A stretch of 64,000 nt of DNA from an uncultured virus (IMG/VR IMGVR_UViG_3300033066_000839) (lineage: Duplodnaviria; Heunggongvirae; Uroviricota; Caudoviricetes), in IMG/VR virus record IMGVR_UViG_3300033066_000839, one strand, 5' to 3'. A program made the translations under genes and the position numbers. Under the pieces are notes generated by a model that had not been told where the DNA came from, made no database searches, and was given only the letters and a program-made list of their open reading frames with translations. This document shows positions 1 through 64,000 of the stretch, piece after piece. Position 1 is the first letter of the stretch. The number at the start of each line of letters is the position of its first letter.

Positions 1-274
1 CGAACACTCTCGCGATAACATTAGATACTTAGATAATACATACCAAAATTGTCGCGTGAACGCATTTTTTGTGCTCCAACAGTGGATATATGCTCTAGTA
101 ATTGACAAAACGATAGCTCTTTTAACGATTAAGGAACTTTTTTGTGTTTTTAGTGGTGTAGTAAGGGTAGTTGTTTTATCGTGTAAATTTACCACCTTAA
201 AATAAATAGTTATTTTTATTTTAATTTAACATGTGCGTGTGTTCAAATTAAAAATAAAAATATTACTAAAATAG

Positions 275-328
275 TTTGTTATTCTAAAGAGTAACATTAC
301 CTTTACACCAACAAATCAATTTTAAACA
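275..328 (+). promoter_or_regulatory. Early promoter/leader, divergent copy of the repeated leader
   Basis: TTTG..TACCTTTA followed by caacaaatcaattttaa, shared with the copies at 11229, 20091 and 62743. Confidence 0.6.
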
Positions 329-337
329 TCTTTGAAA

Positions 338-451
338 ATGAATAAAAACTTTAAAGCAGCATTAATCATCGCCGCAGCTAACCTTTTGTTGCTAGCATTC
401 GCTTGTATGGCAGGAATATACATTGTTGAACATTACTCAACTCGTCTGTAA
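338..451 (+). CDS. Small membrane peptide, 37 aa (not in ORF track)
   Basis: MNKNFKAALIIAAANLLLLAFACMAGIYIVEHYSTRL; directly after promoter. Confidence 0.55.
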   Translation: MNKNFKAALIIAAANLLLLAFACMAGIYIVEHYSTRL

Positions 452-469
452 CCCCTAAACCACACTAAC

Positions 470-724
470 ATGGAACAAGAAAAGAAAATACTTATCAGAA
501 TTGGCGAAGATGAAAAGTCAGCTACAATAACAAGAGAGTATGGCAGAGGGAGCATAAACCATTTTATACTACTAATCGATGGTGTAAAATATTATTTTCA
601 ATATGACAGCACATCGGATATAAACAGGCGTGATAAATGGTGTTTAGGCTATCTAATAAAAAAGAACCATCCAATACTTGATTGCAGAATTAAACTACCT
701 GAACTAACCACTAAATCATTATAA
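470..724 (+). CDS. Hypothetical phage protein
   Basis: Co-oriented ORF with A-rich leader. Confidence 0.6.
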   Translation: MEQEKKILIRIGEDEKSATITREYGRGSINHFILLIDGVKYYFQYDSTSDINRRDKWCLGYLIKKNHPILDCRIKLPELTTKSL

Positions 725-725
725 C

Positions 726-1067
726 ATGACAGCGATAAAGACACCTTTGCAACAGGCAATAGATAAATGTAATGCCAAAATAAGAGCATTAGGAATAGGG
801 AGTGCAAAATTAGAATCATTGCATACGCCTGAATCAAGAACATTCATATCATTAGAAATACGGGTATGGGATGAAATAAAAGAACACCTCCAATCCCTAC
901 TCCCCGTAGAACAGCAGTTCAATTGTGAGTTGATAGAGTGGGTTGGAACTGAACAATACAGGCAAGTTGTTGATACTAAAAACGAATGGATGAAAACATC
1001 AGGTTCTTACAAATCTGTTACCACCACCGAACTACTCCAATTATTCACTAATAAAAAAGATAAATAG
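726..1067 (+). CDS. Hypothetical phage protein
   Basis: Tightly packed ORF. Confidence 0.65.
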   Translation: MTAIKTPLQQAIDKCNAKIRALGIGSAKLESLHTPESRTFISLEIRVWDEIKEHLQSLLPVEQQFNCELIEWVGTEQYRQVVDTKNEWMKTSGSYKSVTTTELLQLFTNKKDK

Positions 1068-1069
1068 TT

Positions 1070-1498
1070 ATGGAACTAAAAGAAAGAATATTATGCGTTT
1101 ATAGCCAAGAGGGACACGGTGATTATCCTCAAGATACATGGTCAGATACATCACAAGTAAGCGGAGTTGATAGCTTGTTTTATAATTTCAAAGACCTTCA
1201 CAAGCAAAGTGCAAGGACTTTTTCAGACTACCCATTCGGAGGTCTTTTTGACCCAAGAAAGGTAAGGTTTGAAATTCAAAAAACTATCGTTCATGAAAAT
1301 GAAACCTTCTATGGTGCAAGGACTACTTGCGAACCACCTGAATACTATAACGATGCATGTAAGTTATATTGGGATTGGGTAAGTAAATTAAAAGAAAGGC
1401 TACCTAAATTAAGAAAAGCAGCTTCAGAAAGAATACAACGAGAAAAGGAATTAAAACAATTGGGCTCTTTGTTAGAAAAATATCCTAAACACATTTAA
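1070..1498 (+). CDS. Hypothetical phage protein
   Basis: Tightly packed ORF. Confidence 0.65.
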   Translation: MELKERILCVYSQEGHGDYPQDTWSDTSQVSGVDSLFYNFKDLHKQSARTFSDYPFGGLFDPRKVRFEIQKTIVHENETFYGARTTCEPPEYYNDACKLYWDWVSKLKERLPKLRKAASERIQREKELKQLGSLLEKYPKHI

Positions 1499-1511
1499 CC
1501 CCCTCAATCCA

Positions 1512-1754
1512 ATGGAAAATAAAACAGCAGAAGAGGTGTTGAATGATTACGGACTTATTAATGATAAAGACGTTATTCAAGCAATGAAAGAATACGCCCA
1601 ACTTGAAAGTAAAGAGTGGGATATGTGGAAAGCTGATAACGGTTGGCAGTATCACGAAGTGAATAAATACTATGTCAGGAATTTAAACAATAAAATTGAA
1701 AAACTGTCATTTACTGACCTCTACACCCAATACCTAACCGATAAAAATAAGTAA
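1512..1754 (+). CDS. Hypothetical phage protein
   Basis: N-terminus KTAEEVL..VIQAMKEYA resembles common Bacteroidota phage ORFs. Confidence 0.65.
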   Translation: MENKTAEEVLNDYGLINDKDVIQAMKEYAQLESKEWDMWKADNGWQYHEVNKYYVRNLNNKIEKLSFTDLYTQYLTDKNK

Positions 1755-1756
1755 CG

Positions 1757-1990
1757 ATGGACTTTAATGAATGGATAGAACAAGATAAACCTGTACTCAA
1801 TAAATTTTTACAGGAACAAAAGCCTGATAAGATACAGGTAGTGGCAAGTGAGGTTTTAGTTGAGCTAATGGACTTTGCATGGAACGCAGCACTTGAGGAA
1901 GTGAAGAAGAAATTAGGTTTTTTGTATGATATACATGGTACTAAAGTATCGTCTGTAACTAAATCCGATATTGATAACCTAAAGAAATAA
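1757..1990 (+). CDS. Hypothetical phage protein
   Basis: Tightly packed ORF. Confidence 0.6.
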   Translation: MDFNEWIEQDKPVLNKFLQEQKPDKIQVVASEVLVELMDFAWNAALEEVKKKLGFLYDIHGTKVSSVTKSDIDNLKK

Positions 1991-2027
1991 TCCGACACCG
2001 ATTTATTACTTATTAAAATTTAAGAGA

Positions 2028-2423
2028 ATGAAAGTAGAATTATATTATTTGATTTATGGTGCATTAAGTATGTTCTATATGGGCGCATATGCTCATGATG
2101 AAGATATTATTAATTGGGATTTCCGTAGTGCCTCATGGTGGAGAGCTTGGGTATTAGCAATATGCGGAGGGGTAATTTACCCATCATTATACCCATTCTT
2201 TAAGCTGTATGAAATAGGTGTTTATTTATATAGCCTATCTAATATAAAATCTTATTACAGGCTTTTTACTGGCAAACTTGACACGCTTACAGATGCTCAA
2301 AAATACCAATGGAAAGCACTTTACGGTACGCTAATTAAGAAGGATAAAAAGACATTGAAACAAAAACACGATTTGTATTTCAGCAAGCTAATTATTAACA
2401 AACATAATCTTTGGAACTCATGA
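2028..2423 (+). CDS. Hypothetical membrane protein
   Basis: Two hydrophobic segments in the N-terminal half. Confidence 0.6.
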   Translation: MKVELYYLIYGALSMFYMGAYAHDEDIINWDFRSASWWRAWVLAICGGVIYPSLYPFFKLYEIGVYLYSLSNIKSYYRLFTGKLDTLTDAQKYQWKALYGTLIKKDKKTLKQKHDLYFSKLIINKHNLWNS

Positions 2424-3022
2424 GCAAAGTAATAATACCGAATGCAGACGGAACATATGGGGTGGTGGAATGGATTAAGATGCCTAGCAAACTAGATTAC
2501 GTATCATATCCTACATGTAATTATTATGAGCATGATATTGGAGTATGGCAAAAATTACTTGCATCCCAACCGCAAACCAAAGTCCACCCATCCCATACCA
2601 AGTGGGCAGAAGATAACCTGTATAAAGAAATACAGGATGGGGAGATAGCGATTGATACATGTAATTGTAGCCATCCACATAGATGTATTTATAAAGACAT
2701 TAATTCCATATGCCAAAAATTGCATTACGCTCACCCTGTTGCCCAACTTAACCATGAAGCTGTTAAAGATTTGTGGGAGGAGGCTGAAACGAAATTTGAA
2801 TATAGTGATGGGATAATAAAAATGCTCGAAGCTAACGGGTTTAAAGAGGTAGAGAAAAACCATTGGGCTGATGATGACGGGTATTTATCAATTACACCTG
2901 ATGTACAGGGTAAAGAATTATCTATACAACATCAATCAGGGTATCACTTTTTTGTACCTAACAATTACTATGCTATGATAGGTGTATTATACCATTACTT
3001 ACCATTTAAAATAAGCGTTTAA
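2420..3022 (+). CDS. Hypothetical phage protein
   Basis: ATG at 2420 overlaps the previous stop (ATGA). Confidence 0.6.
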   Translation: MSKVIIPNADGTYGVVEWIKMPSKLDYVSYPTCNYYEHDIGVWQKLLASQPQTKVHPSHTKWAEDNLYKEIQDGEIAIDTCNCSHPHRCIYKDINSICQKLHYAHPVAQLNHEAVKDLWEEAETKFEYSDGIIKMLEANGFKEVEKNHWADDDGYLSITPDVQGKELSIQHQSGYHFFVPNNYYAMIGVLYHYLPFKISV

Positions 3023-3096
3023 CCACTTTAAAACCATAAACATGAATATACAAAACATAGCAGCCGAAAAGATATTAATCAAAAAAAACAACCAGT

Positions 3097-3330
3097 ATGA
3101 GAAAACAAACACAAATAGCTAAAGCTATTAAGCAACTTGAAAGCATTGATGAAAATAGCAGTATGGCAAAAGCCATAGGCATACTAAAAGAGATGCTATT
3201 TGATGAAAGGAGGGACATTCAGGAAGCGTATAGTAAAGGTGCTGAAATTGGATTTTACAGCAGCCTTAATCCTAATGGTAAACCTGCTGAACAATACTTT
3301 AAAGAAACATTTACCCAAAAAGATGTATAG
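3097..3330 (+). CDS. Hypothetical phage protein
   Basis: C-terminal AEQYFKETF motif typical of Bacteroidota phage ORFs. Confidence 0.65.
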   Translation: MRKQTQIAKAIKQLESIDENSSMAKAIGILKEMLFDERRDIQEAYSKGAEIGFYSSLNPNGKPAEQYFKETFTQKDV

Positions 3331-3760
3331 TAATATGTTGAAGCCAGAAGAAATAGAAACCCTGAACAATAAACGTGTTGAATTGTGGGCAAATATTCAA
3401 TCGGGCTTTTACTGGGGCAAGGTGTATTTAGTAGGTAGTAGCCTCTATTCTAAAACACCAAGGGATTTAGATATAGCATGTGTAATATCTGATAAGATGT
3501 TTTGTGATAGGTATAACTTAACAGCATTTGGTGGTAGTTATTCACAATCTGTTATTAAGTGGGCTGAAGGGTACAAATCAGGTGAATACACAGACAGTCA
3601 TTGGGCTTGGTGTAAGGATGTAATTCATAAAGCAGAACAGGGGGCAAGATATATAGGTGATGGCATGTTAGATTATAAAGTGATAGCCGAAAGCCACGAT
3701 AAGCAAGATTACTCAGATAAACCAAAATTAAGAATAGATACTAATCCATACTTAAAATAA
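3323..3760 (+). CDS. Minimal nucleotidyltransferase (Pol-beta superfamily)
   Basis: VYLVGSSL...RDLDI matches the GS-x-DxD motif; start revised from 3200. Confidence 0.65.
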   Translation: MYSNMLKPEEIETLNNKRVELWANIQSGFYWGKVYLVGSSLYSKTPRDLDIACVISDKMFCDRYNLTAFGGSYSQSVIKWAEGYKSGEYTDSHWAWCKDVIHKAEQGARYIGDGMLDYKVIAESHDKQDYSDKPKLRIDTNPYLK

Positions 3761-3765
3761 ATATT

Positions 3766-4428
3766 ATGAAAGAACAAATTAAACAAGCAGCAGAAAACCT
3801 AATACCGTACAATCCTGAATACGGGAAGCTATCACAGGGTAATGTACCTATTGAAAGAATACGTTTTACTCAAGGTGCTGAATGGATGCTCAACACATTG
3901 GCAGGGAGTGAGGGGGATGTAAAATTCAAACCGTTTACACCTGATGTTATATCTAAGGATTTTGTACTTAAATGTCCCGATAGAGATGAATATAGTGGAT
4001 TATTTGATGCAATAATGAGTAATGTAAATATTCAGCTAAAGGCACTCGTTGCTAAAGATGTTTTTGATAAAGTATGGACATGCAGCCTATTTCCTGAAAG
4101 AATATCCCAAGCCGTATTAAGATTATTTGAACATCACTTAAAGGAACACACCGCATCGGCAGTAGCTAAGGCGGTGGGGGAGAAATGGGTTAGTGTGGAT
4201 GATAGGATGCCTGAAAATATTGGTACTTATTTATGCTATACTAATGACGGTCAAACGGTAGTATGTAATGTAGCTGTTAATGGATGGTGGAGATTAGCAA
4301 TTAATAGTGGCAGCTATTCAGATTTGGGTGAAGATTTTGTAAGGGATAGTGAATTTATTGAACGTGAAGTAACACATTGGATGGAATTACCTCAATCACC
4401 ATTACCCTCACCCCCAACCCAAAAGTAA
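3766..4428 (+). CDS. Protein with C-terminal DUF551-like domain
   Basis: WVSVDDRMPE...VTHWMELP. Confidence 0.75.
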   Translation: MKEQIKQAAENLIPYNPEYGKLSQGNVPIERIRFTQGAEWMLNTLAGSEGDVKFKPFTPDVISKDFVLKCPDRDEYSGLFDAIMSNVNIQLKALVAKDVFDKVWTCSLFPERISQAVLRLFEHHLKEHTASAVAKAVGEKWVSVDDRMPENIGTYLCYTNDGQTVVCNVAVNGWWRLAINSGSYSDLGEDFVRDSEFIEREVTHWMELPQSPLPSPPTQK

Positions 4429-4433
4429 GTAAG

Positions 4434-4571
4434 ATGGAGAAGATATTAAGGGTATTTGGTTTATTAGTTTCATTTGTTTTACTAAGTGTATCGGCTTTGT
4501 GTATATGCTTAACTATGTTGGTAATAATATTTATGCCATTCATTCTAATTATATTTTTTATTACAAGATAA
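4434..4571 (+). CDS. Small hydrophobic protein
   Basis: MEKILRVFGLLV..., almost entirely hydrophobic. Confidence 0.45.
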   Translation: MEKILRVFGLLVSFVLLSVSALCICLTMLVIIFMPFILIIFFITR

Positions 4572-4612
4572 CACCAAACCAAAAGATGCCTACTAAATGA
4601 GTAGGGGATATT

Positions 4613-4819
4613 ATGACAACAAAATTTGATGTAGGAAAATTTGTATTCTTAATTGAAGAAAATAAGGTACAACAATTTGAAATTACCCTAATAAAAATTA
4701 GTGGTACTAAACCTGAAAACATAATATATACGCTACATAAAGGTGGCATTAAGGGGCATACTGAAAGATTGGAGAATCAATTATTCAAAACTAAAGAAGA
4801 ACTTATTCAAACACTGTAA
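4613..4819 (+). CDS. Hypothetical phage protein
   Basis: TKFDVG...LFKTKEELI pattern. Confidence 0.65.
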   Translation: MTTKFDVGKFVFLIEENKVQQFEITLIKISGTKPENIIYTLHKGGIKGHTERLENQLFKTKEELIQTL

Positions 4820-4858
4820 CACACAAAAACCTTCCTGTACGGTTAACAGGGTAATGAG

Positions 4859-5104
4859 ATGACAAGCCAAGAAAGAAAAGAACTTACATATTTCCCAAAA
4901 TCACTCGACAGTATTATTAATGCTATATGGCCTGATGCTAACTGTGTTTCTGAATGGGGTTTATTTAGTGGCCATACTACTGTATTTAACCCTGATTTAC
5001 CTGCCGATATTCAAAGGGATATAAACAACTTTATTCAGGGCTTTATGGCAGGTAACCTTGAATTAAGAGAAAGAATACAAGACAAAACCAAGTGGGTAGG
5101 ATAA
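4859..5104 (+). CDS. Hypothetical phage protein
   Basis: Co-oriented ORF. Confidence 0.55.
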   Translation: MTSQERKELTYFPKSLDSIINAIWPDANCVSEWGLFSGHTTVFNPDLPADIQRDINNFIQGFMAGNLELRERIQDKTKWVG

Positions 5105-5118
5105 CCCACAGCAATAGT

Positions 5119-5559
5119 ATGAAAGCAATTACAGTACAAGAACTAAGAATTGGAAACTATGTCAACACTACACAAGGTATAGGGGTAGTAACATCTTTAG
5201 ATAGAGATACTAAGGAGGCATTTAGAATAGGCGTAGTTGTTAAGCCTTTCAAAAGGTACACTTTGAGAAATCCCGAATGTACACCCATCGAATTAACACC
5301 TGAAATACTGGAGAAGGCAGGATTTGAGAAAGGCTACGACAATGGCAATCCTTATTGGCTTACGGATATTGCCAAACGAATGGTATTTTTTATCTATGAA
5401 AAAGGCGGTAGAAGTGGCATTAGCATAGGCGCACCTGAATGGAGGGATTACCCATGCAATGAATCTTGTGAAGAATCTATTGTTGATATAAAATACGTCC
5501 ATCAGTTACAAAATCTAATATTCTCATTAACAGGCGAAGAACTAACCATCAATATATAA
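5119..5559 (+). CDS. Conserved Bacteroidota-phage hypothetical protein
   Basis: ELRIGNYV...PIELTPEILEKAGF...IKYVHQLQNL. Confidence 0.75.
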   Translation: MKAITVQELRIGNYVNTTQGIGVVTSLDRDTKEAFRIGVVVKPFKRYTLRNPECTPIELTPEILEKAGFEKGYDNGNPYWLTDIAKRMVFFIYEKGGRSGISIGAPEWRDYPCNESCEESIVDIKYVHQLQNLIFSLTGEELTINI

Positions 5560-5810
5560 TGGAACAACAAGACGCATTAGTAGTAATCAAGCAGAGTGAT
5601 TTGAACTTATTAAAGGGATTAGCAGCCACAAGCCCATTTGTGTGTGAAAATCCAACATCGGCAGTATCCATTACCACATTCCCTGCATCAGAGGTGTTCG
5701 AGGCTGGGTTTACAAAGGGTGGCGTGTGGCAAAGTTCACCCGAAGATAAAAGAGATGTTGATTTAGCTATTGTTGAAACCTACACCGACTACGTAAAAAG
5801 TAAGATATGA
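5559..5810 (+). CDS. Hypothetical phage protein
   Basis: TAATG stop/start coupling. Confidence 0.6.
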   Translation: MEQQDALVVIKQSDLNLLKGLAATSPFVCENPTSAVSITTFPASEVFEAGFTKGGVWQSSPEDKRDVDLAIVETYTDYVKSKI

Positions 5811-6124
5811 AAGAGATAATATTATTATTAACAAATGGCTACTGGGGTACAGTAATAATGGAAGTATATACCGATAAAATATTAACAGCAAGAGGGAGTG
5901 GGGAGTATTGGGATAAGAAAGACGGATGTGTTAATGTTTATGGTTCGCAAGGTGGTACGGGTATAGGATTTCGTAAGAATGAGCAAGATATAAGAATAAG
6001 CGAGCCAAATTATGGAGTTAAATTTAAAATGATACAATGGGATGAAAAGGACGGTTATTATTACCCACAAAATCAAAGCGAAATAATTAACAATATAGAT
6101 ATAAGACCAAACATATACATCTAA
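5807..6124 (+). CDS. Hypothetical phage protein
   Basis: ATGA coupling. Confidence 0.6.
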   Translation: MKEIILLLTNGYWGTVIMEVYTDKILTARGSGEYWDKKDGCVNVYGSQGGTGIGFRKNEQDIRISEPNYGVKFKMIQWDEKDGYYYPQNQSEIINNIDIRPNIYI

Positions 6125-6183
6125 CCCATGACACACATAACAATATCGGATAGAATTTGGGGCGTAAAAACAAGTAAAGGGAT

Positions 6184-6405
6184 ATGATACTGAAGAAATA
6201 CAAAACAGAAGAACCCGAAATAGGGGATTTAAAGACGGTAAACAAGTATGCCTACTTCCCTAAAAGGATAGGTGATAAGCTAATATGGTTACATAAGTAT
6301 CAGGAGCTATACGAATACCGAGAATATGAAACAATGCTTTACCGTACCACCATAATGGTAACATGCCATAAATGGTGCTTGATAGATACTAAGATTATTG
6401 ATTGA
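6184..6405 (+). CDS. Hypothetical phage protein
   Basis: Co-oriented ORF. Confidence 0.55.
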   Translation: MILKKYKTEEPEIGDLKTVNKYAYFPKRIGDKLIWLHKYQELYEYREYETMLYRTTIMVTCHKWCLIDTKIID

Positions 6406-6428
6406 GGTACAATAAATTAACAAACACC

Positions 6429-6460
6429 TTGTTTACTTAAAACATAACGACTATATTTGC
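6429..6460 (+). promoter_or_regulatory. Bacteroidota-type promoter
   Basis: ttgtttacttaaaacataacgacTATATTTG; shares aaaacataac with the other promoter copies. Confidence 0.75.
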
Positions 6461-6476
6461 AATTAAAACACAACAG

Positions 6477-6698
6477 ATGAGCGAAGTTAAAACATTATTA
6501 AAGACGTACATGGAAGAAAACGGATATACACAGGCAGACGTTATACGGCTTTATTTTGCCGCAACAGGGTACGAATTGCCCAGAAGCAGAATGTCTTTAT
6601 ATGTAAGCGGTAAAGTAGAACCACAGGCTAGCGTTGCCCTTAATTTGGCTAATGCATTAGGCTGTTCTGTAGAAGAACTATTTGGCGACCTTGTATAA
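6477..6698 (+). CDS. XRE-family helix-turn-helix regulator
   Basis: YTQADV...RMSLYVSGKVEP...LANALGCSVEELF. Confidence 0.85.
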   Translation: MSEVKTLLKTYMEENGYTQADVIRLYFAATGYELPRSRMSLYVSGKVEPQASVALNLANALGCSVEELFGDLV

Positions 6699-6735
6699 GC
6701 ACCATCCATTTAACAAAAACAAATCAATTATAAAT

Positions 6736-7008
6736 ATGAAACGACTATTTCTTTATGCTTTTGTATTGCTATCTATGGCATCATATTACATATGCACCGC
6801 CTTGTACATAGCCGCCCATGTTATATTCAATGGTAATTTCAAGTATGATAAGTCATTTATCAATTATGACCACATAACCTTTGAAGAAACCGAAGAGGAA
6901 TACATAATTGCAGTATACCCTAGCATTGCCCATAAATGGCTTGGAATCGTAAATAAACAGAGAAGAATACCCAAGAACGGAGCAACACCGTTTATTGTTA
7001 CTGAATAA
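6736..7008 (+). CDS. Hypothetical membrane-anchored protein
   Basis: N-terminal hydrophobic helix; start revised. Confidence 0.55.
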   Translation: MKRLFLYAFVLLSMASYYICTALYIAAHVIFNGNFKYDKSFINYDHITFEETEEEYIIAVYPSIAHKWLGIVNKQRRIPKNGATPFIVTE

Positions 7009-7021
7009 TTAAAAACAAGCT

Positions 7022-7630
7022 ATGAATATCCCCTCCGAGATGTTTAAGCACATATCGTCACAAAAGACGTTTGTGCAGGTATTATGGGTATTGCTATTCT
7101 CCATTGAGGATGAATGGACGAGCCCAGATGTGTTAGATAATCACAGAGACAGGATTATAGCGCACTACCAACAACTTAATAAGTCCTTTCAGCCAGACTG
7201 GTCTCAACTGGTATCTGCCCATAAAATAGGCATAGACTGGTATACCGCATATCAGCAAAATGAAAATAAGAAAATAAAAGCCGATGCCATACATGTATTG
7301 ATGAAATTAAACGAACTTGCGGGAACTTGTTTTGCAATAAAAGGGTCAAAAGCAGATTCTAACATACGCCTTGTGTGTGCCAGACTTAATGAGGGGTATA
7401 CAAAGCATGACCTATTCGCATTAATACAATTTAAGGTGTCTGAATGGCGCGGAACAAAGATGGAAAAATATATAAGACCAGCTACTTTATTCCAGAAGTC
7501 CAAAATAAACGGTTATATCAACGAAATCATAAAATCAAAAGAAAATAATGCAGGACGAACAAAAGAATCCACCAGTAGATACAACCAGCTTGCCAGCTCT
7601 GTCGAAGCAGCTAAGCGACTTAATGGGTGA
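7022..7630 (+). CDS. Replication initiator with conserved phage C-terminal domain (Phg_2220_C-like)
   Basis: ARLNEGYT...KVSEWRGTKMEKYIRPATLF...GYIN. Confidence 0.75.
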   Translation: MNIPSEMFKHISSQKTFVQVLWVLLFSIEDEWTSPDVLDNHRDRIIAHYQQLNKSFQPDWSQLVSAHKIGIDWYTAYQQNENKKIKADAIHVLMKLNELAGTCFAIKGSKADSNIRLVCARLNEGYTKHDLFALIQFKVSEWRGTKMEKYIRPATLFQKSKINGYINEIIKSKENNAGRTKESTSRYNQLASSVEAAKRLNG

Positions 7631-8423
7631 TTGGATTGAAAGCCAAATAGAAAAACAAATAGTAATTGCCAATGTAAGTGAGAATCGCCTGTGTTTCCTT
7701 CAGAAAGACGGAGAAGACAGGCTTACCGACCTTATGGGTAAATGGGCGTATTACATGGGTACTGTTAAAATAGGTCCTGAAGACCTTACGGCATTATGTA
7801 ACTATATAAAAAACAGCTATCCAGAAATGACACTAGAGGAAATCGACCTGTGTATTGAATACAGCACTAAAAACAAACTTGATTTGGATTCAGACAGATT
7901 CCCATCATTTTCACCAAGCTATGCCAGTTTGGTAATATCATCCTTTTTACGTCTTAGAAATAAGACTATGATAAACGTATTGGAAAAGAGGTCCGTTGCA
8001 AATAGGGCTGCCCTACGTGCCGAAGCGGCTAAGCCAGAAAACCAGTGCTTTAATATGAAAGATGCTATCAGGCAGGCATATGAGCAATGCAATACCGCTG
8101 GAGAGATAACAGACTTTTTTAATGTCATATATAATTTTCTACGCAGGACCAACAGGCTTGTTGTGCCCAGCGAAAAGGCGGTTGACTCGGCATTAACTTT
8201 TATCCTTACTAAGTCAAATGTAGACGCTGCAATGGAATATGGCAGAAGTATGGTTAATAAGTCACCAGATAGCCGTAAATCCATTAAAAGCATACTCGAT
8301 GGAGATAAAGACACTACCGTACAACGATACGCCAGAAACTATTGCGTAATGCTTTATATTAAAGCCGTACCGCTGGATATGCTGTTGTCGGATATTAAAG
8401 TAAGTGAATTTGATAACAGGTAA
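7548..8423 (+). CDS. Hypothetical protein, possibly helicase-loader-like partner of the initiator
   Basis: Overlaps initiator gene; function inferred from position only. Confidence 0.5.
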   Translation: MQDEQKNPPVDTTSLPALSKQLSDLMGDWIESQIEKQIVIANVSENRLCFLQKDGEDRLTDLMGKWAYYMGTVKIGPEDLTALCNYIKNSYPEMTLEEIDLCIEYSTKNKLDLDSDRFPSFSPSYASLVISSFLRLRNKTMINVLEKRSVANRAALRAEAAKPENQCFNMKDAIRQAYEQCNTAGEITDFFNVIYNFLRRTNRLVVPSEKAVDSALTFILTKSNVDAAMEYGRSMVNKSPDSRKSIKSILDGDKDTTVQRYARNYCVMLYIKAVPLDMLLSDIKVSEFDNR

Positions 8424-8426
8424 TTT

Positions 8427-8732
8427 ATGATAGGAGATACCATTAACTTAGGTGATGGCATGATAGCTATGGAGGTTGATAGCAACCCGTATAATTGTTT
8501 TATAAGCAAAGAGAACCCTCTTCAGTTTGAATATATAGTGCGGGACAGTAAAATATCTAAAAATCCAGCATATACGTTTTTGTTTTTACCTAAGCTACCT
8601 GATGGTATGGAATATAAATATCTATCCCTTAGAAGCCAAATAGCCCCAAGTGCTGTTAAATCATTGTTGCTTGACAACAGTAAGGAGTATGCATTGTTTA
8701 GAATTAACATATTTAAGGCATTTAAAGTATAG
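8427..8732 (+). CDS. Hypothetical protein (paralogue of 8738)
   Basis: Shared MIGD..., A.EV, FEY, LP.G and EYALF motifs. Confidence 0.65.
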   Translation: MIGDTINLGDGMIAMEVDSNPYNCFISKENPLQFEYIVRDSKISKNPAYTFLFLPKLPDGMEYKYLSLRSQIAPSAVKSLLLDNSKEYALFRINIFKAFKV

Positions 8733-8737
8733 TAAAT

Positions 8738-9052
8738 ATGATAGGAGATATTACTTATTTGGAGGGTAGTAGCTTTCTGGCGGTAGAGGTTTATGATGGC
8801 GCAGTAAGGTGTAAGCTAGGTCGCGGTAAGTGGGGTCGGCATTTTGAATATGAAATACACCAAGACGGTAAAGAGCCTCTTTATTATTATTTTGATTTGC
8901 CAGAGGGGGTTTTGTATTACTATATGTGTTTAAAGAGCCAGTGTAAACCAGATGGTGCTACCGATATGCTATATAGGGTAGTGAATGAAAATAAACAGTT
9001 AAGTAGTATTTCAGAATACGCCTTATTTATGATTAGCGATATACCAGAATGA
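8738..9052 (+). CDS. Hypothetical protein (paralogue of 8427)
   Basis: Same shared motifs. Confidence 0.65.
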   Translation: MIGDITYLEGSSFLAVEVYDGAVRCKLGRGKWGRHFEYEIHQDGKEPLYYYFDLPEGVLYYYMCLKSQCKPDGATDMLYRVVNENKQLSSISEYALFMISDIPE

Positions 9053-9068
9053 TAAAATCAATTATAAT

Positions 9069-9500
9069 ATGGCAATATTAAATTACACCAGCAAAATAGA
9101 AGCCTCAAAATCGGTCAGTGATATACAGATGATACTATCCCGTAAAGGTGCATCGCGTATCATGATGGATTATGAGGAGGGTATACCGTCTGCTATATCT
9201 TTTCAGATAATGGTTAATGGTAATGTACTTAGCTTTCGCCTGCCCGCTAATTGGAAGGGGGTTTTAAGGGTGCTTCAAAATACAAAGGGTGTGGCTAAGA
9301 GTTATCAAACAGAATCACATGCTGTAAGGGTATGCTGGCGTATCATCAAAGATTGGGTCGAGGCGCAGATGGCTATTATTGAAGCCGAACAGGTTGATTT
9401 GGCAACGGTATTCCTGCCATATGCCGTTATGGGTAATGGTGAAACGGTAGCCAGTAATCTACTCGGAGAAAAGGGTAAAGACTTTATGCAACTGAATTAG
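9069..9500 (+). CDS. Conserved phage hypothetical protein
   Basis: ILNYTS...FRLPANW...WRIIKDWVEAQMA...FLPY. Confidence 0.75.
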   Translation: MAILNYTSKIEASKSVSDIQMILSRKGASRIMMDYEEGIPSAISFQIMVNGNVLSFRLPANWKGVLRVLQNTKGVAKSYQTESHAVRVCWRIIKDWVEAQMAIIEAEQVDLATVFLPYAVMGNGETVASNLLGEKGKDFMQLN

Positions 9501-9502
9501 TT

Positions 9503-9865
9503 ATGTTAGAACGTAAGCATGTAGTACACTATGATAATGGTATGATTAGCTTTGTGCGTGAGAATGCCCAAGAGCCAGAGCATATTTATCCGCATGATGA
9601 TTTGCCCAGTCTGTTTACTCGCGGTTGGGGTAGCGGCTATGTGGGTGTGCCTGAAGGTCATAGCCTATTTGGCGTTTTTAAGAATAATATACCTGTAAAG
9701 GCACATGATGGGATTAATTATTGCGGACAACAGGAAATAGACGGTAAGGTATACTGGGTTATCGGGTTTTACACTTACGGAAACAACAATACTCCATCAA
9801 ACTGTAATGAGGACTATGTAGTATCAGAAACGGAAATGCTTTATACACAATTAAAACAACTGTAA
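9503..9865 (+). CDS. Conserved phage hypothetical protein
   Basis: WGSGYVGVPEGHSLFG...AHDGINY...WVIGF. Confidence 0.7.
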   Translation: MLERKHVVHYDNGMISFVRENAQEPEHIYPHDDLPSLFTRGWGSGYVGVPEGHSLFGVFKNNIPVKAHDGINYCGQQEIDGKVYWVIGFYTYGNNNTPSNCNEDYVVSETEMLYTQLKQL

Positions 9866-10218
9866 TGATAAAGGACTTAAAAGGTCAGACGCTTAGTCTA
9901 GCTAAGGCAATCTATTATACTACCTTCAGTATACAGTATTTGGATGATGTAAAGCTTGGTTTAAGCGGAGAGCCCAAAGAGTTTATCGGAGGATTGGTTA
10001 ACAGGCAGCAGATAGTACTTCGCAGTCTTTACCATCGTATGCCCGAAAGTACCGCTACCCTGCTTAGAAACGAAATAGAGAATACGGATATATCCTCAAT
10101 GGATAGTATTATGAATTTGCTGGTGACTCTTGATGAGCGCCAGCGGTTAGAAATGGAAACATATATTGAAAATCTTATAAAAGAAAAGGGAAATGCCAAT
10201 CAGCGAGGTATACAATAA
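9865..10218 (+). CDS. Hypothetical phage protein
   Basis: TAATG coupling. Confidence 0.6.
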   Translation: MIKDLKGQTLSLAKAIYYTTFSIQYLDDVKLGLSGEPKEFIGGLVNRQQIVLRSLYHRMPESTATLLRNEIENTDISSMDSIMNLLVTLDERQRLEMETYIENLIKEKGNANQRGIQ

Positions 10219-10900
10219 GGATTGTGTGGAGTATATGAAAGATGTTCCAGACGGATTCTTTGACATAGCCATTGTAGATATTGAATATGGTATAGGAGCT
10301 AGTAAGCCAAGTATTAAACCATGTATTGTAACTCAAAAGAATGGTGACACGCTATCCGTTAAACAGCCAAACTACATCAATAAATTATGGGACTTTAAAA
10401 TGTCTGGCGATGAGTATTTTAATCAGCTTTTCAGGTGTTCTAAAAAACAAATTGTTTTTGGCGGCAATTACTATGGATTGAAGGGAGGCTATTTAGTATG
10501 GGATAAGTTGAATGGAGAATCTGACCAATACGGCTGTGAGTTAGCTTGGCTTTCTTTTACCAAACGTACAGATATGGTTTATTATATGTGGGCTGGTATG
10601 TTTCAGGGTGCTTATTGTGGAAAGGATATAAAAAAAGCTATTAGGCAGCAAGGTAACAAAGAATTAAATGAAGCGAGAATACACCCTACCCAAAAACCTG
10701 TAATTCTTTATGAATGGATAATTATGAATTATGCTAGTAATGGGGATAGGATATTAGATACTCACATGGGTAGCCAAAGCAATAGAATTGCCGCATATAA
10801 TAATGGTTTTGATTTTTATGGCTGTGAAATAGATAAAGACTACTTTGATGATGGGAATAATAGATTTGAAATGTTCAAACAAAAACTAAAATTATTTTAA
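10193..10900 (+). CDS. N4/N6 DNA methyltransferase (beta-type motif order) with variant motifs
   Basis: IVDIEYGIG (DPPY position), HPTQKP, ILDTHMGSQS, GCEIDKDYF. Confidence 0.85.
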   Translation: MPISEVYNKDCVEYMKDVPDGFFDIAIVDIEYGIGASKPSIKPCIVTQKNGDTLSVKQPNYINKLWDFKMSGDEYFNQLFRCSKKQIVFGGNYYGLKGGYLVWDKLNGESDQYGCELAWLSFTKRTDMVYYMWAGMFQGAYCGKDIKKAIRQQGNKELNEARIHPTQKPVILYEWIIMNYASNGDRILDTHMGSQSNRIAAYNNGFDFYGCEIDKDYFDDGNNRFEMFKQKLKLF

Positions 10901-11221
10901 ATGAAAGTATATATATCAGGACAGATAACAGGATTAGACTACAATGTAGCAAAAGAACATTTTAACGTAGTAGCCGATAAGTTACGTGATGCTGGGCATG
11001 ATGCAGTAAACCCAATAGATGTTTGCCCCGCTCCCGCTGGTGATTGTACCGACTGGAGTTGGGAGCAGTGTATGGTAAAAGATATTGAGGCGCTGCTATC
11101 CTGTGACGCTATTTTTATGCTGGGTAATTGGCGGGATAGTAAGGGTGCTCGTATTGAGCATTATATAGCTAGCGAAACCAAGAAGAAAATATATTATGCA
11201 CAAAACCATGATTTATTTTAA
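10901..11221 (+). CDS. DUF4406-like protein (nucleoside deoxyribosyltransferase-like fold)
   Basis: KVYISGQITG...NP...CDAIFMLGNWRDSKGARIEH. Confidence 0.85.
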   Translation: MKVYISGQITGLDYNVAKEHFNVVADKLRDAGHDAVNPIDVCPAPAGDCTDWSWEQCMVKDIEALLSCDAIFMLGNWRDSKGARIEHYIASETKKKIYYAQNHDLF

Positions 11222-11228
11222 AAAATGT

Positions 11229-11285
11229 TTGTTTATTTAAAACATAACACTATTTTTGTGTAACAAATCAATTACAACACTTAAA
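11229..11285 (+). promoter_or_regulatory. Repeated early promoter plus leader
   Basis: ttgtttatttaaaacataacacTATTTTTGtgtaacaaatcaattacaacacttaaa. Confidence 0.75.
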
Positions 11286-11295
11286 TAGTTACTTT

Positions 11296-11466
11296 ATGGT
11301 TACAGTTTATTTTAGGATAATCGACAATACTGGTTCTGAATATTTTGGAAATATCGAATGCCAGAATTGGGAAAGTCAAATAGGACAAATAAAAAGAATA
11401 ATGAATGTATATGGCTTAAAGGATGAAAAACAGGTGAACATTTTAGATGTTGTCAACAAAAGCTAA
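11296..11466 (+). CDS. Hypothetical 56-aa protein (not in ORF track)
   Basis: MVTVYFRIIDNTGSEYFGNIEC...; first ORF after promoter. Confidence 0.55.
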   Translation: MVTVYFRIIDNTGSEYFGNIECQNWESQIGQIKRIMNVYGLKDEKQVNILDVVNKS

Positions 11467-11475
11467 TCATTAGTC

Positions 11476-11712
11476 ATGAATAAACAAGCGTTAGATAAAT
11501 GGTTAACGACTCCTCCAGATGACGGAAGTGATTTTATTGAAGCGGTAAGCGAAAAAATACCAGTTGAAATTTGGGATAAATACAATGATTATTTATCTGG
11601 CAACGCAAGCGACAAGATGTGGGATAGGGCGTGGCACTTTGACGATATGGATTATGCATTGAGTTTTATACTCAAATTTTTATCAATATATAAGCCGATT
11701 AATAAAAATTGA
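11476..11712 (+). CDS. Hypothetical phage protein
   Basis: LDKWLTTPP N-terminus. Confidence 0.6.
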   Translation: MNKQALDKWLTTPPDDGSDFIEAVSEKIPVEIWDKYNDYLSGNASDKMWDRAWHFDDMDYALSFILKFLSIYKPINKN

Positions 11713-11713
11713 T

Positions 11714-11992
11714 ATGGAGTTACAAACCTGCATAAAAAATGATAAAGGGCAATATTTACTGGCAGATATGCAAGAAGATGTGCCTGCTAAAAACCACCCG
11801 TATGTAAGTATTATTACAACAAATCCAGAAGATTTTATATTCTGGGAATATTACAATAATAAGAAAGTACCCAATGAGGTGTATACAATTAAGTTAACAT
11901 GTAATAAAGATTGGTGTAATTGTATAAAAACGGAAAGCGGGTGTGATTGCAGATGCAATATACCTGTAGCAATTCCAAAGCGAAATAACTAA
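11714..11992 (+). CDS. Hypothetical Cys-rich protein
   Basis: C-terminal cysteine cluster. Confidence 0.55.
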   Translation: MELQTCIKNDKGQYLLADMQEDVPAKNHPYVSIITTNPEDFIFWEYYNNKKVPNEVYTIKLTCNKDWCNCIKTESGCDCRCNIPVAIPKRNN

Positions 11993-12023
11993 CAAATCAA
12001 TTTTAACACTTAAAGAATTTAAA

Positions 12024-12335
12024 ATGAACTTTTCAAAACCTCACACAAAAGACATGGTTATGGCGCAGGCATCAAACGTATTAGCCCTTATGCCAGCATA
12101 TAATGAAATACCAAGTGAATTTAATAGCCATAGTAATTTATGGCACAAAGCAACCGATAAGTGGTTTTTCGAGGGGATAGATAAAAGAGCATTTACCGTG
12201 AAAGATGGTATTAATGCAAATGATGCCTTTCATCATTTATATATGATAATAAGCAGCTATCAACCTAAACATGAGCATAAAACTGCTGGTATAGCATACC
12301 TGATGTCTATGTGGTTTAGTGACGTAAAACTTTAA
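12024..12335 (+). CDS. Conserved phage hypothetical protein
   Basis: LMPAYNEIPSEF...WFFEG...PKHEHKTAGIAYL; preceded by a copy of the aacaaatcaattttaacacttaaa leader. Confidence 0.75.
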   Translation: MNFSKPHTKDMVMAQASNVLALMPAYNEIPSEFNSHSNLWHKATDKWFFEGIDKRAFTVKDGINANDAFHHLYMIISSYQPKHEHKTAGIAYLMSMWFSDVKL

Positions 12336-12338
12336 CTA

Positions 12339-12557
12339 ATGCAACCAGAAGAACAAAAGCCAAACATTTTTACAGACTATAAACAGCCATCCAAATGGAA
12401 GCTTATATTGCTTTATGTCTTGTTTTTCCCAATAATTCTTGCTGCTAAAGGAGCTGTAGAGGAGAGCAAAAGACAAAGACATTTTAATAAGAAGTACAAA
12501 AAAATGATAAAGAAAGGTTTGTTCTGGGACACCACTTATTATATTGAAAGAGACTAA
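12339..12557 (+). CDS. Small membrane protein
   Basis: One TM segment and a basic tail. Confidence 0.55.
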   Translation: MQPEEQKPNIFTDYKQPSKWKLILLYVLFFPIILAAKGAVEESKRQRHFNKKYKKMIKKGLFWDTTYYIERD

Positions 12558-12561
12558 CCAC

Positions 12562-13194
12562 ATGAGTAAGTTTGCAATAGCCATAGCAACAGTTAACAGG
12601 GCAGATTTATTAGTGCCTACCCTAAACAGGTATGTACTTGATTTCCCCGATATTGATATTCATGTATATGATAACGGTAATCAGGAATTACCTACATCAT
12701 ATAACGGCGGCAAAGTGCACATACATACTGGTGAAAACATAGGGGTAGCGGGAGCGTGGAATTTCCTTTTAAAACAAATATATAAAAAACACAAATACGC
12801 ATTAGTTATAAACGATGATGTGTATTTAGGATTAAAACAGACCGATGTTGACAAAGTGATTGATGAGCACAAAAATGAGGGCTTTATTACCACTATGTAC
12901 GATTGGTCTGTTTTTTTACTTCCAGTAGCTACCTATACACAGGTAGGCACATTTGATGAGCAGTTTTATCCCGCCTATTGTGAGGATAGTGATTACGAAT
13001 ATAGGATGAAGTTAATGGGAGTACGGCAATTAAGAACTCCTAAGCTGTTTCCTGCCCTTTACAGGGTAAGTATGACTACTCATAAAGAGCCAGAGAAATA
13101 CCGCCAGCTATTCGCAAAGAATAAGGTATTGTACCGTAAGAAGTGGGGCGGCAATCCAAATGAAGAAACATATAAAAAACCATATAATAAGTAA
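12562..13194 (+). CDS. Glycosyltransferase family 2
   Basis: IATVNR..., YDNG, NIGVAGAWN, INDD, FDEQFYPAYCEDSDY. Confidence 0.85.
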   Translation: MSKFAIAIATVNRADLLVPTLNRYVLDFPDIDIHVYDNGNQELPTSYNGGKVHIHTGENIGVAGAWNFLLKQIYKKHKYALVINDDVYLGLKQTDVDKVIDEHKNEGFITTMYDWSVFLLPVATYTQVGTFDEQFYPAYCEDSDYEYRMKLMGVRQLRTPKLFPALYRVSMTTHKEPEKYRQLFAKNKVLYRKKWGGNPNEETYKKPYNK

Positions 13195-13197
13195 GTT

Positions 13198-13620
13198 ATG
13201 AAAAGAACAGCAGCTATTATAATAGCACTATTAGTAATTGTACTGGCAACAGTTGTAATTCGTTCCTACAATTCGGTTGAGGCGGTAGCCCGAAAAGAGT
13301 TTTCAGCATCGGCACTGCTAAAGAAATACGAGGACTTTAAGGACCTATCGGCAGCCATTGATAGAAAGCGTGCGGATATAGAGGTTTACAAGTCTGAAAT
13401 AGACAGCTATAAAGTTACCGACAAAGAGGATAAAGAGTATATCATGCAGCGCAGGGCAGAAATGATGGGTATCATATCTATGCATAACGAGCTATGCTCT
13501 GAATACAATTCTCAAATGAGCAAATTTAATTATCGTTTTACTAATGTAGGTGATTTGCCACAGGGTAACACAGAGCCTCTACCCAGAGAATACAAACCGT
13601 ATATATTAACAACTAAATAA
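13198..13620 (+). CDS. Membrane-anchored coiled-coil protein
   Basis: N-terminal TM; precedes lipoprotein gene. Confidence 0.65.
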   Translation: MKRTAAIIIALLVIVLATVVIRSYNSVEAVARKEFSASALLKKYEDFKDLSAAIDRKRADIEVYKSEIDSYKVTDKEDKEYIMQRRAEMMGIISMHNELCSEYNSQMSKFNYRFTNVGDLPQGNTEPLPREYKPYILTTK

Positions 13621-13634
13621 AACCAAAAACAAGT

Positions 13635-14171
13635 ATGAAAAAATCAATTATTCTATTGGCAGTAACCGCATTATTGGCTTCATGCGATGCATTTACAACT
13701 CCGCAGCAGAGGTCAGACAGCGGGGTAACGAAAGCTACAACAACCGTTAAAACTGACATTAATGGTCGTACTATTGAGCAGGAAAACATTATTAAACGCC
13801 TTGAAAGGGATAATAAGGTAGGTAGCATTAAACACCTGTATATTATCTCTTCTTACACTGGTGATGTTATGGAGTATTCTACGGTTGCTGGTAAAGTAAC
13901 GTCAGGCGGTAAAAGGCTGTCGCCAAAGACGGTGCAGGGCGGAAATCAAAGATATGGGAGCAATAACTATGTGACTATAGGTAATGACAACTATATAACA
14001 GACGAAGTATTAGATGATGGAGGCGCGTATGGTGATTCTGGTAGCTACATGTTTTGGTTTGATGCGCAGGGTAACTATCATCAATACTACCCTTCTGGCG
14101 GTACTTATGTACATATATCAGATAAGCCGCTAAAAGTTAAAAAGGCTAATTTCAGTGTTTCAATGGACTAA
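13635..14171 (+). CDS. Putative lipoprotein
   Basis: Signal peptide with lipobox LLASC; GKVTSGGKRL...DGGAYGDS.YMFWF. Confidence 0.75.
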   Translation: MKKSIILLAVTALLASCDAFTTPQQRSDSGVTKATTTVKTDINGRTIEQENIIKRLERDNKVGSIKHLYIISSYTGDVMEYSTVAGKVTSGGKRLSPKTVQGGNQRYGSNNYVTIGNDNYITDEVLDDGGAYGDSGSYMFWFDAQGNYHQYYPSGGTYVHISDKPLKVKKANFSVSMD

Positions 14172-14242
14172 TAAGAAAATGTAGATTTAATGTTTGTAAT
14201 GTGGCTGGCGGTTTTTACCGCTGGCATTTTAAAAGCTAAGCA

Positions 14243-14458
14243 ATGAATAAGTACGTAGTATATTATCAAAGGAATGGCAATTATTACAAAGTGTTGGTAC
14301 ATGCCGATAACTCCAGTCAGGCTATGCTTAAACTGGTAGATTTTTACAAGTACAGGGTGGAGGTAATTATGTTCTTTATAGAAGACTATACAAAAGAACT
14401 TAACAGCTATCAATTTGAGAAAGAAAACAACGTAATCCTAGAAACAGATATAAAATAA
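14243..14458 (+). CDS. Hypothetical phage protein
   Basis: Co-oriented ORF. Confidence 0.5.
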   Translation: MNKYVVYYQRNGNYYKVLVHADNSSQAMLKLVDFYKYRVEVIMFFIEDYTKELNSYQFEKENNVILETDIK

Positions 14459-14462
14459 TACT

Positions 14463-14693
14463 ATGTTAGTATACGAAGCATATGGCATTACTTCTGAAGA
14501 TGAATACAACAGAATAACAAATGATGCTAAAAATATAGCGTATTCAAAATTGACTTATGGAGAAATTCACAGAGAGGCATTAGAATATGTGAAGGATAAG
14601 CCACATTTAGTAGCTTTATTTTTCATGTTTGTTTTTGGAGAAGCGTGCGCCGCTAAGGAGCTTCGAGTAGAAAAACACAACTTTAAAATATAA
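14463..14693 (+). CDS. Hypothetical protein (paralogue of 14703)
   Basis: Shared VYE.YG.T.E...G.IH...FM.VFGEAC. Confidence 0.7.
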   Translation: MLVYEAYGITSEDEYNRITNDAKNIAYSKLTYGEIHREALEYVKDKPHLVALFFMFVFGEACAAKELRVEKHNFKI

Positions 14694-14702
14694 AATAACC
14701 TT

Positions 14703-14930
14703 ATGACAGTATACGAATTATACGGTTTTACCGAAGAGCAAAGCAAAGAGTTTTTTGAAAAAGCTAGAGAAATGGTATATACAGACGACACTTGGGGCAC
14801 TATTCATAATTCTGCAAGAGCTTACGCATCAACGCTTACAAGAAAGGAATCGGAGTATTTTATGTTAGTTTTTGGAGAGGCTTGTGGGTTTAAGTTGGCT
14901 GGAATATCTAAAAATGGTTATCACGCATAA
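14703..14930 (+). CDS. Hypothetical protein (paralogue of 14463)
   Basis: Same shared motifs. Confidence 0.7.
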   Translation: MTVYELYGFTEEQSKEFFEKAREMVYTDDTWGTIHNSARAYASTLTRKESEYFMLVFGEACGFKLAGISKNGYHA

Positions 14931-15502
14931 TGGAAACAGGAGTAACATTCGTGGCGGTATGCCACAACGAAACACATGAGGTAGATATGTTCTGCTCTGC
15001 ATTGCTATTGCAGAAGGACCAGCGCTGGAATTGCGTAGTGGTATGCAATGGGCAGAATGATGCTATTGCAGAAAGTATGTCTAAATACCAGTATGACAAA
15101 AGGTTTACCTATTTGGAGTCCGATACCAATACTGGCGCGTGGGGATGCTATAACCGTATTAAGGTTTTATCTATCATCAATAGCCCGTATGTAATAAATA
15201 CCAGTATTCAGGATTACTACCCTCCTCACGCAGTTGCCTGTATTAATGCATATGCTGGAAAGGATATAATATACTGGCAATGCCTGCATAATCACTTTGC
15301 ATACGATGTGCTCGATAGCAAATTAGAGCTAACGCGTATTGACTGGGGCAGCTTTGCCGTAAAGACTGAAATAGCTAAAGCGGTAGGTATAAACCATCCA
15401 GATAGTGTAGCGGCAGATGGGTTGTTTATCGCTGATTTACTGGCTGCTGGGTACACTGGTAACAATCATAAGATTGATAAAATACTAACGGTACATAACT
15501 AA
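14930..15502 (+). CDS. Glycosyltransferase family 2-like protein
   Basis: GT-A layout: FVAVCHNE, LLQ..W.CVVVCNG, WG..NR, IDWG, ADGLF. Confidence 0.7.
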   Translation: METGVTFVAVCHNETHEVDMFCSALLLQKDQRWNCVVVCNGQNDAIAESMSKYQYDKRFTYLESDTNTGAWGCYNRIKVLSIINSPYVINTSIQDYYPPHAVACINAYAGKDIIYWQCLHNHFAYDVLDSKLELTRIDWGSFAVKTEIAKAVGINHPDSVAADGLFIADLLAAGYTGNNHKIDKILTVHN

Positions 15503-16179
15503 TGGAAGGAACTCTTTTTCAGGGAATTGATGACGGGGTATCTTCAGAAGAAAACCTTAAATCATACAGGGCTATCAGGCATGATGTGGTAAGAAAACGT
15601 CAGCGTGATAATAGCGATAGCGCACACCATCCCAAGCAAAAGGAAAATCAAATACTACGGTGCGTAGGCGAAATGGATAAGTACCTTAGCCATGATATAA
15701 AAATATTGGAATTGTTTGCTGGAAGGGGCAATATGACAAAGGTTTATAAATCTCTTCAAAAAGCTACCGTACATGCATACGATAAAACATATTTAAAAAC
15801 AAAAGATAGTTATACAGTGTATCATAGCCTTATTGGAATAGGTGAGGTATATGATATAATAGACCTTGACCCGTATGGGTTTCCGAATAGGCTTTTCCCA
15901 GACATATTTTTGCTTATAAATGATGGGTTGATGTTTATTACAATGCCAAAGCCGTATGTGAATGTATTAAATGGCATAACAGCTACCCATTTAACCGCAT
16001 ACTACGGAACTCCAAACCCTTCAAAAGAGGTAATTATAAATCGAATAGCTATGTGGGGATTATGCCATTGGAGGCAGGTTGAACTTATAGATGAAATTGA
16101 TTTAGGCAGGCTGTATAGATTCTGTTTTAAGATTACTAAGGTAAAAGCAACCGACTACACAGGCGTTAGAAACAGATAA
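15502..16179 (+). CDS. SAM-dependent amino-methyltransferase
   Basis: LELFAGRG (SAM binding) and YDIIDLDPYG. Confidence 0.75.
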   Translation: MEGTLFQGIDDGVSSEENLKSYRAIRHDVVRKRQRDNSDSAHHPKQKENQILRCVGEMDKYLSHDIKILELFAGRGNMTKVYKSLQKATVHAYDKTYLKTKDSYTVYHSLIGIGEVYDIIDLDPYGFPNRLFPDIFLLINDGLMFITMPKPYVNVLNGITATHLTAYYGTPNPSKEVIINRIAMWGLCHWRQVELIDEIDLGRLYRFCFKITKVKATDYTGVRNR

Positions 16180-16243
16180 TTATTTGATAACCCGATTTTA
16201 AATACCAATTTTTTTACATTACTTTGTAACATAACAAAACAAT

Positions 16244-16678
16244 ATGGCAGAAGAAAACATACCTGAGATAATTTCTGGTAATATAGGACAACCCACAAGA
16301 CCAGAAAAACCAAAGCCATCTCCACGCAGAGAGTTTTTTATAAAGGTTGCCAGCGTTTGTATTGTTGTCACTATACTGGGGTTGCTGATTAATTTAGCTA
16401 TATACCTAGACAATTATTACAGCGGTACAATTACGCCTGCTGCAAAGTCTCAAATAGACAGCCTTAACGGAATTATACTTAGGCAGGAGATTCTAATAGA
16501 CCAGTACGATAAGAAGGTAGCAGATTTTAAAATTCAGGTTGACACGCTACAGTCACTTAAAGAAGCTAACACAGAGAAAATAAATAAAATAAAAAATGAT
16601 TATAAAAACAAGGCTTCTCGCGTTGCTAATTTTGATAGCGACTCCCTCAATAGCTTTTTCAGCAACCGATACCACTAG
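16244..16678 (+). CDS. Membrane-anchored coiled-coil protein (spanin-like candidate)
   Basis: N-proximal TM then coiled coil; overlaps next gene. Confidence 0.5.
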   Translation: MAEENIPEIISGNIGQPTRPEKPKPSPRREFFIKVASVCIVVTILGLLINLAIYLDNYYSGTITPAAKSQIDSLNGIILRQEILIDQYDKKVADFKIQVDTLQSLKEANTEKINKIKNDYKNKASRVANFDSDSLNSFFSNRYH

Positions 16679-17018
16679 GAATGGTGTTGTAACCATGTCA
16701 AAAGAAACCGCTGCTAAGGTAGCGCAGGACCTTATTGCTGGTGATGAATGTAAAGACCTCAAGGAGATAGTAGAGCAAAACCTCTCCATCTGTGAAAAGC
16801 AAAATAACCTGAAGGATAGTATTATAACCTACAAGGACAAACAATCGGCGGCAAAAGATACTATTATAGCGGCACAGGATAGTAAATATGCTGTATTGGC
16901 TAATCAGTATGCAATACTTGAAAAAAAGTATAAAAAGCAGAAACGTAAAGGGTTTTTTAAAACAGTTGGAAATATTACACTGCTGGTAGGACTGGCGGCG
17001 GCATTAATAATAAAATAG
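16596..17018 (+). CDS. Secreted coiled-coil protein with C-terminal TM (spanin-like candidate)
   Basis: Signal peptide, coiled coil, C-terminal hydrophobic helix. Confidence 0.5.
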   Translation: MIIKTRLLALLILIATPSIAFSATDTTRNGVVTMSKETAAKVAQDLIAGDECKDLKEIVEQNLSICEKQNNLKDSIITYKDKQSAAKDTIIAAQDSKYAVLANQYAILEKKYKKQKRKGFFKTVGNITLLVGLAAALIIK

Positions 17019-17027
17019 CGATAAATC

Positions 17028-17612
17028 ATGTTTTCTAATACACACTTGATAACGGAAGACCCGTTACAGACCTATTATTTTAAGGAGGCATTTACTGCAA
17101 AGGAGATAGCCAAAATAGACAGGTATGCACTTGGTATAGATGCACAGGTGGCGCAGGTAGGTGAAATAGGTAATGTAAATGAAGTTACCAGAAAGAGTAC
17201 TGTTCGCTGGCTACCGAGAAATGAGTTTACTGAATGGATATATGAGCGTATTTACGGTATGGTAAATGAAGCCAATGAAAAAATATGGCACTTTACCATT
17301 AACTCTATGCCAGAGCTCATACAATACACTGAATATTTTGAAGATGGAGGGCATTACGACTTTCATCTCGATATGGGTAAAGGCTTTCCATTATGCTGCC
17401 GTAAGATAAGCATAGCAATACAGCTATCCGACCCGTCAGAATATGAAGGAGGTGACTTCCAGATAGTAAGGGGTAATACTCCAGAAAACATGATAAAAGG
17501 AAAGGGCACGGCTCTTTTGTTCCCGTCCTATTTACTTCACCGAGTAACACCAGTTACTAAAGGCACTCGCAGGAGTTTAGTTCTTTGGGTAGGCGGCGGC
17601 TCTTTTAAATAA
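17028..17612 (+). CDS. 2OG-Fe(II) oxygenase (PKHD/prolyl-hydroxylase-like)
   Basis: HYDFHLD, RKIS..QLSD...YEGGDF, FPSYLLHRVTPVTKGTR.SLVLW. Confidence 0.9.
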   Translation: MFSNTHLITEDPLQTYYFKEAFTAKEIAKIDRYALGIDAQVAQVGEIGNVNEVTRKSTVRWLPRNEFTEWIYERIYGMVNEANEKIWHFTINSMPELIQYTEYFEDGGHYDFHLDMGKGFPLCCRKISIAIQLSDPSEYEGGDFQIVRGNTPENMIKGKGTALLFPSYLLHRVTPVTKGTRRSLVLWVGGGSFK

Positions 17613-17618
17613 CATATT

Positions 17619-17915
17619 ATGCAAAACGAAATTCCTGACGGGATATATATTCCTAAGCGCCAACGTATTATTAATATAATATTGGATTTCTTCGATAGAA
17701 GTGTAGTGACCGACTTGGGCATATATTTTATCATAAAAGCCATATTACCTGATTATGTTATTATGCAATGGCTTGTATTGCTGGCAACTGCCAGAGAGTT
17801 ATTTGATTGGGTTTCACTGGCTAAATACTATTGGGAAAGGGATTATTTTTATCCGATGCCTCCCCCAACCCAATACCCATTTGATATTGATGATGAAAAA
17901 AAAGATACTATATGA
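17619..17915 (+). CDS. Hypothetical protein
   Basis: Co-oriented ORF, partly hydrophobic. Confidence 0.55.
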   Translation: MQNEIPDGIYIPKRQRIINIILDFFDRSVVTDLGIYFIIKAILPDYVIMQWLVLLATARELFDWVSLAKYYWERDYFYPMPPPTQYPFDIDDEKKDTI

Positions 17916-18490
17916 AGCAAAATGAATTAATTACAAGTGAATATCTAAATAACGTATATCCATATGCGATTAGCTGGATTATAGAGCAACATGAGCGTGT
18001 CAACCAGAAATATGGTAATGATATGCCCTATAGTTTACATCTGGCTATGGTTGCGAGTAATGCTAAGAAATACATGTATCTGCTACCAGATAAAGAAGAT
18101 ATATTTGAGGAGCACATAATGCAGGCAGCTTGGGGGCATGACCTTATAGAAGATTGCAGGCTAACATACAATGATGTTAAAGAAATTCTTGGATGGCAAA
18201 CGGCAGATATTATTTATGCTGTAACCAACGGCAAAGGTAAAAACAGGGCAGAAAGAGCCAGTGAGCAACATTATGCTGAAATGCGAGATTGTTTTGGTGC
18301 TGTTTTTATAAAACTATGTGACCGTATCGCAAATGCTAGTTATTCGGCGGCTACATATTCCCGTATGGCAGAAGTATACAAAAAAGAAAATGATGAGTTT
18401 CTTCGTAAGATTGGGTTTACTAAAGGCGATACCCATTACAAATATTACGACATGGTATTGGAACTTAACCTGATAATAGCAAGTATATGA
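17912..18490 (+). CDS. HD-domain hydrolase, SpoT/Mesh1-like (small alarmone hydrolase)
   Basis: PYSLHL, AAWGHDLIED, IKLCDRIAN. Confidence 0.85.
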   Translation: MKQNELITSEYLNNVYPYAISWIIEQHERVNQKYGNDMPYSLHLAMVASNAKKYMYLLPDKEDIFEEHIMQAAWGHDLIEDCRLTYNDVKEILGWQTADIIYAVTNGKGKNRAERASEQHYAEMRDCFGAVFIKLCDRIANASYSAATYSRMAEVYKKENDEFLRKIGFTKGDTHYKYYDMVLELNLIIASI

Positions 18491-18726
18491 CTAGCATAAA
18501 GACATTTATAAAACAACTGTTTTGTAGGCACACATCTCTACATATCAAAATAAAACAACAGTATTATGTTAAAGATGCGCTTGATATGTATGAAGGCGAA
18601 GTTACTATTGTAAGCGGTGCATGTTTGAATTGTGGAAAGGACACCGTGCACAGTAAGGACCGCATACACTATGAGAAGAGAATGACGCGGGCAGAATTAG
18701 ATGAATACATTAAAAACAAACTATAA
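18487..18726 (+). CDS. Hypothetical zinc-finger-like protein
   Basis: LFCRH...CLNCGK. Confidence 0.6.
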   Translation: MTSIKTFIKQLFCRHTSLHIKIKQQYYVKDALDMYEGEVTIVSGACLNCGKDTVHSKDRIHYEKRMTRAELDEYIKNKL

Positions 18727-20006
18727 TGAAGCGCATACTCTGCTTTTTTGATTATCATACTACTACTGGATATGGCACAGTTACCAAAAACTTGGTAAGA
18801 CTGATAAAAGATTATTTCGGCGATAAAATACAGCTAGATATACTTGCCATGAATTATTTTGGCAAACCGTACATGCTACCCGACAAAAGCACTGTTGTAA
18901 TATCGGCTGCGGAAATAGGTAAGGATTCTGGTAAAACAGACCCTATGGAGCGTGACAGGTTTGGTTTCCTAAAATGCCTGAAGACAGGCGACAGGGATAA
19001 TAAGCCTTATGATGGCGTATTCGTGTTAAATGACGTTTCTTTGATAGCACCGATAGTAAGTGTCATGGAAATGCTGAAGCTCGAAAAAAAGACCGCTAAC
19101 CCACCCCAAAAGCAATTTAAGACCATACTATATGCTCCGTCCGATGGCAGGCTATTCCCGCTGCTAATGAAAGACATAGAAAAGCTGGATATGCTCATTA
19201 CCTTTACCGAATATGCCAAAAGGGAAATGGAGGCTGTCAAGCCCGAATTAAAGGGCAAAATCAATATCATACCTCACGGCACTAATACTAAGGACTTTCA
19301 CCCTATTGAAGACAAGGACGCTGTTTTTAAATTCAGGGAGGAGTATTTCTGTGGTGACACTGCTAATAAGTACATTATCAGCAATATAAACCGTAACCAG
19401 CCGAGAAAGGATATACCGAGCACTATATTTGCATTTATGCGCCTAAAGGAGATTTGGCAGGACCACAACATAAAGCCATTCCTTTACCTGCACATGAATC
19501 CCAAAGACCCGCAAGGATGGAATTTACCAGCGCTACTGGCGCAGACTCCCCTTCAGGAACTTGAAGACTACATGCTTATACCTTCTGATATAGAGAATCA
19601 CGGCGCGTCAACTGAAATGCTTAATAAGATATACAATGCATCTGATTTGTATGTTACTACTACGCATGGTGAGGGCTGGGGATTAAGTGTTACCGAAGCT
19701 ATGACTTGTAAAGTACCTGTGGTAGCTCCTTTGAATACTTCTATTAAGGAGATAACGCTCGATGGTGCGCTTATTTATGGCATGGATAAGTTCTACCCTA
19801 GCTGCAATACTGTGGATTGTTTGGTAAGGGAGCGGGTAAGTCATGAGCAAACAGCTACTACCTTGCTAAGGGCTTTTCAACAACGTGGTAGTGTCGGTCA
19901 GAAAGCCATGATAGATGCTGCGTATGAGCACGTCAGTAAATATACTTGGGAAAGTGCGGCTAAGCAGTTCTGCAAGTATTTTGAGCAGGTGTATGGTATA
20001 AAGTAA
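18726..20006 (+). CDS. Glycosyltransferase family 4 (GT-B)
   Basis: TGYG at N-terminus, IPHG, NRNQPRK, EGWGLSVTEAM.C.VPVV. Confidence 0.9.
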   Translation: MKRILCFFDYHTTTGYGTVTKNLVRLIKDYFGDKIQLDILAMNYFGKPYMLPDKSTVVISAAEIGKDSGKTDPMERDRFGFLKCLKTGDRDNKPYDGVFVLNDVSLIAPIVSVMEMLKLEKKTANPPQKQFKTILYAPSDGRLFPLLMKDIEKLDMLITFTEYAKREMEAVKPELKGKINIIPHGTNTKDFHPIEDKDAVFKFREEYFCGDTANKYIISNINRNQPRKDIPSTIFAFMRLKEIWQDHNIKPFLYLHMNPKDPQGWNLPALLAQTPLQELEDYMLIPSDIENHGASTEMLNKIYNASDLYVTTTHGEGWGLSVTEAMTCKVPVVAPLNTSIKEITLDGALIYGMDKFYPSCNTVDCLVRERVSHEQTATTLLRAFQQRGSVGQKAMIDAAYEHVSKYTWESAAKQFCKYFEQVYGIK

Positions 20007-20032
20007 ACATATATTTTTTGTTATTGATTTCA

Positions 20033-20061
20033 GGCTGGTGGTATTTACCGCTGGCTTTTTT
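20033..20061 (+). terminator. Intrinsic terminator
   Basis: ggctggtggtatttaccgctggc followed by a T-run; similar hairpin at 14203-14229. Confidence 0.65.
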
Positions 20062-20090
20062 GTTGCGTAAAAAATATTTTTGCAAAACAC

Positions 20091-20162
20091 TTGTTATTTC
20101 AAAACATAACACTATCTTTGTATCAACAAATCAATTTTAACACTTAAACATTAAGCAAAATG
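20091..20162 (+). repeat. 72-bp promoter+leader repeat (inverted copy at 62743-62814)
   Basis: 70/72 identity by eye; contains TATCTTTG and ends at the ATG. Confidence 0.9.
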
Positions 20163-20417
20163 AAACAAGCAACGTACACAATCGAGTATCAAAAACCTAT
20201 TAAAAGGTTAATCAACAACAAATACTGGAATAGTCATCCTTCTGGTAATAAGGTTAAGGCTGTTTTACGTGTGGGCGGTATTGAAATGTACATGGATGCC
20301 TTTGAAAGGAATAACCCATACGGAGATAGCGAACTTATAGCACCATTGGATGCCATGCAAAGGTTTTTGCAATTCAAAACTATTTTCCCTGACATTAAAT
20401 TAGCGAGAACTAACTAA
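20160..20417 (+). CDS. Hypothetical early protein
   Basis: First ORF after repeated promoter. Confidence 0.7.
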   Translation: MKQATYTIEYQKPIKRLINNKYWNSHPSGNKVKAVLRVGGIEMYMDAFERNNPYGDSELIAPLDAMQRFLQFKTIFPDIKLARTN

Positions 20418-20442
20418 TTGCTTTCTACAAATATACACGACT

Positions 20443-20688
20443 ATGACACTTACAGAGTATTTGAATCAGGAAACACCAGCTTACAAACCAGATGTTGTTC
20501 TGCAATTAGATGAGATAATAACATGGAAGTCTGGTAGCGGTTACGGCATACAAATAAAGCTGCTCCCACAGCACTCTTATTGGGTTGACAAAGGAACATG
20601 CAATCTGTATGTAATGGATGCGGACGGCAACCCTTCAGCGCTATCTTGCTTTCGGTTAGAAAAAAAAATCTCTATTTACGTTGAGTAA
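20443..20688 (+). CDS. Hypothetical phage protein
   Basis: Co-oriented ORF. Confidence 0.6.
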   Translation: MTLTEYLNQETPAYKPDVVLQLDEIITWKSGSGYGIQIKLLPQHSYWVDKGTCNLYVMDADGNPSALSCFRLEKKISIYVE

Positions 20689-20726
20689 CTTAAAAAAGAT
20701 ATAAAGCAGATTAAAAATTAACTATT

Positions 20727-20918
20727 ATGACAACACAATCAAGTGAAGCGATTGAAGATATGATGCGCAGGTCTGAAGAAAATATGCGCTCTAATGCTTT
20801 AGGCATTATGAATATTTATGAGCGCATGGGGAAATATGATAAGGACAAGGCAGAAAAAGCACTTAATGGGATACTGGAGTATATCGAAGAAATGAAGCAA
20901 GAACTAAATGAATATTAA
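20727..20918 (+). CDS. Hypothetical phage protein
   Basis: Co-oriented ORF. Confidence 0.55.
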   Translation: MTTQSSEAIEDMMRRSEENMRSNALGIMNIYERMGKYDKDKAEKALNGILEYIEEMKQELNEY

Positions 20919-20972
20919 CCCTACTAAAAGCAATCAACCAACTTAAAAAAGATATTGAAAAGATAAAATGAT

Positions 20973-21191
20973 ATGGCAATAAGGGTAAAATGGATGCAGC
21001 CTGAATTAGAAGATAATTATGTGCATATACTGTACGATAGCGAATGGACGCTTTGCGGTGCAGCATTTGAAGGGTGGGGCAGTAATGAGCAAGACTTTGT
21101 TAAAACAAGGCGTAGGGCTACATGCCCTGATTGTATCGAGAAGATTAAATTTTGTAAAAACATTAAGTCAACAGAATATCATAAACTATAA
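20973..21191 (+). CDS. Small zinc-binding hypothetical protein
   Basis: VH...TLCG...TCPDC. Confidence 0.65.
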   Translation: MAIRVKWMQPELEDNYVHILYDSEWTLCGAAFEGWGSNEQDFVKTRRRATCPDCIEKIKFCKNIKSTEYHKL

Positions 21192-21213
21192 CCATCTAAC
21201 CAACACTAACCAT

Positions 21214-21489
21214 ATGAATACTACAACAAACCGTATAAAAAGTAAAAGAGAAGCCTTTGCTACTCATTACGGGTTAGATTATGCAGATACAGAAGATTAC
21301 AGATACCAATACGGGCGCACTACACAACCTGTATGGGTGGTTAACGACAAGTATATTACGGTAAGTAAAGTAGGTCAAGCCCCTGCAAAACATCGCAATG
21401 GTATTGAATGGAATTGGGAAGAAATAAAAGATGAGTTTATTAATCGTGATGGGTGGATAATTTGGGAGTCACAAGTTAAAATCAACTAA
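21214..21489 (+). CDS. Hypothetical phage protein
   Basis: Start revised to MNTTTNR after an A-rich leader. Confidence 0.6.
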   Translation: MNTTTNRIKSKREAFATHYGLDYADTEDYRYQYGRTTQPVWVVNDKYITVSKVGQAPAKHRNGIEWNWEEIKDEFINRDGWIIWESQVKIN

Positions 21490-21493
21490 CCAT

Positions 21494-21724
21494 ATGAAAG
21501 GTACAATTACTTGGCTCGAAGCCACAATGCCTAATATAGTTGAAATACCTATTAACGAAAATGAAGGTATAGAAGATACTATTACCGTAAAGGTGAAAGA
21601 CAAAGAAGGTAAAGAAAGTGATGCAAGATATAACCACGTACATGATTTATGGGAATTTGAAACGGGTGGATTTGATACTGATTATACCATTACCCACTTC
21701 GCATACATAAACGAACCTGAATAA
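21494..21724 (+). CDS. Hypothetical protein (DUF551-like end)
   Basis: Ends ITHFAYINEP. Confidence 0.55.
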   Translation: MKGTITWLEATMPNIVEIPINENEGIEDTITVKVKDKEGKESDARYNHVHDLWEFETGGFDTDYTITHFAYINEPE

Positions 21725-21726
21725 TT

Positions 21727-22056
21727 ATGACATACGAAAAAGTAATAAGAGTAGCGGTATTGTTAGACTATAAAGGATTTACCGAGTATTTTACTGATTG
21801 CAGGCAAACAAACGGGGGCTGGGTAATTGATAAGCCGACATTGGTAGGTCGTGTAAGATACAGAAAAGAGGAACTTAATAAGATACAAAAAACCGCTTTG
21901 AGTGAAGCGCACCATCGGTATAGCCGAGAGGTTATTTGCTACGAAAGTGATAAAGATACTTATTTGGATAAAATCAAAAGCATACTACTCGATGACTTTA
22001 ATACTCGCTATGCTCAAATGCATGAAATTGCACAGAAACTAAAACCAAGTAAATAG
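21727..22056 (+). CDS. Hypothetical phage protein
   Basis: Tightly packed ORF. Confidence 0.6.
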   Translation: MTYEKVIRVAVLLDYKGFTEYFTDCRQTNGGWVIDKPTLVGRVRYRKEELNKIQKTALSEAHHRYSREVICYESDKDTYLDKIKSILLDDFNTRYAQMHEIAQKLKPSK

Positions 22057-22063
22057 AATAAGG

Positions 22064-22366
22064 ATGAAAATGAAAGAGCTAAAATATTGGAATGGTAGAT
22101 TTACATTAAATGGTTACAAAGGGCAACTAAGTATAAATATTGCAGCGTACAGTAAAGCAGAGGCAGGGCGCATCCTAAAGCAAGCATATGGCGGTATGGC
22201 TGTTAACGAATATGCGGAGATTACAAAATACTTTAACAACATGTGGGGGAACGCAATGCAGGGAATATCTGTTAGCGAACCATGTGCGTACATTACCAGT
22301 CCGAGCCATTTACTTGATATACCCCCAACAATGATTTATCCAATCAATAAATTTAATACTAAATAG
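22064..22366 (+). CDS. Hypothetical phage protein
   Basis: LKYWNGR...IAAYS..EA...WGNAM. Confidence 0.65.
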   Translation: MKMKELKYWNGRFTLNGYKGQLSINIAAYSKAEAGRILKQAYGGMAVNEYAEITKYFNNMWGNAMQGISVSEPCAYITSPSHLLDIPPTMIYPINKFNTK

Positions 22367-22403
22367 CCTCACTTTCAGTCACACCACGTTAAAAACAAAC
22401 ATT

Positions 22404-22589
22404 ATGACCGCACTGGAGCTAACGACACGAATAGTATTATTTTTAATAGGAGTGTTATCATGGCATTGGTACATGACGCTTATACATGTGCCGTACAACC
22501 TAAGATGGGACTACAAAAAAATTGCAGCTTCAATATTGATTATGATTATATGCTTTTACTTGGCATTTCACAATATAAACACCCAATAA
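22404..22589 (+). CDS. Small two-TM membrane protein
   Basis: Two hydrophobic helices. Confidence 0.55.
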   Translation: MTALELTTRIVLFLIGVLSWHWYMTLIHVPYNLRWDYKKIAASILIMIICFYLAFHNINTQ

Positions 22590-22623
22590 GTTCACAACCT
22601 GTTTAAGTGTTTAGTATAATAGG

Positions 22624-22651
22624 GCTGCCCCTTTCTAGGGGCGGCTTTTTT
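22624..22651 (+). terminator. Intrinsic terminator ending the left-arm transcript
   Basis: gctgcccct-ttct-aggggcggc followed by tttttt. Confidence 0.8.
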
Positions 22652-22656
22652 AATGT

Positions 22657-22691
22657 AAAAAGGCTACCATAGCATCCCGCTACAATAGCCT
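22657..22691 (-). terminator. Intrinsic terminator of the minus-strand peptide gene
   Basis: Reverse complement aggctattgtagc-gggat-gctatggtagcct then a T-run. Confidence 0.7.
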
Positions 22692-22724
22692 TTCAAGTCT
22701 CTTTAAAATCCTTCCAGAAGGAGA

Positions 22725-22832
22725 TTACTTTACTTTGTAGATTACATACGCTAACATGCTAATCATAATCAGATTGTGCACGTTTGTACCTCCTAAAAAG
22801 TTTGGACTCTTAATGTTTAAAACATCACCCAT
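22725..22832 (-). CDS. 35-aa membrane peptide (not in ORF track)
   Basis: MGDVLNIKSPNFLGGTNVHNLIMISMLAYVIYKVK; TATATTTG promoter near 22873-22880 and own terminator. Confidence 0.7.
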   Translation of the reverse strand: MGDVLNIKSPNFLGGTNVHNLIMISMLAYVIYKVK

Positions 22833-22917
22833 TTTGATAATTTTTTTGGATTACTGTGAAAAATAATGTAAGCAAATATAGGATATTTATTATAATTTTA
22901 CCAAGCAACAAAAATTT

Positions 22918-23130
22918 ATGGATATTCAACCAGCAGCAGAGGCAAAACCGCTCAATATTGAGGAGCGAATGTCTAAAATGGAAAAAGACCTTGAATGGCA
23001 GAAATTAATACATCGCAACATAGCATCGGACGGCAACATATACCATTACTGGAATATCCTGCCAATCATTGCATGTGCCAGTGGTATAGGCGTGGTTATA
23101 GGCATCGTTGTTGTAAAGGTTTTTAAATAA
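22918..23130 (+). CDS. Small protein with C-terminal TM
   Basis: Hydrophobic C-terminus ending in K. Confidence 0.65.
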   Translation: MDIQPAAEAKPLNIEERMSKMEKDLEWQKLIHRNIASDGNIYHYWNILPIIACASGIGVVIGIVVVKVFK

Positions 23131-23136
23131 TCTTGT

Positions 23137-23244
23137 ATGAAAATTACACTCAAAGACTTTCCGTACCTAATGCTGGCTACAGCAACATTTGCTGCGGCAG
23201 TGGTGTATTTTACTATACGACAAAATAATAAACAACATGGATAG
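23137..23244 (+). CDS. 35-aa membrane peptide (not in ORF track)
   Basis: MKITLKDFPYLMLATATFAAAVVYFTIRQNNKQHG. Confidence 0.55.
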   Translation: MKITLKDFPYLMLATATFAAAVVYFTIRQNNKQHG

Positions 23245-25234
23245 CATTGCAGCGGAGATACCAGCTATAGAGGGTGGAAATTATCAATTCCCTAATCCAT
23301 TTGGAAGTTTTACCAGCATTAAGGTGATGCGAGTTAATGAGCACCTGAAGCCAAGTGATGAATATTTTACTGTAGAAGTAACTGTCAGGGCTAAGCAACA
23401 AGATGGTAAAGTCCGTATACAAACAAAGCCCTTACGTACCTATCCGATTAGTGAATATGAACATTTTATGAAAGACCTTATGAATCGTGGCGATGTAACA
23501 AAATATGAAGTCGGTGGCAAAGTTGTCGGTAAAGACGGTGTATTGCCAGATGCTAAGAAAGGTGGTTTTGCCGTAGGCAGAAAACATACCGAAGGTGGCA
23601 TAAAGGGTGATGTTGCTGGCGGTGGTCCTATCGAATTTGAGAAAAATGAAGTTATTATTACCGCTCCAGCCGTACAAGACTCTACAAAGAGACAGTTTGA
23701 GGGTGAAATGCTTACCAATAAGGAAATACTATCCCGTATCAATCAATCTGGCGGTGGCGTAGCTATATTTGAGGACGGCGGCGACATAAAAGCGCATGAT
23801 TGCGGGTGTACAGGTAAGATGTACAATTACGGTGGTAAGATGATGTCCGACAACGACATTTTAAGTGATATAGCCAGCGGGGATTACAGACCAGAGTGGC
23901 AAAAACGCCAAGATGAGTATAAAAAGCAGGAAAGCGTAGCCTATAAAAAAGGTGGCGCTATCGGGTACTATCTTACGGACTTTGAGAAACATATATTGAA
24001 AAAGTTTAAGTCTGGCGGCGTAGTTAAAACAAATATTAACAGGAGCGCCCATGACAAGGTTAAGCGGCTTGAGGAATCTGGTTATGTTTATGCCGTTCCA
24101 GAGCGGGATGGTGAGTGCATGTCGGTATATGTTACCGAGCATGGCACTAACATGCTTAATGACCATGATGACAACCACTTCAATACCGATTCTGAATATG
24201 ATTGCGGGTGTGATAAGGATAAAAAATACGAGTATGGTGGTGAGGTTGAAGCCATGAAAGGGGTAAAAGTTACCTATGACAACGGCGATACCACTACTAC
24301 CAGCGTTAATCCGAATGTATCTGATGACAACATACGGGAATATTTCAAGGTAGGCTCTACGGTAAATATCGGCGATGGACCTGATGATAAGATGGTAAAA
24401 ATTACAGATGTAGAAATACTTGATAAAAAGGGTGGCAAAAAATACCAGTATTTTAAAGGCGTAAGCGCCAGCTATGATAACCAATTTCAGGTTAATAAAG
24501 CTATTGAAGAGTTGGTAGATACCGTACCTGCAAGTGACATGACAGTAGAAGAAAAAGCCTTTTTACTGTATTATAGCGGTTATGGTGGTTTAGAGAAATA
24601 CGGCGCTACTGGTAAAGGATTGTTATATGAGTATTTCACTCCGTCCGATATAGCTAAAAAAATGTGGGCTTTGGCTTACAAATACGGATATAAAGGTGGT
24701 AAAGCATTAGAGCCATCTTGCGGTATTGGTGAGTTTATACGATATGCGCCGAGTGAAAATCTGGTAACTGGATTTGAGATAAACGAATACAGCGCTAAGA
24801 TATGCCAGATACTATACCCTATGGCTACTATTATCAGAAAGGCATTTGAGACCAATTTCATTAAGAATAACAGCTCTATACGTGGTAATGTCGGGGCACT
24901 GGATAAATACAGCCTTGCTATCGGCAATCCCCCTTATGGTAGCATGGGTGGTATCTATGCTGGTATGGGTGAGAAGTCATACACCAAAAGCAATAACTAC
25001 ATTGATTATTTCATAACTCGCGGTCTTGACCTTTTAGAGAAAGACGGTCTACTGATATACATTATCGGAACTGAAGTAGCTGCTGGCGGTGTGCCGTTCC
25101 TGCAACAAAAATCAAATCCCGTAAAAACAGCCATTGCTCAAAAGGCAATATTGCTGGACGCTTACAGGTTGCCCAATGGTGTATTTGAGAGAACAGATGT
25201 ACTTACCGATATAATTGTACTTCAAAAAAAATAG
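23237..25234 (+). CDS. Modular protein with C-terminal DarB-like N6-adenine DNA methyltransferase
   Basis: YSGYGGL, EYFTP, LEPSCGIGEF, IGNPPY, RLPNGVF..T.VLTDI; N-terminal half carries repeated xxxGG motifs; start revised. Confidence 0.85.
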   Translation: MDSIAAEIPAIEGGNYQFPNPFGSFTSIKVMRVNEHLKPSDEYFTVEVTVRAKQQDGKVRIQTKPLRTYPISEYEHFMKDLMNRGDVTKYEVGGKVVGKDGVLPDAKKGGFAVGRKHTEGGIKGDVAGGGPIEFEKNEVIITAPAVQDSTKRQFEGEMLTNKEILSRINQSGGGVAIFEDGGDIKAHDCGCTGKMYNYGGKMMSDNDILSDIASGDYRPEWQKRQDEYKKQESVAYKKGGAIGYYLTDFEKHILKKFKSGGVVKTNINRSAHDKVKRLEESGYVYAVPERDGECMSVYVTEHGTNMLNDHDDNHFNTDSEYDCGCDKDKKYEYGGEVEAMKGVKVTYDNGDTTTTSVNPNVSDDNIREYFKVGSTVNIGDGPDDKMVKITDVEILDKKGGKKYQYFKGVSASYDNQFQVNKAIEELVDTVPASDMTVEEKAFLLYYSGYGGLEKYGATGKGLLYEYFTPSDIAKKMWALAYKYGYKGGKALEPSCGIGEFIRYAPSENLVTGFEINEYSAKICQILYPMATIIRKAFETNFIKNNSSIRGNVGALDKYSLAIGNPPYGSMGGIYAGMGEKSYTKSNNYIDYFITRGLDLLEKDGLLIYIIGTEVAAGGVPFLQQKSNPVKTAIAQKAILLDAYRLPNGVFERTDVLTDIIVLQKK

Positions 25235-25237
25235 TGT

Positions 25238-25462
25238 ATGCCAGATAGTTTAATGCAACAACTTGAAGAAAAGATAGAAGAGCAGCTATCTTTGTGTGAC
25301 GGAACAGATACGCCTACGGTGTGTGCGCTTATCAGCACGCCAGAGGGTAAAAAGAAAATAGTAGAGCTGATAAAGAAAAAAATAATACAGCAAAGACTAA
25401 CCATAGGTCAGAGCATTGTTGATATAGAATTAGAATACAACATTAACTCAACCGATAACTAA
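25238..25462 (+). CDS. Hypothetical protein between the two DarB-like halves
   Basis: Tightly packed ORF. Confidence 0.6.
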   Translation: MPDSLMQQLEEKIEEQLSLCDGTDTPTVCALISTPEGKKKIVELIKKKIIQQRLTIGQSIVDIELEYNINSTDN

Positions 25463-25469
25463 TATATTC

Positions 25470-28400
25470 ATGGCATACGATATTATAAACGATACCGATG
25501 TAGAAGTTTTGGAAGATACTACGGTTGAGCAAGTCTCAATCGGAGTGGATTTATTTTCCAATGATGAGTTCTTCAAAATGCACCCCGATAAAATATTGGG
25601 AGAGGCATACAAAACATCTGGCAGGTTTGGAGAGGTTACTAAATACAGGGGGGATATAACAGCGTTGTCTTTAATTGACGCGGATGAAAGTTTTATTGGT
25701 GCTGACAAGGCGTTGATAGACCCTTTGGCTTCTAATTTTAACGATGTAAATACCGATGCGGCTGGATTACAGCCAGAGGTAGCAAAGGTTATTGAACAGG
25801 CAATTTCTCAATCCGATAACGAGGTAGAGGGCACAAAAAAGAAACGTGCTAGGAAAATAGAGATTGAGGATGAAGGTGTAGTAACACCACAGGCGGAGAC
25901 ACTTTCCTTCTATGACGTTTATAATGCTTATAACAAGGACATAAGTATTGAGGAACTCAAAGTATACGTTTGGAATAAAACAGCCATAGGTAAGCCGCTA
26001 AGTAAGTATTATGTCTCCATATTCGACCCAGAGCGCTTTGATGCTGACGAGGATTTAAGGGAGACCTACAATTATACCGTATCGCAGGAAACAATAGATG
26101 AGTGGGTATCTCATGGATTGCTTTTCTATTTTAAAGGTAAGCTCATACCAGCGTATGAATACCTAAGCGGTAACATGTACGATAAAAAAATACAACTTCA
26201 ACATGATAAGGAGAGTATTATCGCCAAGTTTGGTACGGAGGCGTTTGAAAAACAGGAGACCTCAATTACGGAGGCGTTTAGAAAAATATATGAAAAAAGG
26301 TTAACCATTGGTGGCGCTAACGGGTTAGTTGTATTGCCAATCAGTAAGTTTGCTGCGGACTTTAAAATATCACGTATTGAGGAGCTCCCCGAAGAGATGC
26401 CTTTTAAGATAAAGCGTGTAACGGCAGCTTCCGATAGCAAGTACGGGCAACCCGATATACTCAATGATGATAAGGTTTATAGTGACCGTGACAGGCATAG
26501 TTTTGAGGAGCTAAGCCTGCGTGATGCGTTTAATTTCTGGTTGATAAAGTATAAGCCGCAATTAAAGCAACCGATTACCCACTATGATATAGTGAAATAC
26601 TATGTGCTGCAATCTGCTATACGCATAGACTATGACGCAGAGGATAGTAATTCTAAGAAAGCAGCAGAAGCGAAGCGTGAGAAGCTAAAATCATCCACGC
26701 AAGCCGAAGGGGAACGCCTGTTCTCAATATTCCTTGAAACACAGCTATTGCCTAATGATAAGATAAGGCTGGAAACACAATGGAATAGCGATTATAACAA
26801 CTTTTTACCGTTTGACCCTAACAAGATACCCGTAGCCTTTACAATGGCTAAGTATGTGGGTGGTAAGCTCGAAGAACTGCGCCCAGAAAAAAGGGAGGCA
26901 GTGGCTTTCGTAATGAATAACGGTACTGGCGTACTGGCGTATGACGTAGGGGTTGGTAAAACACCTTCTACCATATTTACTATATCCGCGTTTTTAGATG
27001 CTGGATATTGTAAGCGCCCGCTTATCGTAGTGCCTAACCAAGTGTATAAGCAATTTATCAGTGAGATAAAGATGTTTGCACCTCATATACCTATCATCGA
27101 GGGCTACAACTTGTCAAAGGAATATGTTGAAAATTTCATCGGCTCAAATGGACAGGTAGAATCTTCACCATCGGGCAGTATTACTGTAATGACATACGAA
27201 GGTATGGAGTTAATAGGTTTTACCGATGCTACCCGTGACAGAATGCTTAGTAAGCTATATGATATACTCAATCAGGGTGGCGCTTCAGAGCAAGCAAGCG
27301 GTAAGAAAGGTGAGAAGCAAAAAGCCTCTTTCTTAGAGCGCCTTGAAATGCTGGTAGGTAAGGGTATGCGCGGCGGTATGTACAACATTGAGGATTTCGG
27401 TTTTGACTTTATCACTTATGACGAAGCACATAAGATGAAAAAAGTATTTACCAGCGTTAAGGGCACAGCCGAAGAGGACAAAAAATCAGGTAAGGTTTCC
27501 AGAGGTAAAAATCCATATGTTATCAGTAGCGGTACACCTTCAAGCATAGGTTTGAAAGGGTTTATGCTCAATCAGTATATACTGGAACAAAACAACTATA
27601 AAAACATACTGCTGTTAACGGCTACTCCATTTACCAACTCACCATTGGAGATATTCTCCATGATGTCTATGGTAGCTTATGAGCAACTACGTGAAACAGA
27701 CCTTTACAACATTAAAAACTTCTTTGATACTTACATTAAAACAAGTACCGAATTAGTTATCAATACCAAGTTAAAACCTCAATTTAAACAGGTTATACTT
27801 GGGTTCAATAACCTTATATCGCTGCAATCGTTGATTCGCAGGTATATCCTGTATAAGACGGGTGAAGATGTCGGGGTATTGCGACCTAAAAAATATGTAT
27901 TGCCTTACGTAAAGGTTATCGAAGACGGCATATTAATGCAACTGCCAGAAGATAAGCGTGTAGAGACCTACATAGAAATGACACCATTGCAAAAGCGCAT
28001 GATGGATAGTGTTATTGCGTATGTTGAGAATGGTACTCCGCTTACGGATTCGTATGAAGGAACAAAGGACGAGGGTGATATTGACGAAGAAAATGAAGAT
28101 ACCACAGAAGGTATAGAAGTAGATGAAGATGCACTCGATAGTAACCAGAAAGCAGGTGTAAGGACTATTCGCGGTCTTGCTTTCAGCCGCAATATTGCAC
28201 TAAGCCCGTATTTATATGATTATTCGGGATTAGGAGACCCTACAGCGCATGAATACATTACAACGAGCCCTAAGCTCACCTATGTGATGCAATGCGTTAA
28301 AAGCGTCCGTAATTACTGTATCGCTAACGGTCAACCCGTAGCAGGTCAAGTTATATACATGGATAGGGGTATTGAATATTTCAAGCTCATCAAAGAATAC

Positions 28401-30914
28401 CTTGTAAACCAAGTAGGCTATAAAGAGCATGAGGTAGGCATTATTGTAAGCGGTTTGCCTAAGAACGGACCACGTAGCAAAGAATATGTAAAAAACCTAT
28501 TCAACGGGGAGGTATACAACGAAAAAACAAAAGAGTTTGAGGCGGTATCGGATGAGCAGCGTATAAAAGTGGTTATAGGTAGCTCTACTATTAAAGAGGG
28601 TATCAACCTGCAAAAATACGGAGCGGTGCTATACAACTGCTTTATAGACTGGAATCCTACGGATATACAGCAGCTCGAAGGACGTATATACAGGCAGAAA
28701 AATACATTTGATGCGGTGCGTATTGTTAATCCACTGGTGGTTGACAGTGCTGATATATTTATGTTCCAAAAATTACAGGAGAAAACAACACGCCTGAATA
28801 CTATCTGGAGCACGGATGGTAAGACCAACGTATTGCATACCGAAGAGTTTAACCCAGAAGAGCTGAAATATGCGCTGGTTAGAGACCCGCGTGTTATTGC
28901 GGAACTCAAAACCATAGAAGAGCGCTCAAAACTCGATGCGGAAAAGCTCGGATATGAAAGACAGCTTGAAATAGCGGATAATGTGTCTTCTTCAGCACAT
29001 GAGGTCAATTATTATTTTGACAAGGCTATTGATGCACTCAAAGATTACCGTGACTTTAAAAAGACCGATGACAGGCTTGCCGATGCTGAAAGGCTGGTAA
29101 AACTCATCAACGAGGCAGAAAAGAAACAAACGGATAAAGACGGTAAGAAAATATATATGCGCTATGAGCTTAGCGAACTTACCGATAAAGAGCGAGAAGC
29201 GGCATCTCCATTATCCCGTCCTTTTACAAAACCATATTGGTTTAGTTACTTTTCAGTAGCTACCCGCGACATGAGCAGGTTTATGTCTTCTTTTATCAAA
29301 CCGTACAATATTGAGTTTGACATTTTACATTATGAAGATGCCCTGAAGTTATTTAAAGAGGCGGCTACTAAAAAAATAGCGGAGATAACGGAGGCTAAGA
29401 ATAACCTTGACTCCAAAGAGCGCATGGATAGGCTGGTGCAGGAAATTATCGAAGAGCGGGAACGCCTCAAGATTGAATTTAAGCCACTGCCACAGACCGT
29501 TAATGATTTTTCCAGACTTAACTACTTATTAGACAAAAAAGTAGTGATATTAACACCTGCGTTGCCGAAATACACAACTTGTCCACCACTTGAGCAAGAT
29601 GGTAAGCCAGCCATAACCGCAGACGGGTTAAAGGCATTGGAGGGCTGTTTGAAGCATGAGAACCAGACAAAGGACGTTTATTACAACGAAGAGACACATA
29701 CTTATACGCCAGAACGTGAAAAGCTACATCAGGAAATAGTAGATAAGCTATTCGATGGTGTAAAATGTGTTACTAAGAAAAAACCTGTTGCAATATTTAC
29801 GGGTGGTGCTCCCGCCAGTGGTAAGTCTACATTCCTGAAAAAACATGCGCCGTATCTACTTAGTCATGATATATTCCATCTTGACGCAGATGAAATAAGA
29901 GCCATGTTGCCCGAATACAAGGGCTGGAATGCCAACTCTACCCACTTGGAAACACAGGATATAGTAAACGGGTTGCTTGATAAGCTCGGTAGTGAGGGTT
30001 GCCGTTATGATTTTGTGTATGACGGCACTATGAATAAGGCAAAGAAATACTTTGACCTGATACGCCGAGTAAAGGATATGGGTTATGAAACGTATATCAT
30101 ATTCATGGAAGTGCCCTATGCCGAAGCTAAAAAGCGTGCTATAGGACGTTATGAGCATACGGGAAGGTATGTGCCGATGGACGTAATAGATGATTTCTTT
30201 ACTGAAATAAACGGTAAAACAAAAGGACAGGCGGCTCTGGATGAATTAAAGCCGCTTGTAGACGGTTATATCGTTGCCGATGGTATTACAGGGAATGTGA
30301 TAAATAAAGGCGGCGCTGCGCTCCCTAAGACCCGTAACGGGGTGTATGGTGGTGATGTGCACGCTCCTGAAATAGCAGAAGAGCCAGAAGAACAGCGTTA
30401 TGAAGATATGGAACTTGACGACTTGATTAAGTTGTATAAGGAGAAATATTCAAACATTGACATATCTGAACCTAAGTCACCTGACGAGAAAGAGATGGAA
30501 AGGGTTATTTCATTAAAGCATAGTGATATATTTACTAAAATTCGTGAAGAAAGGAAGCGCATCATGGATAAGTATGAAAGTATGAGCCTTGATGACTTAA
30601 TTAAGGCAAAAAATGATATACGCAGCGGTGAAGGTACGTCACAAGTTATTTCTCATGAGGAGAAAGTGCTTGACGGGCTTATTTTCCGTAAGACTAGAGA
30701 GCTAAATAAGCAAGCCTCCAAAAAAAATAAGCAACAAAAGCATCCTGTTTCGGCGGCAGTGTCTGAAGAGTCGGGAGACATAACAAAAGAAAAAATAGAA
30801 AAATTAATAAAAGCACTAAATTTGAGCCTTAAATTCACTTCTGAAGAGGAGGATAAAAACAGAATAGGCAAGCAGATAAAAGCGCTTAATCTATCTTTAA
30901 AATTTGCAGCATGA
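25470..30914 (+). CDS. DarB-like SNF2/SF2 helicase with C-terminal zeta-toxin-like P-loop kinase domain
   Basis: YDVGVGKT, DEAH, TATP, EGINLQ, WNPTDIQQLEGRIYRQ; then FTGGAPASGKST, DADEIRAMLPEY, YDGT. Confidence 0.85.
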   Translation: MAYDIINDTDVEVLEDTTVEQVSIGVDLFSNDEFFKMHPDKILGEAYKTSGRFGEVTKYRGDITALSLIDADESFIGADKALIDPLASNFNDVNTDAAGLQPEVAKVIEQAISQSDNEVEGTKKKRARKIEIEDEGVVTPQAETLSFYDVYNAYNKDISIEELKVYVWNKTAIGKPLSKYYVSIFDPERFDADEDLRETYNYTVSQETIDEWVSHGLLFYFKGKLIPAYEYLSGNMYDKKIQLQHDKESIIAKFGTEAFEKQETSITEAFRKIYEKRLTIGGANGLVVLPISKFAADFKISRIEELPEEMPFKIKRVTAASDSKYGQPDILNDDKVYSDRDRHSFEELSLRDAFNFWLIKYKPQLKQPITHYDIVKYYVLQSAIRIDYDAEDSNSKKAAEAKREKLKSSTQAEGERLFSIFLETQLLPNDKIRLETQWNSDYNNFLPFDPNKIPVAFTMAKYVGGKLEELRPEKREAVAFVMNNGTGVLAYDVGVGKTPSTIFTISAFLDAGYCKRPLIVVPNQVYKQFISEIKMFAPHIPIIEGYNLSKEYVENFIGSNGQVESSPSGSITVMTYEGMELIGFTDATRDRMLSKLYDILNQGGASEQASGKKGEKQKASFLERLEMLVGKGMRGGMYNIEDFGFDFITYDEAHKMKKVFTSVKGTAEEDKKSGKVSRGKNPYVISSGTPSSIGLKGFMLNQYILEQNNYKNILLLTATPFTNSPLEIFSMMSMVAYEQLRETDLYNIKNFFDTYIKTSTELVINTKLKPQFKQVILGFNNLISLQSLIRRYILYKTGEDVGVLRPKKYVLPYVKVIEDGILMQLPEDKRVETYIEMTPLQKRMMDSVIAYVENGTPLTDSYEGTKDEGDIDEENEDTTEGIEVDEDALDSNQKAGVRTIRGLAFSRNIALSPYLYDYSGLGDPTAHEYITTSPKLTYVMQCVKSVRNYCIANGQPVAGQVIYMDRGIEYFKLIKEYLVNQVGYKEHEVGIIVSGLPKNGPRSKEYVKNLFNGEVYNEKTKEFEAVSDEQRIKVVIGSSTIKEGINLQKYGAVLYNCFIDWNPTDIQQLEGRIYRQKNTFDAVRIVNPLVVDSADIFMFQKLQEKTTRLNTIWSTDGKTNVLHTEEFNPEELKYALVRDPRVIAELKTIEERSKLDAEKLGYERQLEIADNVSSSAHEVNYYFDKAIDALKDYRDFKKTDDRLADAERLVKLINEAEKKQTDKDGKKIYMRYELSELTDKEREAASPLSRPFTKPYWFSYFSVATRDMSRFMSSFIKPYNIEFDILHYEDALKLFKEAATKKIAEITEAKNNLDSKERMDRLVQEIIEERERLKIEFKPLPQTVNDFSRLNYLLDKKVVILTPALPKYTTCPPLEQDGKPAITADGLKALEGCLKHENQTKDVYYNEETHTYTPEREKLHQEIVDKLFDGVKCVTKKKPVAIFTGGAPASGKSTFLKKHAPYLLSHDIFHLDADEIRAMLPEYKGWNANSTHLETQDIVNGLLDKLGSEGCRYDFVYDGTMNKAKKYFDLIRRVKDMGYETYIIFMEVPYAEAKKRAIGRYEHTGRYVPMDVIDDFFTEINGKTKGQAALDELKPLVDGYIVADGITGNVINKGGAALPKTRNGVYGGDVHAPEIAEEPEEQRYEDMELDDLIKLYKEKYSNIDISEPKSPDEKEMERVISLKHSDIFTKIREERKRIMDKYESMSLDDLIKAKNDIRSGEGTSQVISHEEKVLDGLIFRKTRELNKQASKKNKQQKHPVSAAVSEESGDITKEKIEKLIKALNLSLKFTSEEEDKNRIGKQIKALNLSLKFAA

Positions 30915-33229
30915 AATTAGCACAGCTCAAGCAAGACATAGCGGATATGGAGTCGGTTTATAATGATTCCACTACGCCAGCCAATATAAAAGAATCCATA
31001 GGACCTGCTCTTAAAAAAGCACGGGCACAGCTTGCAGAAGCCGATAAGGGTAGCCATTCTTCTGGCAAGTCGGCGCATGTAAAAAAAGCACCTGCCACAA
31101 AGGGTAAAAGTACAACCCCGCGTGAAAAGTCAACACGCCCGAAAGCTACTGTCAGCAGTGCTATGAAGTTGGCACAGAAATACCGTAAAGAGCAAGGATT
31201 GAGCACTAAGAAATCTGATATAGAACGCGATGCCAAACGCAGCTCTAAGCCCGCTGGTAAGCGTGTATCTGAATCTGGTAATGTTTATTATGAGAACAGA
31301 GAAAATAGAACAGACAGGCTGGCTAAGAAATATCCGAAGCTGGCAAAAGGTGGTGAGGTAAATATGAATAAAGACTGGAAAGTAATTTATATTACTACAG
31401 ATGGCGCTAAAGGGGAGAAAATAATTACGCTTGGTGAGGTAAATGAGGATTTAAAACGAGCAATAAAGAAAATGAAAGGTCCTTCCGATGTTGGCAATAT
31501 CAAAGAGGTATTATCAATAACGCCAGTGCATGAAGACGGCGGCATGTTAGGTGATGCTACTTATAATTTCAGATTTGATATTACTAGCCCCGCATTTGAG
31601 AAGGGGGGTATGATACCAGACTGGTTATTTATAGGTACTTATCCAGCCGCCAGAGTGTATGCTGATAGGCGCAAAGAAAGTCGTGGTGAATACCATAGAA
31701 TAGGTACTGTAACATATAGTCCTCTTAGGTTAAATGTTACTGATAATAACCCTAAATATGCACATGTTATAGAATTGATGAAGGAGGATATGGAGCAGAT
31801 GCGTAAGGATGGGTATGTTGAAACTTCGTCTACTGGGCAGACCGCAAAAGTAACGGAAGTTCCAGAAATAAAAATAAATTTGGATAGCCTGAAATACGAG
31901 AAAGGGGGAATGATTGCTCACGGCTTTCATAGTGGTGATGTTATCTATGAAATATATAAAGGCTATGGTATTATTGAGCAACTAGATGGCAATAAGACAC
32001 TTGGAAATGGAATGGTAGTTGTTGTTAATCCTAATCATGGCACACGATATGTTGTTGGGTTAGATGACAGTAAATCATCTGGTAAGCGGATATACAATGA
32101 AATGCCATTTAAAGAGGCTGTTCAGGAAGCTAGGAATTATATAGACTATCTTACTGATGGAAATGGTCGTGACCTAGTTGAAATGCAGGAAACGGAGCAT
32201 TTTTCGGATAATACGCATGACACTAAGCCTGTATATAAGGACGGCGGTAAGGTTGATGCTGATAATATTATAGGCACTACGCTATATGCAAACACTGGCG
32301 TGCCACTGAAAGTTATAGACTACGATAGTCGTTTTGGTGGAAGAGTAAAGGTAAGCAGAAATGATGAGCTTTACGATGGAACTGTATCTCAATGGATGCC
32401 TATAAAAAAATTTACAACTGACAAACCTAAATTCGAGCACGGCGGTAAAACAAGTGGGCAAGAGAAATTCGAGACCAGTATTAAAGCTGTAAAAAACCAG
32501 ATAAACATGGTGCAGCTTCAAGACGGCACGTTAATTCGTGGAAGTGAGTTAAAGTTTGCTGATGGTGGTTCTCTGACAAGTAGAACTACTGTTGAAGTTG
32601 GAGAAGAACCTATAACCGTAATTATCAAGAAAAAAGAAACGACAGGCTACCCAGTATATATCAGAACGGTTGGATATGCCCCAATAACGCATAATCTTTA
32701 TCCTACAAAAGAAAAGGCATTATCTTCTGCAAAATCTTTGGCTAATAAAAATGGCTATGCTTTTAAGTTTGCTGATGGTGGTGTAACTGGCAAGTCTGGT
32801 AGTAAATTCAAAGCGCAGGTTTATGATAGCGTAGAAAATAAAAAACTTTTACATACTTATTATGCGGATAGTGAAAATGCGATAAATGAAGCTGTCGGCG
32901 ATATTGACGCATATGTCAAGTTCTACGAAAAAAGAAAAGGCAAGTACAACAATTATGGTATTCAGCTATATAAAAAAGGCGGCTCTACATTTGCCGATAA
33001 AGTAAGTGCTATAGCTGATAAACTATCAGGGACAACAGTAGCAGCAAAGTACAAAAAAAAGTACGGCAGCAAATACAGCCCTGCGGAGGCAAAAGAGGCA
33101 GCAACTAAGATAGTTGGTAAGATGGTATCTAAAAGCGGAGAAATGGTAAAGAAGGGCGGCAGGAAAGTCAAGAAGGTAATGTCAAAGACAGGTAAGGCAC
33201 TAACTGGCAAGTACGGAACAAAAAAGTAA
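30911..33229 (+). CDS. Basic, modular putative virion cargo protein punctuated by [FYLH]xxGG motifs
   Basis: Lys-rich ends; nine or more xxxGG motifs; GKRVSESGNVYYENRENRTD module. Confidence 0.7.
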   Translation: MKLAQLKQDIADMESVYNDSTTPANIKESIGPALKKARAQLAEADKGSHSSGKSAHVKKAPATKGKSTTPREKSTRPKATVSSAMKLAQKYRKEQGLSTKKSDIERDAKRSSKPAGKRVSESGNVYYENRENRTDRLAKKYPKLAKGGEVNMNKDWKVIYITTDGAKGEKIITLGEVNEDLKRAIKKMKGPSDVGNIKEVLSITPVHEDGGMLGDATYNFRFDITSPAFEKGGMIPDWLFIGTYPAARVYADRRKESRGEYHRIGTVTYSPLRLNVTDNNPKYAHVIELMKEDMEQMRKDGYVETSSTGQTAKVTEVPEIKINLDSLKYEKGGMIAHGFHSGDVIYEIYKGYGIIEQLDGNKTLGNGMVVVVNPNHGTRYVVGLDDSKSSGKRIYNEMPFKEAVQEARNYIDYLTDGNGRDLVEMQETEHFSDNTHDTKPVYKDGGKVDADNIIGTTLYANTGVPLKVIDYDSRFGGRVKVSRNDELYDGTVSQWMPIKKFTTDKPKFEHGGKTSGQEKFETSIKAVKNQINMVQLQDGTLIRGSELKFADGGSLTSRTTVEVGEEPITVIIKKKETTGYPVYIRTVGYAPITHNLYPTKEKALSSAKSLANKNGYAFKFADGGVTGKSGSKFKAQVYDSVENKKLLHTYYADSENAINEAVGDIDAYVKFYEKRKGKYNNYGIQLYKKGGSTFADKVSAIADKLSGTTVAAKYKKKYGSKYSPAEAKEAATKIVGKMVSKSGEMVKKGGRKVKKVMSKTGKALTGKYGTKK

Positions 33230-33345
33230 TGCGGAGAGGTGGACAAACTCCGAATGTAAAAACACCAGAACTCTACGGGACAGACCTAAATGCGCAGGAA
33301 TATACTGGCATAATGGATATGGACGGAGACGGAATAATTGATTAA
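33229..33345 (+). CDS. 38-aa peptide (not in ORF track)
   Basis: TAATG coupling; MRRGGQTPNVKTPELYGTDLNAQEYTGIMDMDGDGIID. Confidence 0.45.
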   Translation: MRRGGQTPNVKTPELYGTDLNAQEYTGIMDMDGDGIID

Positions 33346-33371
33346 ATTTGGCAATAAATAGCAATAATAAT

Positions 33372-33902
33372 ATGAAGTACAAAAGCGAATTAGCGAAAAT
33401 AAACCAGCCAGAGGAGAAGATGACTCCCAAGCTGAAGCAGTACGTTAACAGCATTAACGAATTACTGGAGACAAAAGCAGAGATAACCCGTAGGCTGGAA
33501 GCCAAAGAGGGCGACCGCGAAGAGTTGCAAGCCGACCTTGCTGAATGTGAGGCAGACATTAACAATCTGGACAATGAATTATGTGAAAAGATAATTGCAT
33601 GGGACGTACAGATACAGCGCTTAGCAAATGCCCGCGCCAGCAAAAAACCTATTGAGCCTAAGAAACCAGTAGAGAAAAAGACTGCTGCTCCAGTTGCAAA
33701 GAGTGCACCAGTGGCTACTCCCGCTCCGACACCAGCAGCGCCAGCAAAAGCCGCCGCACCAGCTCCATCACCTGCTCCTGTAGCTCCTGTTGTTACGGCA
33801 GAGCCAGAAAAAAAGAAAGGTAATGGTTTTGGTTGGGTAATGTTTGGAGTACTGGCTCTTGTGGTTACGGTAGGAGCAGTGAACTTGTTGAAAAAAGATT
33901 AG
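33372..33902 (+). CDS. Coiled-coil protein with Pro/Ala linker and C-terminal TM
   Basis: Coiled coil, PA-rich linker, TM followed by KKD; start revised. Confidence 0.7.
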   Translation: MKYKSELAKINQPEEKMTPKLKQYVNSINELLETKAEITRRLEAKEGDREELQADLAECEADINNLDNELCEKIIAWDVQIQRLANARASKKPIEPKKPVEKKTAAPVAKSAPVATPAPTPAAPAKAAAPAPSPAPVAPVVTAEPEKKKGNGFGWVMFGVLALVVTVGAVNLLKKD

Positions 33903-33906
33903 TAAT

Positions 33907-34185
33907 ATGTCATATCGGATTACTGAATACACGTTAAATCAGGCAAAAAAATACGGAGTAACCGTAATGCCATCAAGTGTAAAAGGTAAAAAGATAGATG
34001 TATTCAAAGACGGTAAAAAGATTGCATCGGTAGGAGCACTCGGATATAACGACTATCCTAACTTTATAGCCAAGTATGGTAAAGACTTTGCGAACAAAAG
34101 GCGCAGAGCATACAAATTGAGGCATGATAAAGACAGGCACGTTAAAAACAGTGCTGGTTACTGGGCAGATAAATTACTATGGTAG
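33907..34185 (+). CDS. DUF5754-like small basic protein
   Basis: KKIDVF...VGALGYNDY...RRRAYKLRH...SAGYWADKLLW. Confidence 0.65.
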   Translation: MSYRITEYTLNQAKKYGVTVMPSSVKGKKIDVFKDGKKIASVGALGYNDYPNFIAKYGKDFANKRRRAYKLRHDKDRHVKNSAGYWADKLLW

Positions 34186-34250
34186 AATAGAGATAGAATA
34201 CCTGCGATAAATAACGATAGAAATATTATTAATTTCTAAAATTACTTATT

Positions 34251-34517
34251 ATGAAAATTATAAATTTCATGGCAGGATTCTTTCAGGACAAAGGGGTATC
34301 ATCGAGCAAAAGACTTGTTGGTATAGTTTGTTCTGCTTTCTTATGCCATAAGCTATATGTTGGCACTCCAGCGAACGAAACAGTTATCTACGCCGTAACA
34401 GCACTGGCTTTCGGTTCTCTTGGCTTATCGAGTGTAGAAAAGGTATTCGGTAAAAAATCACTAACCGATGTGATTTCACCAGAACCTAAAACAGAAGAGC
34501 CTAAACCACAACAATAA
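34251..34517 (+). CDS. Putative holin
   Basis: SSKRLVG plus two TMs; directly upstream of the endolysin. Confidence 0.6.
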   Translation: MKIINFMAGFFQDKGVSSSKRLVGIVCSAFLCHKLYVGTPANETVIYAVTALAFGSLGLSSVEKVFGKKSLTDVISPEPKTEEPKPQQ

Positions 34518-35221
34518 TGTTCTACGATAAATTAAAAGGAGTAATACCAGACAGCCGATTTGTGCAACTACCCATGTTGGTAGATAAGTTTCATTGCAAC
34601 ACGCCGTTGCGAATGGCTCATTTTATAGCACAAGCGGCACATGAAAGCGCTAATTTTACTACTACGGTAGAAAACCTGAATTATAGCGAAACTGGTCTGT
34701 TGACTACCTTTGCTAAATACTTTACCAGTCAGGCTAAAATAGATTTACTCAAGAGCGCTTCTGTTAATAGCAAGACAGAAGAGGAGAAAGCAGCGGCAAA
34801 GGCTAAACTGGAAATAGAATCCAAAAAGAAATTTGCAGCCAACTATGCCAAAAAGCCTGAAATGATTGCTAACGTGGTATATGCTAACAGGTATGGTAAT
34901 GGCGATACCGCCAGTGGTGACGGTTGGAAATATCGCGGACAGGGAGACTTGCAAACTACATTTTTAGATAACTACAAGGCATTTAAAGACTTTTCGGGAG
35001 TAGATGTGGTTGCTCATCCTGAATTATTGCAGACAACGCATTCATTATCTTCTGCTGGATTCTTTTTCGATAAAAACAATTTGTGGAAGATATGCGACTT
35101 GGGGGCTACAAAGGACGTAGTAACTAAGGTGCGTATAAAGGTTAACGGTGGCACTATCGGGCTTGATGATGTGTATAATAAATTCGTAAAATTCAATAAC
35201 TTACTGAATGGCACTATTTAG
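34517..35221 (+). CDS. Endolysin, glycoside hydrolase family 19
   Basis: AHFIAQAAHES, ENLNYS, YANRYGNG..SGDGWKYRG.G..Q.T, VNGGTIGL. Confidence 0.9.
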   Translation: MFYDKLKGVIPDSRFVQLPMLVDKFHCNTPLRMAHFIAQAAHESANFTTTVENLNYSETGLLTTFAKYFTSQAKIDLLKSASVNSKTEEEKAAAKAKLEIESKKKFAANYAKKPEMIANVVYANRYGNGDTASGDGWKYRGQGDLQTTFLDNYKAFKDFSGVDVVAHPELLQTTHSLSSAGFFFDKNNLWKICDLGATKDVVTKVRIKVNGGTIGLDDVYNKFVKFNNLLNGTI

Positions 35222-35732
35222 TGGTTGCGGCGGCGCTTGTGAATCTAAGACAGATGCTTTTATAGCATTGCATATGTACCAAATCATTGGTGCAATTAAA
35301 AACACGGGCATATTTTTCGCAACCATTGTAGCGCAAAAGACACTTGAGAGCGGTTATGGAGAAAGTGAACTGGCAAAAAAGTACAATAACTACGGAGGTG
35401 TAAAATACGGCTCTGGTGTGTGGGGCGCTACTGGCAGTGTGAGCTTAGATACTACGGAGGTAGTGCGTGGCAAGGTGGTAAAGGTAAAAGCTAATTTTGC
35501 TATATACCCAAGTCCTATTGCTGCTTTTCAGGGATATGTAAAGGTACTGCAAGACCCGAACAAGCAATATACGCAAAACGGTGTTTTCGAGTCCAGTAAC
35601 CCTGTAGAACAAATAGAGCGTATTGTTGAATCGGGTTATACCACTACGCCGCTAAACCAATACCTTGATAGTAGGATGAAAGACCAGATAGAGTATATTA
35701 CCAATAAATATAAAATAGGACTTATTGTATGA
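35208..35732 (+). CDS. Glucosaminidase/FlgJ-like peptidoglycan hydrolase (GH73)
   Basis: AQKTLESGYG.S.LA..YNNYGGVK...GYTT. Confidence 0.85.
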   Translation: MALFSGCGGACESKTDAFIALHMYQIIGAIKNTGIFFATIVAQKTLESGYGESELAKKYNNYGGVKYGSGVWGATGSVSLDTTEVVRGKVVKVKANFAIYPSPIAAFQGYVKVLQDPNKQYTQNGVFESSNPVEQIERIVESGYTTTPLNQYLDSRMKDQIEYITNKYKIGLIV

Positions 35733-35893
35733 GTAACGGCAGTAAAATAGCACTATCGGTATTGGCAATAGCTGGTATAGCAACGGTATCATATAGCCTG
35801 TATAAACATTACAAGCTACAGAAGATATACAATACTCCTGTCAATGAATCACAGGCTATACAAAACATACAAAAAGCATTGGCAAATGGGTAA
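35729..35893 (+). CDS. 54-aa membrane protein (not in ORF track)
   Basis: ATGA coupling; MSNGSKIALSVLAIAGIATVSYSLYKHYK... Confidence 0.6.
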   Translation: MSNGSKIALSVLAIAGIATVSYSLYKHYKLQKIYNTPVNESQAIQNIQKALANG

Positions 35894-35993
35894 TCTTACA
35901 TTATTTTTGCATTTAAGTGCGATAACGACATAGTTTTACATAAAAATATTGTTTCAGAAAAATAATTATTAATAACTTTAAAAAAAATTTGAA

Positions 35994-36098
35994 ATGAAAG
36001 ACGGTAAAAAATTAGTAGGTGTTGCGCTGGGTCTTGGCGTATTATTTGTAACTGTATGGGTGGTATCTAAAGGATGGCACGCAGGACAAAAAGCATAA
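35994..36098 (+). CDS. 34-aa membrane peptide (not in ORF track)
   Basis: MKDGKKLVGVALGLGVLFVTVWVVSKGWHAGQKA. Confidence 0.6.
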   Translation: MKDGKKLVGVALGLGVLFVTVWVVSKGWHAGQKA

Positions 36099-36118
36099 TA
36101 ACCTTTTAAAAACAACTT

Positions 36119-36898
36119 ATGGGTAATAACGATACTAGGCAACCTAATATAGTGCCTAAAAAAAAGCGCCAAATCATACAAAAGGTAAAGACCTTTCAAG
36201 GTGAAGCTAATTTTATAGTGCCTAGCCGCAGTACTCTGGTGGATGAGCAAAACGATACTATCATATCCCAGTCTGGCGCGGGTGGCGTTGACGTAATGGG
36301 CGTGAATGAAGAGTTTGCTAATCTGATTAACGTACCAACATGCGGTGGCGGTATGCCATCTGGTCCTGTTACGCCATTGCCTCCGTCTGGTCCGTCTACA
36401 CCTACGGGTAGTGGTCCTACTACGACTTCTGGCGGTGGCGGTACTTCTGGCGGCACAACAACAACACCTTCTGGTGGTGGCGGCACGCCTACTCCTCCTC
36501 CTGTATGTGGTCCTAGTACTGGTGGCGGCGGTGTTACGCCAATAGGTCCTACAACAACGCCTCCTACGAATACACCTCCCCCAACAAACGGTACTGCGCC
36601 AACTCCTACATTTATATTTGTCCCTTCGGGAAGTGGCATATTAAATAGCGGCGGCGGCGGTACTCAAACAGGTACGTGGATTCCTCCTGTTTGTACTAGT
36701 GAACCAGTGGCTACTCCAAAAACGCCAGTAAGTACTGGTGGTGGATTTGGCGGCGGCGGCGGCGGTGGCATGTTGCCACAACAGGAGGGTATGGGAGCAC
36801 AGCCTAGCTTTTTTCAAAAAAATAAAATGCTGATAGGCGGACTTTTGATATTGGCTATTTTAGGGTATGTAATAACCCAACACAACAAAAAAGCATAG
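36119..36898 (+). CDS. Pro/Thr/Gly-rich protein with C-terminal TM
   Basis: Low-complexity PTG tracts; LIGGLLILAILGYVI anchor. Confidence 0.7.
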   Translation: MGNNDTRQPNIVPKKKRQIIQKVKTFQGEANFIVPSRSTLVDEQNDTIISQSGAGGVDVMGVNEEFANLINVPTCGGGMPSGPVTPLPPSGPSTPTGSGPTTTSGGGGTSGGTTTTPSGGGGTPTPPPVCGPSTGGGGVTPIGPTTTPPTNTPPPTNGTAPTPTFIFVPSGSGILNSGGGGTQTGTWIPPVCTSEPVATPKTPVSTGGGFGGGGGGGMLPQQEGMGAQPSFFQKNKMLIGGLLILAILGYVITQHNKKA

Positions 36899-36902
36899 TG
36901 TA

Positions 36903-37115
36903 ATGCAAAAAATAATATTCATTGATGAGACGGGCGCTCCTCATAATGGTTATATAGACCAGACAGGGGATAGTAGTAATTCTACAGACCTTATCAAAGA
37001 TGACCGTAAAAATAACCTCAAAGAGCATTTGTATATAACATACCTTGTTTTTGGTACGCTTGCATTTGCCTTTGGTATATACATAAGTGTACGAAGATTA
37101 AAAGCTACTAAATAA
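36903..37115 (+). CDS. Small protein with C-terminal TM
   Basis: Hydrophobic C-terminus with basic tail. Confidence 0.65.
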   Translation: MQKIIFIDETGAPHNGYIDQTGDSSNSTDLIKDDRKNNLKEHLYITYLVFGTLAFAFGIYISVRRLKATK

Positions 37116-37477
37116 TGGATAACGGCTCACCATCAATACCAGTTCCAGACGGTGTACAGGTTACTAGCCCTGCGCCCGCTGCTCCAGTTGCACAAGCTGC
37201 ACCTGCGGAAGCGGCTGCGCCCGTACAACAGCCTATGCCAGATATGTCAGCTAAGGACGGCGGCAGTACAAATAGCTTTAATGATTTTATTAAGTCTATA
37301 AATTGGTTGGAAGCGGGTTTTGCTATACTTGGTGCTGTAGGGTTATATTATACCGTATATTATTATCGTTATAAGCTAAAAGAAGACAGGGTTGCTAACA
37401 GCGATACCCAACGTCAGATTGATGAGATAAAAATGAATGTACAAAGTGCTATGAAAGGAAAGTATCAGGCACTATAA
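37115..37477 (+). CDS. Membrane protein with Pro/Ala-rich N-terminus
   Basis: Central TM; TAATG coupling. Confidence 0.65.
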   Translation: MDNGSPSIPVPDGVQVTSPAPAAPVAQAAPAEAAAPVQQPMPDMSAKDGGSTNSFNDFIKSINWLEAGFAILGAVGLYYTVYYYRYKLKEDRVANSDTQRQIDEIKMNVQSAMKGKYQAL

Positions 37478-37491
37478 AGTGATAAAACCAT

Positions 37492-38139
37492 ATGCTTATA
37501 AACGAGCTTGTTCAAGGTAACGCCAATAGAGAGGAGTTATTATTGTTGCAGTCGGAAAGCTATTTAGACCAGTGCTTTACCGAGTTAACGCATTATTTGT
37601 TCCCGCCTAATGATTCAGAAACTACGAAAGCAGAGCTGAATGAATTAGTAGGCATGACAGAAGAGTTATTTCAGGACCAGAAGAGCACAAAACGCTTTAT
37701 GAATTATGATACCTCTTTAGGTGTGATAATGGTTAAATACCTTATGAGACGCGGTATAGAGCAGAAGGAAGCAGAGCCGCTGGTATCTGCGATGTTACGT
37801 GATATAGACCCGCTTATAGGTAAGCTCAAATTTTACTTTCAACGCCCGCGACCTAATGTGTTGGCGCATTACATGAGATTGAAGCTGATACCTTTCTTTT
37901 CTTTAACAGGTAGCAGCCCCAGTTATCCTAGCGGTCATGCCGTGCAAGCAAAATTCTTTGCCGAAATTATCGGTAATAAATATCCTAAGCTATATAAAGA
38001 TGTGCACGCATTCGCAGATGATGTATGTATGTCAAGGCTATTCATGGGTGTACATTATCAAAGCGATATTGACTACGCATCACTGGTAGTAGACCATGCA
38101 ATGAAAGTACAGGAGCTAAAATTAAAATACCAGATATGA
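37492..38139 (+). CDS. PAP2/vanadium-haloperoxidase-family phosphatase
   Basis: KFYFQRPRP, SYPSGHA, SRLFMGVHYQSD. Confidence 0.85.
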   Translation: MLINELVQGNANREELLLLQSESYLDQCFTELTHYLFPPNDSETTKAELNELVGMTEELFQDQKSTKRFMNYDTSLGVIMVKYLMRRGIEQKEAEPLVSAMLRDIDPLIGKLKFYFQRPRPNVLAHYMRLKLIPFFSLTGSSPSYPSGHAVQAKFFAEIIGNKYPKLYKDVHAFADDVCMSRLFMGVHYQSDIDYASLVVDHAMKVQELKLKYQI

Positions 38140-38154
38140 TATGGCTAATTCCAT

Positions 38155-38212
38155 AAAAAAAGCCCCACGTTGGCGGGGCAGCAGAACATTTCTTTTCGAG
38201 GGAAAATTCTAA
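38155..38212 (-). ncRNA. Candidate ~60-nt small RNA
   Basis: Minus-strand TTTG-21nt-TATCTTTG promoter (38215-38247), hairpin, then terminator gccccgccaacgtggggc plus T7; no ORF. Confidence 0.5.
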
Positions 38213-38250
38213 TGCAAAGATAAATAAATAAAGTTTAATAACCCAAAAAT

Positions 38251-38634
38251 ATGAGTACAGTCGAACAAATAAACGAAGCGATAAAACACGTAGACAGTAA
38301 TCAGGTATCTGACGGGTATCATACATTTGGAGAGTTATATGAGCATCGTATCATATTATACATGGCATTGTGTCGCAAACTTTCTGATGACGGTGCTCCT
38401 GTGTGGCTTTCAAAAGCTCATTCAGATGGCTCTGTATGGGATGATTGGTTTATATTGGGTATCTATATGCAAGCTGGCAAACAAATAACTTACCATTTAC
38501 CTGATAAATATCTTGAAGAGTGTAAGCGGTTTGCTACTGTTTTTGATAAAGCTCCTGAATATGATGGGCATACTTCAGCAGATGTGTTAACAAGATTGAG
38601 TAATATTGGCACAAAACAAAAAACCGCCAATTAA
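38251..38634 (+). CDS. Conserved phage protein (WDGH-like family)
   Basis: SDGYHTFGELYEHR...WFILGI...QITYHL...YDGHT. Confidence 0.75.
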   Translation: MSTVEQINEAIKHVDSNQVSDGYHTFGELYEHRIILYMALCRKLSDDGAPVWLSKAHSDGSVWDDWFILGIYMQAGKQITYHLPDKYLEECKRFATVFDKAPEYDGHTSADVLTRLSNIGTKQKTAN

Positions 38635-38644
38635 GACGGTCTTT
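38619..38644 (-). terminator. Terminator downstream of the tRNA
   Basis: Reverse complement gaccgtc-ttaatt-ggcggtt plus T-run. Confidence 0.6.
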
Positions 38645-38673
38645 CTGTAATACCCCCATTACTATGGAACTAA

Positions 38674-38750
38674 TGGTTGCGGGGACGGGACTTGAACCCG
38701 CGACTTTCAGGTTATGAGCCTGAATTTCTAGCCAACTGAATTACCCCACG
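38674..38750 (-). tRNA. tRNA-Met (CAT), initiator-like
   Basis: 77-nt cloverleaf; C1:A72 mismatch; anticodon arm TCAGG-CTCATAA-CCTGA; TTCAAGT T-loop; encoded CCA; TACTTTTG promoter just upstream. Confidence 0.9.
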
Positions 38751-38791
38751 AAGCAAAAGTAATACAAAAAACTATTTCCAAAGAATAATTT

Positions 38792-39196
38792 ATGCAAATA
38801 CAGCTCGGAGAAGATGGTAAAGCGAAATGGAAACAAGGTTGGTATGTCATAGGAGATAAGAAGTATTATTTCCGAAGTAATTGGGAACGTAGGTATGCTC
38901 TGTATCTTCAGATATTAAAGCAACACAACGAAATTGCGGACTGGGAATATGAGCCAGATACATTTTGGTTTGATAAGATAAAGAGGGGTGTACGAAGCTA
39001 TAAGCCTGACTTTAAGGTATTCCATAAGAACGGTACTATTGAGTATGTGGAAGTAAAAGGGTACATGGATGAAAAGAGCGCAACTAAGATAAAGCGTATG
39101 CGTATATACCATCCTACGGTAAAACTACGTGTTGTGCTTGGTGAGTGGTTTAAACAGAATGCCAAAGCACTAAAAATATTGTGCAAAGAGTGGTGA
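38792..39196 (+). CDS. PD-(D/E)xK endonuclease (DUF1064-like)
   Basis: FRSNWE, WEYEP, YKPDF, VEVKG. Confidence 0.8.
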   Translation: MQIQLGEDGKAKWKQGWYVIGDKKYYFRSNWERRYALYLQILKQHNEIADWEYEPDTFWFDKIKRGVRSYKPDFKVFHKNGTIEYVEVKGYMDEKSATKIKRMRIYHPTVKLRVVLGEWFKQNAKALKILCKEW

Positions 39197-39253
39197 AAAA
39201 ATCTAGGCATTAAGAAATAAATAAAACACTATATTTGCGTGTACAGCGAGAGT

Positions 39254-39694
39254 ATGCCAAAAGTTAACCCAACAGACTTATTTTCGGAAATAGCCTTTAC
39301 CGTAGAGGCTCTAGGAGTTGACGGAACTATTAACGTCTTGAAAAGAGCCCGTTCTGAAAGCCTGACTTTCACAGATAAAAAGGTGAATTTCCTATGTGGA
39401 TTAGTGCAAGAACGATTTAAAACATCGGCACAGGATATAATCGTTAGCAAATCAAAAGACGGTAATAGGCTAAATGCTCTTAAATTTATATGTTATTACC
39501 TGAAGGTGTCTTTTAAAATACCAGTAAAACAAATAGCTGTAATCATTAGCAGAGATACATCGCTTGTTCGCAGGTATTGTATTGAAATGAACACTATAAA
39601 AACAACAAAGCCTAATCATGGACTGCAAAGACATTTTCAGGCTTTCGATATAGCGATAACCGAATTTCAGATAAACAGTAAAAAAGGTAAATAA
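39254..39694 (+). CDS. DNA-binding protein with DnaA-C-terminal-like HTH
   Basis: C-terminal KQIAVIISRDTSLVRRY; TATATTTG promoter at 39230-39237. Confidence 0.5.
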   Translation: MPKVNPTDLFSEIAFTVEALGVDGTINVLKRARSESLTFTDKKVNFLCGLVQERFKTSAQDIIVSKSKDGNRLNALKFICYYLKVSFKIPVKQIAVIISRDTSLVRRYCIEMNTIKTTKPNHGLQRHFQAFDIAITEFQINSKKGK

Positions 39695-40653
39695 TGCCAG
39701 AATATACAGAACCAGAAGAAAAAGGAGGAGACTTTAACCCTCTTAATGACAGAGTAAATGAGAAGCCTTACTCTAGACTTAATGTAAAGACCAGCGCGGA
39801 TTCTTTAAATAGACCTATTCAAGAGCCATTCTTTACACCTCCGCCAATGAATGAAAATGTCACAGGGGAGAAAAGCACATCGTCTGGTTCTGGCGGTAGT
39901 AAATCAGGACCTAATCCAGCGGATAGCTTTAATCCGCAAATGAATGATATTCCTGCTGGAGAGAAAGCAAAGGCTAGTGAGCATGTAGCCGCTATGATTA
40001 TGCAAGGCTATGAGTTTGTAAACCAGCTTGCTAACAAAGGTCTGATGTTTAGCGAGAAGCGCCTGATGAAATTGCAGCAGTCTGGTGAAATAGACTTGGC
40101 TAATACTGCTATTCCGTATGATATGGAGGGCAATTTAATGCCAGCATCGGAATACATACAGACATATAACGAGCAGCAGCAAGATGCATTTAAAGTTAGC
40201 GATGAGTTTAAGGCGGAAGTTACGCCAGTCCTTACCCGAGTTTTGCAAAAGCGTGGCGTAGGTATGACCGATGAGCAATTCCTTATGTTTATGTTCGGTA
40301 AAGACATAGCTATCAAAGGTGTTCAATTTGTTGCCATACGCTCACAAATGAATCAGATTATAGCATTGATGAAGGAGTCTCATGCAAGAGGTGCTACAGC
40401 TCCGCCGCCACCAGCCCCGCAACCCACTTATGCTGCTCCCGATAATCGAGAGCCAGAATACGAGGAGGAGGAAGAGATTATAGAAGTTCATCATGTTCCA
40501 TTCGCAGAGGAAACGGCTAATGATACTGTTGAACGAATGACTAATCCTGATGGCTATGCGCAGAAGCAACAAAGGGTAGTAAAGGTAAAGCCAAAAAACA
40601 AAGGTGGCAGACCTAAGAAAGCCAGTAAAAAAGCAGTAGCAAAACCAGTATAG
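39694..40653 (+). CDS. Hypothetical protein upstream of the packaging ATPase
   Basis: Long ORF with TAATG coupling. Confidence 0.65.
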   Translation: MPEYTEPEEKGGDFNPLNDRVNEKPYSRLNVKTSADSLNRPIQEPFFTPPPMNENVTGEKSTSSGSGGSKSGPNPADSFNPQMNDIPAGEKAKASEHVAAMIMQGYEFVNQLANKGLMFSEKRLMKLQQSGEIDLANTAIPYDMEGNLMPASEYIQTYNEQQQDAFKVSDEFKAEVTPVLTRVLQKRGVGMTDEQFLMFMFGKDIAIKGVQFVAIRSQMNQIIALMKESHARGATAPPPPAPQPTYAAPDNREPEYEEEEEIIEVHHVPFAEETANDTVERMTNPDGYAQKQQRVVKVKPKNKGGRPKKASKKAVAKPV

Positions 40654-40658
40654 TAATC

Positions 40659-41516
40659 ATGGCAAGGGAGTGTAAAGTTATAGTCGCCGTAGGTAAAAAG
40701 GGCGTAGGTAAAACTGTAGCTACGATAGAAATGATATATCAGTATGTTACTGGTAATATGGCTAAAGGCGTACCCCCGCGTAAAGCATTGATATTTGATG
40801 TTAATGATGAGTTTGGCTCATTCTGGTTTCATGGTGCGACACATTCTATACCATCACTAGCCATTAAAGACATACCGTTATTCAGCGTGCACCCTAAAAT
40901 AGAAGTACGTAGAATAAGACCTTTTTGGGATGACGGCAGAAAGATGAGTATTGATGATATGGCGCAGGTGCTAGGCATCATACTGGATAATTACCGTAAT
41001 GGTTTATTGCTTGTAGAAGATATTAACAAGTATTCGAGTGATACACCTAAAAAAGATTTAGTGTCTGCCCTTGCCACAGTGCGCCACATAGGTATAGACC
41101 TTATTGCACACTATCAAAGCGTTGGTAGACCTGCCAATCCAAAGCTATTAGGTAACATATCATTCATACGGATGCACAAAACGAATGATAGTGTAGCGCG
41201 TCATAAAAATAAATTTGAAGACAGGACAGAGATACTAATGATTGGTGAGGCTATTGTAGCTAATAGATATAATGGAGGCGATAAACGGTATTACTTGTAT
41301 GTTGATATTGACGAGAGTAAAATACTTAGCGCTAAGGGCAACTTCACTGATGAGGAAGTAAATGCAGCCATAGAAGATTATATCAGTAAGAACCACAACA
41401 ATCTTGTAAAGCCACTGCTTAATAAATACGATTTAGTGAATAATCAAAAGATTTATACCCCTGTTACCGCCATAGAACAGGTGCGTAAAGAACTGAAGGA
41501 AAAGTATTTCCAATAA
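40659..41516 (+). CDS. Genome packaging ATPase, FtsK-HerA superfamily (P9/A32-like)
   Basis: Walker A GKKGVGKT at N-terminus, Walker B LLLVED, RH-x-Q signature RHIGIDLIAHYQ; about 285 aa; no nuclease domain. Confidence 0.8.
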   Translation: MARECKVIVAVGKKGVGKTVATIEMIYQYVTGNMAKGVPPRKALIFDVNDEFGSFWFHGATHSIPSLAIKDIPLFSVHPKIEVRRIRPFWDDGRKMSIDDMAQVLGIILDNYRNGLLLVEDINKYSSDTPKKDLVSALATVRHIGIDLIAHYQSVGRPANPKLLGNISFIRMHKTNDSVARHKNKFEDRTEILMIGEAIVANRYNGGDKRYYLYVDIDESKILSAKGNFTDEEVNAAIEDYISKNHNNLVKPLLNKYDLVNNQKIYTPVTAIEQVRKELKEKYFQ

Positions 41517-41614
41517 TCATTCCATTCTAACCCGTCAAATAAGGCTTTCAGCCGAATTAAAGGAGTATCTATTGATATTCCTTTTTTTTTCGTGAGTATC
41601 ATATTGCTAATACT

Positions 41615-41645
41615 TTGATTTGAACGATTTATATATCTAAGTTTG
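41615..41645 (+). promoter_or_regulatory. Promoter of the capsid operon
   Basis: TTTG elements upstream of TAAGTTTG (41638-41645). Confidence 0.6.
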
Positions 41646-41692
41646 TTATCGTAATACTATCTGAATAGAATTACGCTTAAAAACTAACAATT

Positions 41693-41824
41693 ATGTTTAG
41701 TGCAGAAAATATTAAAAAACTCGTAGGTCAAGTATTAATAGTAGCGGTAGGTGCGCTTATTGCTATGAAAGTGAATGAGAGAATGGGTATGGCTAAAATT
41801 GCTCCCCCTAAAAAAGAAGCATAA
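41693..41824 (+). CDS. 43-aa membrane protein (not in ORF track)
   Basis: MFSAENIKKLVGQVLIVAVGALIAMKVNERMGMAKIAPPKKEA; lies between ATPase and capsid candidate. Confidence 0.7.
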   Translation: MFSAENIKKLVGQVLIVAVGALIAMKVNERMGMAKIAPPKKEA

Positions 41825-41855
41825 CAACTTTTTATAACGAAAAAAAACGACTATC

Positions 41856-42593
41856 ATGTCACATATTAAGAAATACTTACAAAACAACCTGAATTTCGCG
41901 AATGAGTCATTCGCAAACGCGGACGGTTTCATTGATGACGACTTGCAGTTTACTGCGGGTGAAGATTTCATGAATGCTGGTGGTGGTGAGCAAGGAATGG
42001 GTTATAGCCCAGCTCCGACATCACAGCCGTACATCATAACTGTATCAAACGTGTCTGCCGTTGCGGTAGCTAACTTTGACGTTCTGGGTGCGTACCAATA
42101 CCTGCAAAATACAGGCTTCACTTCTGGTTCACTGTCTATCAGTGGTGTTACAATCAGCTCTGCTATCAGTAACATTACATACCAAGAGTTCCTGTATCAA
42201 TCAATGAACTCACCTTTCTCTGTAGGTCTTACTTACATCGAAAGCGTATCTGGTTCAACTTCACAGGTATCTCAAACCATCACAGTGAACACTCGTGATG
42301 CGAACGGTAACCAAGCGTTGAAAACGCTCGTGCCAACCATTGACCCATACCAGCAACAATCTGGTATCATAGCCATGAAGCAAGGCTATCGTATAGACGG
42401 TTTCACAAAACTGACTATCGCAAGCGTTCTTGCATCGGCTGTGTTCCGTCTTCACTTCTACCCTGCTGACAACATCAATATTGCTCGCGGTCTTGCATCT
42501 CGTCCAGTATCTCGTCAGTACGGCAACCCGAACATTGTTCGTAGTTCCGTTCAGGTTATCGGTGGCGACACAGTGAAAGCACGCTTAGGCTAG
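41856..42593 (+). CDS. Candidate major capsid protein (beta-rich, single jelly-roll sized)
   Basis: Follows packaging ATPase; own promoter and terminator; codons biased to AAC/TTC/ATC/GGT; beta-strand-like pattern; paralogue at 56898. Confidence 0.65.
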   Translation: MSHIKKYLQNNLNFANESFANADGFIDDDLQFTAGEDFMNAGGGEQGMGYSPAPTSQPYIITVSNVSAVAVANFDVLGAYQYLQNTGFTSGSLSISGVTISSAISNITYQEFLYQSMNSPFSVGLTYIESVSGSTSQVSQTITVNTRDANGNQALKTLVPTIDPYQQQSGIIAMKQGYRIDGFTKLTIASVLASAVFRLHFYPADNINIARGLASRPVSRQYGNPNIVRSSVQVIGGDTVKARLG

Positions 42594-42614
42594 AATAAGC
42601 CAATCCGAATAATT

Positions 42615-42657
42615 AAAGGGGGTTAGGTCGAAATGCAGATTTCCCTAACCCCTTTTT
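42615..42657 (+). terminator. Terminator after the capsid candidate
   Basis: aggggg-ttagg...cctaa-cccct followed by a T-run. Confidence 0.7.
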
Positions 42658-42672
42658 CAATATCCAGCAAAC

Positions 42673-43107
42673 ATGAATGTATATCAGTATATAGCGACAA
42701 ACAATCCGTCATTCGCAAAGAGTATTTGCAATCAGTACGGATATAGGACCGTAAATATCAGAAGTAATGCAGACTTAGCTGTATGCCTTGCTAAACTGGT
42801 AAATGCGGAGGGTGAGCCAGCATTCAAAGATATTATGAATGGTCATCCAGATAAAGATGTGATACTGGAGCTGTATGCTGCCAAGCCAGTGGAAACGCAT
42901 AGCAGTGCTGACGGTACAAGAGATGGCGGCGGTTATGGGTGCATGAATGGCTGTGGGTGCAGAAGTTGTCAACAAAGGCAAATGCATCATTATATGAATG
43001 CTGACGGCAGCGGTGCGAGAGAAAGCTCGGCTTCAAGCCTAACAAGCGTAAGTATTATTGCAGCAGCTATGATACTTGCAGTAGCAGTACTTACAAATAA
43101 CAAATAG
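42673..43107 (+). CDS. Putative virion membrane protein
   Basis: C-terminal TM; YMNADG motif; CxxGCGCxxC. Confidence 0.7.
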   Translation: MNVYQYIATNNPSFAKSICNQYGYRTVNIRSNADLAVCLAKLVNAEGEPAFKDIMNGHPDKDVILELYAAKPVETHSSADGTRDGGGYGCMNGCGCRSCQQRQMHHYMNADGSGARESSASSLTSVSIIAAAMILAVAVLTNNK

Positions 43108-43111
43108 ATTT

Positions 43112-43684
43112 ATGCCACAGTTTGATACACAACAATTAATAGACTACGCTCGCAGCGCGATTGCTAAAGCCGTTGTAAATGACCCTGAAGGGGTTATGAA
43201 TATACTCAAACGTAACGGTGTTGAATTACCTAAAGGCTTATCTGAAAATGAGTTGTATGCCGCAGTAATGACTGGTATGCGTGTGAGTCTTGCATTTAGG
43301 ACTGATATGGTTAATTACCTTAAATCATCTCCTTATGCAAACTACATAGAAGACTCTTACGGCTCAGCAGATGGTACGTCTCCAGACGGAGCGCCAACGG
43401 GTTCAACGGTTAAACGTGCACTTACACCAGAACGTGTAGGCAGCTATCTTGACGCTGCTGCCAATCTATTAGTATCTGCTTTGGGCTCAAAAATGCGTAA
43501 AGAAGGTGAGGAGAGAGCTATTACATATGAGATAGCACAAAAAGACAGGCTTACAGCCGAAGGTCAGGCGAAAGCCCCGATTGCTGTAGGTCAGAAAAAA
43601 ATACTTGTACCCGTACTTATCGGTGTAAGCGCATTGCTGGTGGCTGGTGTAGTATGGTATATGGTTAAAAAGGGTAAGAAATAA
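43112..43684 (+). CDS. Putative virion membrane protein
   Basis: C-terminal TM followed by KKGKK; YGSADG. Confidence 0.7.
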   Translation: MPQFDTQQLIDYARSAIAKAVVNDPEGVMNILKRNGVELPKGLSENELYAAVMTGMRVSLAFRTDMVNYLKSSPYANYIEDSYGSADGTSPDGAPTGSTVKRALTPERVGSYLDAAANLLVSALGSKMRKEGEERAITYEIAQKDRLTAEGQAKAPIAVGQKKILVPVLIGVSALLVAGVVWYMVKKGKK

Positions 43685-43687
43685 CTA

Positions 43688-43906
43688 ATGGCAACAGGTA
43701 AGGACATACTTGAAAAGGTTAAATCCATGAAAGACATGGACACCACTACTGGTATAACTAAAAGAGGTGTGTTTATATCTGGTGCAATAGGTGCTGGTGT
43801 TGGTGTGGCTATTGGATATAGCAGAAAGTATAACCTTTTGATGAGTGCCTTTATTGGTGCTGCCATATTCGGGTTAACGGCAAATTACTTTATCAATAAA
43901 AAATAA
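43688..43906 (+). CDS. Two-TM small membrane protein
   Basis: Gly-rich TM hairpin. Confidence 0.7.
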   Translation: MATGKDILEKVKSMKDMDTTTGITKRGVFISGAIGAGVGVAIGYSRKYNLLMSAFIGAAIFGLTANYFINKK

Positions 43907-43907
43907 C

Positions 43908-44081
43908 ATGAGCGATTTATTTGATAAGAGCAACATTACAAAAACACTTGTGGCAGCGGGCGCACTGGTAGGCATTATATATGGGATGAGAACCCATAAG
44001 AGCCTATTTATTACGGGCGCTGCGGCAGTTGGATTGGGTATTGTAGGCGGGCTTATCGGAGATGCGGTCACTAAATCATAA
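43908..44081 (+). CDS. Two-TM 57-aa membrane protein (not in ORF track)
   Basis: MSDLFDKSNITKTLVAAGALVGIIYGMRTHKSLFITGAAAVGLGIVGG... Confidence 0.7.
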   Translation: MSDLFDKSNITKTLVAAGALVGIIYGMRTHKSLFITGAAAVGLGIVGGLIGDAVTKS

Positions 44082-44083
44082 TA

Positions 44084-44341
44084 ATGAAAAAACCACTTTT
44101 TGGAATGATATTATTTAGCGGTGTTATTATAGGCGCTGCTATATTGATTTATCGTAATATCCGAAAGACACCAAGAAACAACGATGATGACAGCAACTTT
44201 AGTAATGCAACTGGCAGGGCTGGTCTAACGAGCAAGCCTAAAAGATATAATGTGATGACGACAAGTGAAAGGATGCATATTAACAGTTCGGCATCAATGG
44301 GCATGTTTAAAAGAGGTGTATGCCCTCCTCAATGCGATTAA
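44084..44341 (+). CDS. Putative virion membrane protein
   Basis: N-terminal TM; FSNATG. Confidence 0.65.
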   Translation: MKKPLFGMILFSGVIIGAAILIYRNIRKTPRNNDDDSNFSNATGRAGLTSKPKRYNVMTTSERMHINSSASMGMFKRGVCPPQCD

Positions 44342-44368
44342 ATTTGTAACCATTTTAAAACTCAATAT

Positions 44369-44491
44369 ATGAGCAAGACACAAAAAAACCTTTTAATTGT
44401 TGCTGGTTTGGCAGTAGTAGCGTATTACGCATATACTCAATACCAGAAGAAAAACAACTCTAACGCTGCTGGATTTATCAGAGAGCACTAG
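44369..44491 (+). CDS. 40-aa membrane peptide (not in ORF track; paralogue of 44528)
   Basis: MSKTQKNLLIVAGLAVVAYYAYTQYQKKNNSNAAGFIREH. Confidence 0.7.
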   Translation: MSKTQKNLLIVAGLAVVAYYAYTQYQKKNNSNAAGFIREH

Positions 44492-44527
44492 AATTATTGT
44501 ATTTCATAAATCTTTAAAAAAGTAAAC

Positions 44528-44722
44528 ATGACAAAAATGCAAAAAAACCTAGCAATAGGTGTCGGTTTGGTAGTAATTGCTTACGTAGCATATAACCAAG
44601 TGAAGAAAAACCAAGCTAAGAAAGCGATTGCGGCAGCAGCATCTACTGGTACTCCTGTAGCAACGAAAGACAAGTTTGGCGGAAACACTGGCAGCGGTTT
44701 CTGGAGTAATATTTTCGGGTAG
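44528..44722 (+). CDS. Putative virion membrane protein
   Basis: MTKMQKNLAIGVGLVVIAYVAY. Confidence 0.7.
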   Translation: MTKMQKNLAIGVGLVVIAYVAYNQVKKNQAKKAIAAAASTGTPVATKDKFGGNTGSGFWSNIFG

Positions 44723-44736
44723 TAAAAACAATAATA

Positions 44737-45051
44737 ATGACCGCTGAAAAAACAGCTAACCAGATGTGGCGTGCTAGTGGAACAACACTGCCGTTTAAAG
44801 AATGGTTATCGCGAGAGAAAACAAAATACAGCAATGCTATCGGTCAGCCGATAGATACGCCGTTTATAGGGAATAAGCCTCTTACAGACAGTATTCAAAA
44901 GACATTGGATAGTATGCGTGGTGAGCTCCCAGTGAAAACAGAAATAACTAACAAGACATTATTGGGAATCAATAAAACTGTTGTTATAGTCGGCGTTCTT
45001 ATAGTTGTAGCCGCTGTCGGGTATAAAATTTATACAGCACGTAAAAAATAG
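44737..45051 (+). CDS. Putative virion membrane protein
   Basis: C-terminal TM; YSNAIG. Confidence 0.7.
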   Translation: MTAEKTANQMWRASGTTLPFKEWLSREKTKYSNAIGQPIDTPFIGNKPLTDSIQKTLDSMRGELPVKTEITNKTLLGINKTVVIVGVLIVVAAVGYKIYTARKK

Positions 45052-45053
45052 GT

Positions 45054-45359
45054 ATGAGTACTAGAAATTTATTATTGATTGGTTCTGCTGCGTGGATTGC
45101 TTACATATTGTATAGTAATATGCAACGTGATAAGCATATCAATGACCTGAAAAGACAGGTTGCTGATACACAAAGTCAGTTAAAAGCCGCTATTGAGGGT
45201 AGGGGTCAGGCATTTACTTTGCCTCCGAAGTATGTAAATAACGGAGACTTCAGTAAAGATGCCGCTATATTCCCAGCGGGGATTAATCAGGACTACAATA
45301 CCTGTAAAGGGGTAACGGTAGCGCCGCCACCAGTTAAAGTAACATCGCTTAGAGGATAA
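45054..45359 (+). CDS. Putative virion membrane protein
   Basis: N-terminal TM plus short coiled coil. Confidence 0.65.
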   Translation: MSTRNLLLIGSAAWIAYILYSNMQRDKHINDLKRQVADTQSQLKAAIEGRGQAFTLPPKYVNNGDFSKDAAIFPAGINQDYNTCKGVTVAPPPVKVTSLRG

Positions 45360-45362
45360 GAT

Positions 45363-46157
45363 ATGAATATCAGAATACCAACTAACTATGAAGAGTTTAC
45401 GCTAGCCGTAACGGTTAAATCAGCAACGGGGCGACCAGAGTGTATACACATTACGCTCAAGGACAACACGATGCCTAATACCGTATTTACGGACAGGTAC
45501 AAGACTATCATGGATGAGTTTACATTCTATGTTCGTATGCCAGTGAGCGGTAAGAGCGCGGAATTGATAATTTATAACGAGCGCACGGGGAATATACCCT
45601 CTAAGAGTGACAGCACTTTTGAGGTGGTTAATATATCCAAGCAGCCGTTACAAAAGAAAATGGACGTAGTGGACTTCAACAATCCAGTAATACGCTCCTT
45701 TATCAATTTTTCGACACGTTTCTGCTTTAATGCTGGCGTTCTTACCAGTGGTGAGTATGTATCTGATGATGGTAAGTTTAAGATAAACTATACACCTACT
45801 ATCCTTAGTAAACGTACCAATACCGAAATGAATACCCCAGCTCGTATAAGCAAGACGACTGGTATTATTCAGATAGCACAAAAGAAATTCGTGCCTATGA
45901 CTATACCAATGCGTATGGCTATACTGATGCATGAGTTCAGTCACTATTATGTCAATGATGATATTAATAATGAGATTGAAGCGGACCTTAACGGGTTATT
46001 GATATACTTGGGTCTTGGTTATCCGAGAATTGAGGCATATCAGGCATTTTTAGGAACATTTGTCGGTACGCCTACACTTGAAAATAAAAAGCGTGCTGAT
46101 TTGATAGACAGGTTTATAAGGGATTATGAAAAAAACAATTTAGTATTCAATGGTTAG
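45363..46157 (+). CDS. Zinc metalloprotease (HExxH), candidate maturation protease
   Basis: AILMHEFSH...EIEAD. Confidence 0.75.
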   Translation: MNIRIPTNYEEFTLAVTVKSATGRPECIHITLKDNTMPNTVFTDRYKTIMDEFTFYVRMPVSGKSAELIIYNERTGNIPSKSDSTFEVVNISKQPLQKKMDVVDFNNPVIRSFINFSTRFCFNAGVLTSGEYVSDDGKFKINYTPTILSKRTNTEMNTPARISKTTGIIQIAQKKFVPMTIPMRMAILMHEFSHYYVNDDINNEIEADLNGLLIYLGLGYPRIEAYQAFLGTFVGTPTLENKKRADLIDRFIRDYEKNNLVFNG

Positions 46158-46410
46158 TAAAACACACGGCGGTTTATACGTTGCGGTAGGGCTCATATTC
46201 ATGGGTGCTGGCGCGTATTACCTATGGATGCATAGTAAACAGCACTACGCGGCTGTGATTGCTAAAGGCGGACACGGCGCTTACAGTGACCTTGTGTCTC
46301 TTGATAAAAAGTATCTCAAAGAATACGCTAAAGCAATAAAAAATAATTCAGATACTTTCATGGTAGACGGGAAAGTATTTGATGGTAAAACAGGGAGGGC
46401 AAAACGATGA
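46150..46410 (+). CDS. Putative virion membrane protein
   Basis: N-terminal TM. Confidence 0.65.
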   Translation: MVSKTHGGLYVAVGLIFMGAGAYYLWMHSKQHYAAVIAKGGHGAYSDLVSLDKKYLKEYAKAIKNNSDTFMVDGKVFDGKTGRAKR

Positions 46411-46925
46411 AAGATAAAGCATTCAAAGTATATTCTGAATTGCCAGCATGGGCAAAGGGTGTGACAGCTATTGTTGTGGTAGCTGGTGTCGCCTTTATAG
46501 GATATAAACTATATCGTAAGTTCAACCCTTCCGAAAAAGAAAAGAAAAATAAGCAGCTATTAAATGATATTGACAATGAGATAGCCGCTTTCAGAAATAG
46601 AGGCATGAAGCCATCATATAGTAATGCCGCTTATGATTTAATGGCTGGGCAAATATATGAGGGCATGAGGCAGTGCGTTGGTGATGATTACACCTCCGTG
46701 CAAAACAACATGAAAAAAATGAAGAATGACCTTGATGTAGCTATGCTTATCAAGTCATACGGCATACGTCAGCTTTATTGTTACGGGATAAACGCTGGAG
46801 ACCCTAACGACTTATTCAGTGCTGTTCAGGCTGAATTAGGTAATGAGTGGGCAGGTCTTACTGCTTACAGGTTAAAAGACATTAACAGCGATTGGAAGAA
46901 AAAAGGTATTAGTTATACTTTATAA
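46407..46925 (+). CDS. Putative virion membrane protein with helical domain
   Basis: N-terminal TM. Confidence 0.65.
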   Translation: MKDKAFKVYSELPAWAKGVTAIVVVAGVAFIGYKLYRKFNPSEKEKKNKQLLNDIDNEIAAFRNRGMKPSYSNAAYDLMAGQIYEGMRQCVGDDYTSVQNNMKKMKNDLDVAMLIKSYGIRQLYCYGINAGDPNDLFSAVQAELGNEWAGLTAYRLKDINSDWKKKGISYTL

Positions 46926-46936
46926 AATATTTTGAC

Positions 46937-47515
46937 ATGGATTGCAACGAAAATGGCATGTTCTATGGTGTAAATACACCACTTACAGGAGAGGATTTTA
47001 CAAGCGCAGAAAGCGACTTTGCAAATGCTTCTGGGTTCTTAGGCATATTCCCTAACAAAGAAGACAGGGAGGCTAAGAAACAACTAAAGCAACGCCGCTC
47101 GGCTATGGAAGCTGAAAATAGGCGTGTGGCTTCTGTTGCGACTGAAGACGATGTTGTAAAACCATTAGGTTACAGAAAAATGTCTGTTGATGAAATCGTA
47201 GCACCTACCGTAGAGAAAGTAAAGCCTATATCCGTAACAAAAAACCTTGCGTATGCTAAAAAGGTTATGAACTCCAAGAACTTTTTGGATGACATACTCG
47301 ATAGCACTATCGTAGGTGGTGCAACCGCTGCTGCTACTATGGCAGATGCAGAAGCGGCAAAGCAGGAATCGGCGGCAAAAAAGCAACTGGGTATGATGCC
47401 AGATGAAGGCATGAAAGATAATACCATCTGGTGGATTATAGGAGGTGGTTTAGTAGCGGTTATTGCCGTTATAGCTATCGTTGCTTCTAAATCCAACAAA
47501 GGTGTAAAAAAATAA
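46937..47515 (+). CDS. Putative virion membrane protein
   Basis: MFYG leader, FANASG, C-terminal TM. Confidence 0.7.
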   Translation: MDCNENGMFYGVNTPLTGEDFTSAESDFANASGFLGIFPNKEDREAKKQLKQRRSAMEAENRRVASVATEDDVVKPLGYRKMSVDEIVAPTVEKVKPISVTKNLAYAKKVMNSKNFLDDILDSTIVGGATAAATMADAEAAKQESAAKKQLGMMPDEGMKDNTIWWIIGGGLVAVIAVIAIVASKSNKGVKK

Positions 47516-47518
47516 CTC

Positions 47519-47971
47519 ATGGACGTATTTGAAAGGGACATATTTTACGGCACTAAGCTGCACCCCAGCAAGGCGGAATACGCTAATGCTGATGGTTCTT
47601 CGATAACTACGGCTGGAGCGGAAATACAAAGTTCTGGTCTAAGAAAGACATTAAAGAACCTTAGCGACCAAGAGCAGGAAAAAAGAGCTAAAGCGCAGGG
47701 TGGTACTGCCCGTAGTAAAATATTGGGTGCTGGCGACCAAGTATCTGCAACACAAACGCAGACAATAGCTCCCGTTTCAGAAACGCCCGCACCTGCTCCC
47801 GTTCCAACTTCACAAGGACCGTTCTTAGGTACATTTCAGTTTCCACAACAGGGATATGATGATGGTACGCAGCAGTCTGGTGGTGGCGTGAGTAATCAAA
47901 CATTGATATTTATTGCCGTAGGCATTGCTGCTGTCGGTATGTTTTTATATTTAAGAAAACCAAAATCATAA
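47519..47971 (+). CDS. Putative virion membrane protein (MDVFE..FYGTKLHP family)
   Basis: Shared N-terminus, YANADG, C-terminal TM. Confidence 0.75.
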   Translation: MDVFERDIFYGTKLHPSKAEYANADGSSITTAGAEIQSSGLRKTLKNLSDQEQEKRAKAQGGTARSKILGAGDQVSATQTQTIAPVSETPAPAPVPTSQGPFLGTFQFPQQGYDDGTQQSGGGVSNQTLIFIAVGIAAVGMFLYLRKPKS

Positions 47972-47975
47972 GGTG

Positions 47976-48530
47976 ATGGACGTATTTGAAAAAGGAAATT
48001 TTTACGGTACAAAACTACACCCGTCCAACTCCGCACAGGGAATACCTGATGCTGATGACTTTAGTAATTTTTTAGGGTTGGGTAATCCTGAAAAACGCGC
48101 TGCCCGTAAGCAGGCGAAAGCGGAAAAGAAACTTGAAAAAGCCGAACATGCTAACCCAAAGAAAGCAGCAAGGCTAAGAGCAGCAGCAGGTCGTAAGCTC
48201 GGTAAGGTGGAGAAAATAAACCAGCGTTATGGTCTTAACCCTCCGTCATCAAGCGTTGATGTAGGAACTCAAAATGAGAACGACTCGGTATTGAATACTA
48301 CCAATCCAATAGCCACCAGTCAGGCGGCAACTACGCAGGTAGCTGCAACCGCTGCAACTATAACTACCGAGCAACCGCAATATGCACCCATGTATGAAGA
48401 TACAAATTCTGGTAAAGCTCCTGTAGATTATACCAGAATGGCTATATATGGAGGCATTGGCTTGGCTACTATATTCGTGGTTGGTGTATTGCTCTCCAGA
48501 CAGGGAGAATTAAAGATGGCTAAAAATTAA
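47976..48530 (+). CDS. Putative virion membrane protein (MDVFE..FYGTKLHP family)
   Basis: Shared N-terminus, FSNFLG, basic segment, C-terminal TM. Confidence 0.75.
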   Translation: MDVFEKGNFYGTKLHPSNSAQGIPDADDFSNFLGLGNPEKRAARKQAKAEKKLEKAEHANPKKAARLRAAAGRKLGKVEKINQRYGLNPPSSSVDVGTQNENDSVLNTTNPIATSQAATTQVAATAATITTEQPQYAPMYEDTNSGKAPVDYTRMAIYGGIGLATIFVVGVLLSRQGELKMAKN

Positions 48531-48542
48531 AAATTCGTACTC

Positions 48543-49127
48543 ATGGACGTTTTTGAACAAGGAATATTTTACGGTACTAAGTTGCATCCCAACAAAGCAG
48601 CATATGCTATGGGGGATGAATATGCTAATGCTACTGGCGGTAAAAAGGCGCAGGGTAATTATGAGAGCGAATACCGTGCTAGGTACACATCAAAGAGTAC
48701 CATACCAGCTATGCGCAGCACCATTCAGGCTTTACAGGGTGATTTGGAGCGTGTTCGTGGTAAAAAGTGCCCTAAAGAGACACTTGGTAAAGCAATATTA
48801 ACAGGCGGTATCGCTAATCTGCCAGCAAGGAAATGCCATAGAGAGGTAGAAGCGCGTGCTAATGCTATATCCAATGTTATCAATGAATACCAAGACAGGC
48901 TTCAGGGTATGATTGATGATGAGAAAGCAAAAGCAGCGGCAAAAATTGAAGAGGATAAAAATAAAGCTATGCCGCTTGATACGCCCGTAACGGATATGAG
49001 TATGCAACCTCAAACGGAAAGCATGATACCGTCTGGCAGCGGTATGAATACTAAAACATTATTGCTTATAGGTGGTGGTGTTGCGGGGTTATTGATAATT
49101 GTAATGTTATTAAAAAAGCAAGGATAA
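48543..49127 (+). CDS. Putative virion membrane protein (MDVFE..FYGTKLHP family)
   Basis: Shared N-terminus, YANATG, C-terminal TM. Confidence 0.75.
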   Translation: MDVFEQGIFYGTKLHPNKAAYAMGDEYANATGGKKAQGNYESEYRARYTSKSTIPAMRSTIQALQGDLERVRGKKCPKETLGKAILTGGIANLPARKCHREVEARANAISNVINEYQDRLQGMIDDEKAKAAAKIEEDKNKAMPLDTPVTDMSMQPQTESMIPSGSGMNTKTLLLIGGGVAGLLIIVMLLKKQG

Positions 49128-49137
49128 AAATTAGTAT

Positions 49138-49728
49138 ATGGCTATTGACATGATTGAAGATAATGAATTGTCAGCGCTTGCGCCGATGCGTCAAAGCATT
49201 TTCCAGAATGACAATGTACGCCGTATGCCTAATCGCACGGGATTTGATACTTTGCAGCAAACGGAGTTTAATAACTTTTTGGGCATAGCCGAAGGTAATC
49301 GAAAAAAAGGGAAAGCCATTAAATCAAAAGACCCCGTTAGGGATTTCCCGTTTAATGAAAAAATGACTTGTGCCCAATTATCGGATATAGGAGAAAAGGT
49401 AGATGCTGAATTAAACGCTACTACACTTGAAAGTGGCAGCGGCTCTGCGTTTGTAAAGAAGTCATATGCTGAATATCTCGGTAAACTGAAGCGTCATAAA
49501 AATAATATTGATGCGCTTATGCGTGCAAAAAAATGTGACGAACAAACATCTTCGGCAGAGACACAAAGGGTAATAACCGAAAACGCCAAAGCGATACAGG
49601 CGGCACAGGGAGCAGCGGCTCTTCCGACACAGGGGAGCATGTTTGGCGGTAAGTCAAATTCTACTATCTTAGTAGTTGCGGGGCTTGGTGTAGCGGGGTT
49701 GCTAACATATATGATTATGAGAAAATAA
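49138..49728 (+). CDS. Putative virion membrane protein
   Basis: FNNFLG, C-terminal TM. Confidence 0.7.
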   Translation: MAIDMIEDNELSALAPMRQSIFQNDNVRRMPNRTGFDTLQQTEFNNFLGIAEGNRKKGKAIKSKDPVRDFPFNEKMTCAQLSDIGEKVDAELNATTLESGSGSAFVKKSYAEYLGKLKRHKNNIDALMRAKKCDEQTSSAETQRVITENAKAIQAAQGAAALPTQGSMFGGKSNSTILVVAGLGVAGLLTYMIMRK

Positions 49729-49735
49729 TTTACCA

Positions 49736-50317
49736 GTGATAAAAGCGATAAAAGTAACCAACAGCGAAAAAATAAAAACTATCGTCAGGCAGACATTTGA
49801 GGGAGATGATATTCTCTTTTTAAAGTATCACCTGATAAACAATGACAAGGCGCGTGCCATAGAAAAGACCACACAGCAAATACTTGACAGCCTTAAAGCG
49901 GAAAAAAAGTATGAGTTCTATGTTATGGTGGATGATGCCGACAATGAGATAGGATATTTTAGCGGTATGGTATACGGAGGGTTAAAAGTAGCCACTTCAA
50001 TACTTCATAGCTTTGGATTACAGGTAGCATATAGAAAAAAGGAAAATACTATAAGGTTATTTGAATTAGCAAAAGAAACACTCGGCGGCGCTTCTATGAC
50101 ATGTTTGCTGTTCCAGAAGAATACAAGAGCCATAAAGTCATGTTTTTTGTATGGGTTTGAGGAAATGGGAGCTGGAATACTTGATGAAAACAAAGAACCT
50201 TATACCATTTTAAAATTAAAGATAGATGCCAGTAACGATAATAGGTGTGGTTGTAGGCATTGTGACAACAGCGGTAAGTGCAAATCAGCAATCAAAGAAC
50301 AGGCAAGCGGCAGTTAG
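49736..50317 (+). CDS. GNAT-fold acetyltransferase-like protein
   Basis: EIGYF...FGLQVAYRK...KNTRAIKSCFLYGFE. Confidence 0.55.
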   Translation: MIKAIKVTNSEKIKTIVRQTFEGDDILFLKYHLINNDKARAIEKTTQQILDSLKAEKKYEFYVMVDDADNEIGYFSGMVYGGLKVATSILHSFGLQVAYRKKENTIRLFELAKETLGGASMTCLLFQKNTRAIKSCFLYGFEEMGAGILDENKEPYTILKLKIDASNDNRCGCRHCDNSGKCKSAIKEQASGS

Positions 50318-50576
50318 TGCTGCCAATGCACAGATAGTTGAAATGCGCGAAGCTCAAAAAAAAGAGCTTAAAGTTGGGAAACGCATAGCACGCAATCAGG
50401 ATTTGTCTAAGCTCATGGCGGAGGTAGCGAAAGGATATACCCAATCGGTACTCTCTGAAGAGCAGCAGGCTAAATTTGAAAAACTAAAACGGCAAAACCA
50501 GTTACTAATGGTAGCAGGGATTGCTCTGGCAGGTGTAAGCGTAGTTTATATGATAACGCATAATAAAAAGAATTAG
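50226..50576 (+). CDS. Putative virion membrane protein
   Basis: Hydrophobic N- and C-termini, coiled coil. Confidence 0.65.
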   Translation: MPVTIIGVVVGIVTTAVSANQQSKNRQAAVSAANAQIVEMREAQKKELKVGKRIARNQDLSKLMAEVAKGYTQSVLSEEQQAKFEKLKRQNQLLMVAGIALAGVSVVYMITHNKKN

Positions 50577-50579
50577 TAT

Positions 50580-50960
50580 ATGTTTGTTGATGATGACGAC
50601 TATATATATAAAAATGCCAGCGGCTTCGGTCAGTCTGGTGGCTATGATGCTATAGCAACTGTGGTATCGGGCGTGGCTGGTGGTTTATTGATGAATCAGC
50701 AGGCTAAAAAACAGCGTCAGGCGGAAATGGATATAGCGCAGGCGCAATTAGCGCTTCAAAAAGAACTTGGTCTGGCGGCTATTAAGTCACAGGCAGAAGT
50801 TGCCAAGCAACGTAATTTAACGGATTCCCTTACGTCACAAAGGACCGTAGTGGTATCGGGTGGTGGCAGCAATAGCGGCAAAACGATTATATATGTATTG
50901 GTCGGTGTTGCCATGCTGGGTGCTATTGGATTTTCAGTATATAAAATGAAGAAAAAATAA
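50580..50960 (+). CDS. Putative virion membrane protein
   Basis: YKNASG, C-terminal TM followed by KKK. Confidence 0.7.
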   Translation: MFVDDDDYIYKNASGFGQSGGYDAIATVVSGVAGGLLMNQQAKKQRQAEMDIAQAQLALQKELGLAAIKSQAEVAKQRNLTDSLTSQRTVVVSGGGSNSGKTIIYVLVGVAMLGAIGFSVYKMKKK

Positions 50961-50961
50961 A

Positions 50962-51447
50962 ATGAAGAAAGTACTATTATTTGGTGCGGGTTTTGGGCTA
51001 TTGGGCTTTGCTATATACAGATATGTCAAGGTTCAGCAACAGCTATTAAGTAAATTCAGCTACCGTATAGTAGGCTTTAACTTTGCCAAGTTTACCCTTG
51101 AAGAGATAACGGTTAGCCTGCGTATCAAGTTTATAAGCGATGCGGACCTAGAAGCCAAGATAGAGAGTGTATTCCTCAATATGTATGTGGATGACAGCCC
51201 AGTAGGATATATAAGCAATGACAATCCTTTTGTCGTTCCCGCTCATGGCAGCAGCTATATAGACCTTACCTTCAGCTTTAGCCCTAAACTTATACTAAGG
51301 AACGTGGTTAACGTGTCATTGGCTGGCTTTGGTTCAAAGGATATAAAATTCAACGTGGACGGATATGCAAAATTGCGTAGCGGGTGGATAAGCACAACAT
51401 TACCTGTAAAATATACAACTACGCTAAAGCAATATTTAGCTAAATAA
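50962..51447 (+). CDS. Membrane protein with LEA_2/WHy-like beta-sandwich
   Basis: N-terminal TM; VGYI...FVVPAHGSSYIDLTFSF. Confidence 0.6.
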   Translation: MKKVLLFGAGFGLLGFAIYRYVKVQQQLLSKFSYRIVGFNFAKFTLEEITVSLRIKFISDADLEAKIESVFLNMYVDDSPVGYISNDNPFVVPAHGSSYIDLTFSFSPKLILRNVVNVSLAGFGSKDIKFNVDGYAKLRSGWISTTLPVKYTTTLKQYLAK

Positions 51448-51474
51448 TTGTAATTTTATAAAAACGAGATAACA

Positions 51475-51873
51475 ATGCTAGATTCTATTTTAAAAGAATT
51501 TGAGAAAATAACATTTAAAGCATGTGAAAGACATGCAAGTTCTTTACAAGATGTTGTGACTAATGTGCAACTGGTACTTAGTTTGAACAGTGAAGCAGAA
51601 GTTGAATACACACTTTGCAGGAATTATAATCCTGACAAAAAAATCTCATTTTTAGAGATTCTTGGTGTTCGTATAGACTTTAAAGGGTATAGTATGATAG
51701 TGCCCCCCTTCATTCAAAAAACACTGTTGAGGTTAGCGCAGGATTATGGAGTAGATGAAAAGGAGTTGTTTGTAATGATAATTCCAACGGATGACATTAA
51801 GAGAACGAATGTAATTTGGGCATATGTAAAAGGGAAGCCTAAAGAACAAATAAAGATTGAAGACTTTTTTTAA
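51475..51873 (+). CDS. Hypothetical protein
   Basis: Co-oriented ORF. Confidence 0.6.
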   Translation: MLDSILKEFEKITFKACERHASSLQDVVTNVQLVLSLNSEAEVEYTLCRNYNPDKKISFLEILGVRIDFKGYSMIVPPFIQKTLLRLAQDYGVDEKELFVMIIPTDDIKRTNVIWAYVKGKPKEQIKIEDFF

Positions 51874-51883
51874 TTAATAATAT

Positions 51884-52153
51884 ATGCAAGTACATACAAG
51901 GACGATAACAGCAGGTAATAGTTTAGTTATTACACAAGCCCTCAATGTATTACAGATGAGTGTGCTCGTTAATGCTTCTAGTTCTGGAACAGTAACAGGC
52001 GATTTAACTATTGGGGGCGTTGCCTCTGCGGCTATTCCGCTTGATGTACAACAGGGGTTTTCGATTACCTCACCGCTTCCAAATAATCCGATATTTGGGA
52101 TAACGGTAGCATGTACTACGGGAACAATAGATGTAATGTTAGCAGTACAATAA
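51884..52153 (+). CDS. Small all-beta structural protein (penton/spike-base candidate)
   Basis: T/V/I/S-rich 89 aa directly before the fibre gene. Confidence 0.45.
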   Translation: MQVHTRTITAGNSLVITQALNVLQMSVLVNASSSGTVTGDLTIGGVASAAIPLDVQQGFSITSPLPNNPIFGITVACTTGTIDVMLAVQ

Positions 52154-52159
52154 TATACT

Positions 52160-53854
52160 ATGGCAGGATTTTTAGGCAGTAATGGTTTTTCATTCTTTTC
52201 TAACGGTGGTCCTCAAATACCATCGGGTATTATCACAGGTAGTGTTAGTCCGTCTTTTGTGCCATATGCTAATGGTGCGAACACGCTGGCTAATACCGCA
52301 ATGACTTGGGATGCCGTTAATAATAGAATCGGTATCAATAACGCTACGCCAGCACAGGCGCTTGATGTTACAGGTAGCCTTATCGTAAGCGCCAATATAT
52401 ATACTTCTCTTACGCAGGGTAGTGTTGCCTTTATTGATGGCTCTGGGTTGCTTACTCAAGATAATGCTAACTTTTTTTGGAATAATACCAGCAAACGTCT
52501 CGGAATAGGCACTGCCTTACCTACTTTCAAATTAGATATACATGGTACTGGAATATCGCTCGGCGTAAATGGCACAACTACCAATGATGCCTATATGGTA
52601 TTTCAAAATGCAGGCACATCTAAATGGAGGCTCGGAAATACATATAGTGCTGCCGCTAACTATTTTAGCATATACGATACTACAAATTCCCTAGACAGGC
52701 TTACTATACTTAGCAGCGGGTTTGTGGGTATAGGTACAAGCACCCCAAGCGTATTGTTACATGTAAATAGTGCCGCATCACCAGCTTTCAGGCTGGTAGA
52801 TACTACGCAAGGCGCTAATAAGGTACTTATATCCGATGCTAATGGTAATGCCAGTTGGAGTGCATTATCTGGCTTAAACATACCTACGGGTACTGGCGCT
52901 GCTGGGCAGTCTACATTCTGGACTGGCACAAATACGTTATCTGGTGATAATGCGTATTTCTGGGATAATACGAATAAAAGACTGGGTATAGGCACGGCAA
53001 CTCCGAGCGTATCTCTTCATATCAACAGTGCGTCATCGCCAGCATTCAGGCTGGTAGACGGTACGCAGGGTGCTGGTAAGCTCTTGCAATGCGATGCCAA
53101 TGGTAACGCTGCGTGGGCGGCGCTAAGTTCTATATTTGGCAGTGGTACTACAAACTACGTACCGCGATTTACGGCTGCTACTACTATCGGTAACAGTACG
53201 ATGCAGGATGACGGTTCTAATCTTGGCGTGGCGACAGTACCGAATGTAGCCTATACTATGGACGTAGGTGGCACGGTACGTATACAGCAAAGTGTTACTA
53301 TGGTTGCCTCTGGAAACTATTATGTAGGTATAGGCATTGCTCCAAGCTCAAACGGCAGGTTGAATGTGTATGCCAACTCTATAACGGGTATATACATTAC
53401 TGGTAACTCTACGGCACAAAAGGGTATAGACTTAAACGGTACAAAACTTGCAATGGCAACCTATTCTGGTAATGTTTCATATCTGCAAACAGATGTTGGT
53501 GGTGGTAATATGGATATAAAATCACTAGGTAATATTGCTTTATATCCAGACATTCTAACATCAGCATCCGCATTTGCTAATATCGCCTTGTATGGTAGTG
53601 GTGGCGCTGGATATTATTCTTCTCTAGGCGTTGGTGCTGTAGTAGCTGCTGGGGATTTGGTTGCGGGTAATGCCCCTAATGCTGGCGCTCAAGGTAGCGG
53701 TAGTTTATATACCGTAGACCCCGCGACTGGCGCTAAAAATACCAACGGATGGCAAATGGGTAATGTTACCGCTGGAGCAGTAGTCCTTGATACTACAAGA
53801 TATGTACGTATTGACATTGGTAACGCACTAATAAAATTTCTAATAGCTCCTTAA
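52160..53854 (+). CDS. Spike/fibre receptor-binding protein
   Basis: Repeated (R/V)xGIGTxxPxxxLxV and FWxNTxKRLG units; internal ~50-aa duplication; G/T/N-rich. Confidence 0.75.
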   Translation: MAGFLGSNGFSFFSNGGPQIPSGIITGSVSPSFVPYANGANTLANTAMTWDAVNNRIGINNATPAQALDVTGSLIVSANIYTSLTQGSVAFIDGSGLLTQDNANFFWNNTSKRLGIGTALPTFKLDIHGTGISLGVNGTTTNDAYMVFQNAGTSKWRLGNTYSAAANYFSIYDTTNSLDRLTILSSGFVGIGTSTPSVLLHVNSAASPAFRLVDTTQGANKVLISDANGNASWSALSGLNIPTGTGAAGQSTFWTGTNTLSGDNAYFWDNTNKRLGIGTATPSVSLHINSASSPAFRLVDGTQGAGKLLQCDANGNAAWAALSSIFGSGTTNYVPRFTAATTIGNSTMQDDGSNLGVATVPNVAYTMDVGGTVRIQQSVTMVASGNYYVGIGIAPSSNGRLNVYANSITGIYITGNSTAQKGIDLNGTKLAMATYSGNVSYLQTDVGGGNMDIKSLGNIALYPDILTSASAFANIALYGSGGAGYYSSLGVGAVVAAGDLVAGNAPNAGAQGSGSLYTVDPATGAKNTNGWQMGNVTAGAVVLDTTRYVRIDIGNALIKFLIAP

Positions 53855-53865
53855 TATTTGATTAA

Positions 53866-54123
53866 ATGGAAATATCAATAAAACCAACCAAGTTTTTTTA
53901 TAACGGCAAAATGATTGATTGCAATTTGCTGACCATAGAGTGTACACGCGATAATTTCAGTGATACTGCTGATATATATTATGGTATAGGGACAGAACAA
54001 ATAAAGGGTGCTGTTCAGGGCTCATTGACTATAAGCGGCAATGATTATAAGGATTGGAACGTGCAGCCAGATGCAAATACTTGGATAGCTAATTGGGTTA
54101 TGAAACAATTAAGCCTGAAATAA
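53866..54123 (+). CDS. Fibre-associated hypothetical protein
   Basis: GSLTISGNDYKDW...WVMKQL; follows fibre gene. Confidence 0.6.
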   Translation: MEISIKPTKFFYNGKMIDCNLLTIECTRDNFSDTADIYYGIGTEQIKGAVQGSLTISGNDYKDWNVQPDANTWIANWVMKQLSLK

Positions 54124-54187
54124 CTTTTTTACAGGATATGCTGTTTTAATTAAATTGATTATTTTTGAATTATAAAAGCGATAAAAA

Positions 54188-54484
54188 ATGAGCGACAAAC
54201 TTAAAATTGATTTGAATGTGCCCTTAATGGGTCTTGATGGCAAGAAAGCACAGGGAGATGATGATGCTACATTAGGTAAATATCTTGGAGTTGCATTGGT
54301 GCAAAGCACTAAGGGAGACCCTATAAAGATGTATATATGGGCACAAAAACTATTTAAGGGAGAGGCTATTGAAGTAGATAAAAGCGATAAGAAAACAATT
54401 GAAAATTTTGTAAATGAGCATGATTCTTTGACGAATTTGGCTAAGGCGCAGATATTGGAGATTTTTTACGCTGTAAAGGGTTAA
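54188..54484 (+). CDS. Hypothetical protein
   Basis: Co-oriented ORF with promoter-like TATTTTTG upstream. Confidence 0.65.
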   Translation: MSDKLKIDLNVPLMGLDGKKAQGDDDATLGKYLGVALVQSTKGDPIKMYIWAQKLFKGEAIEVDKSDKKTIENFVNEHDSLTNLAKAQILEIFYAVKG

Positions 54485-54485
54485 C

Positions 54486-54749
54486 GTGTCGGGCTTGAGA
54501 ACTTCCATCACTGGTGCGATTGCTTTCAAGCTACGGTATAATGTGCATAATAACGGTAAAGAGTTTTTTTGGCGAGTTTTTTTATCAGTAAATAACAGAC
54601 CAGAGATTATGTATTATGTTAATTCGATAAACTGCTTAGTACCTACGTTCTCCTATGGAGAAAATATTGACGGCACTTTGCATTTTAGCATGGCTGGAAA
54701 CTGTAGTTCTTTTACGATTGATAATGATAATAATGCAATTTTAAAATAA
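54486..54749 (+). CDS. Hypothetical protein
   Basis: GTG start; co-oriented. Confidence 0.5.
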   Translation: MSGLRTSITGAIAFKLRYNVHNNGKEFFWRVFLSVNNRPEIMYYVNSINCLVPTFSYGENIDGTLHFSMAGNCSSFTIDNDNNAILK

Positions 54750-54789
54750 TTCAGTGGCGGCTAATAATTCAAATACATAACTTTTTAAT

Positions 54790-55236
54790 ATGCAAAAGCA
54801 ACATAAAGGGCAGTTTTTAATATTCGCTGGCATACTCACGGTATCGCTGGCGGCTTGGTTTATATATCGTAAGCTGAAAAAGAATAAAGAAGCGGCGCTA
54901 ACATCGGGCGGTTACGGCGGCTATTCTGGCTCTGGCAGTACTTCAGCACCCAAAGGCTCTTTCCCTCTTAAAAAGGGTAGCTCTGGTGCTTTAGTGAAGC
55001 AATTACAGCAGGCGTTACTGGCGCAGGGTGGTAAACTTCCTAAGTACGGTGCTGACGGTAAATTTGGAAGCGAAACGGAAGCCGCACTTAAATCCCTTTA
55101 TAAGAGCACTTCAGTTACGGACCAAACCATGTTTGACTATATAACTAAGTTGTCGGGTAAGAATCCGAGCGCTGGCAGTGGTCTCGACTATCCTATAAAT
55201 AAACCATATGTTGATAGCATAGGGCTTAAATTTTAA
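54790..55236 (+). CDS. Membrane protein with peptidoglycan-binding domain (PG_binding_1)
   Basis: N-terminal TM; FPLKKGSSGALVKQLQQAL...GADGKFGSETEAAL. Confidence 0.85.
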   Translation: MQKQHKGQFLIFAGILTVSLAAWFIYRKLKKNKEAALTSGGYGGYSGSGSTSAPKGSFPLKKGSSGALVKQLQQALLAQGGKLPKYGADGKFGSETEAALKSLYKSTSVTDQTMFDYITKLSGKNPSAGSGLDYPINKPYVDSIGLKF

Positions 55237-55247
55237 TACTCAATACA

Positions 55248-55580
55248 ATGGCAAATGATTTTCGCAGGAAAAATTTAGCAAATGACTTGGAGGGTAGTAT
55301 AGAATACCTTGCCAATGCGGAGGCGCAATATCCTACGGGTAAAGAGTATTTTATAGAAAACCGTAAAAAACTACAGCAAATACTTAATCTGGTAATGGAT
55401 GAGAGCAAACCATTAACGGACTCCATATATAATGATGCTTATGACAGGCTTAGAATAGCTAAAGAAGATGAGCTTAAATTCCATTGGCATCAAGATAAGT
55501 ATAAAGTATTTTTGTATGCTGGTATGGCTGTGCTTGGGTTGGCAGGATTGTATTACTGGAATAAAAACAGGAAACGATGA
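55248..55580 (+). CDS. Protein with C-terminal TM
   Basis: Hydrophobic C-terminus with basic tail. Confidence 0.65.
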   Translation: MANDFRRKNLANDLEGSIEYLANAEAQYPTGKEYFIENRKKLQQILNLVMDESKPLTDSIYNDAYDRLRIAKEDELKFHWHQDKYKVFLYAGMAVLGLAGLYYWNKNRKR

Positions 55581-55957
55581 TAAGCGAGAATACTAAAAAG
55601 GCATTATTTTATTTTAGTGTGGCATTTATTTTATTCTGGGTTATAAAGCCCAGAAATAGAAAGTCGTTTGAAATGGGCAAGACGGATATGTCAGAGCCAG
55701 ACCCCAAAGACAGGGAGAAGATTCAACCGCCTACCATGAGTGCTAAGGACGCTAAAAAGAACCCTACAGCGGCAAAGGCATTTACTGCCTTACGTGCATA
55801 TATAGAAGCCTATAATGCTGGTGAGCCTCAATCGGCGCTCGATGAGCTTAATGAGCTTACAGGTAAGGAAATAGGTATGAAGGTGTACAGGCGCAGGGGT
55901 GACAATAAACTTGTTGTAAAAGACATGTCTGGAAAGGACATAATTGTAAATAATTAA
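55577..55957 (+). CDS. Protein with N-terminal TM
   Basis: ATGA coupling. Confidence 0.65.
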   Translation: MISENTKKALFYFSVAFILFWVIKPRNRKSFEMGKTDMSEPDPKDREKIQPPTMSAKDAKKNPTAAKAFTALRAYIEAYNAGEPQSALDELNELTGKEIGMKVYRRRGDNKLVVKDMSGKDIIVNN

Positions 55958-55958
55958 A

Positions 55959-56207
55959 ATGTACGCAATGATACTCGAAGGATTTTATTGGGAGCTAACA
56001 GATACCGAGACGGACACTATCAACGATTTGTCTGTATCAGAGTTCTTAGCACAAAACCCAGAATACGAAATACAGGAAACGCCAACAACATTACCTAATC
56101 TTGTAAGCGCTACCGATGCTGAATTAAGCATTAACGGCGGTGCTATTACTGGCGGTGGTGCATTTGGTGGCACTCACCCTCCAATACCTACAAGACCGAA
56201 GCCGTGA
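55959..56207 (+). CDS. Hypothetical acidic protein
   Basis: Tightly packed ORF. Confidence 0.55.
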   Translation: MYAMILEGFYWELTDTETDTINDLSVSEFLAQNPEYEIQETPTTLPNLVSATDAELSINGGAITGGGAFGGTHPPIPTRPKP

Positions 56208-56551
56208 AAAGAAAACATGATATACTAGGGGCTATCGGTTATTTTTTATTGATAGCATTAGCTACATATGTTGGCATTAAATACGGGCTTACGCAACTCG
56301 TGTATGATGCTGGCGCATTGGCTTGGTGCTTTGTTACCATGTTATTGTACATACATACTTTAAAATCAAAATATACCAACATAGTTGCTGGCGGTGGTGC
56401 ATTTATGGCTTTTGTTACATTTATAGCAGAGCTTATGGATAAAAACACCTCACTTAGCTCATGGCATATAGTAGAAGCTTGGACTGGCATATGCGGTATG
56501 ATAATAGCGTTATATATACAATATAGATTAGATAAAAAAAATAAAAAATGA
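56204..56551 (+). CDS. Four-TM membrane protein
   Basis: Four hydrophobic helices. Confidence 0.65.
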   Translation: MKRKHDILGAIGYFLLIALATYVGIKYGLTQLVYDAGALAWCFVTMLLYIHTLKSKYTNIVAGGGAFMAFVTFIAELMDKNTSLSSWHIVEAWTGICGMIIALYIQYRLDKKNKK

Positions 56552-56650
56552 GTAGCGACATTCAATTATTTATTTGCATATTCATAGTAATCTCTCTCTA
56601 TCTATGGGTTATGTTTAAACACGTTATAAATCCGATTAAAAACCTTTGGC

Positions 56651-56896
56651 ATGAATACAAACAGGCACAGGGACATGGAGCAGGAGGGGGAAGATTTATT
56701 AGATAGGAAATTTGAAATTTCATTAAGGAATGCTTACAGGTCTATTGCAGGAGCTCTGGTATGCGCAGCAGCGGTCTTAGGTGTTTATTATTCATTTAGG
56801 ATTGATATGCATGACCAACAGAATAATATTATATTATTAAAAGCACAGGTACAGGCATTAGAGAAAAGAATTGAATTATTAGAAGATAAAAAATGA
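56651..56896 (+). CDS. TM plus coiled-coil protein
   Basis: Central TM, C-terminal heptads. Confidence 0.55.
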   Translation: MNTNRHRDMEQEGEDLLDRKFEISLRNAYRSIAGALVCAAAVLGVYYSFRIDMHDQQNNIILLKAQVQALEKRIELLEDKK

Positions 56897-56897
56897 T

Positions 56898-57386
56898 ATG
56901 CCATCTATCACACCAACAGTTACAGTACAGACTACGCCAGCAATCAGCGTAACTACGGTATCATCGCCACCATATGCACAGGTAAGGCGTAGTTTGGGTG
57001 ATTATGTTTTCAGGACGTTTATGTTCTATCTTGCCTCTGCCAATTTCAACCAACTGGCGGGGATATATCTTTATACTAAGTATGATTCAAATGGTACGAA
57101 GACCAGCGGCAACCTGATACCATTTGTTTCCCCGTTTCAAAAACAGAAAACCCTTTATTTCGATGTTTCGAGCCAACCTGTTATAATAGACGGGCGCAAT
57201 ATGTTCCAGTTTACCATGCTGCCTAATACGACACTGCAATTTAAAATGTATAGCATACAGGATAGCGTAGGGCAGTTTGTAAAACCTGACGGTAAACCCG
57301 CTTTAGTGCAAAATAACTTCAAGTTTTTCGAGACGGCTACTGGTAATTTTAATTTCTTTGACGATTTTAAAGGTAAATTGCCATGA
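56898..57386 (+). CDS. Paralogue of the capsid candidate core (minor capsid protein)
   Basis: Aligns by eye with 41856: DSNG/DANG, LIP..SPFQKQ/LVP..DPYQQQ, IIDG/RIDG. Confidence 0.65.
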   Translation: MPSITPTVTVQTTPAISVTTVSSPPYAQVRRSLGDYVFRTFMFYLASANFNQLAGIYLYTKYDSNGTKTSGNLIPFVSPFQKQKTLYFDVSSQPVIIDGRNMFQFTMLPNTTLQFKMYSIQDSVGQFVKPDGKPALVQNNFKFFETATGNFNFFDDFKGKLP

Positions 57387-58117
57387 TGACCGAAGAAATG
57401 AAACGGCAGCTATCCGAGATTAGCTTTACCATCGTTAACAATACAAGTAGCAATGTGCCCATGAACTTTTTGGGTAACTTGGCTAATACGGCGGATATAA
57501 GCAATCAGTTAACAGAATACAAATGGGACGTTACAGGCATTTTGTTTGCCGCATATGATACCGTTACCGTACAAGTGCGCGGCGCGGGCAGCAGTTTGCC
57601 ATTTACGACACTTTCTGCCACTATACCTATTAAGACTATTCAGGGGGCTCTCGATGCTTTAAACAGCCTGAATGTGGCTTGTTTCTTCAGTAGCACCTCT
57701 GGCGGCAATACATATATTGAAACGTATAATGATAATACCGAGTTCGGGGATATTGATTTCAGCAGTAGTACGGGATATAGTACATGGTTTTTAGGCTACA
57801 GGGGTTCGTATGCTGGCACTGGCGGTTCGTGGAATATTGAGAATCCGACACCTACTGTTATTTATACAGGCTCATTCCCTGTGGTGCAAAGTCCTTATGT
57901 GGATATATCGGCTTATCTGAATTACAGCTCTAACCAGATTACTTTTAATTGTGTGGCTGGCAGCCTTACCATGAATATGGCAATATACCGACTTGATTTG
58001 GCTACTAATACAGAAACGCTGATAAACTCGGTTACAGGTATATTGTCTGGAAACTCCGCTAGTATAGGACCTATTACGGCTGCTGCGGGGTATGTGTATA
58101 TTATTGATTTTTCTTAG
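57383..58117 (+). CDS. Beta-rich structural protein (spike/vertex candidate)
   Basis: N-terminal FTIVNNTSSNVPMNFLG resembles capsid ITVSNVSAVAVANFDVLG. Confidence 0.55.
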   Translation: MMTEEMKRQLSEISFTIVNNTSSNVPMNFLGNLANTADISNQLTEYKWDVTGILFAAYDTVTVQVRGAGSSLPFTTLSATIPIKTIQGALDALNSLNVACFFSSTSGGNTYIETYNDNTEFGDIDFSSSTGYSTWFLGYRGSYAGTGGSWNIENPTPTVIYTGSFPVVQSPYVDISAYLNYSSNQITFNCVAGSLTMNMAIYRLDLATNTETLINSVTGILSGNSASIGPITAAAGYVYIIDFS

Positions 58118-58331
58118 GGGCTTCCAATACTTTTTTGAAACATAGATAGCCTACGTATATAGAGCCTACAAAAGCCATACATACAAAGCCTATCGCCCCA
58201 TAGTATATGGAATCGTTGTATTGTATCAGGGTGATAAGCATCATAAGCAATATGCCGAAAGCTATGAAGGATATTAACCCTATCACGAAAAATCCTGTTT
58301 TTACAAGCAGTTCTTTAAGTTCGTTTGACAT
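58101..58331 (-). CDS. Two-TM membrane protein
   Basis: Start revised to MSNELKE. Confidence 0.6.
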   Translation of the reverse strand: MSNELKELLVKTGFFVIGLISFIAFGILLMMLITLIQYNDSIYYGAIGFVCMAFVGSIYVGYLCFKKVLEAPKKNQ

Positions 58332-58413
58332 CTTTATTTTTTTATGGGTTATTATTTTGTATGTTTGTGGTGTTGGCAGCCCCCGCATAGAATATGTAAC
58401 CTCCCAACATCAT

Positions 58414-58441
58414 TAACCATCCTTCGGGGTGGTTTTTGTTT
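58414..58441 (+). terminator. Terminator, copy 1 of a 28-bp direct repeat
   Basis: taaccatccttcggggtggtttttgttt, with a TTCG-loop hairpin. Confidence 0.8.
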
Positions 58442-58632
58442 TATTCAGGTTCAAATATTTTTCTTTTATGTTTTATTGCTCGTTTGTATTTGTAAGGGCT
58501 GCAAATAGAGCATGAGCATGGTTTGCCACTTGTTTTATATGCATAGTAACAAGGCTTATCTGGTAATGACAGATTTCGCAATCTTCGTTTGTACCTAAGA
58601 ATTTTTATTTCAAACCTTCTGCGTTTATTCAT
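58441..58632 (-). CDS. Small basic protein with CSCxxC
   Basis: KPCSCSICSP. Confidence 0.6.
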   Translation of the reverse strand: MNKRRRFEIKILRYKRRLRNLSLPDKPCYYAYKTSGKPCSCSICSPYKYKRAIKHKRKIFEPE

Positions 58633-58667
58633 AAGTTGTATATTTGTACCCCAACTGCGTCAACATA

Positions 58668-58695
58668 TAACCATCCTTCGGGGTGGTTTTTGTTT
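58668..58695 (+). terminator. Terminator, copy 2 of the 28-bp direct repeat
   Basis: Identical to 58414-58441. Confidence 0.8.
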
Positions 58696-58924
58696 ATCTT
58701 TTTTTCACCCGATTATAAATTACCAGTTCACCATTTTTATTTACTGCAAGTGGGAGGTTTCTTCTGCTAGACTCATCTAAAACTTTCGTTGAATCTACTT
58801 CTGCCAACTCTTCTTTTTTTCTTTTACCATATGAGAAACCTAATCCTATAACAGTAAGAAGAAGAATATATCCAAACAGTCCGTATTCTGAATCTAATGT
58901 TGGGTGATTTTTCTTTTTGCTCAT
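58694..58924 (-). CDS. Small membrane protein
   Basis: One TM. Confidence 0.55.
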   Translation of the reverse strand: MSKKKNHPTLDSEYGLFGYILLLTVIGLGFSYGKRKKEELAEVDSTKVLDESSRRNLPLAVNKNGELVIYNRVKKR

Positions 58925-58927
58925 GCT

Positions 58928-59434
58928 TTATGGTTTTAATCCAAGTAAATTAATGTAGGCTTCAATTTCTTTTAACAATGGGAATTTGTGTTTTTTGCCG
59001 TTCCTGCTAAGTAGTACTGGATAGTGTGTTAGTTTATTGCTTGCGTATATGCCCCTGTTAAATGAAGCATATTGCATAAATATTAACTCTCTAGCCTTAT
59101 CCATGTCGCTTTTATCGGAATTAATAATCTCAATTACTTTTTTCGCATTTTGTTCAAATGTTGACGGCGGCATAACAATAACTCCATTAACCTCTTCATC
59201 CCACGCTACGGCTCTCAATTCTTTTTTAGATTTGTGCTGTCTTTTTTTAGCCGCTTGTATTCTTTTGCGACTTTCCTCTCCATTTCTTTTTACGACATCA
59301 TCGCTAACCTTATCGTCAACAATAGGCTTAGGTATTATAGTAATTACTGTTTCCTTTCTTTCTGTTTCTATTCCGCACTCATGATAGCAATTATCATTGG
59401 TACATGGCTTTTTAGTGTTACTGCAAACAATCAT
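58928..59434 (-). CDS. Hypothetical protein
   Basis: Co-oriented right-arm ORF. Confidence 0.6.
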   Translation of the reverse strand: MIVCSNTKKPCTNDNCYHECGIETERKETVITIIPKPIVDDKVSDDVVKRNGEESRKRIQAAKKRQHKSKKELRAVAWDEEVNGVIVMPPSTFEQNAKKVIEIINSDKSDMDKARELIFMQYASFNRGIYASNKLTHYPVLLSRNGKKHKFPLLKEIEAYINLLGLKP

Positions 59435-59463
59435 ATCTTAGTTTTTTCGTAGTCGCCGTAGGG

Positions 59464-59670
59464 TTAAAATGGTAAATCATCATATCCAATTCTATAACAA
59501 GCATCTATGGAGGATTGGTTGTAAAATCTTTTACCTATGGTTTTGTTCCAATTAATAAATAAAAAAATCCCCTTCCTCCTTTTCCTGATACGCCTGTTGG
59601 TAAATGTGTTTATATGACATCCATGATATTCGGAGTACTTTCTTTTGGGCAATCGGTGGCTCATATCCAA
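59464..59670 (-). CDS. Hypothetical protein
   Basis: Ends in DDLPF. Confidence 0.5.
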   Translation of the reverse strand: MDMSHRLPKRKYSEYHGCHINTFTNRRIRKRRKGIFLFINWNKTIGKRFYNQSSIDACYRIGYDDLPF

Positions 59671-59966
59671 CTTATTAAATGTGTGAAGAATGTAACAATA
59701 GCCTGTATGCTACCAAATATAAGATATAATACTATGAAATAGAATAGCGGAGCTAACCGTATGGAGCGGCTTATAAGCCTGCCTACATTATTTTGAAGGT
59801 CAACGAATAGTATCTGCAAGATGTATTCAATAGCATACCCCTGAATCCACAACTTTGTGAATATCCATAACGAGTAGGCAGTAACAAAAAACACTGATAC
59901 GGGGTACAGTATTACGGCTTTAGCCTTTGTTGTCAGTCCTTTTAAAATTGTTCTCATTTTTATCAC
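59661..59966 (-). CDS. Membrane protein
   Basis: Several hydrophobic helices. Confidence 0.55.
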   Translation of the reverse strand: MIKMRTILKGLTTKAKAVILYPVSVFFVTAYSLWIFTKLWIQGYAIEYILQILFVDLQNNVGRLISRSIRLAPLFYFIVLYLIFGSIQAIVTFFTHLISWI

Positions 59967-60375
59967 TTTTTTGTGTTATTATCTTTATCATGTGTTTCAG
60001 GCAATCTAGTCTGGCGGATTCATAAGACTCAAATTGTATAAAGTCATCGGCTTTTACTTCGTCAAACGGGCACATATATCCCTCCATCAAAATCGTATAC
60101 GTCCACCAATCCCAACTATCGACAGGTTGAATTACACAAGTAACCCTAAACATTCTGTCTTTATTACGAAGCCACTCGAAAGCCTGTTCGTAAGTCGGAG
60201 CTATAATATTGTGCTCTGTTTGCGCCTCTAATGGGTACGGGTGCAGGTATTTTTGTATATTGGGTACATTATCAGGAACTATACCGTAATGCGCCATGCA
60301 CGGGTCATTAAAGCCCAATTCACGGAGCGCCTTAGCTTCTGAAAATTCAACAAAGTGTTCAGTTATTGAAGGCAT
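59920..60375 (-). CDS. Conserved Bacteroidota-phage hypothetical protein
   Basis: FVEFSEAKALRELGF..PC...APTYEQAFEWLR...SYESARL. Confidence 0.75.
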   Translation of the reverse strand: MPSITEHFVEFSEAKALRELGFNDPCMAHYGIVPDNVPNIQKYLHPYPLEAQTEHNIIAPTYEQAFEWLRNKDRMFRVTCVIQPVDSWDWWTYTILMEGYMCPFDEVKADDFIQFESYESARLDCLKHMIKIITQKSDKNENNFKRTDNKG

Positions 60376-60602
60376 TATTTAATTATGTTTTTTTCAACAA
60401 AATATTTTTTCATAGGCTGTTTCAAAAAATCGCAAACTTTATAAAACGTACATATATCTGGGGGTAGTTCGTTTTCTAGTCTGCTTAATGTAGCAGTGCT
60501 AATACCTATTTTAACGGCACAATCACGCAAGTTCAATTCAAGATAAAATCGAATACTTTTAATGTCTTTTGCAAATTCTACGCCATTAAAAACAACTTCC
60601 AT
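60375..60602 (-). CDS. XRE-family helix-turn-helix protein
   Basis: LRDCAVKIGISTATLSRLENELPPD. Confidence 0.85.
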   Translation of the reverse strand: MEVVFNGVEFAKDIKSIRFYLELNLRDCAVKIGISTATLSRLENELPPDICTFYKVCDFLKQPMKKYFVEKNIIK

Positions 60603-60604
60603 AA

Positions 60605-60919
60605 CTATCTTCTTTTTAATTGTTTAAACTGTTCTTCGGTCAACCATCCGTTAGGGCTTCTCTTTTTACCTCCCCAGATATAATTGACACCATTTATCTT
60701 TTTTTGTGATACCCCCACCACAGGCAGCGTAACGGTTTGCCCTACTACCTTTTTACCTTGAAATTTATCTGGCAACCTCTCAATGACCTTCAGCAACCCC
60801 TCTCTTGCTTCATTAGCAGTAAAAGCCTCAATAATCACTGGCTTTTCTATGTCTTCAAATGTAAAGGCGTAGAACTTAATTATATCTGGCTTCTCAACTG
60901 CTACATACTGAAAGGACAT
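60605..60919 (-). CDS. Hypothetical protein
   Basis: Tightly packed ORF. Confidence 0.6.
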   Translation of the reverse strand: MSFQYVAVEKPDIIKFYAFTFEDIEKPVIIEAFTANEAREGLLKVIERLPDKFQGKKVVGQTVTLPVVGVSQKKINGVNYIWGGKKRSPNGWLTEEQFKQLKRR

Positions 60920-60922
60920 GTG

Positions 60923-62209
60923 CTATATTTCTACTTCGTTTTTTGCCAACAGTGTTTTAGTATAAAGGTTTATAAAGTGTTGCTGGAAAGCTCTCGTTTC
61001 ATCGCTAAGACCAGTATTGAAATGTTCGTTCTCTTCGATTAGCATAGCTACAATATCAAACAATGAGCTGTTAAGCATTGTATTACAAATATATATCTTC
61101 TTTTCGTCAAGATTTACACATGCCAAACGTGTCTTATCCCCGAAATACCCAAACACAAATTTCAGGTCTGGATGAAGTAAATAGTCGCATTGCTCCAATA
61201 TAACAAGTGCTTGCTTTACTCTGTTGTCTAAGATAGGGTCGTAGTGTTCTAGGAACTCATTAGCCTTACTGGCAACCCGAAGCGCACCGATGCCATCAAA
61301 CTGCTTTGTAAGGGCTTTATAAACCACTTTAGGAACAACTATATTCTTAACAGTATCAATAGATATTCCCCTTGCTTCAGCATCCTCAACTGCTTTATTA
61401 TGGATTATTTTGGCATTACCAATAACATTAACCCATGACTTACTCCATTTTTCAATCATCCAGTCAAAATCCATAGTGCCATCCTTACCCTCAAAATGCT
61501 CTTCTGTAACATTCTCCAGAAAATATTGTGCGACCTTTTCATTTGCCTGACTAAGCGCTTCGCAGATAGGTAGCGTTAGCGTATTGTTGTATTCACGCAG
61601 CTCGTTAATTTTAGCGTTCTTAATATCATAAGAGAATAGCGATTTATGTGTATCACTTTCATATATCAAAACGCCTTGTTTGTAGAATCTTAACTTTTGC
61701 CCGCCAGCATATATTTTATGGGTAGCGGTCTCATGTAGCGGCTCTTGGTTATGTATAAAGTATTTACCCCAGTTATCCAGCACCTCTTGTATCTGGCTGT
61801 CAATCTGAATATAAAACACGGTGTTACCTTCATGTGGCACTGGGTTATCAGTTATTTCATAGTGCGCTTCACCTTCGTCAAGAGCATTACACCACAGCTC
61901 ACGTATTACCATCCATGCTTTCCAGTCAGAGCCCATCTTTGTGGTAATGCTGGTGCGGTTGCCGTTTATACAGATGATTTCAAATACCTCATCACGTATG
62001 GTCTCTTTCTCGATGTTTACTTTCACTAATTCATTACCGACAAATATCTTAAAGTCAAGATTATTACGGTACAGAAACGCTAAGGTATATTTCAACCCCG
62101 TACCAAACTGCCCGATTTTGTATTGGTCTTTATCTTTAGTAGAACCTCCCATGAGTGCTACAAGGCGAATGTCAAGTAAACCTTTGTTGCTGATTGCTAA
62201 GTATTTCAT
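60923..62209 (-). CDS. GHKL-type ATPase (permuted motifs) with C-terminal metallopeptidase-like segment
   Basis: GSTK...IGQFGTGLK precedes IRELWCNALDE; C-terminal LIEENEH...D.TRAFQ. Confidence 0.65.
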   Translation of the reverse strand: MKYLAISNKGLLDIRLVALMGGSTKDKDQYKIGQFGTGLKYTLAFLYRNNLDFKIFVGNELVKVNIEKETIRDEVFEIICINGNRTSITTKMGSDWKAWMVIRELWCNALDEGEAHYEITDNPVPHEGNTVFYIQIDSQIQEVLDNWGKYFIHNQEPLHETATHKIYAGGQKLRFYKQGVLIYESDTHKSLFSYDIKNAKINELREYNNTLTLPICEALSQANEKVAQYFLENVTEEHFEGKDGTMDFDWMIEKWSKSWVNVIGNAKIIHNKAVEDAEARGISIDTVKNIVVPKVVYKALTKQFDGIGALRVASKANEFLEHYDPILDNRVKQALVILEQCDYLLHPDLKFVFGYFGDKTRLACVNLDEKKIYICNTMLNSSLFDIVAMLIEENEHFNTGLSDETRAFQQHFINLYTKTLLAKNEVEI

Positions 62210-62226
62210 ATGTGTAATTGATTTTG

Positions 62227-62483
62227 TTATTCCCCAAGTAATTGACTTAAAAATTTAGTTTTAGTCCTTTGCGATTCAGCATAAGCACCTAAATGAAAAC
62301 ATGCATATGCTAATTCGTTGGGGTTATTAAGTAACTTTGATATTGCCGCAATAGCATCTGGATAGGTTTTAGTTTCATCATGGCATTTTTCTATGATTGC
62401 ATCTATTTCCGTTTCTCTTTCATTGCTTATGCGAAGCTATCATTATCAATTTCAACTGCTGTTACAAGTATGTTATTATTCAT
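62227..62483 (-). pseudogene. Frameshifted small gene
   Basis: MNNNILVTAVEIDNDSFA* continues in another frame as ISNERETEIDAII...LLGE*; good leader upstream. Confidence 0.5.
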
Positions 62484-62496
62484 GTGTAATTGGTTT

Positions 62497-62745
62497 TTAT
62501 TTAGAGTTAGAGATATTGAACAATGTATCAGCAAAAACGCTTTCACCTCCGATAGTTACCATAACTGTAGGCTCTAGGAAACTTTCTACAATCTCATATC
62601 CAGTAATTTTTTGAGGAGCGCTGTACATTACATTGCCGTTTCCGTCAATCTCCGTAAGAAGCCTGCTTTGTGCCATTTTACCAGTTAGAAATTGCCCGTA
62701 TCTTTCCGCCGCTAGAGCTTCTGGGCTTGCTGAATAGTGTACCAT
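62497..62745 (-). CDS. Hypothetical early protein
   Basis: First ORF after repeated promoter. Confidence 0.7.
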   Translation of the reverse strand: MVHYSASPEALAAERYGQFLTGKMAQSRLLTEIDGNGNVMYSAPQKITGYEIVESFLEPTVMVTIGGESVFADTLFNISNSK

Positions 62746-62814
62746 CTTGCTTAATGTTTAAGTGTTAAAATTGATTTGTTGACACAAAGATAGTGTTATG
62801 TTTTGAAATAACAA
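62743..62814 (-). repeat. 72-bp promoter+leader repeat (inverted copy of 20091-20162)
   Basis: Two mismatches by eye. Confidence 0.9.
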
Positions 62815-62837
62815 CACCAAGCAAAGATATTTTTTAT

Positions 62838-63107
62838 TTATATTTCATCCTTTGCTTTCAGTGCTGATTTAAGGTCTACTTTCTCACTGTTGGCAGCTAG
62901 AAAATCCTCATTTTTGAAAGTGTGTTGCTCACACAAATAGAATGGCTTTGTAATGAGGCTTACGGTAGGCTTCATAGTAAATGCAAATAGTATCGGGTGT
63001 TTCGTGCAATACCCCATAGTACCTTCAGCATCAATCTTATTAAAGTGAATACAGTTGGCGCAGCTCCTAATCATAGGTAAGCCTGCTTTATTTAAATACG
63101 TGTGCAT
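62838..63107 (-). CDS. Cys-rich small protein
   Basis: CANCIHF...GYC...CEQH. Confidence 0.65.
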   Translation of the reverse strand: MHTYLNKAGLPMIRSCANCIHFNKIDAEGTMGYCTKHPILFAFTMKPTVSLITKPFYLCEQHTFKNEDFLAANSEKVDLKSALKAKDEI

Positions 63108-63234
63108 AATTATCGCTATTTAGACAAGCCAATCCGAATAGAGATAATTTTTATTTTCCGATAAAAATACTAATTTTACACCACTCTACGAGGGGTAGTA
63201 CAGTAATACACAGTTCTCATTTACTAAGAGCGCT

Positions 63235-63993
63235 TCAGGTTTGTGCCTGTGGCGCTTTTACTTTTGTGAGGTGCTTACAATCCATACCAAGCTCATTAAA
63301 GAACTCCGCCACACGCTCCCTGTTCTTTTTGGTATCACGGTAGTAAATGCAATCCGTTCTATAGGCGTAGAAATCCCCTCCAAGCATCATTTTACATGCC
63401 TGCATCATTTTATAGCATTCATACCGTACTTTACGGTAACAGGCTACCAGCATCGGGTCTGGTTCTATTTTTAGTATGTTATCAGTGATGACTCCGTTTT
63501 TGATAATCTTATACTCTTTACTGCTACCGATGGCAGCTAATGCTGCTAACCGTGTGGTCTTGTGGTCTCCCTTCATACCGTGATTATAGGTATTCTCGCT
63601 AATGATACCGAATAGGTATGCTATGCGCCAGTATGCTGCTGTAAGGTCCGTAGCCGCAAGAGGAGAGCTGATATGCTGATATTCGTAGTTGGTCTCGTTG
63701 GTAGGGTAGCGCTTTGATACTCTGATAGTCTTTTTACCTTCACAGTATTTTTTTGCATCGCGTTTTACCATTCCAAACAGGAATAGTCCGCGTTGCGCTT
63801 TCTTAGATACGTTTTTACCCTGAAACCTGAAGCTGCGTTTCTCATATACAAGTTCGTTAGCAAAGTTAGCTACGCGGTAGTACCCGTTTAACTTGTTCTG
63901 CTTTATAAAGTCCAGCATCATTTGTTCACGGTGCTTAGGCTGAAACTCTGTTTGATTTGCCAGCTTGCGTTTGCGTAGTATTATTTGAGCCAT
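63235..63993 (-). CDS. Minimal family-B DNA polymerase-like protein (palm/fingers only)
   Basis: Motif A-like TDLTAAYW, motif B-like K..RLAALAAIG, motif C-like YRTDCIYY. Confidence 0.6.
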   Translation of the reverse strand: MAQIILRKRKLANQTEFQPKHREQMMLDFIKQNKLNGYYRVANFANELVYEKRSFRFQGKNVSKKAQRGLFLFGMVKRDAKKYCEGKKTIRVSKRYPTNETNYEYQHISSPLAATDLTAAYWRIAYLFGIISENTYNHGMKGDHKTTRLAALAAIGSSKEYKIIKNGVITDNILKIEPDPMLVACYRKVRYECYKMMQACKMMLGGDFYAYRTDCIYYRDTKKNRERVAEFFNELGMDCKHLTKVKAPQAQT

Positions 63994-64000
63994 TGTATTA

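Follow-up and report, generated by a model that had tools for sequence, protein, structure and literature searches.

In bacteriophage T4 the capsid targeting sequence (CTS) is a single N-terminal tag that is removed by the prohead protease, and adenovirus adenain and ASFV S273R process polyproteins at Gly-Gly. The internal proteins of T4 have only this targeting sequence in common, as stated in the relevant passages of PMC3012670. Phage polyvalent proteins are presented in passages of Iyer et al. (2017, PMC5512222) as mosaic multidomain proteins, for which processing by a zincin was proposed. In the crassvirus crAss001, the portal-bound part of the cargo protein gp45 was modelled in the mature virion as residues 425-552, according to an extract of PMC10172136.

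Here we analyzed a stretch of 64,000 nucleotides (the window) from an uncultured virus (IMG/VR IMGVR_UViG_3300033066_000839), in which the ORF P0001 (30911..33229, + strand, 772 aa) encodes a polyvalent cargo protein with conserved basic ends and, between them, eight modules that can be swapped. The stop codon of the upstream helicase gene (25470..30914) and the start codon of P0001 overlap. A preliminary description had divided the protein at nine GG motifs into dissimilar blocks of about 20-115 aa between Lys-rich termini. We found all nine, their first residues being 144, 207, 229, 329, 442, 508, 549, 620, and 687, and the eight internal blocks measure 22-113 aa each, while the N-terminal block (148 aa) and the C-terminal block (81 aa) are basic, with a pI of 10.2 for both. 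On the + strand, the copies read LAKGGEV (31340..31360), HEDGGML (31529..31549), FEKGGMI (31595..31615), YEKGGMI (31895..31915), YKDGGKV (32234..32254), FEHGGKT (32432..32452), FADGGSL (32555..32575), FADGGVT (32768..32788), and YKKGGST (32969..32989). A conserved family-signature block with invariant alignment columns (residues 96-143; 31196..31339, +) precedes the first copy, and the conserved basic C-terminal block (residues 692-772; 32984..33226, +) is preceded by a motif in 20 of 20 matching homologues. The delimiter had been given as [FY]xxGG, which seven of the nine copies fit; LAKGG and HEDGG start without F or Y, and the motif extends past GG. We determined a seven-residue consensus, [FYML(H)]-x-x-G-G-x-[VLITM], or in its fuller form [FYML]-[AEK]-[KDN]-G-G-x-[VLITM], in which the second residue after GG is V, L, I, T, or M in 9/9 copies of P0001 and in ∼89% of the family copies. 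The seven copies of [FY]xxGG in P0001 compare with a mean of 0.53 and a maximum of five in shuffled sequences, none of the 20,000 shuffles reaching at least seven. GG alone occurs 11 times against 7.0 expected, a count attained by 1,555 of 20,000 shuffles and not significantly enriched, so that it is the whole motif which constitutes the signal; the GG pairs at residues 476 and 749 are non-motif. The pattern was picked post hoc from the P0001 sequence, but its recurrence in homologues is independent of that choice: each of 50 non-identical homologues carries 5-19 copies. Literature searches found no published description of the motif.

The homologues of P0001 keep the basic ends and exchange the middle modules at the motif. 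All 52 module matches begin right behind a motif, the sequence upstream of the match being unrelated in 50 of them, and the order of the modules varies between close homologues. The content is thus modular, in agreement with the earlier suggestion of unrelated modules, and is not colinear. A total of 1,042 modules from 106 proteins fell into 372 families, with no common fold or family. Moreover, one natural relative is without positions 31604-31903, exactly one module of 300 nt, in frame, whose left and right edges are the third and fourth motifs, and 11 letters at those edges fit either side. Inside the P0001 ORF, four of ten loose ends lie no more than 7 nt from a Gly codon of the motif, and so does the sole internal deletion. 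The expectation of stand-alone, motif-free homologues of individual modules failed, as all seven shorter matches are motif-bearing multi-module proteins. P0001-type genes are carried by all 22 genomes examined. Neither P0001 nor its blocks matched any family in Pfam, PHROGs, or NCBIfam; the Atlas gave no usable match to P0001, a search with P0001 alone as query retrieved no locus from viral_contigs, and isolated phages gave no match to P0001 or to the capsid candidate described below. A continuous fold across the motifs was not seen, the Atlas model having a pTM of 0.23, which is weak evidence that there is no single fold. The modules of homologues and paralogues in relatives include ArdA, RelA, ART-PolyVal, and LPD11; proteins of the P0001 type are therefore polyvalent cargo proteins, and the effector-type content foreseen in the preliminary description is borne out in relatives.

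As in polyvalent proteins, unrelated domains are joined in each polypeptide and vary between relatives, and conflict domains, including methylase and SNF2, are found in homologues, paralogues, and neighboring genes, with P0001's own modules giving no match. Both groups share ArdA, LPD11, ART-PolyVal, RelA/SpoT, and DarA_C modules near a DarB-like methylase and helicase. The passages on polyvalent proteins in Iyer et al. are without a junction motif, whereas the P0001 family has one, and a core gene of its own encodes the zincin here, unlike in the polyvalent proteins those passages describe. Polyvalent phages are also mostly of the portal-terminase type, in contrast to the jelly-roll capsid candidate and ATPase of this lineage.

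The neighboring genes include a second client (23237..25234, +), a DarB-like N6-methyltransferase fusion whose N-terminal half holds six or seven motifs, depending on the pattern, and the helicase gene already mentioned (+), which encodes a DarB-like SNF2 helicase with a Zeta-type kinase module and has no regular motif series. A P-loop ATPase present in 22/22 genomes (40659..41516, +) is the packaging-ATPase candidate, a role suggested by its position, and this core gene is accompanied in the lineage by many membrane proteins. The major capsid protein candidate (41856..42593, +) was modelled as a single jelly roll, a beta-sandwich at residues 59-203 with pLDDT mostly >80, together with a low-confidence N-terminal segment of 55 aa that holds two [FY]xNAxG motifs. 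The best Z in a fold search with this model was only 5.5, viral jelly rolls being tied among unrelated proteins (for a PR772 chain, Z 5.4, rmsd 3.3, 98 aligned). None of the window proteins scanned (30 and 24 of 124 ORFs) matched a portal or terminase. Profile searches of the PDB with the peptidase, capsid, companion domain, ATPase, tape-measure domain, PolB-like, and terminal families returned nothing useful. The window looks like a tailless phage with a single-jelly-roll capsid, belonging to a lineage of 60-130 kb genomes with a jelly-roll capsid candidate and DarB-like cargo, whose hosts are probably Bacteroidota; no member was found in literature searches or among isolated phages. Judging from the position of its gene between DarB-like, lysin, and capsid genes, P0001 is probably packed into the particle.

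We tentatively propose that the motif is a loading or ejection handle on cargo, with a cut after loading possible, on the parallel of the T4 tag, but not required. P0001 would then be a polyvalent cargo protein made late by a tailless jelly-roll phage and presumably packaged in its virion, with basic ends that probably bind DNA or core and a middle in which small modules for host takeover or anti-defence may be strung together as cassettes. The handle, acting at the protein level and closing each module on its C-terminal side, would be read by a putative virion component, perhaps at the packaging or ejection vertex, for which there are candidates at 56898 and 57383, and each module would be loaded or threaded out by its own grip; one copy would turn any protein into cargo, the terminal-protein candidate included. 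Recombination between motif codons could gain, lose, or reorder whole modules in frame, because the joints all encode similar DNA. What favors the handle is the presence of the motif at module starts, at domain borders, and at free C-termini, as well as its tandem spacing and the conservation of residues to either side of GG. The motif falls inside Pfam domain matches in 2 of 37 cases, compared with 18.5 under random placement, and tandem copies stand 6 residues apart 50 times and 10 residues apart 31 times, a spacing that suits avidity. Like the T4 CTS, it is one short peptide common to unrelated cargo; unlike that single N-terminal tag, it is mostly internal and C-terminal, in tandem, with 12-55 copies per genome.

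Several copies join nothing. In a terminal-protein-like family of ∼300 aa, all 14 members end 2-3 residues after GG, and the terminal GG makes up two of the five invariant columns; the mean identity among its 11 core members is 32%. Altogether, the motif stands at the C-terminus of 29 of 2,406 ORFs, where 2.0 would be expected. The gene upstream of a PolB-like gene ends in the motif in relatives; in the window that PolB-like gene, so labelled from motifs only, lies at 63235..63993 on the - strand, and its upstream neighbor would fall past the window end. In stand-alone kinase genes the motif follows a leader of 11-12 residues, and it is present in 15 of 19 members of a small membrane-protein family. 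On the other side, G036, a distant homologue of the terminal-protein-like family, has no terminal motif, and modules at a free N-terminus have no preceding motif in five of seven proteins, both of which speak against a handle. So does the presence of a core zincin in 21/22 genomes, as does the consideration that a handle need not occupy nearly every joint, which a cut site must.

The main rival reading, possible if less likely, is that the motif is instead the recognition site of this HExxH zincin or of a host protease, about ten small modules being freed at maturation or post-entry. The zincin-type metallopeptidase candidate (HExxH...E; 45363..46157, +) is the sole protease candidate among the core genes, and has invariant H190, E191, H194, E204, and E206. 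Its Atlas model is confident (pTM 0.88) and gives leads to peptidases of the M48/M78 type. A cut site would also suit the location of the motif at domain borders with a median spacing of 60 aa, its conservation on both sides of GG, none of 571 copies having Pro as the next residue, and the leader of the kinase genes, which resembles a removable tag; the passages of Iyer et al. (PMC5512222) in which zincins are proposed to process polyvalent proteins also cite processing of P1 DdrB. However, cutting at the terminal copies would free merely 2-3 residues, and the zincin gene is placed among xNAxG-bearing capsid and membrane genes, whose products are equally plausible substrates. A zincin profile that had recovered 5/5 carriers gave no match in crAss001 or TCUEAP1, tailed phages that both carry the motif, which we count in favor of the handle. 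Residues 425-430 of crAss001 gp45 read A-F-G-G-W-L, a variant motif inside one modelled segment, and since the segment 425-552 in the extract of PMC10172136 starts with these residues, this copy seems to remain intact after GG in mature particles; cleavage immediately ahead of A425 is possible. The evidence from crAss001 comes from a single site in a different phage with a variant motif. The preliminary description had envisaged a packaged polyprotein cut at GG into effectors, on the model of adenovirus and ASFV; the modular architecture and cargo-type modules stand, but a protease of that type was not seen, and the terminal and gp45 copies argue against GG as a cut site. No Ulp1-type cysteine protease like adenain or S273R was found among 64 families present in at least 8 of 22 genomes; as the window is less than a whole genome, a rare enzyme or one that has diverged strongly is conceivable. 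Families with conserved His and Cys are, with labels assigned by eye, small membrane, nuclease-like, sulfotransferase-like, and LRAT-like, the last occurring in eight genomes and absent from the window. The resemblance to adenain and S273R lies in the jelly-roll virus and in the hydrophobic residue ahead of Gly-Gly; the differences are the missing Ulp1-type His/Cys protease among the core genes, the bacterial host, the need for a downstream hydrophobic residue, and the occurrence of the motif at protein ends.

Rather unlikely, in our judgment, is a structural joint, namely a favorable turn, hinge, or self-associating strand with no dedicated reader, which recombination keeps copying. Recombination at the motif DNA is seen, the biased codons suggest copying between joints, and the companion domain has several motif-like GG turns, but the invariant terminal copies and the single copies after short leaders or in the small membrane-protein family would be left unexplained. 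Ubiquitin-type precursors have few residues after the terminal Gly-Gly, as the terminal copies with their 2-3 extra residues do. Anchoring of this or a sortase-like kind, by cutting to a C-terminal Gly-Gly or by transpeptidation that attaches modules to lipid, capsid protein, or a host target, is nevertheless very improbable, as no E1/E2-like or sortase-like gene was recognized among the core families and the modules lack a common fold or family. Equally hard to credit is an integron-like cassette site translated without protein function, for which the codon bias at the motif (Ala GCT 78 vs. 44% and first Gly GGA 9 vs. 22% in matched context) and the loose ends and deletion near Gly codons could be cited, but against which stand the 437 different 15-mers among the 571 copies, the use of all four Gly codons in the P0001 gene, background usage at the second Gly, and a conservation that follows residue chemistry (F/Y/M/L; V/L/I/T/M).

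A motif-flanked companion domain (23513..23860 with flanks, +) is present as one copy in 19/22 genomes. The tape-measure proteins of Bacteroidota siphophages carry a homologue of it as their C-terminal domain (hhalign 99.1%, E 7e-19; 97% in another comparison), and the cross-searches, 93 and 84, were all significant. In tape-measure proteins, for example that of Elizabethkingia phage TCUEAP1, this domain is likewise flanked by the motif, with the difference that such a tail protein has only one or two copies, close to its end. No support was obtained for the companion domain being the protease (poor AlphaFold model with pLDDT 58 and pTM 0.33, no fold match). It had no match in Pfam, including crAss_CARG1 (PF25725), and its resemblance to the gp45 domain, in the same register, is not significant (hhalign probability 5-8%, P 0.005-0.007). 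crAss001 C1/gp45 (PF25725) is akin to the present cargo in being ejected and in having A-x-G-G motifs around modules, its portal-bound domain, as delimited in the extract, beginning at one of them; it differs in that crAss001 is a tailed podophage and in the weakness of the domain resemblance. The companion domain has no detectable match in lambda gpH, and homology between the two was rejected at the sensitivity reached. Lambda gpH itself holds two consensus-like copies, at 733 and 778, and a cut after G737 would give 80.1 + 12.2 kDa. Passages of PMC12617516 report ∼14 kDa for gpH processing and give the cleavage site and enzyme as unknown.

On a wider and more speculative reading, which we consider unlikely, one address code with a companion anchor domain would be common to virus realms, from tailless-phage cargo and a genome-linked terminal protein to crassvirus cargo and tape-measure C-termini; it would define the feed through vertex or tail, each folded module having a grip of its own, and the site at which lambda gpH is cleaved might be marked by it. 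What is added here is the tailless lineage, the terminal motif copies, and the tape-measure link, the last of which offers a testable guess on the long-open question of gpH processing. The choice and delivery of injected proteins are understood in few phages, and with a seven-residue tag as a rule, cargo can be predicted from sequence and large unannotated proteins can be broken down into real domains. The module families, mostly unnamed, are candidates for anti-defence functions, and the tag, if portable, would make a tool with which phage particles can be loaded with proteins.

Finally, the GG motif had been described as a signal distinct from xNAxG, and the two sets of clients, 74 and 84 proteins, respectively, have a single protein in common. 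We rejected the alternative that xNAxG and xxGG represent a single protease site, as the sets barely overlap and the positions differ. A hydrophobic stretch occurs in 52 of the 84 xNAxG clients, compared with 6 of the 74 xxGG clients.

The ORF at 30911–33229 (+) encodes P0001, a protein of 772 aa. The stop of the preceding gene, which encodes a DarB-like helicase of 1,814 aa, overlaps the start of this ORF. The nine GG-containing motifs listed in the preliminary description were all found in this protein. Particularly, [FY]xxGG occurs seven times against 0.53 expected, and at least seven copies were obtained in 0 of 20,000 shuffles, while the shuffle test revealed no enrichment of GG alone in P0001. 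To define the motif, we examined 56 motif-rich proteins from 22 genomes (the window and 21 records, of which three are slightly incomplete). The set had been filtered to exclude proteins rich in GGG or spike-type repeats, which also removed three true members, and it wrongly includes one fibre-like protein of the window. F, Y, M or L occupies the third position before GG in 553 of 823 GG runs (background 19%) and V, L, I, T or M is the second residue past it in about 89%, so the true motif unit is [FYML]-[AEK]-[KDN]-G-G-x-[VLITM], the xxGG motif.

A sequence search retrieved 51 homologues of P0001, with 5–19 motifs each, and in every one except an identical fragment a single alignment covered at most 50% of P0001. 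Among the close homologues the N-terminal block is constant, the basic C-terminal block is mostly constant, and the internal modules differ in content and order. When a P0001 block was matched from its start, all 52 cases had a motif immediately before it, with the 15 preceding residues unrelated in 50 of them; for block 625–691 there was no non-identical homologue among the homologues searched. One contig from a freshwater run (85% likeness) lacks 31604–31903; the gap corresponds precisely to one module and keeps the reading frame, and 11 letters at its edge are compatible with either side. Furthermore, 4 of the 10 loose ends within the P0001 ORF are no more than 7 nt from a motif. Moreover, in a Pfam scan of 30 of the 44 motif-rich proteins situated within single loci, 2 of 37 domain hits, counted after removing four redundant overlapping families, contained a motif, whereas 2,000 random placements gave 18.5 on average and never fewer than 10. 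For P0001 the Atlas model gave a pTM of 0.23, which is weak evidence taken alone. The proposal that P0001 is made of unrelated modules stands: neither one continuous domain nor colinear homologues were observed.

Because all four Gly codons are used in the P0001 gene and the 571 motif copies include 437 different 15-mers, selection on the motif acts at the peptide level. Codon bias at the motif (GCT for 78% of Ala versus 44%) is consistent with joints being copied from one another and recombining; this would explain in-frame shuffling without requiring the motif to be a DNA site.

The capsid candidate (41856–42593, +) matched 43 loci in viral contigs, and 25 of the 34 records of these loci contain matches to P0001. 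All 22 genomes have one to six motif-rich genes, with 12–55 motifs per genome and up to 33 per protein. Among the products of their core genes are numerous small membrane proteins, the capsid candidate, a P-loop ATPase and an HExxH peptidase, or zincin (45363–46157, +). The capsid candidate is modelled as a single beta-sandwich with 55 low-confidence N-terminal residues; since viral jelly rolls score Z ~5 in the fold comparison, level with unrelated proteins, assignment to a tailless single-jelly-roll phage lineage is likely, short of proof. Inverted terminal repeats were present in three records. The lysins point to a bacterial host, and 5 of 10 genome-collection hits are inside Bacteroidota bins, where they may be co-binned viral contigs; our search matched neither P0001 nor the capsid candidate to any isolated phage. 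A PAP2-family phosphatase gene (37492–38139), unusual for a phage, is core (22/22 genomes), and two genes at 56898–58117 resemble capsid paralogues or vertex proteins, the one at 56898 clustering with the capsid family.

Domain searches assigned no named family to P0001's own modules. Those named by Pfam in the relatives (ArdA, LPD11, ART-PolyVal, RelA/SpoT, Zeta kinase, DarA_C, GNAT and several DUFs) form the same domain inventory as the polyvalent proteins in the accessible portion of PMC5512222. Neither the motif nor the lineage was described in the literature searched, mostly outside subscription journals and including the available part of PMC5894146. The motif in polyvalent proteins is real and family-wide, and apparently unpublished; the tailless phage group carrying it is probably undescribed. 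At 23237–30914 the DarB-like functions are divided: one gene encodes the methyltransferase, another the SNF2 helicase, and a 74-aa ORF lies between the two. The Zeta-type kinase, helicase-fused in the window, is a stand-alone motif-flanked gene in four relatives.

The suggestion that xxGG is a second signal, distinct from [FY]xNAxG (xNAxG), is supported, as the client sets are nearly disjoint (74 and 84 proteins, respectively, one common to both). The xxGG clients are large, soluble and encoded upstream of the capsid gene; the xNAxG clients are mostly small membrane proteins encoded within 10 kb downstream of it. We also observed [FY]xNAxG in the N-terminal region of the capsid candidate in 18 of 22 genomes, and the morphogenesis block (41856–51447) encodes many small membrane proteins that carry it. 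A 350-aa protein (G023, L122:1750–2799) twice has xxGG followed directly by an NA/NS-x-G motif.

As to function, we favour a handle over a cut site, a tentative preference held at slightly less than even confidence. The two are not mutually exclusive, because the T4 tag, which undergoes removal, serves as both. Its packaging role is described in the accessible part of PMC3012670. Cleavage at the motif is possible but somewhat less probable. It agrees with the position of the motif at domain borders, the residues conserved on both sides of GG, and a core zincin (for which the xNAxG proteins are a plausible substrate set) whose metal ligands are invariant and which is present in 21 of 22 genomes; zincin processing of polyvalent proteins has been proposed (PMC5512222, in the portion available). 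Four points nevertheless argue against a simple separator: the adenain-type His/Cys family is absent among the core families, the motif is the protein end in 29 of 2,406 ORFs versus 2.0 expected, copies often occur in tandem at distances of 6 and 10 residues, and a copy in crAss001 gp45 apparently remains uncleaved after GG in mature virions, since the segment modelled on the portal (residues 425–552; PMC10172136, part accessible) begins A-F-G-G-W-L. Pointing the other way, the motif is absent before modules at a free N-terminus in 5 of 7 proteins, so it belongs to the C-terminal end of the module. The zincin profile had no match in crAss001, whose gp45 carries related motifs, or in TCUEAP1, and was positive in 5/5 carriers.

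The methylase gene (23237–25234, +) contains a motif-flanked companion domain (23513–23860), of which 19 of 22 genomes have a single copy; 1,716 cluster representatives also contain it. The C-terminal domain of tape-measure proteins from Bacteroidota siphophages is homologous to it (hhalign 99.1%, E 7e-19). Its alignment with the portal-bound domain of crAss keeps the same register but does not reach significance (hhalign probability 5–8%); were this link real, the companion domain would be a vertex anchor. Profile comparison detected no homology with the lambda domain. Lambda gpH has two consensus-like motif copies, and a cut after G737 computes to 80.1 + 12.2 kDa; the accessible text of PMC12617516 gives ~14 kDa and states that the site and enzyme are unknown. 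The motif as the gpH cut site is a lead only.

In a family of ~300 aa the motif ends the protein in 14/14 members, its GG making up two of five invariant columns; among three distant homologues, two keep the terminal motif and one lacks it. In 12 of 14 genomes the next gene downstream is a PolB-like gene, which in the other two is at most three genes away. Because of this adjacency and the mostly contig-end location of the pair, the family may be a terminal protein; both this and the PolB-like label are our assumption from familiar motifs and position, as database searches with either protein gave no hit. The PolB-like protein of the window (63235–63993, −; 252 aa, present in 17 of 22 genomes) has no exonuclease part and no hit in Pfam or PDB searches.

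Finally, a DNA scan for tandem motifs found 38 loci, most of them of P0001's lineage and several, judged by eye, from apparently tailed phages. Apparently tailed phages (L127, L138, L144, L156 and L159) encode, beside head genes, tiny basic proteins that are largely tandem M/Y-x-x-GG. An LRAT-like protein, so labelled by eye (L080:16780–17250 and relatives), with conserved His and Cys, occurs in 8 of 22 genomes, the window not among them. In the small membrane protein at 37115–37477, a single degenerate copy (AKDGGST) precedes the hydrophobic helix; by eye the protein resembles a family in 19 relatives, with the motif at the same place in 15.

Follow-up and report, generated by a model that had tools for sequence, protein, structure and literature searches.

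The T4 prohead protease gp21 goes with L/I-x-E sites and capsid-targeting leaders, and prohead protease sites are also known in phiKZ and SPN3US. In these phages, as at the locus described here, one viral protease gene lies within the structural module and a short consensus is common to the major coat protein and many particle proteins, often behind an N-terminal leader. They are tailed phages with HK97-fold coats, serine proteases and proven cleavage, whereas the present virus, known from sequence and models, combines a zincin with membrane proteins and a candidate coat of jelly-roll type. The adenovirus protease adenain (C5) has the sites (M/I/L)-X-G-G↓X and (M/I/L)-X-G-X↓G. The likeness lies in a particle of the jelly-roll lineage, putative here, and in a consensus site carried by several proteins, here candidate precursors; adenain itself is a cysteine protease of another fold, from viruses of eukaryotic hosts and with another motif. 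An earlier reading of the locus, made from the sequence only, had proposed adenain-like maturation, and because protease class and motif both differ that parallel holds in logic only. In vaccinia virus, the metalloprotease G1, whose motif is inverted (HxxEH), is needed for morphogenesis, and the A-G↓X sites of core proteins are cut by a cysteine protease; a viral metalloprotease alongside a consensus site in core proteins is the shared element, and the inverted motif, the cysteine protease and the eukaryotic virus set that system apart.

Among internal-membrane phages, capsid and membrane are linked by P16 and P30 in PRD1 and by P3 and P6 in PM2, and we know of no common peptide motif or protease described for these linkers. 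The present proteins would resemble them as small membrane proteins facing the coat lattice of a tailless particle with an inner membrane. A 2019 review of membrane-containing phages (PMC6356626) does not contain the words protease, proteolytic or processed, or any beginning with cleav-, and passages of evolutionary papers describe the maturation protease as acquired in eukaryotes and assign it to eukaryotic relatives only. At the present locus, a zincin gene lies in the structural module (in 37 of 43 related loci, the six loci lacking it being short) and a consensus is common to the coat candidate and other proteins of the block. The module also encodes many small membrane proteins, in the manner of PRD1, PM2 and sphaerolipoviruses, with no tailed-phage hallmark genes within the window. 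A shared tag beside a zincin suggests a particle-wide cutting or sorting signal.

The window and its structural block

The window is the whole stretch of DNA analysed, 64,000 nt of the uncultured virus IMGVR_UViG_3300033066_000839, apparently a tailless bacterial virus, and its structural block (41856-50960) holds 21 proteins. Core-gene counts given below refer to 43 related loci, and motif conservation counts to 118 related uncultured viral loci. The group is a large and undescribed one of apparently tailless, membrane-containing viruses, probably with Bacteroidota hosts. Its contigs measure 45-100 kb, and it comprises 2,162 coat homologues and, for the zincin, 795 cluster representatives. 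The labels "membrane virus" and "capsid" are drawn from weak jelly-roll matches (Z 5-5.8), from hydropathy, which predicts a membrane helix in 14 of the 21 block proteins, and from the absence of tailed-phage families from the window. Scans of 104 window proteins against PHROGs and 83 against Pfam returned no family for terminase, portal, HK97-type coat or tail tube in the window, beyond which the genome may extend; the single tail-labelled match was a weak "tail fiber" at 52160. Deposited phages gave no DNA match to the block, the coat candidate, ATPase, zincin and motif bearers had no match in PHROGs or Pfam, and no paper on the virus group, motif or zincin was found in open-access full text, an outcome that depends on the wording of the queries. 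The features considered are as follows.

40659..41516, + strand: P-loop ATPase, candidate genome-packaging ATPase, adjoining the coat gene; in 42/43 related loci
41856..42593, + strand: jelly-roll coat-protein candidate, 245 aa; helix 3-20, disordered leader 19-55 with two motif copies, beta core 59-204 (AF2)
41910..41927, + strand: coat motif copy 1, FANADG, residue 19; column conserved, N21 invariant in 27 sequences
41967..41984, + strand: coat motif copy 2, FMNAGG, residue 38; F-F-[NGRS]-A-x-G in relatives
42673..43107, + strand: core membrane protein; soluble N-domain, YMNADG at residue 107 (nt 42991-43008), spacer, C-terminal membrane helix; in 40/43 loci
44084..44341, + strand: small protein with N-terminal membrane helix; FSNATG at residue 39 (nt 44198-44215)
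44737..45051, + strand: core tail-anchored protein; YSNAIG at residue 31 (nt 44827-44844), the weakest site; in 37/43 loci
45363..46157, + strand: two-domain zincin; beta-sandwich 1-98 and helical metallopeptidase domain 108-258; HEFSH at nt 45930-45944, E-I-E-A-D at nt 45972-45986
46937..47515, + strand: tail-anchored protein; FANASG at residue 28 (nt 47018-47035)
47519..47971, + strand: tail-anchored paralogue 1, starting MDVFE and containing FYGTKLHP; YANADG at residue 21 (nt 47579-47596)
47973..48530, + strand: tail-anchored paralogue 2; FSNFLG at residue 30 (nt 48060-48077)
48543..49127, + strand: tail-anchored paralogue 3; YANATG at residue 27 (nt 48621-48638)
49138..49728, + strand: tail-anchored protein; FNNFLG at residue 44 (nt 49267-49284)
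50580..50960, + strand: tail-anchored protein; YKNASG at residue 10 (nt 50607-50624)

In the AF2 model of the coat candidate, pLDDT is <50 across residues 19-55, where both motif copies lie, and the conservation of this leader equals that of the core. In the model the core is a jelly-roll sandwich of the single rather than the double type. Fold searching returned weak jelly-roll matches that include the capsid proteins of PBCV-1, PR772, phiCjT23, FLiP, PM2 and PRD1 (Z 4.8-5.7); the top matches of the core (residues 58-205) reach only Z 5-5.8 and mix viral capsid proteins with lectins and TNF-like folds, and what Foldseek returned from PDB and BFVD was all of generic kinds (jelly-roll, TNF/C1q, collagen-tail). 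The neighbouring ATPase had no Pfam, PHROG or PDB sequence match (PDB search with E up to 10: 0), and in its look-alike clusters (Atlas) DUF87 or Zot is found in 11-20% of members, a lead only.

Occurrence and conservation of the motif

Of the 21 block proteins (2,976 aa), 10 carry the motif [FY]-x-N-[AF]-x-G, with 11 instances between them; the remaining 100 called proteins in the window (16,361 aa) have none, and 20,000 shuffles of the block gave a mean of 0.14 instances and a maximum of 3. The bearers are the coat candidate and nine small membrane proteins, near the conserved zincin gene. The spread described in the sequence-only reading is confirmed: all eleven strict sites that it named were found in frame (the gene it placed at 47976 is taken here from 47973, with the ATG one codon in), and the looser variants in 43112, 44369 and 36119 and the HEFSH of 45363 were present as it had said. 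Six-frame scanning of the 64 kb gave 14 matches, the three beyond these eleven being out of frame or stop-containing. N-A-x-G is found in 9 of the 21 block proteins, and in a post-hoc control no three-residue pattern of the same shape reached 9 in 500 shuffles. With a scoring matrix built from 79 contexts in relatives only, 10 block sites scored 9.7-22.1 and the best non-block site in the window 6.9; the weak site is that of 44737 (4.3).

The 118 related loci have 2,731 unique plus-strand ORFs, of which 210 carry the motif, with 236 instances in all; shuffling gave 18.2 on average and 27 at most, and the minus strand has 2 instances. The conservation in homologues on which the earlier claim had been made to turn is present, at 236 instances for about 18 expected. 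Any fixed position of the motif, left free, shows 5-7-fold enrichment alone, and at position 4 only apolar residues exceed background (A 6.3x, F 2.1x, M 1.8x). The acidic residues said to precede the motif are also there, with D/E at -2 in 38 of 88 independent contexts vs a background of 11.5%, and the extended form is [DE]-x-[FY]-x-N-[A>F,M]-x-G. That the motif is a real, selected, block-wide signal is supported by these sequence comparisons.

In the coat candidate and in the membrane proteins, mostly tail-anchored, the motif is found in segments that are disordered or act as linkers. The claim that it divides the body from a leader at the N-terminus is borne out in the coat candidate, 44737, 46937, 47519, 47973, 48543, 49138 and 50580 and fails for two proteins: in 42673 the motif is at residue 107 of 144, immediately ahead of the membrane helix, and in 44084 the N-terminal membrane helix comes first and the motif follows. 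It falls within the first 70 residues of 117 of 120 coat homologues, and in the 42673 family its column is retained in 40 of 41 aligned sequences in an otherwise variable linker. The gene for 44737 is immediately 5' of the zincin gene in relatives; its motif sits in an insertion, and motif-like elements occur further along its orthologues.

The zincin

The AF2 model of 45363 has a pLDDT of 89.4. Relatives were gathered by an alignment-based scan, and HExxH was found in all 37 locus homologues and in all 150 representatives (family of 795), the longer HExxH...E-x-x-[AS]-D being present in 147 of the 150. Residues E204, A207 and D208 are each at least 90% conserved (143 representatives), E204 being the third zinc ligand, the Glu of E-x-x-A-D on the following helix. 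The HExxH protease that the sequence-only reading placed mid-cluster is thus a conserved zincin-type metallopeptidase gene inside the structural block. It bears this signature in place of homology to known maturation proteases (serine prohead proteases, adenain C5), and the only protease-domain folds among the 50 matches listed by the fold search are the four that are not beta-sandwiches, all of them M48 peptidases. Residues 112-259 matched BepA (Z 8.6, rmsd 4.2, 120 aligned), 3c37 (Z 6.7), Ste24p (Z 6.5) and ZMPSTE24 (Z 6.2) by VIA, in which Z below about 8-13 can reflect a common arrangement in helical folds.

Sub-threshold Pfam matches were to zincins only (SprT-like in 10 of 28 members, M48 in 4 of 28 with a best E of 0.015, M56 in 3 of 28), and none of the 28 reached the curated cut-off of M48 (PF01435). 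Alignment of the zincin family with just four M48 sequences by hhalign gave a probability of 1.4% and E 0.036 over 51 columns, from E-x-E-A-D to the C-terminal part only. PDB sequence searches with the zincin profile and with its C-terminal 115 residues gave 0 matches at E up to 10, and Foldseek of the model against PDB gave beta-sandwich matches only, none at E <= 0.001. Like MAG-derived M48 proteins, 45363 has HExxH and E-x-E-A-D-x-x-G; unlike M48 (BepA, Ste24/ZMPSTE24, HtpX), it is without membrane helices and has an extra N-terminal beta-sandwich, and the second His is 9 residues from the Glu vs 58 in a MAG-derived M48 protein (L119).

Modelling of the zincin with the coat leader

Three co-folding runs that combined the zincin, Zn and residues 1-60 of the coat candidate scored 0.70, 0.47 and 0.70, with 0.28 for the best control; the mark applied is attained by 116 of 157 solved complexes vs 2 of 215 mismatched pairs. 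At least 34% of contacts agree between runs, and partner pLDDT is at least 42. Confident contacts join coat residues 2-23 (the helix and first motif copy) to zincin residues 45-48, 56 and 222-249, none involves H190, E191, H194 or E204, and the second motif copy was left unplaced. The zincin interface residues are no more conserved than average (0.40 vs 0.45, 143 representatives). These models support binding of the coat N-terminal leader to the zincin. Of the protease-peptide pairing envisaged by the sequence-only reading, the binding has this support, at an exosite and off the zinc site; cleavage is plausible. The helix that dominates the interface is coat-specific, so the result does not extend to the other motif bearers.

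Proposed explanation and its alternatives

The reading that we prefer, at a probability somewhat short of even, is that the motif is a short linear signal on virion-module proteins, read by zincin 45363 and cut at or near the motif during assembly or maturation. Placed on flexible segments, the motif would mark the coat leader and, in many tail-anchored membrane proteins, the soluble part; the zincin would most likely recognise it and most likely cut at or near it as particles assemble or mature. We infer that the protease acts on the motif proteins and is directed by the motif itself, and the position of the cut is likewise inferred. An apolar S1' preference is common in zincins, and by our own reasoning any cut at the Asn-[Ala/Phe/Met] bond would fit it. 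Of the earlier proposal of a processing or docking signal cut by 45363, the selected signal and the conserved zincin are supported, and modelling supports binding of the coat leader; the cut would be a further step, and the modelled contact is on an exosite. Basic residues after the C-terminal helix of the tail-anchored proteins imply that the motif-bearing parts and a soluble protease may occupy different compartments. We propose more tentatively still that a minimal M48-like zincin reads one tag on the coat leader and a dozen tail-anchored proteins, and that by means of the tag it sorts viral membrane proteins into the particle and trims these proteins after shell closure. The zincin could instead serve in entry or act on the host envelope.

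A serious rival, which we hold to be somewhat less probable, is that the motif serves for docking or sorting and stays uncut: by binding a common partner (the coat lattice on its inner face, the 45363 beta-sandwich or some other assembly factor) it would recruit viral membrane proteins into the membrane of the particle and register the membrane to the shell, with the zincin otherwise employed or binding only. Many bearers do resemble heads on tethers, the motif lying a median of 50 residues ahead of a single C-terminal membrane helix in 116 of 220 unique motif proteins. Like other binding motifs, it also shifts in position from one orthologue to the next. Conservation of the coat leader is strong, the pose in the co-fold is that of a ligand bound to an exosite and not of a substrate, and where motifs lie at the extreme N-terminus, some just 5-10 residues in, a terminal binding tag fits at least as well as a cleavage site. 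Such a tag would leave unexplained why a zincin that is catalytically intact by signature is a core gene of the block, would require an additional assumption for a coat bearing the same tag as its supposed ligands, and would have to accommodate at position 4 an A to F swap that is large for a single binding pocket. A sortase- or exosortase-like C-terminal sorting signal was ruled out because the motif is about 50 or more residues from the membrane helix in most bearers.

The Asn is the best-kept residue of the motif, position 5 is S/T in 78 of 216 contexts (N-A-S/T) and the window encodes glycosyltransferases at 12544, 14930 and 18726, all of which would suit modification of an invariant Asn, by a viral glycosyltransferase or as a covalent Asn-Lys cross-link. 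We think this improbable: D is commonest at position 5 (56 of 216) and G equals T, so most sites are not N-x-S/T sequons and N-glycosylation was rejected as a general reading; divergent relatives, and the second copy in the coat, have G, R or S in place of the Asn; and no partner for a cross-link is evident. Nodavirus coats cut themselves at N↓A and tetravirus coats at N↓F, matching the A or F that follows the Asn here, and that reaction requires a folded catalytic surround within one capsid protein. Since the motif is found in ten unrelated proteins, in segments that are disordered or linkers, with no scissile Asn in a folded coat near a catalytic acid, self-cutting of the chain at Asn without a protease is very improbable. 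Hardly credible is a functionless motif arising by chance or paralogy: 47519, 47973 and 48543 are paralogues with a common N-terminus and the 44737 site is weak, but it is rejected by every control (shuffle, strand, frame, matrix and leave-one-out), and some of the bearers belong to families between which no similarity can be detected. It is refuted for the motif set as a whole; single weak sites could be of this kind.

Significance

How tailless membrane-containing phages choose their membrane proteins and link membrane to shell is poorly understood, and this very large group offers a simple, testable pair in which a single enzyme and a single peptide tag are both conserved. If cleavage is true, a new protease class would be added to virus maturation; if there is binding without cleavage, a new sorting motif would be defined. 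Should the tag serve both sorting and trimming, this would be the first maturation-protease system in a prokaryotic jelly-roll, internal-membrane virus lineage. Consensus-site maturation would then have arisen independently among tailless viruses, either earlier than the adenain-type proteases of eukaryotes or separately from them, and the selection of membrane proteins by internal-membrane viruses would become open to study.

Motif enrichment in the structural block

Matches to [FY]-x-N-[AF]-x-G were sought in the whole window by a six-frame scan and in the 121 called proteins. The sequence-only reading had listed eleven sites of this motif in structural proteins, and all eleven were in frame. 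The six-frame scan returned 14 matches, three of which lay outside the genes of 41856-50960 (21 proteins, hereafter the block) and were out of frame or stop-containing. In the called proteins, 11 sites fell in 10 of the 21 block proteins and none in the remaining 100 (16,361 aa), while the block shuffled protein by protein gave a mean of 0.14 sites and never more than three in 20,000 shuffles. As a guard against post-hoc choice of pattern, all patterns of the same shape were listed: N-A-x-G occurred in 9 of 21 block proteins, a count reached by no pattern in 500 shuffles, and Y-x-N-A-x-G in 5, reached by any pattern in 1 of 500. A log-odds matrix was built from 79 independent contexts taken from relatives only, with the window sites left out; it scored ten block sites at 9.7-22.1, compared with 6.9 for the best site elsewhere in the window, and placed the eleventh (YSNAIG, in 44737) at 4.3, within noise. 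The acidic residues said to precede the motif were also found, with D or E at position -2 in 38 of 88 independent contexts. The observation of a shared block motif is confirmed.

Features of the window, by coordinates or gene start; genes lie almost all on the plus strand as far as ~58.1 kb
Window: methyltransferases (accessory; PHROG/Pfam)
Window: glycosyltransferases (accessory; PHROG/Pfam)
23189-30914: DarB-like helicase/kinase giant (accessory; PHROG/Pfam)
34517, 35208, 54790: lysins (accessory; PHROG/Pfam)
37492-38139: PAP2-superfamily lipid phosphatase
39694-53854: structural-type block of P-loop ATPase, 245-aa protein, about twenty small proteins, and a beta-rich and fibre-like pair
39694-40653: 319-aa core protein, directly upstream of the ATPase
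40659: P-loop ATPase, in 39694-53854
41856: 245-aa protein, probable coat, in 39694-53854
45363: zincin
47519-49127: three tandem tail-anchored paralogues
51884, 52160 (51884-53854): small beta-rich protein (89 aa) and 564-aa fibre-like repeat protein
58101-63993, minus strand: genes beyond a switch of gene orientation and GC skew at ~58100

Genomic setting

No DNA match to the window was found among deposited phages. Scans of 104 proteins with PHROGs and of 83 with Pfam identified accessory genes of phage type and returned no family for terminase, portal, HK97-type coat or tail tube. In the region 23189-30914 a 681-aa N6-methyltransferase (Eco57I-like) precedes a protein of 1,814 aa whose domains are of SNF2 helicase and zeta-toxin/AAA_33 kinase-like type; the region is probably an anti-restriction giant, because each protein matches PHROG families labelled DarB-like antirestriction. 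A membrane helix was predicted by hydropathy in 14 of the 21 block proteins, and the core PAP2 phosphatase may point to lipid remodelling that would serve a viral membrane. The 39694 protein, with its conserved acidic N-terminal segment and basic, G-R-P-rich C-terminal tail, may be a scaffold or DNA-associated protein. The products of 51884 and 52160 are a candidate vertex/spike pair; a PHROG family labelled 'tail fiber' weakly matches the second.

Relatives and motif conservation

The 41856 protein as query recovered 43 IMG/VR loci (43-68% identity, contigs up to 102 kb), and the zincin alignment recovered 67 viral loci and 10 MAG contigs. Core genes across the 43 loci were 39694 (40 loci), the ATPase (42), 41856 (43), 42673 (40), 44737 (37), 45363 (37) and the PAP2 phosphatase 37492 (38). 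Five of the ten MAG contigs were binned to Bacteroidota lineages and the others were scattered over Chlamydiales, Alphaproteobacteria, Gammaproteobacteria, Ignavibacteria and Planktophila; these labels probably reflect mis-binning of viral contigs, and bin-based host calls are therefore unsafe, with Bacteroidota the likeliest source of hosts. One of these contigs (L053) contains a homologue of the 89-aa beta-rich protein.

The strict motif occurred 236 times in the 118 loci, spread over 210 of their 2,731 unique plus-strand ORFs, which total 420,408 aa. Shuffles averaged 18.2 instances and never exceeded 27. Conservation of the motif in homologues is upheld; the minus strand of these loci contained 2 instances against 5.2 expected. 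Each fixed position was freed in turn, which gave enrichments of 6.3x for F and 4.9x for Y at position 1, 6.1x for N, 6.7x for G and, at position 4, 6.3x for A, 2.1x for F and 1.8x for M; position 5 favours D, S and T. The motif column was present in 40 of 41 sequences of the 42673 family, within a variable linker before the membrane helix. N21 is invariant in the coat family, and 117 of 120 database homologues of the coat carried the motif within the first 70 residues (two motifs in 82); wherever a source name is listed for the 120 best, it reads 'hypothetical protein'. One clade prefers N-F-T-G. In a subclade, that of L076 (7480-7941), N-F-T-G replaces N-A-x-G, sometimes twice per small protein, and the coat leader there has lost the Asn (I-G-V-D-G, F-F-G-A-D-G). 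Relatives at the greatest distance, whose zincin is 31-34% identical, had looser forms only, such as W-S-N-D-G-G, H-S-N-A-D-G and M-F-G-A-D-G. Locus L038 carries two coat paralogues in tandem (9276-10702), and L014 a diverged extra coat copy without the strict motif 3 kb upstream (6784-7437).

Motif bearers and the coat candidate

Architecture of the 220 unique motif proteins across the family; the crude helix predictor behind these classes is permissive, flagging 52% of all ORFs
Tail-anchored, single C-terminal membrane helix a median of 50 residues after the motif, ~3-4 residues beyond the helix: 116/220
Coat orthologues: 46/220
Single N-terminal helix, then motif: 19/220
Several membrane helices: 1/220
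No predicted helix: 38/220

In the tail-anchored bearers, basic residues directly follow the C-terminal helix. By the positive-inside rule this would place the long N-terminal parts across the membrane, yet the proteins lack a signal peptide; the orientation of the motif bears on both the processing and the docking readings weighed below. The three paralogues of 47519-49127 share an N-terminus (MDVFE start, FYGTKLHP before the motif) and diverge downstream of the motif, and the start of 46937 is related (MFYG). The 44737 protein is tail-anchored and has a conserved N-terminal helix. Its gene immediately precedes that of the zincin in most relatives, and the protein may be a membrane anchor or partner of the enzyme.

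The model of 41856 comprises an N-terminal helix (3-20), a disordered stretch holding the motif copies (residues 19-55, pLDDT <50) and a beta core (59-204) folded as a single jelly roll. It is probably the coat protein; the label is held at that strength because structure matches to the core were weak (Z 4.8-5.8), with capsid proteins (PBCV-1, PR772, phiCjT23, FLiP, PM2 and PRD1) mixed among lectins and TNF-like folds.

The zincin 45363

The HExxH protein noticed within the block held up: all 37 locus homologues carry HE[FY][SA]H. When 1.84 billion representatives were searched with a profile, 795 proteins were recovered as members of the family at E <= 0.001, and almost all of them measure ~260 aa. 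Of the best 150, every one has HExxH, and 147 have E-x-x-[AS]-D 5-14 residues further on. Positions conserved in at least 90% of 143 aligned representatives include H190, E191, H194, N198, E204, A207, D208 and T158-P159-x-R161. The AF2 model (pLDDT 89.4, pTM 0.88) consists of a beta-sandwich (1-98) and a mixed helical domain (108-258). Foldseek matched the sandwich only. With an exhaustive aligner, residues 112-259 matched BepA (Z 8.6, rmsd 4.2, 120 aligned), the M48-type peptidase 3c37 (Z 6.7), Ste24p (Z 6.5) and ZMPSTE24 (Z 6.2), the only non-sandwich matches among the 50 listed. Pfam matches for 28 members were all sub-threshold and all to zincins (SprT-like 10/28, M48 4/28, M56 3/28). In M48 genes from three MAG genomes the element E-x-E-A-D-x-x-G lies 58 residues past HExxH, whereas in 45363 E-I-E-A-D-L-N-G follows after only 9, and hhalign of the two groups aligned just the E-x-E-A-D part (probability 1.4%). 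Our reading of 45363 is a minimal gluzincin of M48-like type, predicted to be active and extended by a beta-sandwich; we stop short of calling it a demonstrable Pfam M48 member.

Possible processing or docking

Co-folding of the zincin, Zn and coat residues 1-60 gave scores of 0.70, 0.47 and 0.70 against 0.28 for the best control. Among solved complexes 116 of 157 attained that mark, as did 2 of 215 mismatched pairs; runs had at least 34% of contacts in common and a partner pLDDT of at least 42. The confident interface joins coat 2-23 (the helix and, from the first motif, F19, A20, A22 and D23) to zincin 45-48, 56 and 222-249; it contains no zinc-site residues, and the second motif copy was not placed. 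Conservation of the zincin interface was not higher than that of the rest (0.40 vs 0.45), with R45 (82%), F233 (92%) and N241 (95%) standing out. The models support binding of the coat leader to 45363, short of showing it, and give no substrate pose; since other bearers lack the coat N-terminal helix, the binding model does not transfer to them.

The sequence-only reading had proposed a processing or docking signal, plausibly cut by 45363. Its premises, a real motif and a conserved zincin, stand, and leader binding is predicted; the contact in the co-fold lies at an exosite, and cutting itself is plausible. Tentatively, and a little short of probable, we favour a particle-wide recognition and processing signal: 45363 would read the motif on particle proteins and process them. 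This reading draws on a catalytically intact-looking zincin being a core gene of the block, on the motif lying in the flexible parts of just those proteins that the block encodes, on position 4 taking apolar residues only, like a presumed zincin S1' pocket, and on the predicted binding of the leader. The main rival, a docking or sorting tag that is never cut, is doubtful on balance yet a serious contender: the tail-anchored proteins are laid out as heads on tethers, motifs occur at the extreme N-terminus and the co-fold pose is at an exosite, each of which suits this rival no less well than processing. Two further explanations centre on the Asn of the motif; that it is modified seems improbable, and that the chain cleaves itself there very improbable. 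Beside the shuffle counts, a motif arisen by chance is scarcely credible.

Relation to known systems

Maturation at consensus sites is established in T4, phiKZ-like phages, adenovirus and poxviruses. A term search of a 2019 review of membrane-containing phages (PMC6356626) found none of protease, proteolytic, cleav- or processed. Passages of PMC4405056 and PMC6260650 describe capsid proteins, ATPase and polymerase as shared by tectiviruses and polintoviruses, and assign the maturation protease, as transposon-derived, to the eukaryotic branch. In open-access full text no paper was found on this virus group, the motif or the enzyme. Interpretation of the motif as a virion signal read by a protease is partly supported; a virion-wide consensus signal paired with a protease of the virion module would be of a known kind, though not so far described in the open-access literature for this lineage or this class of protease.
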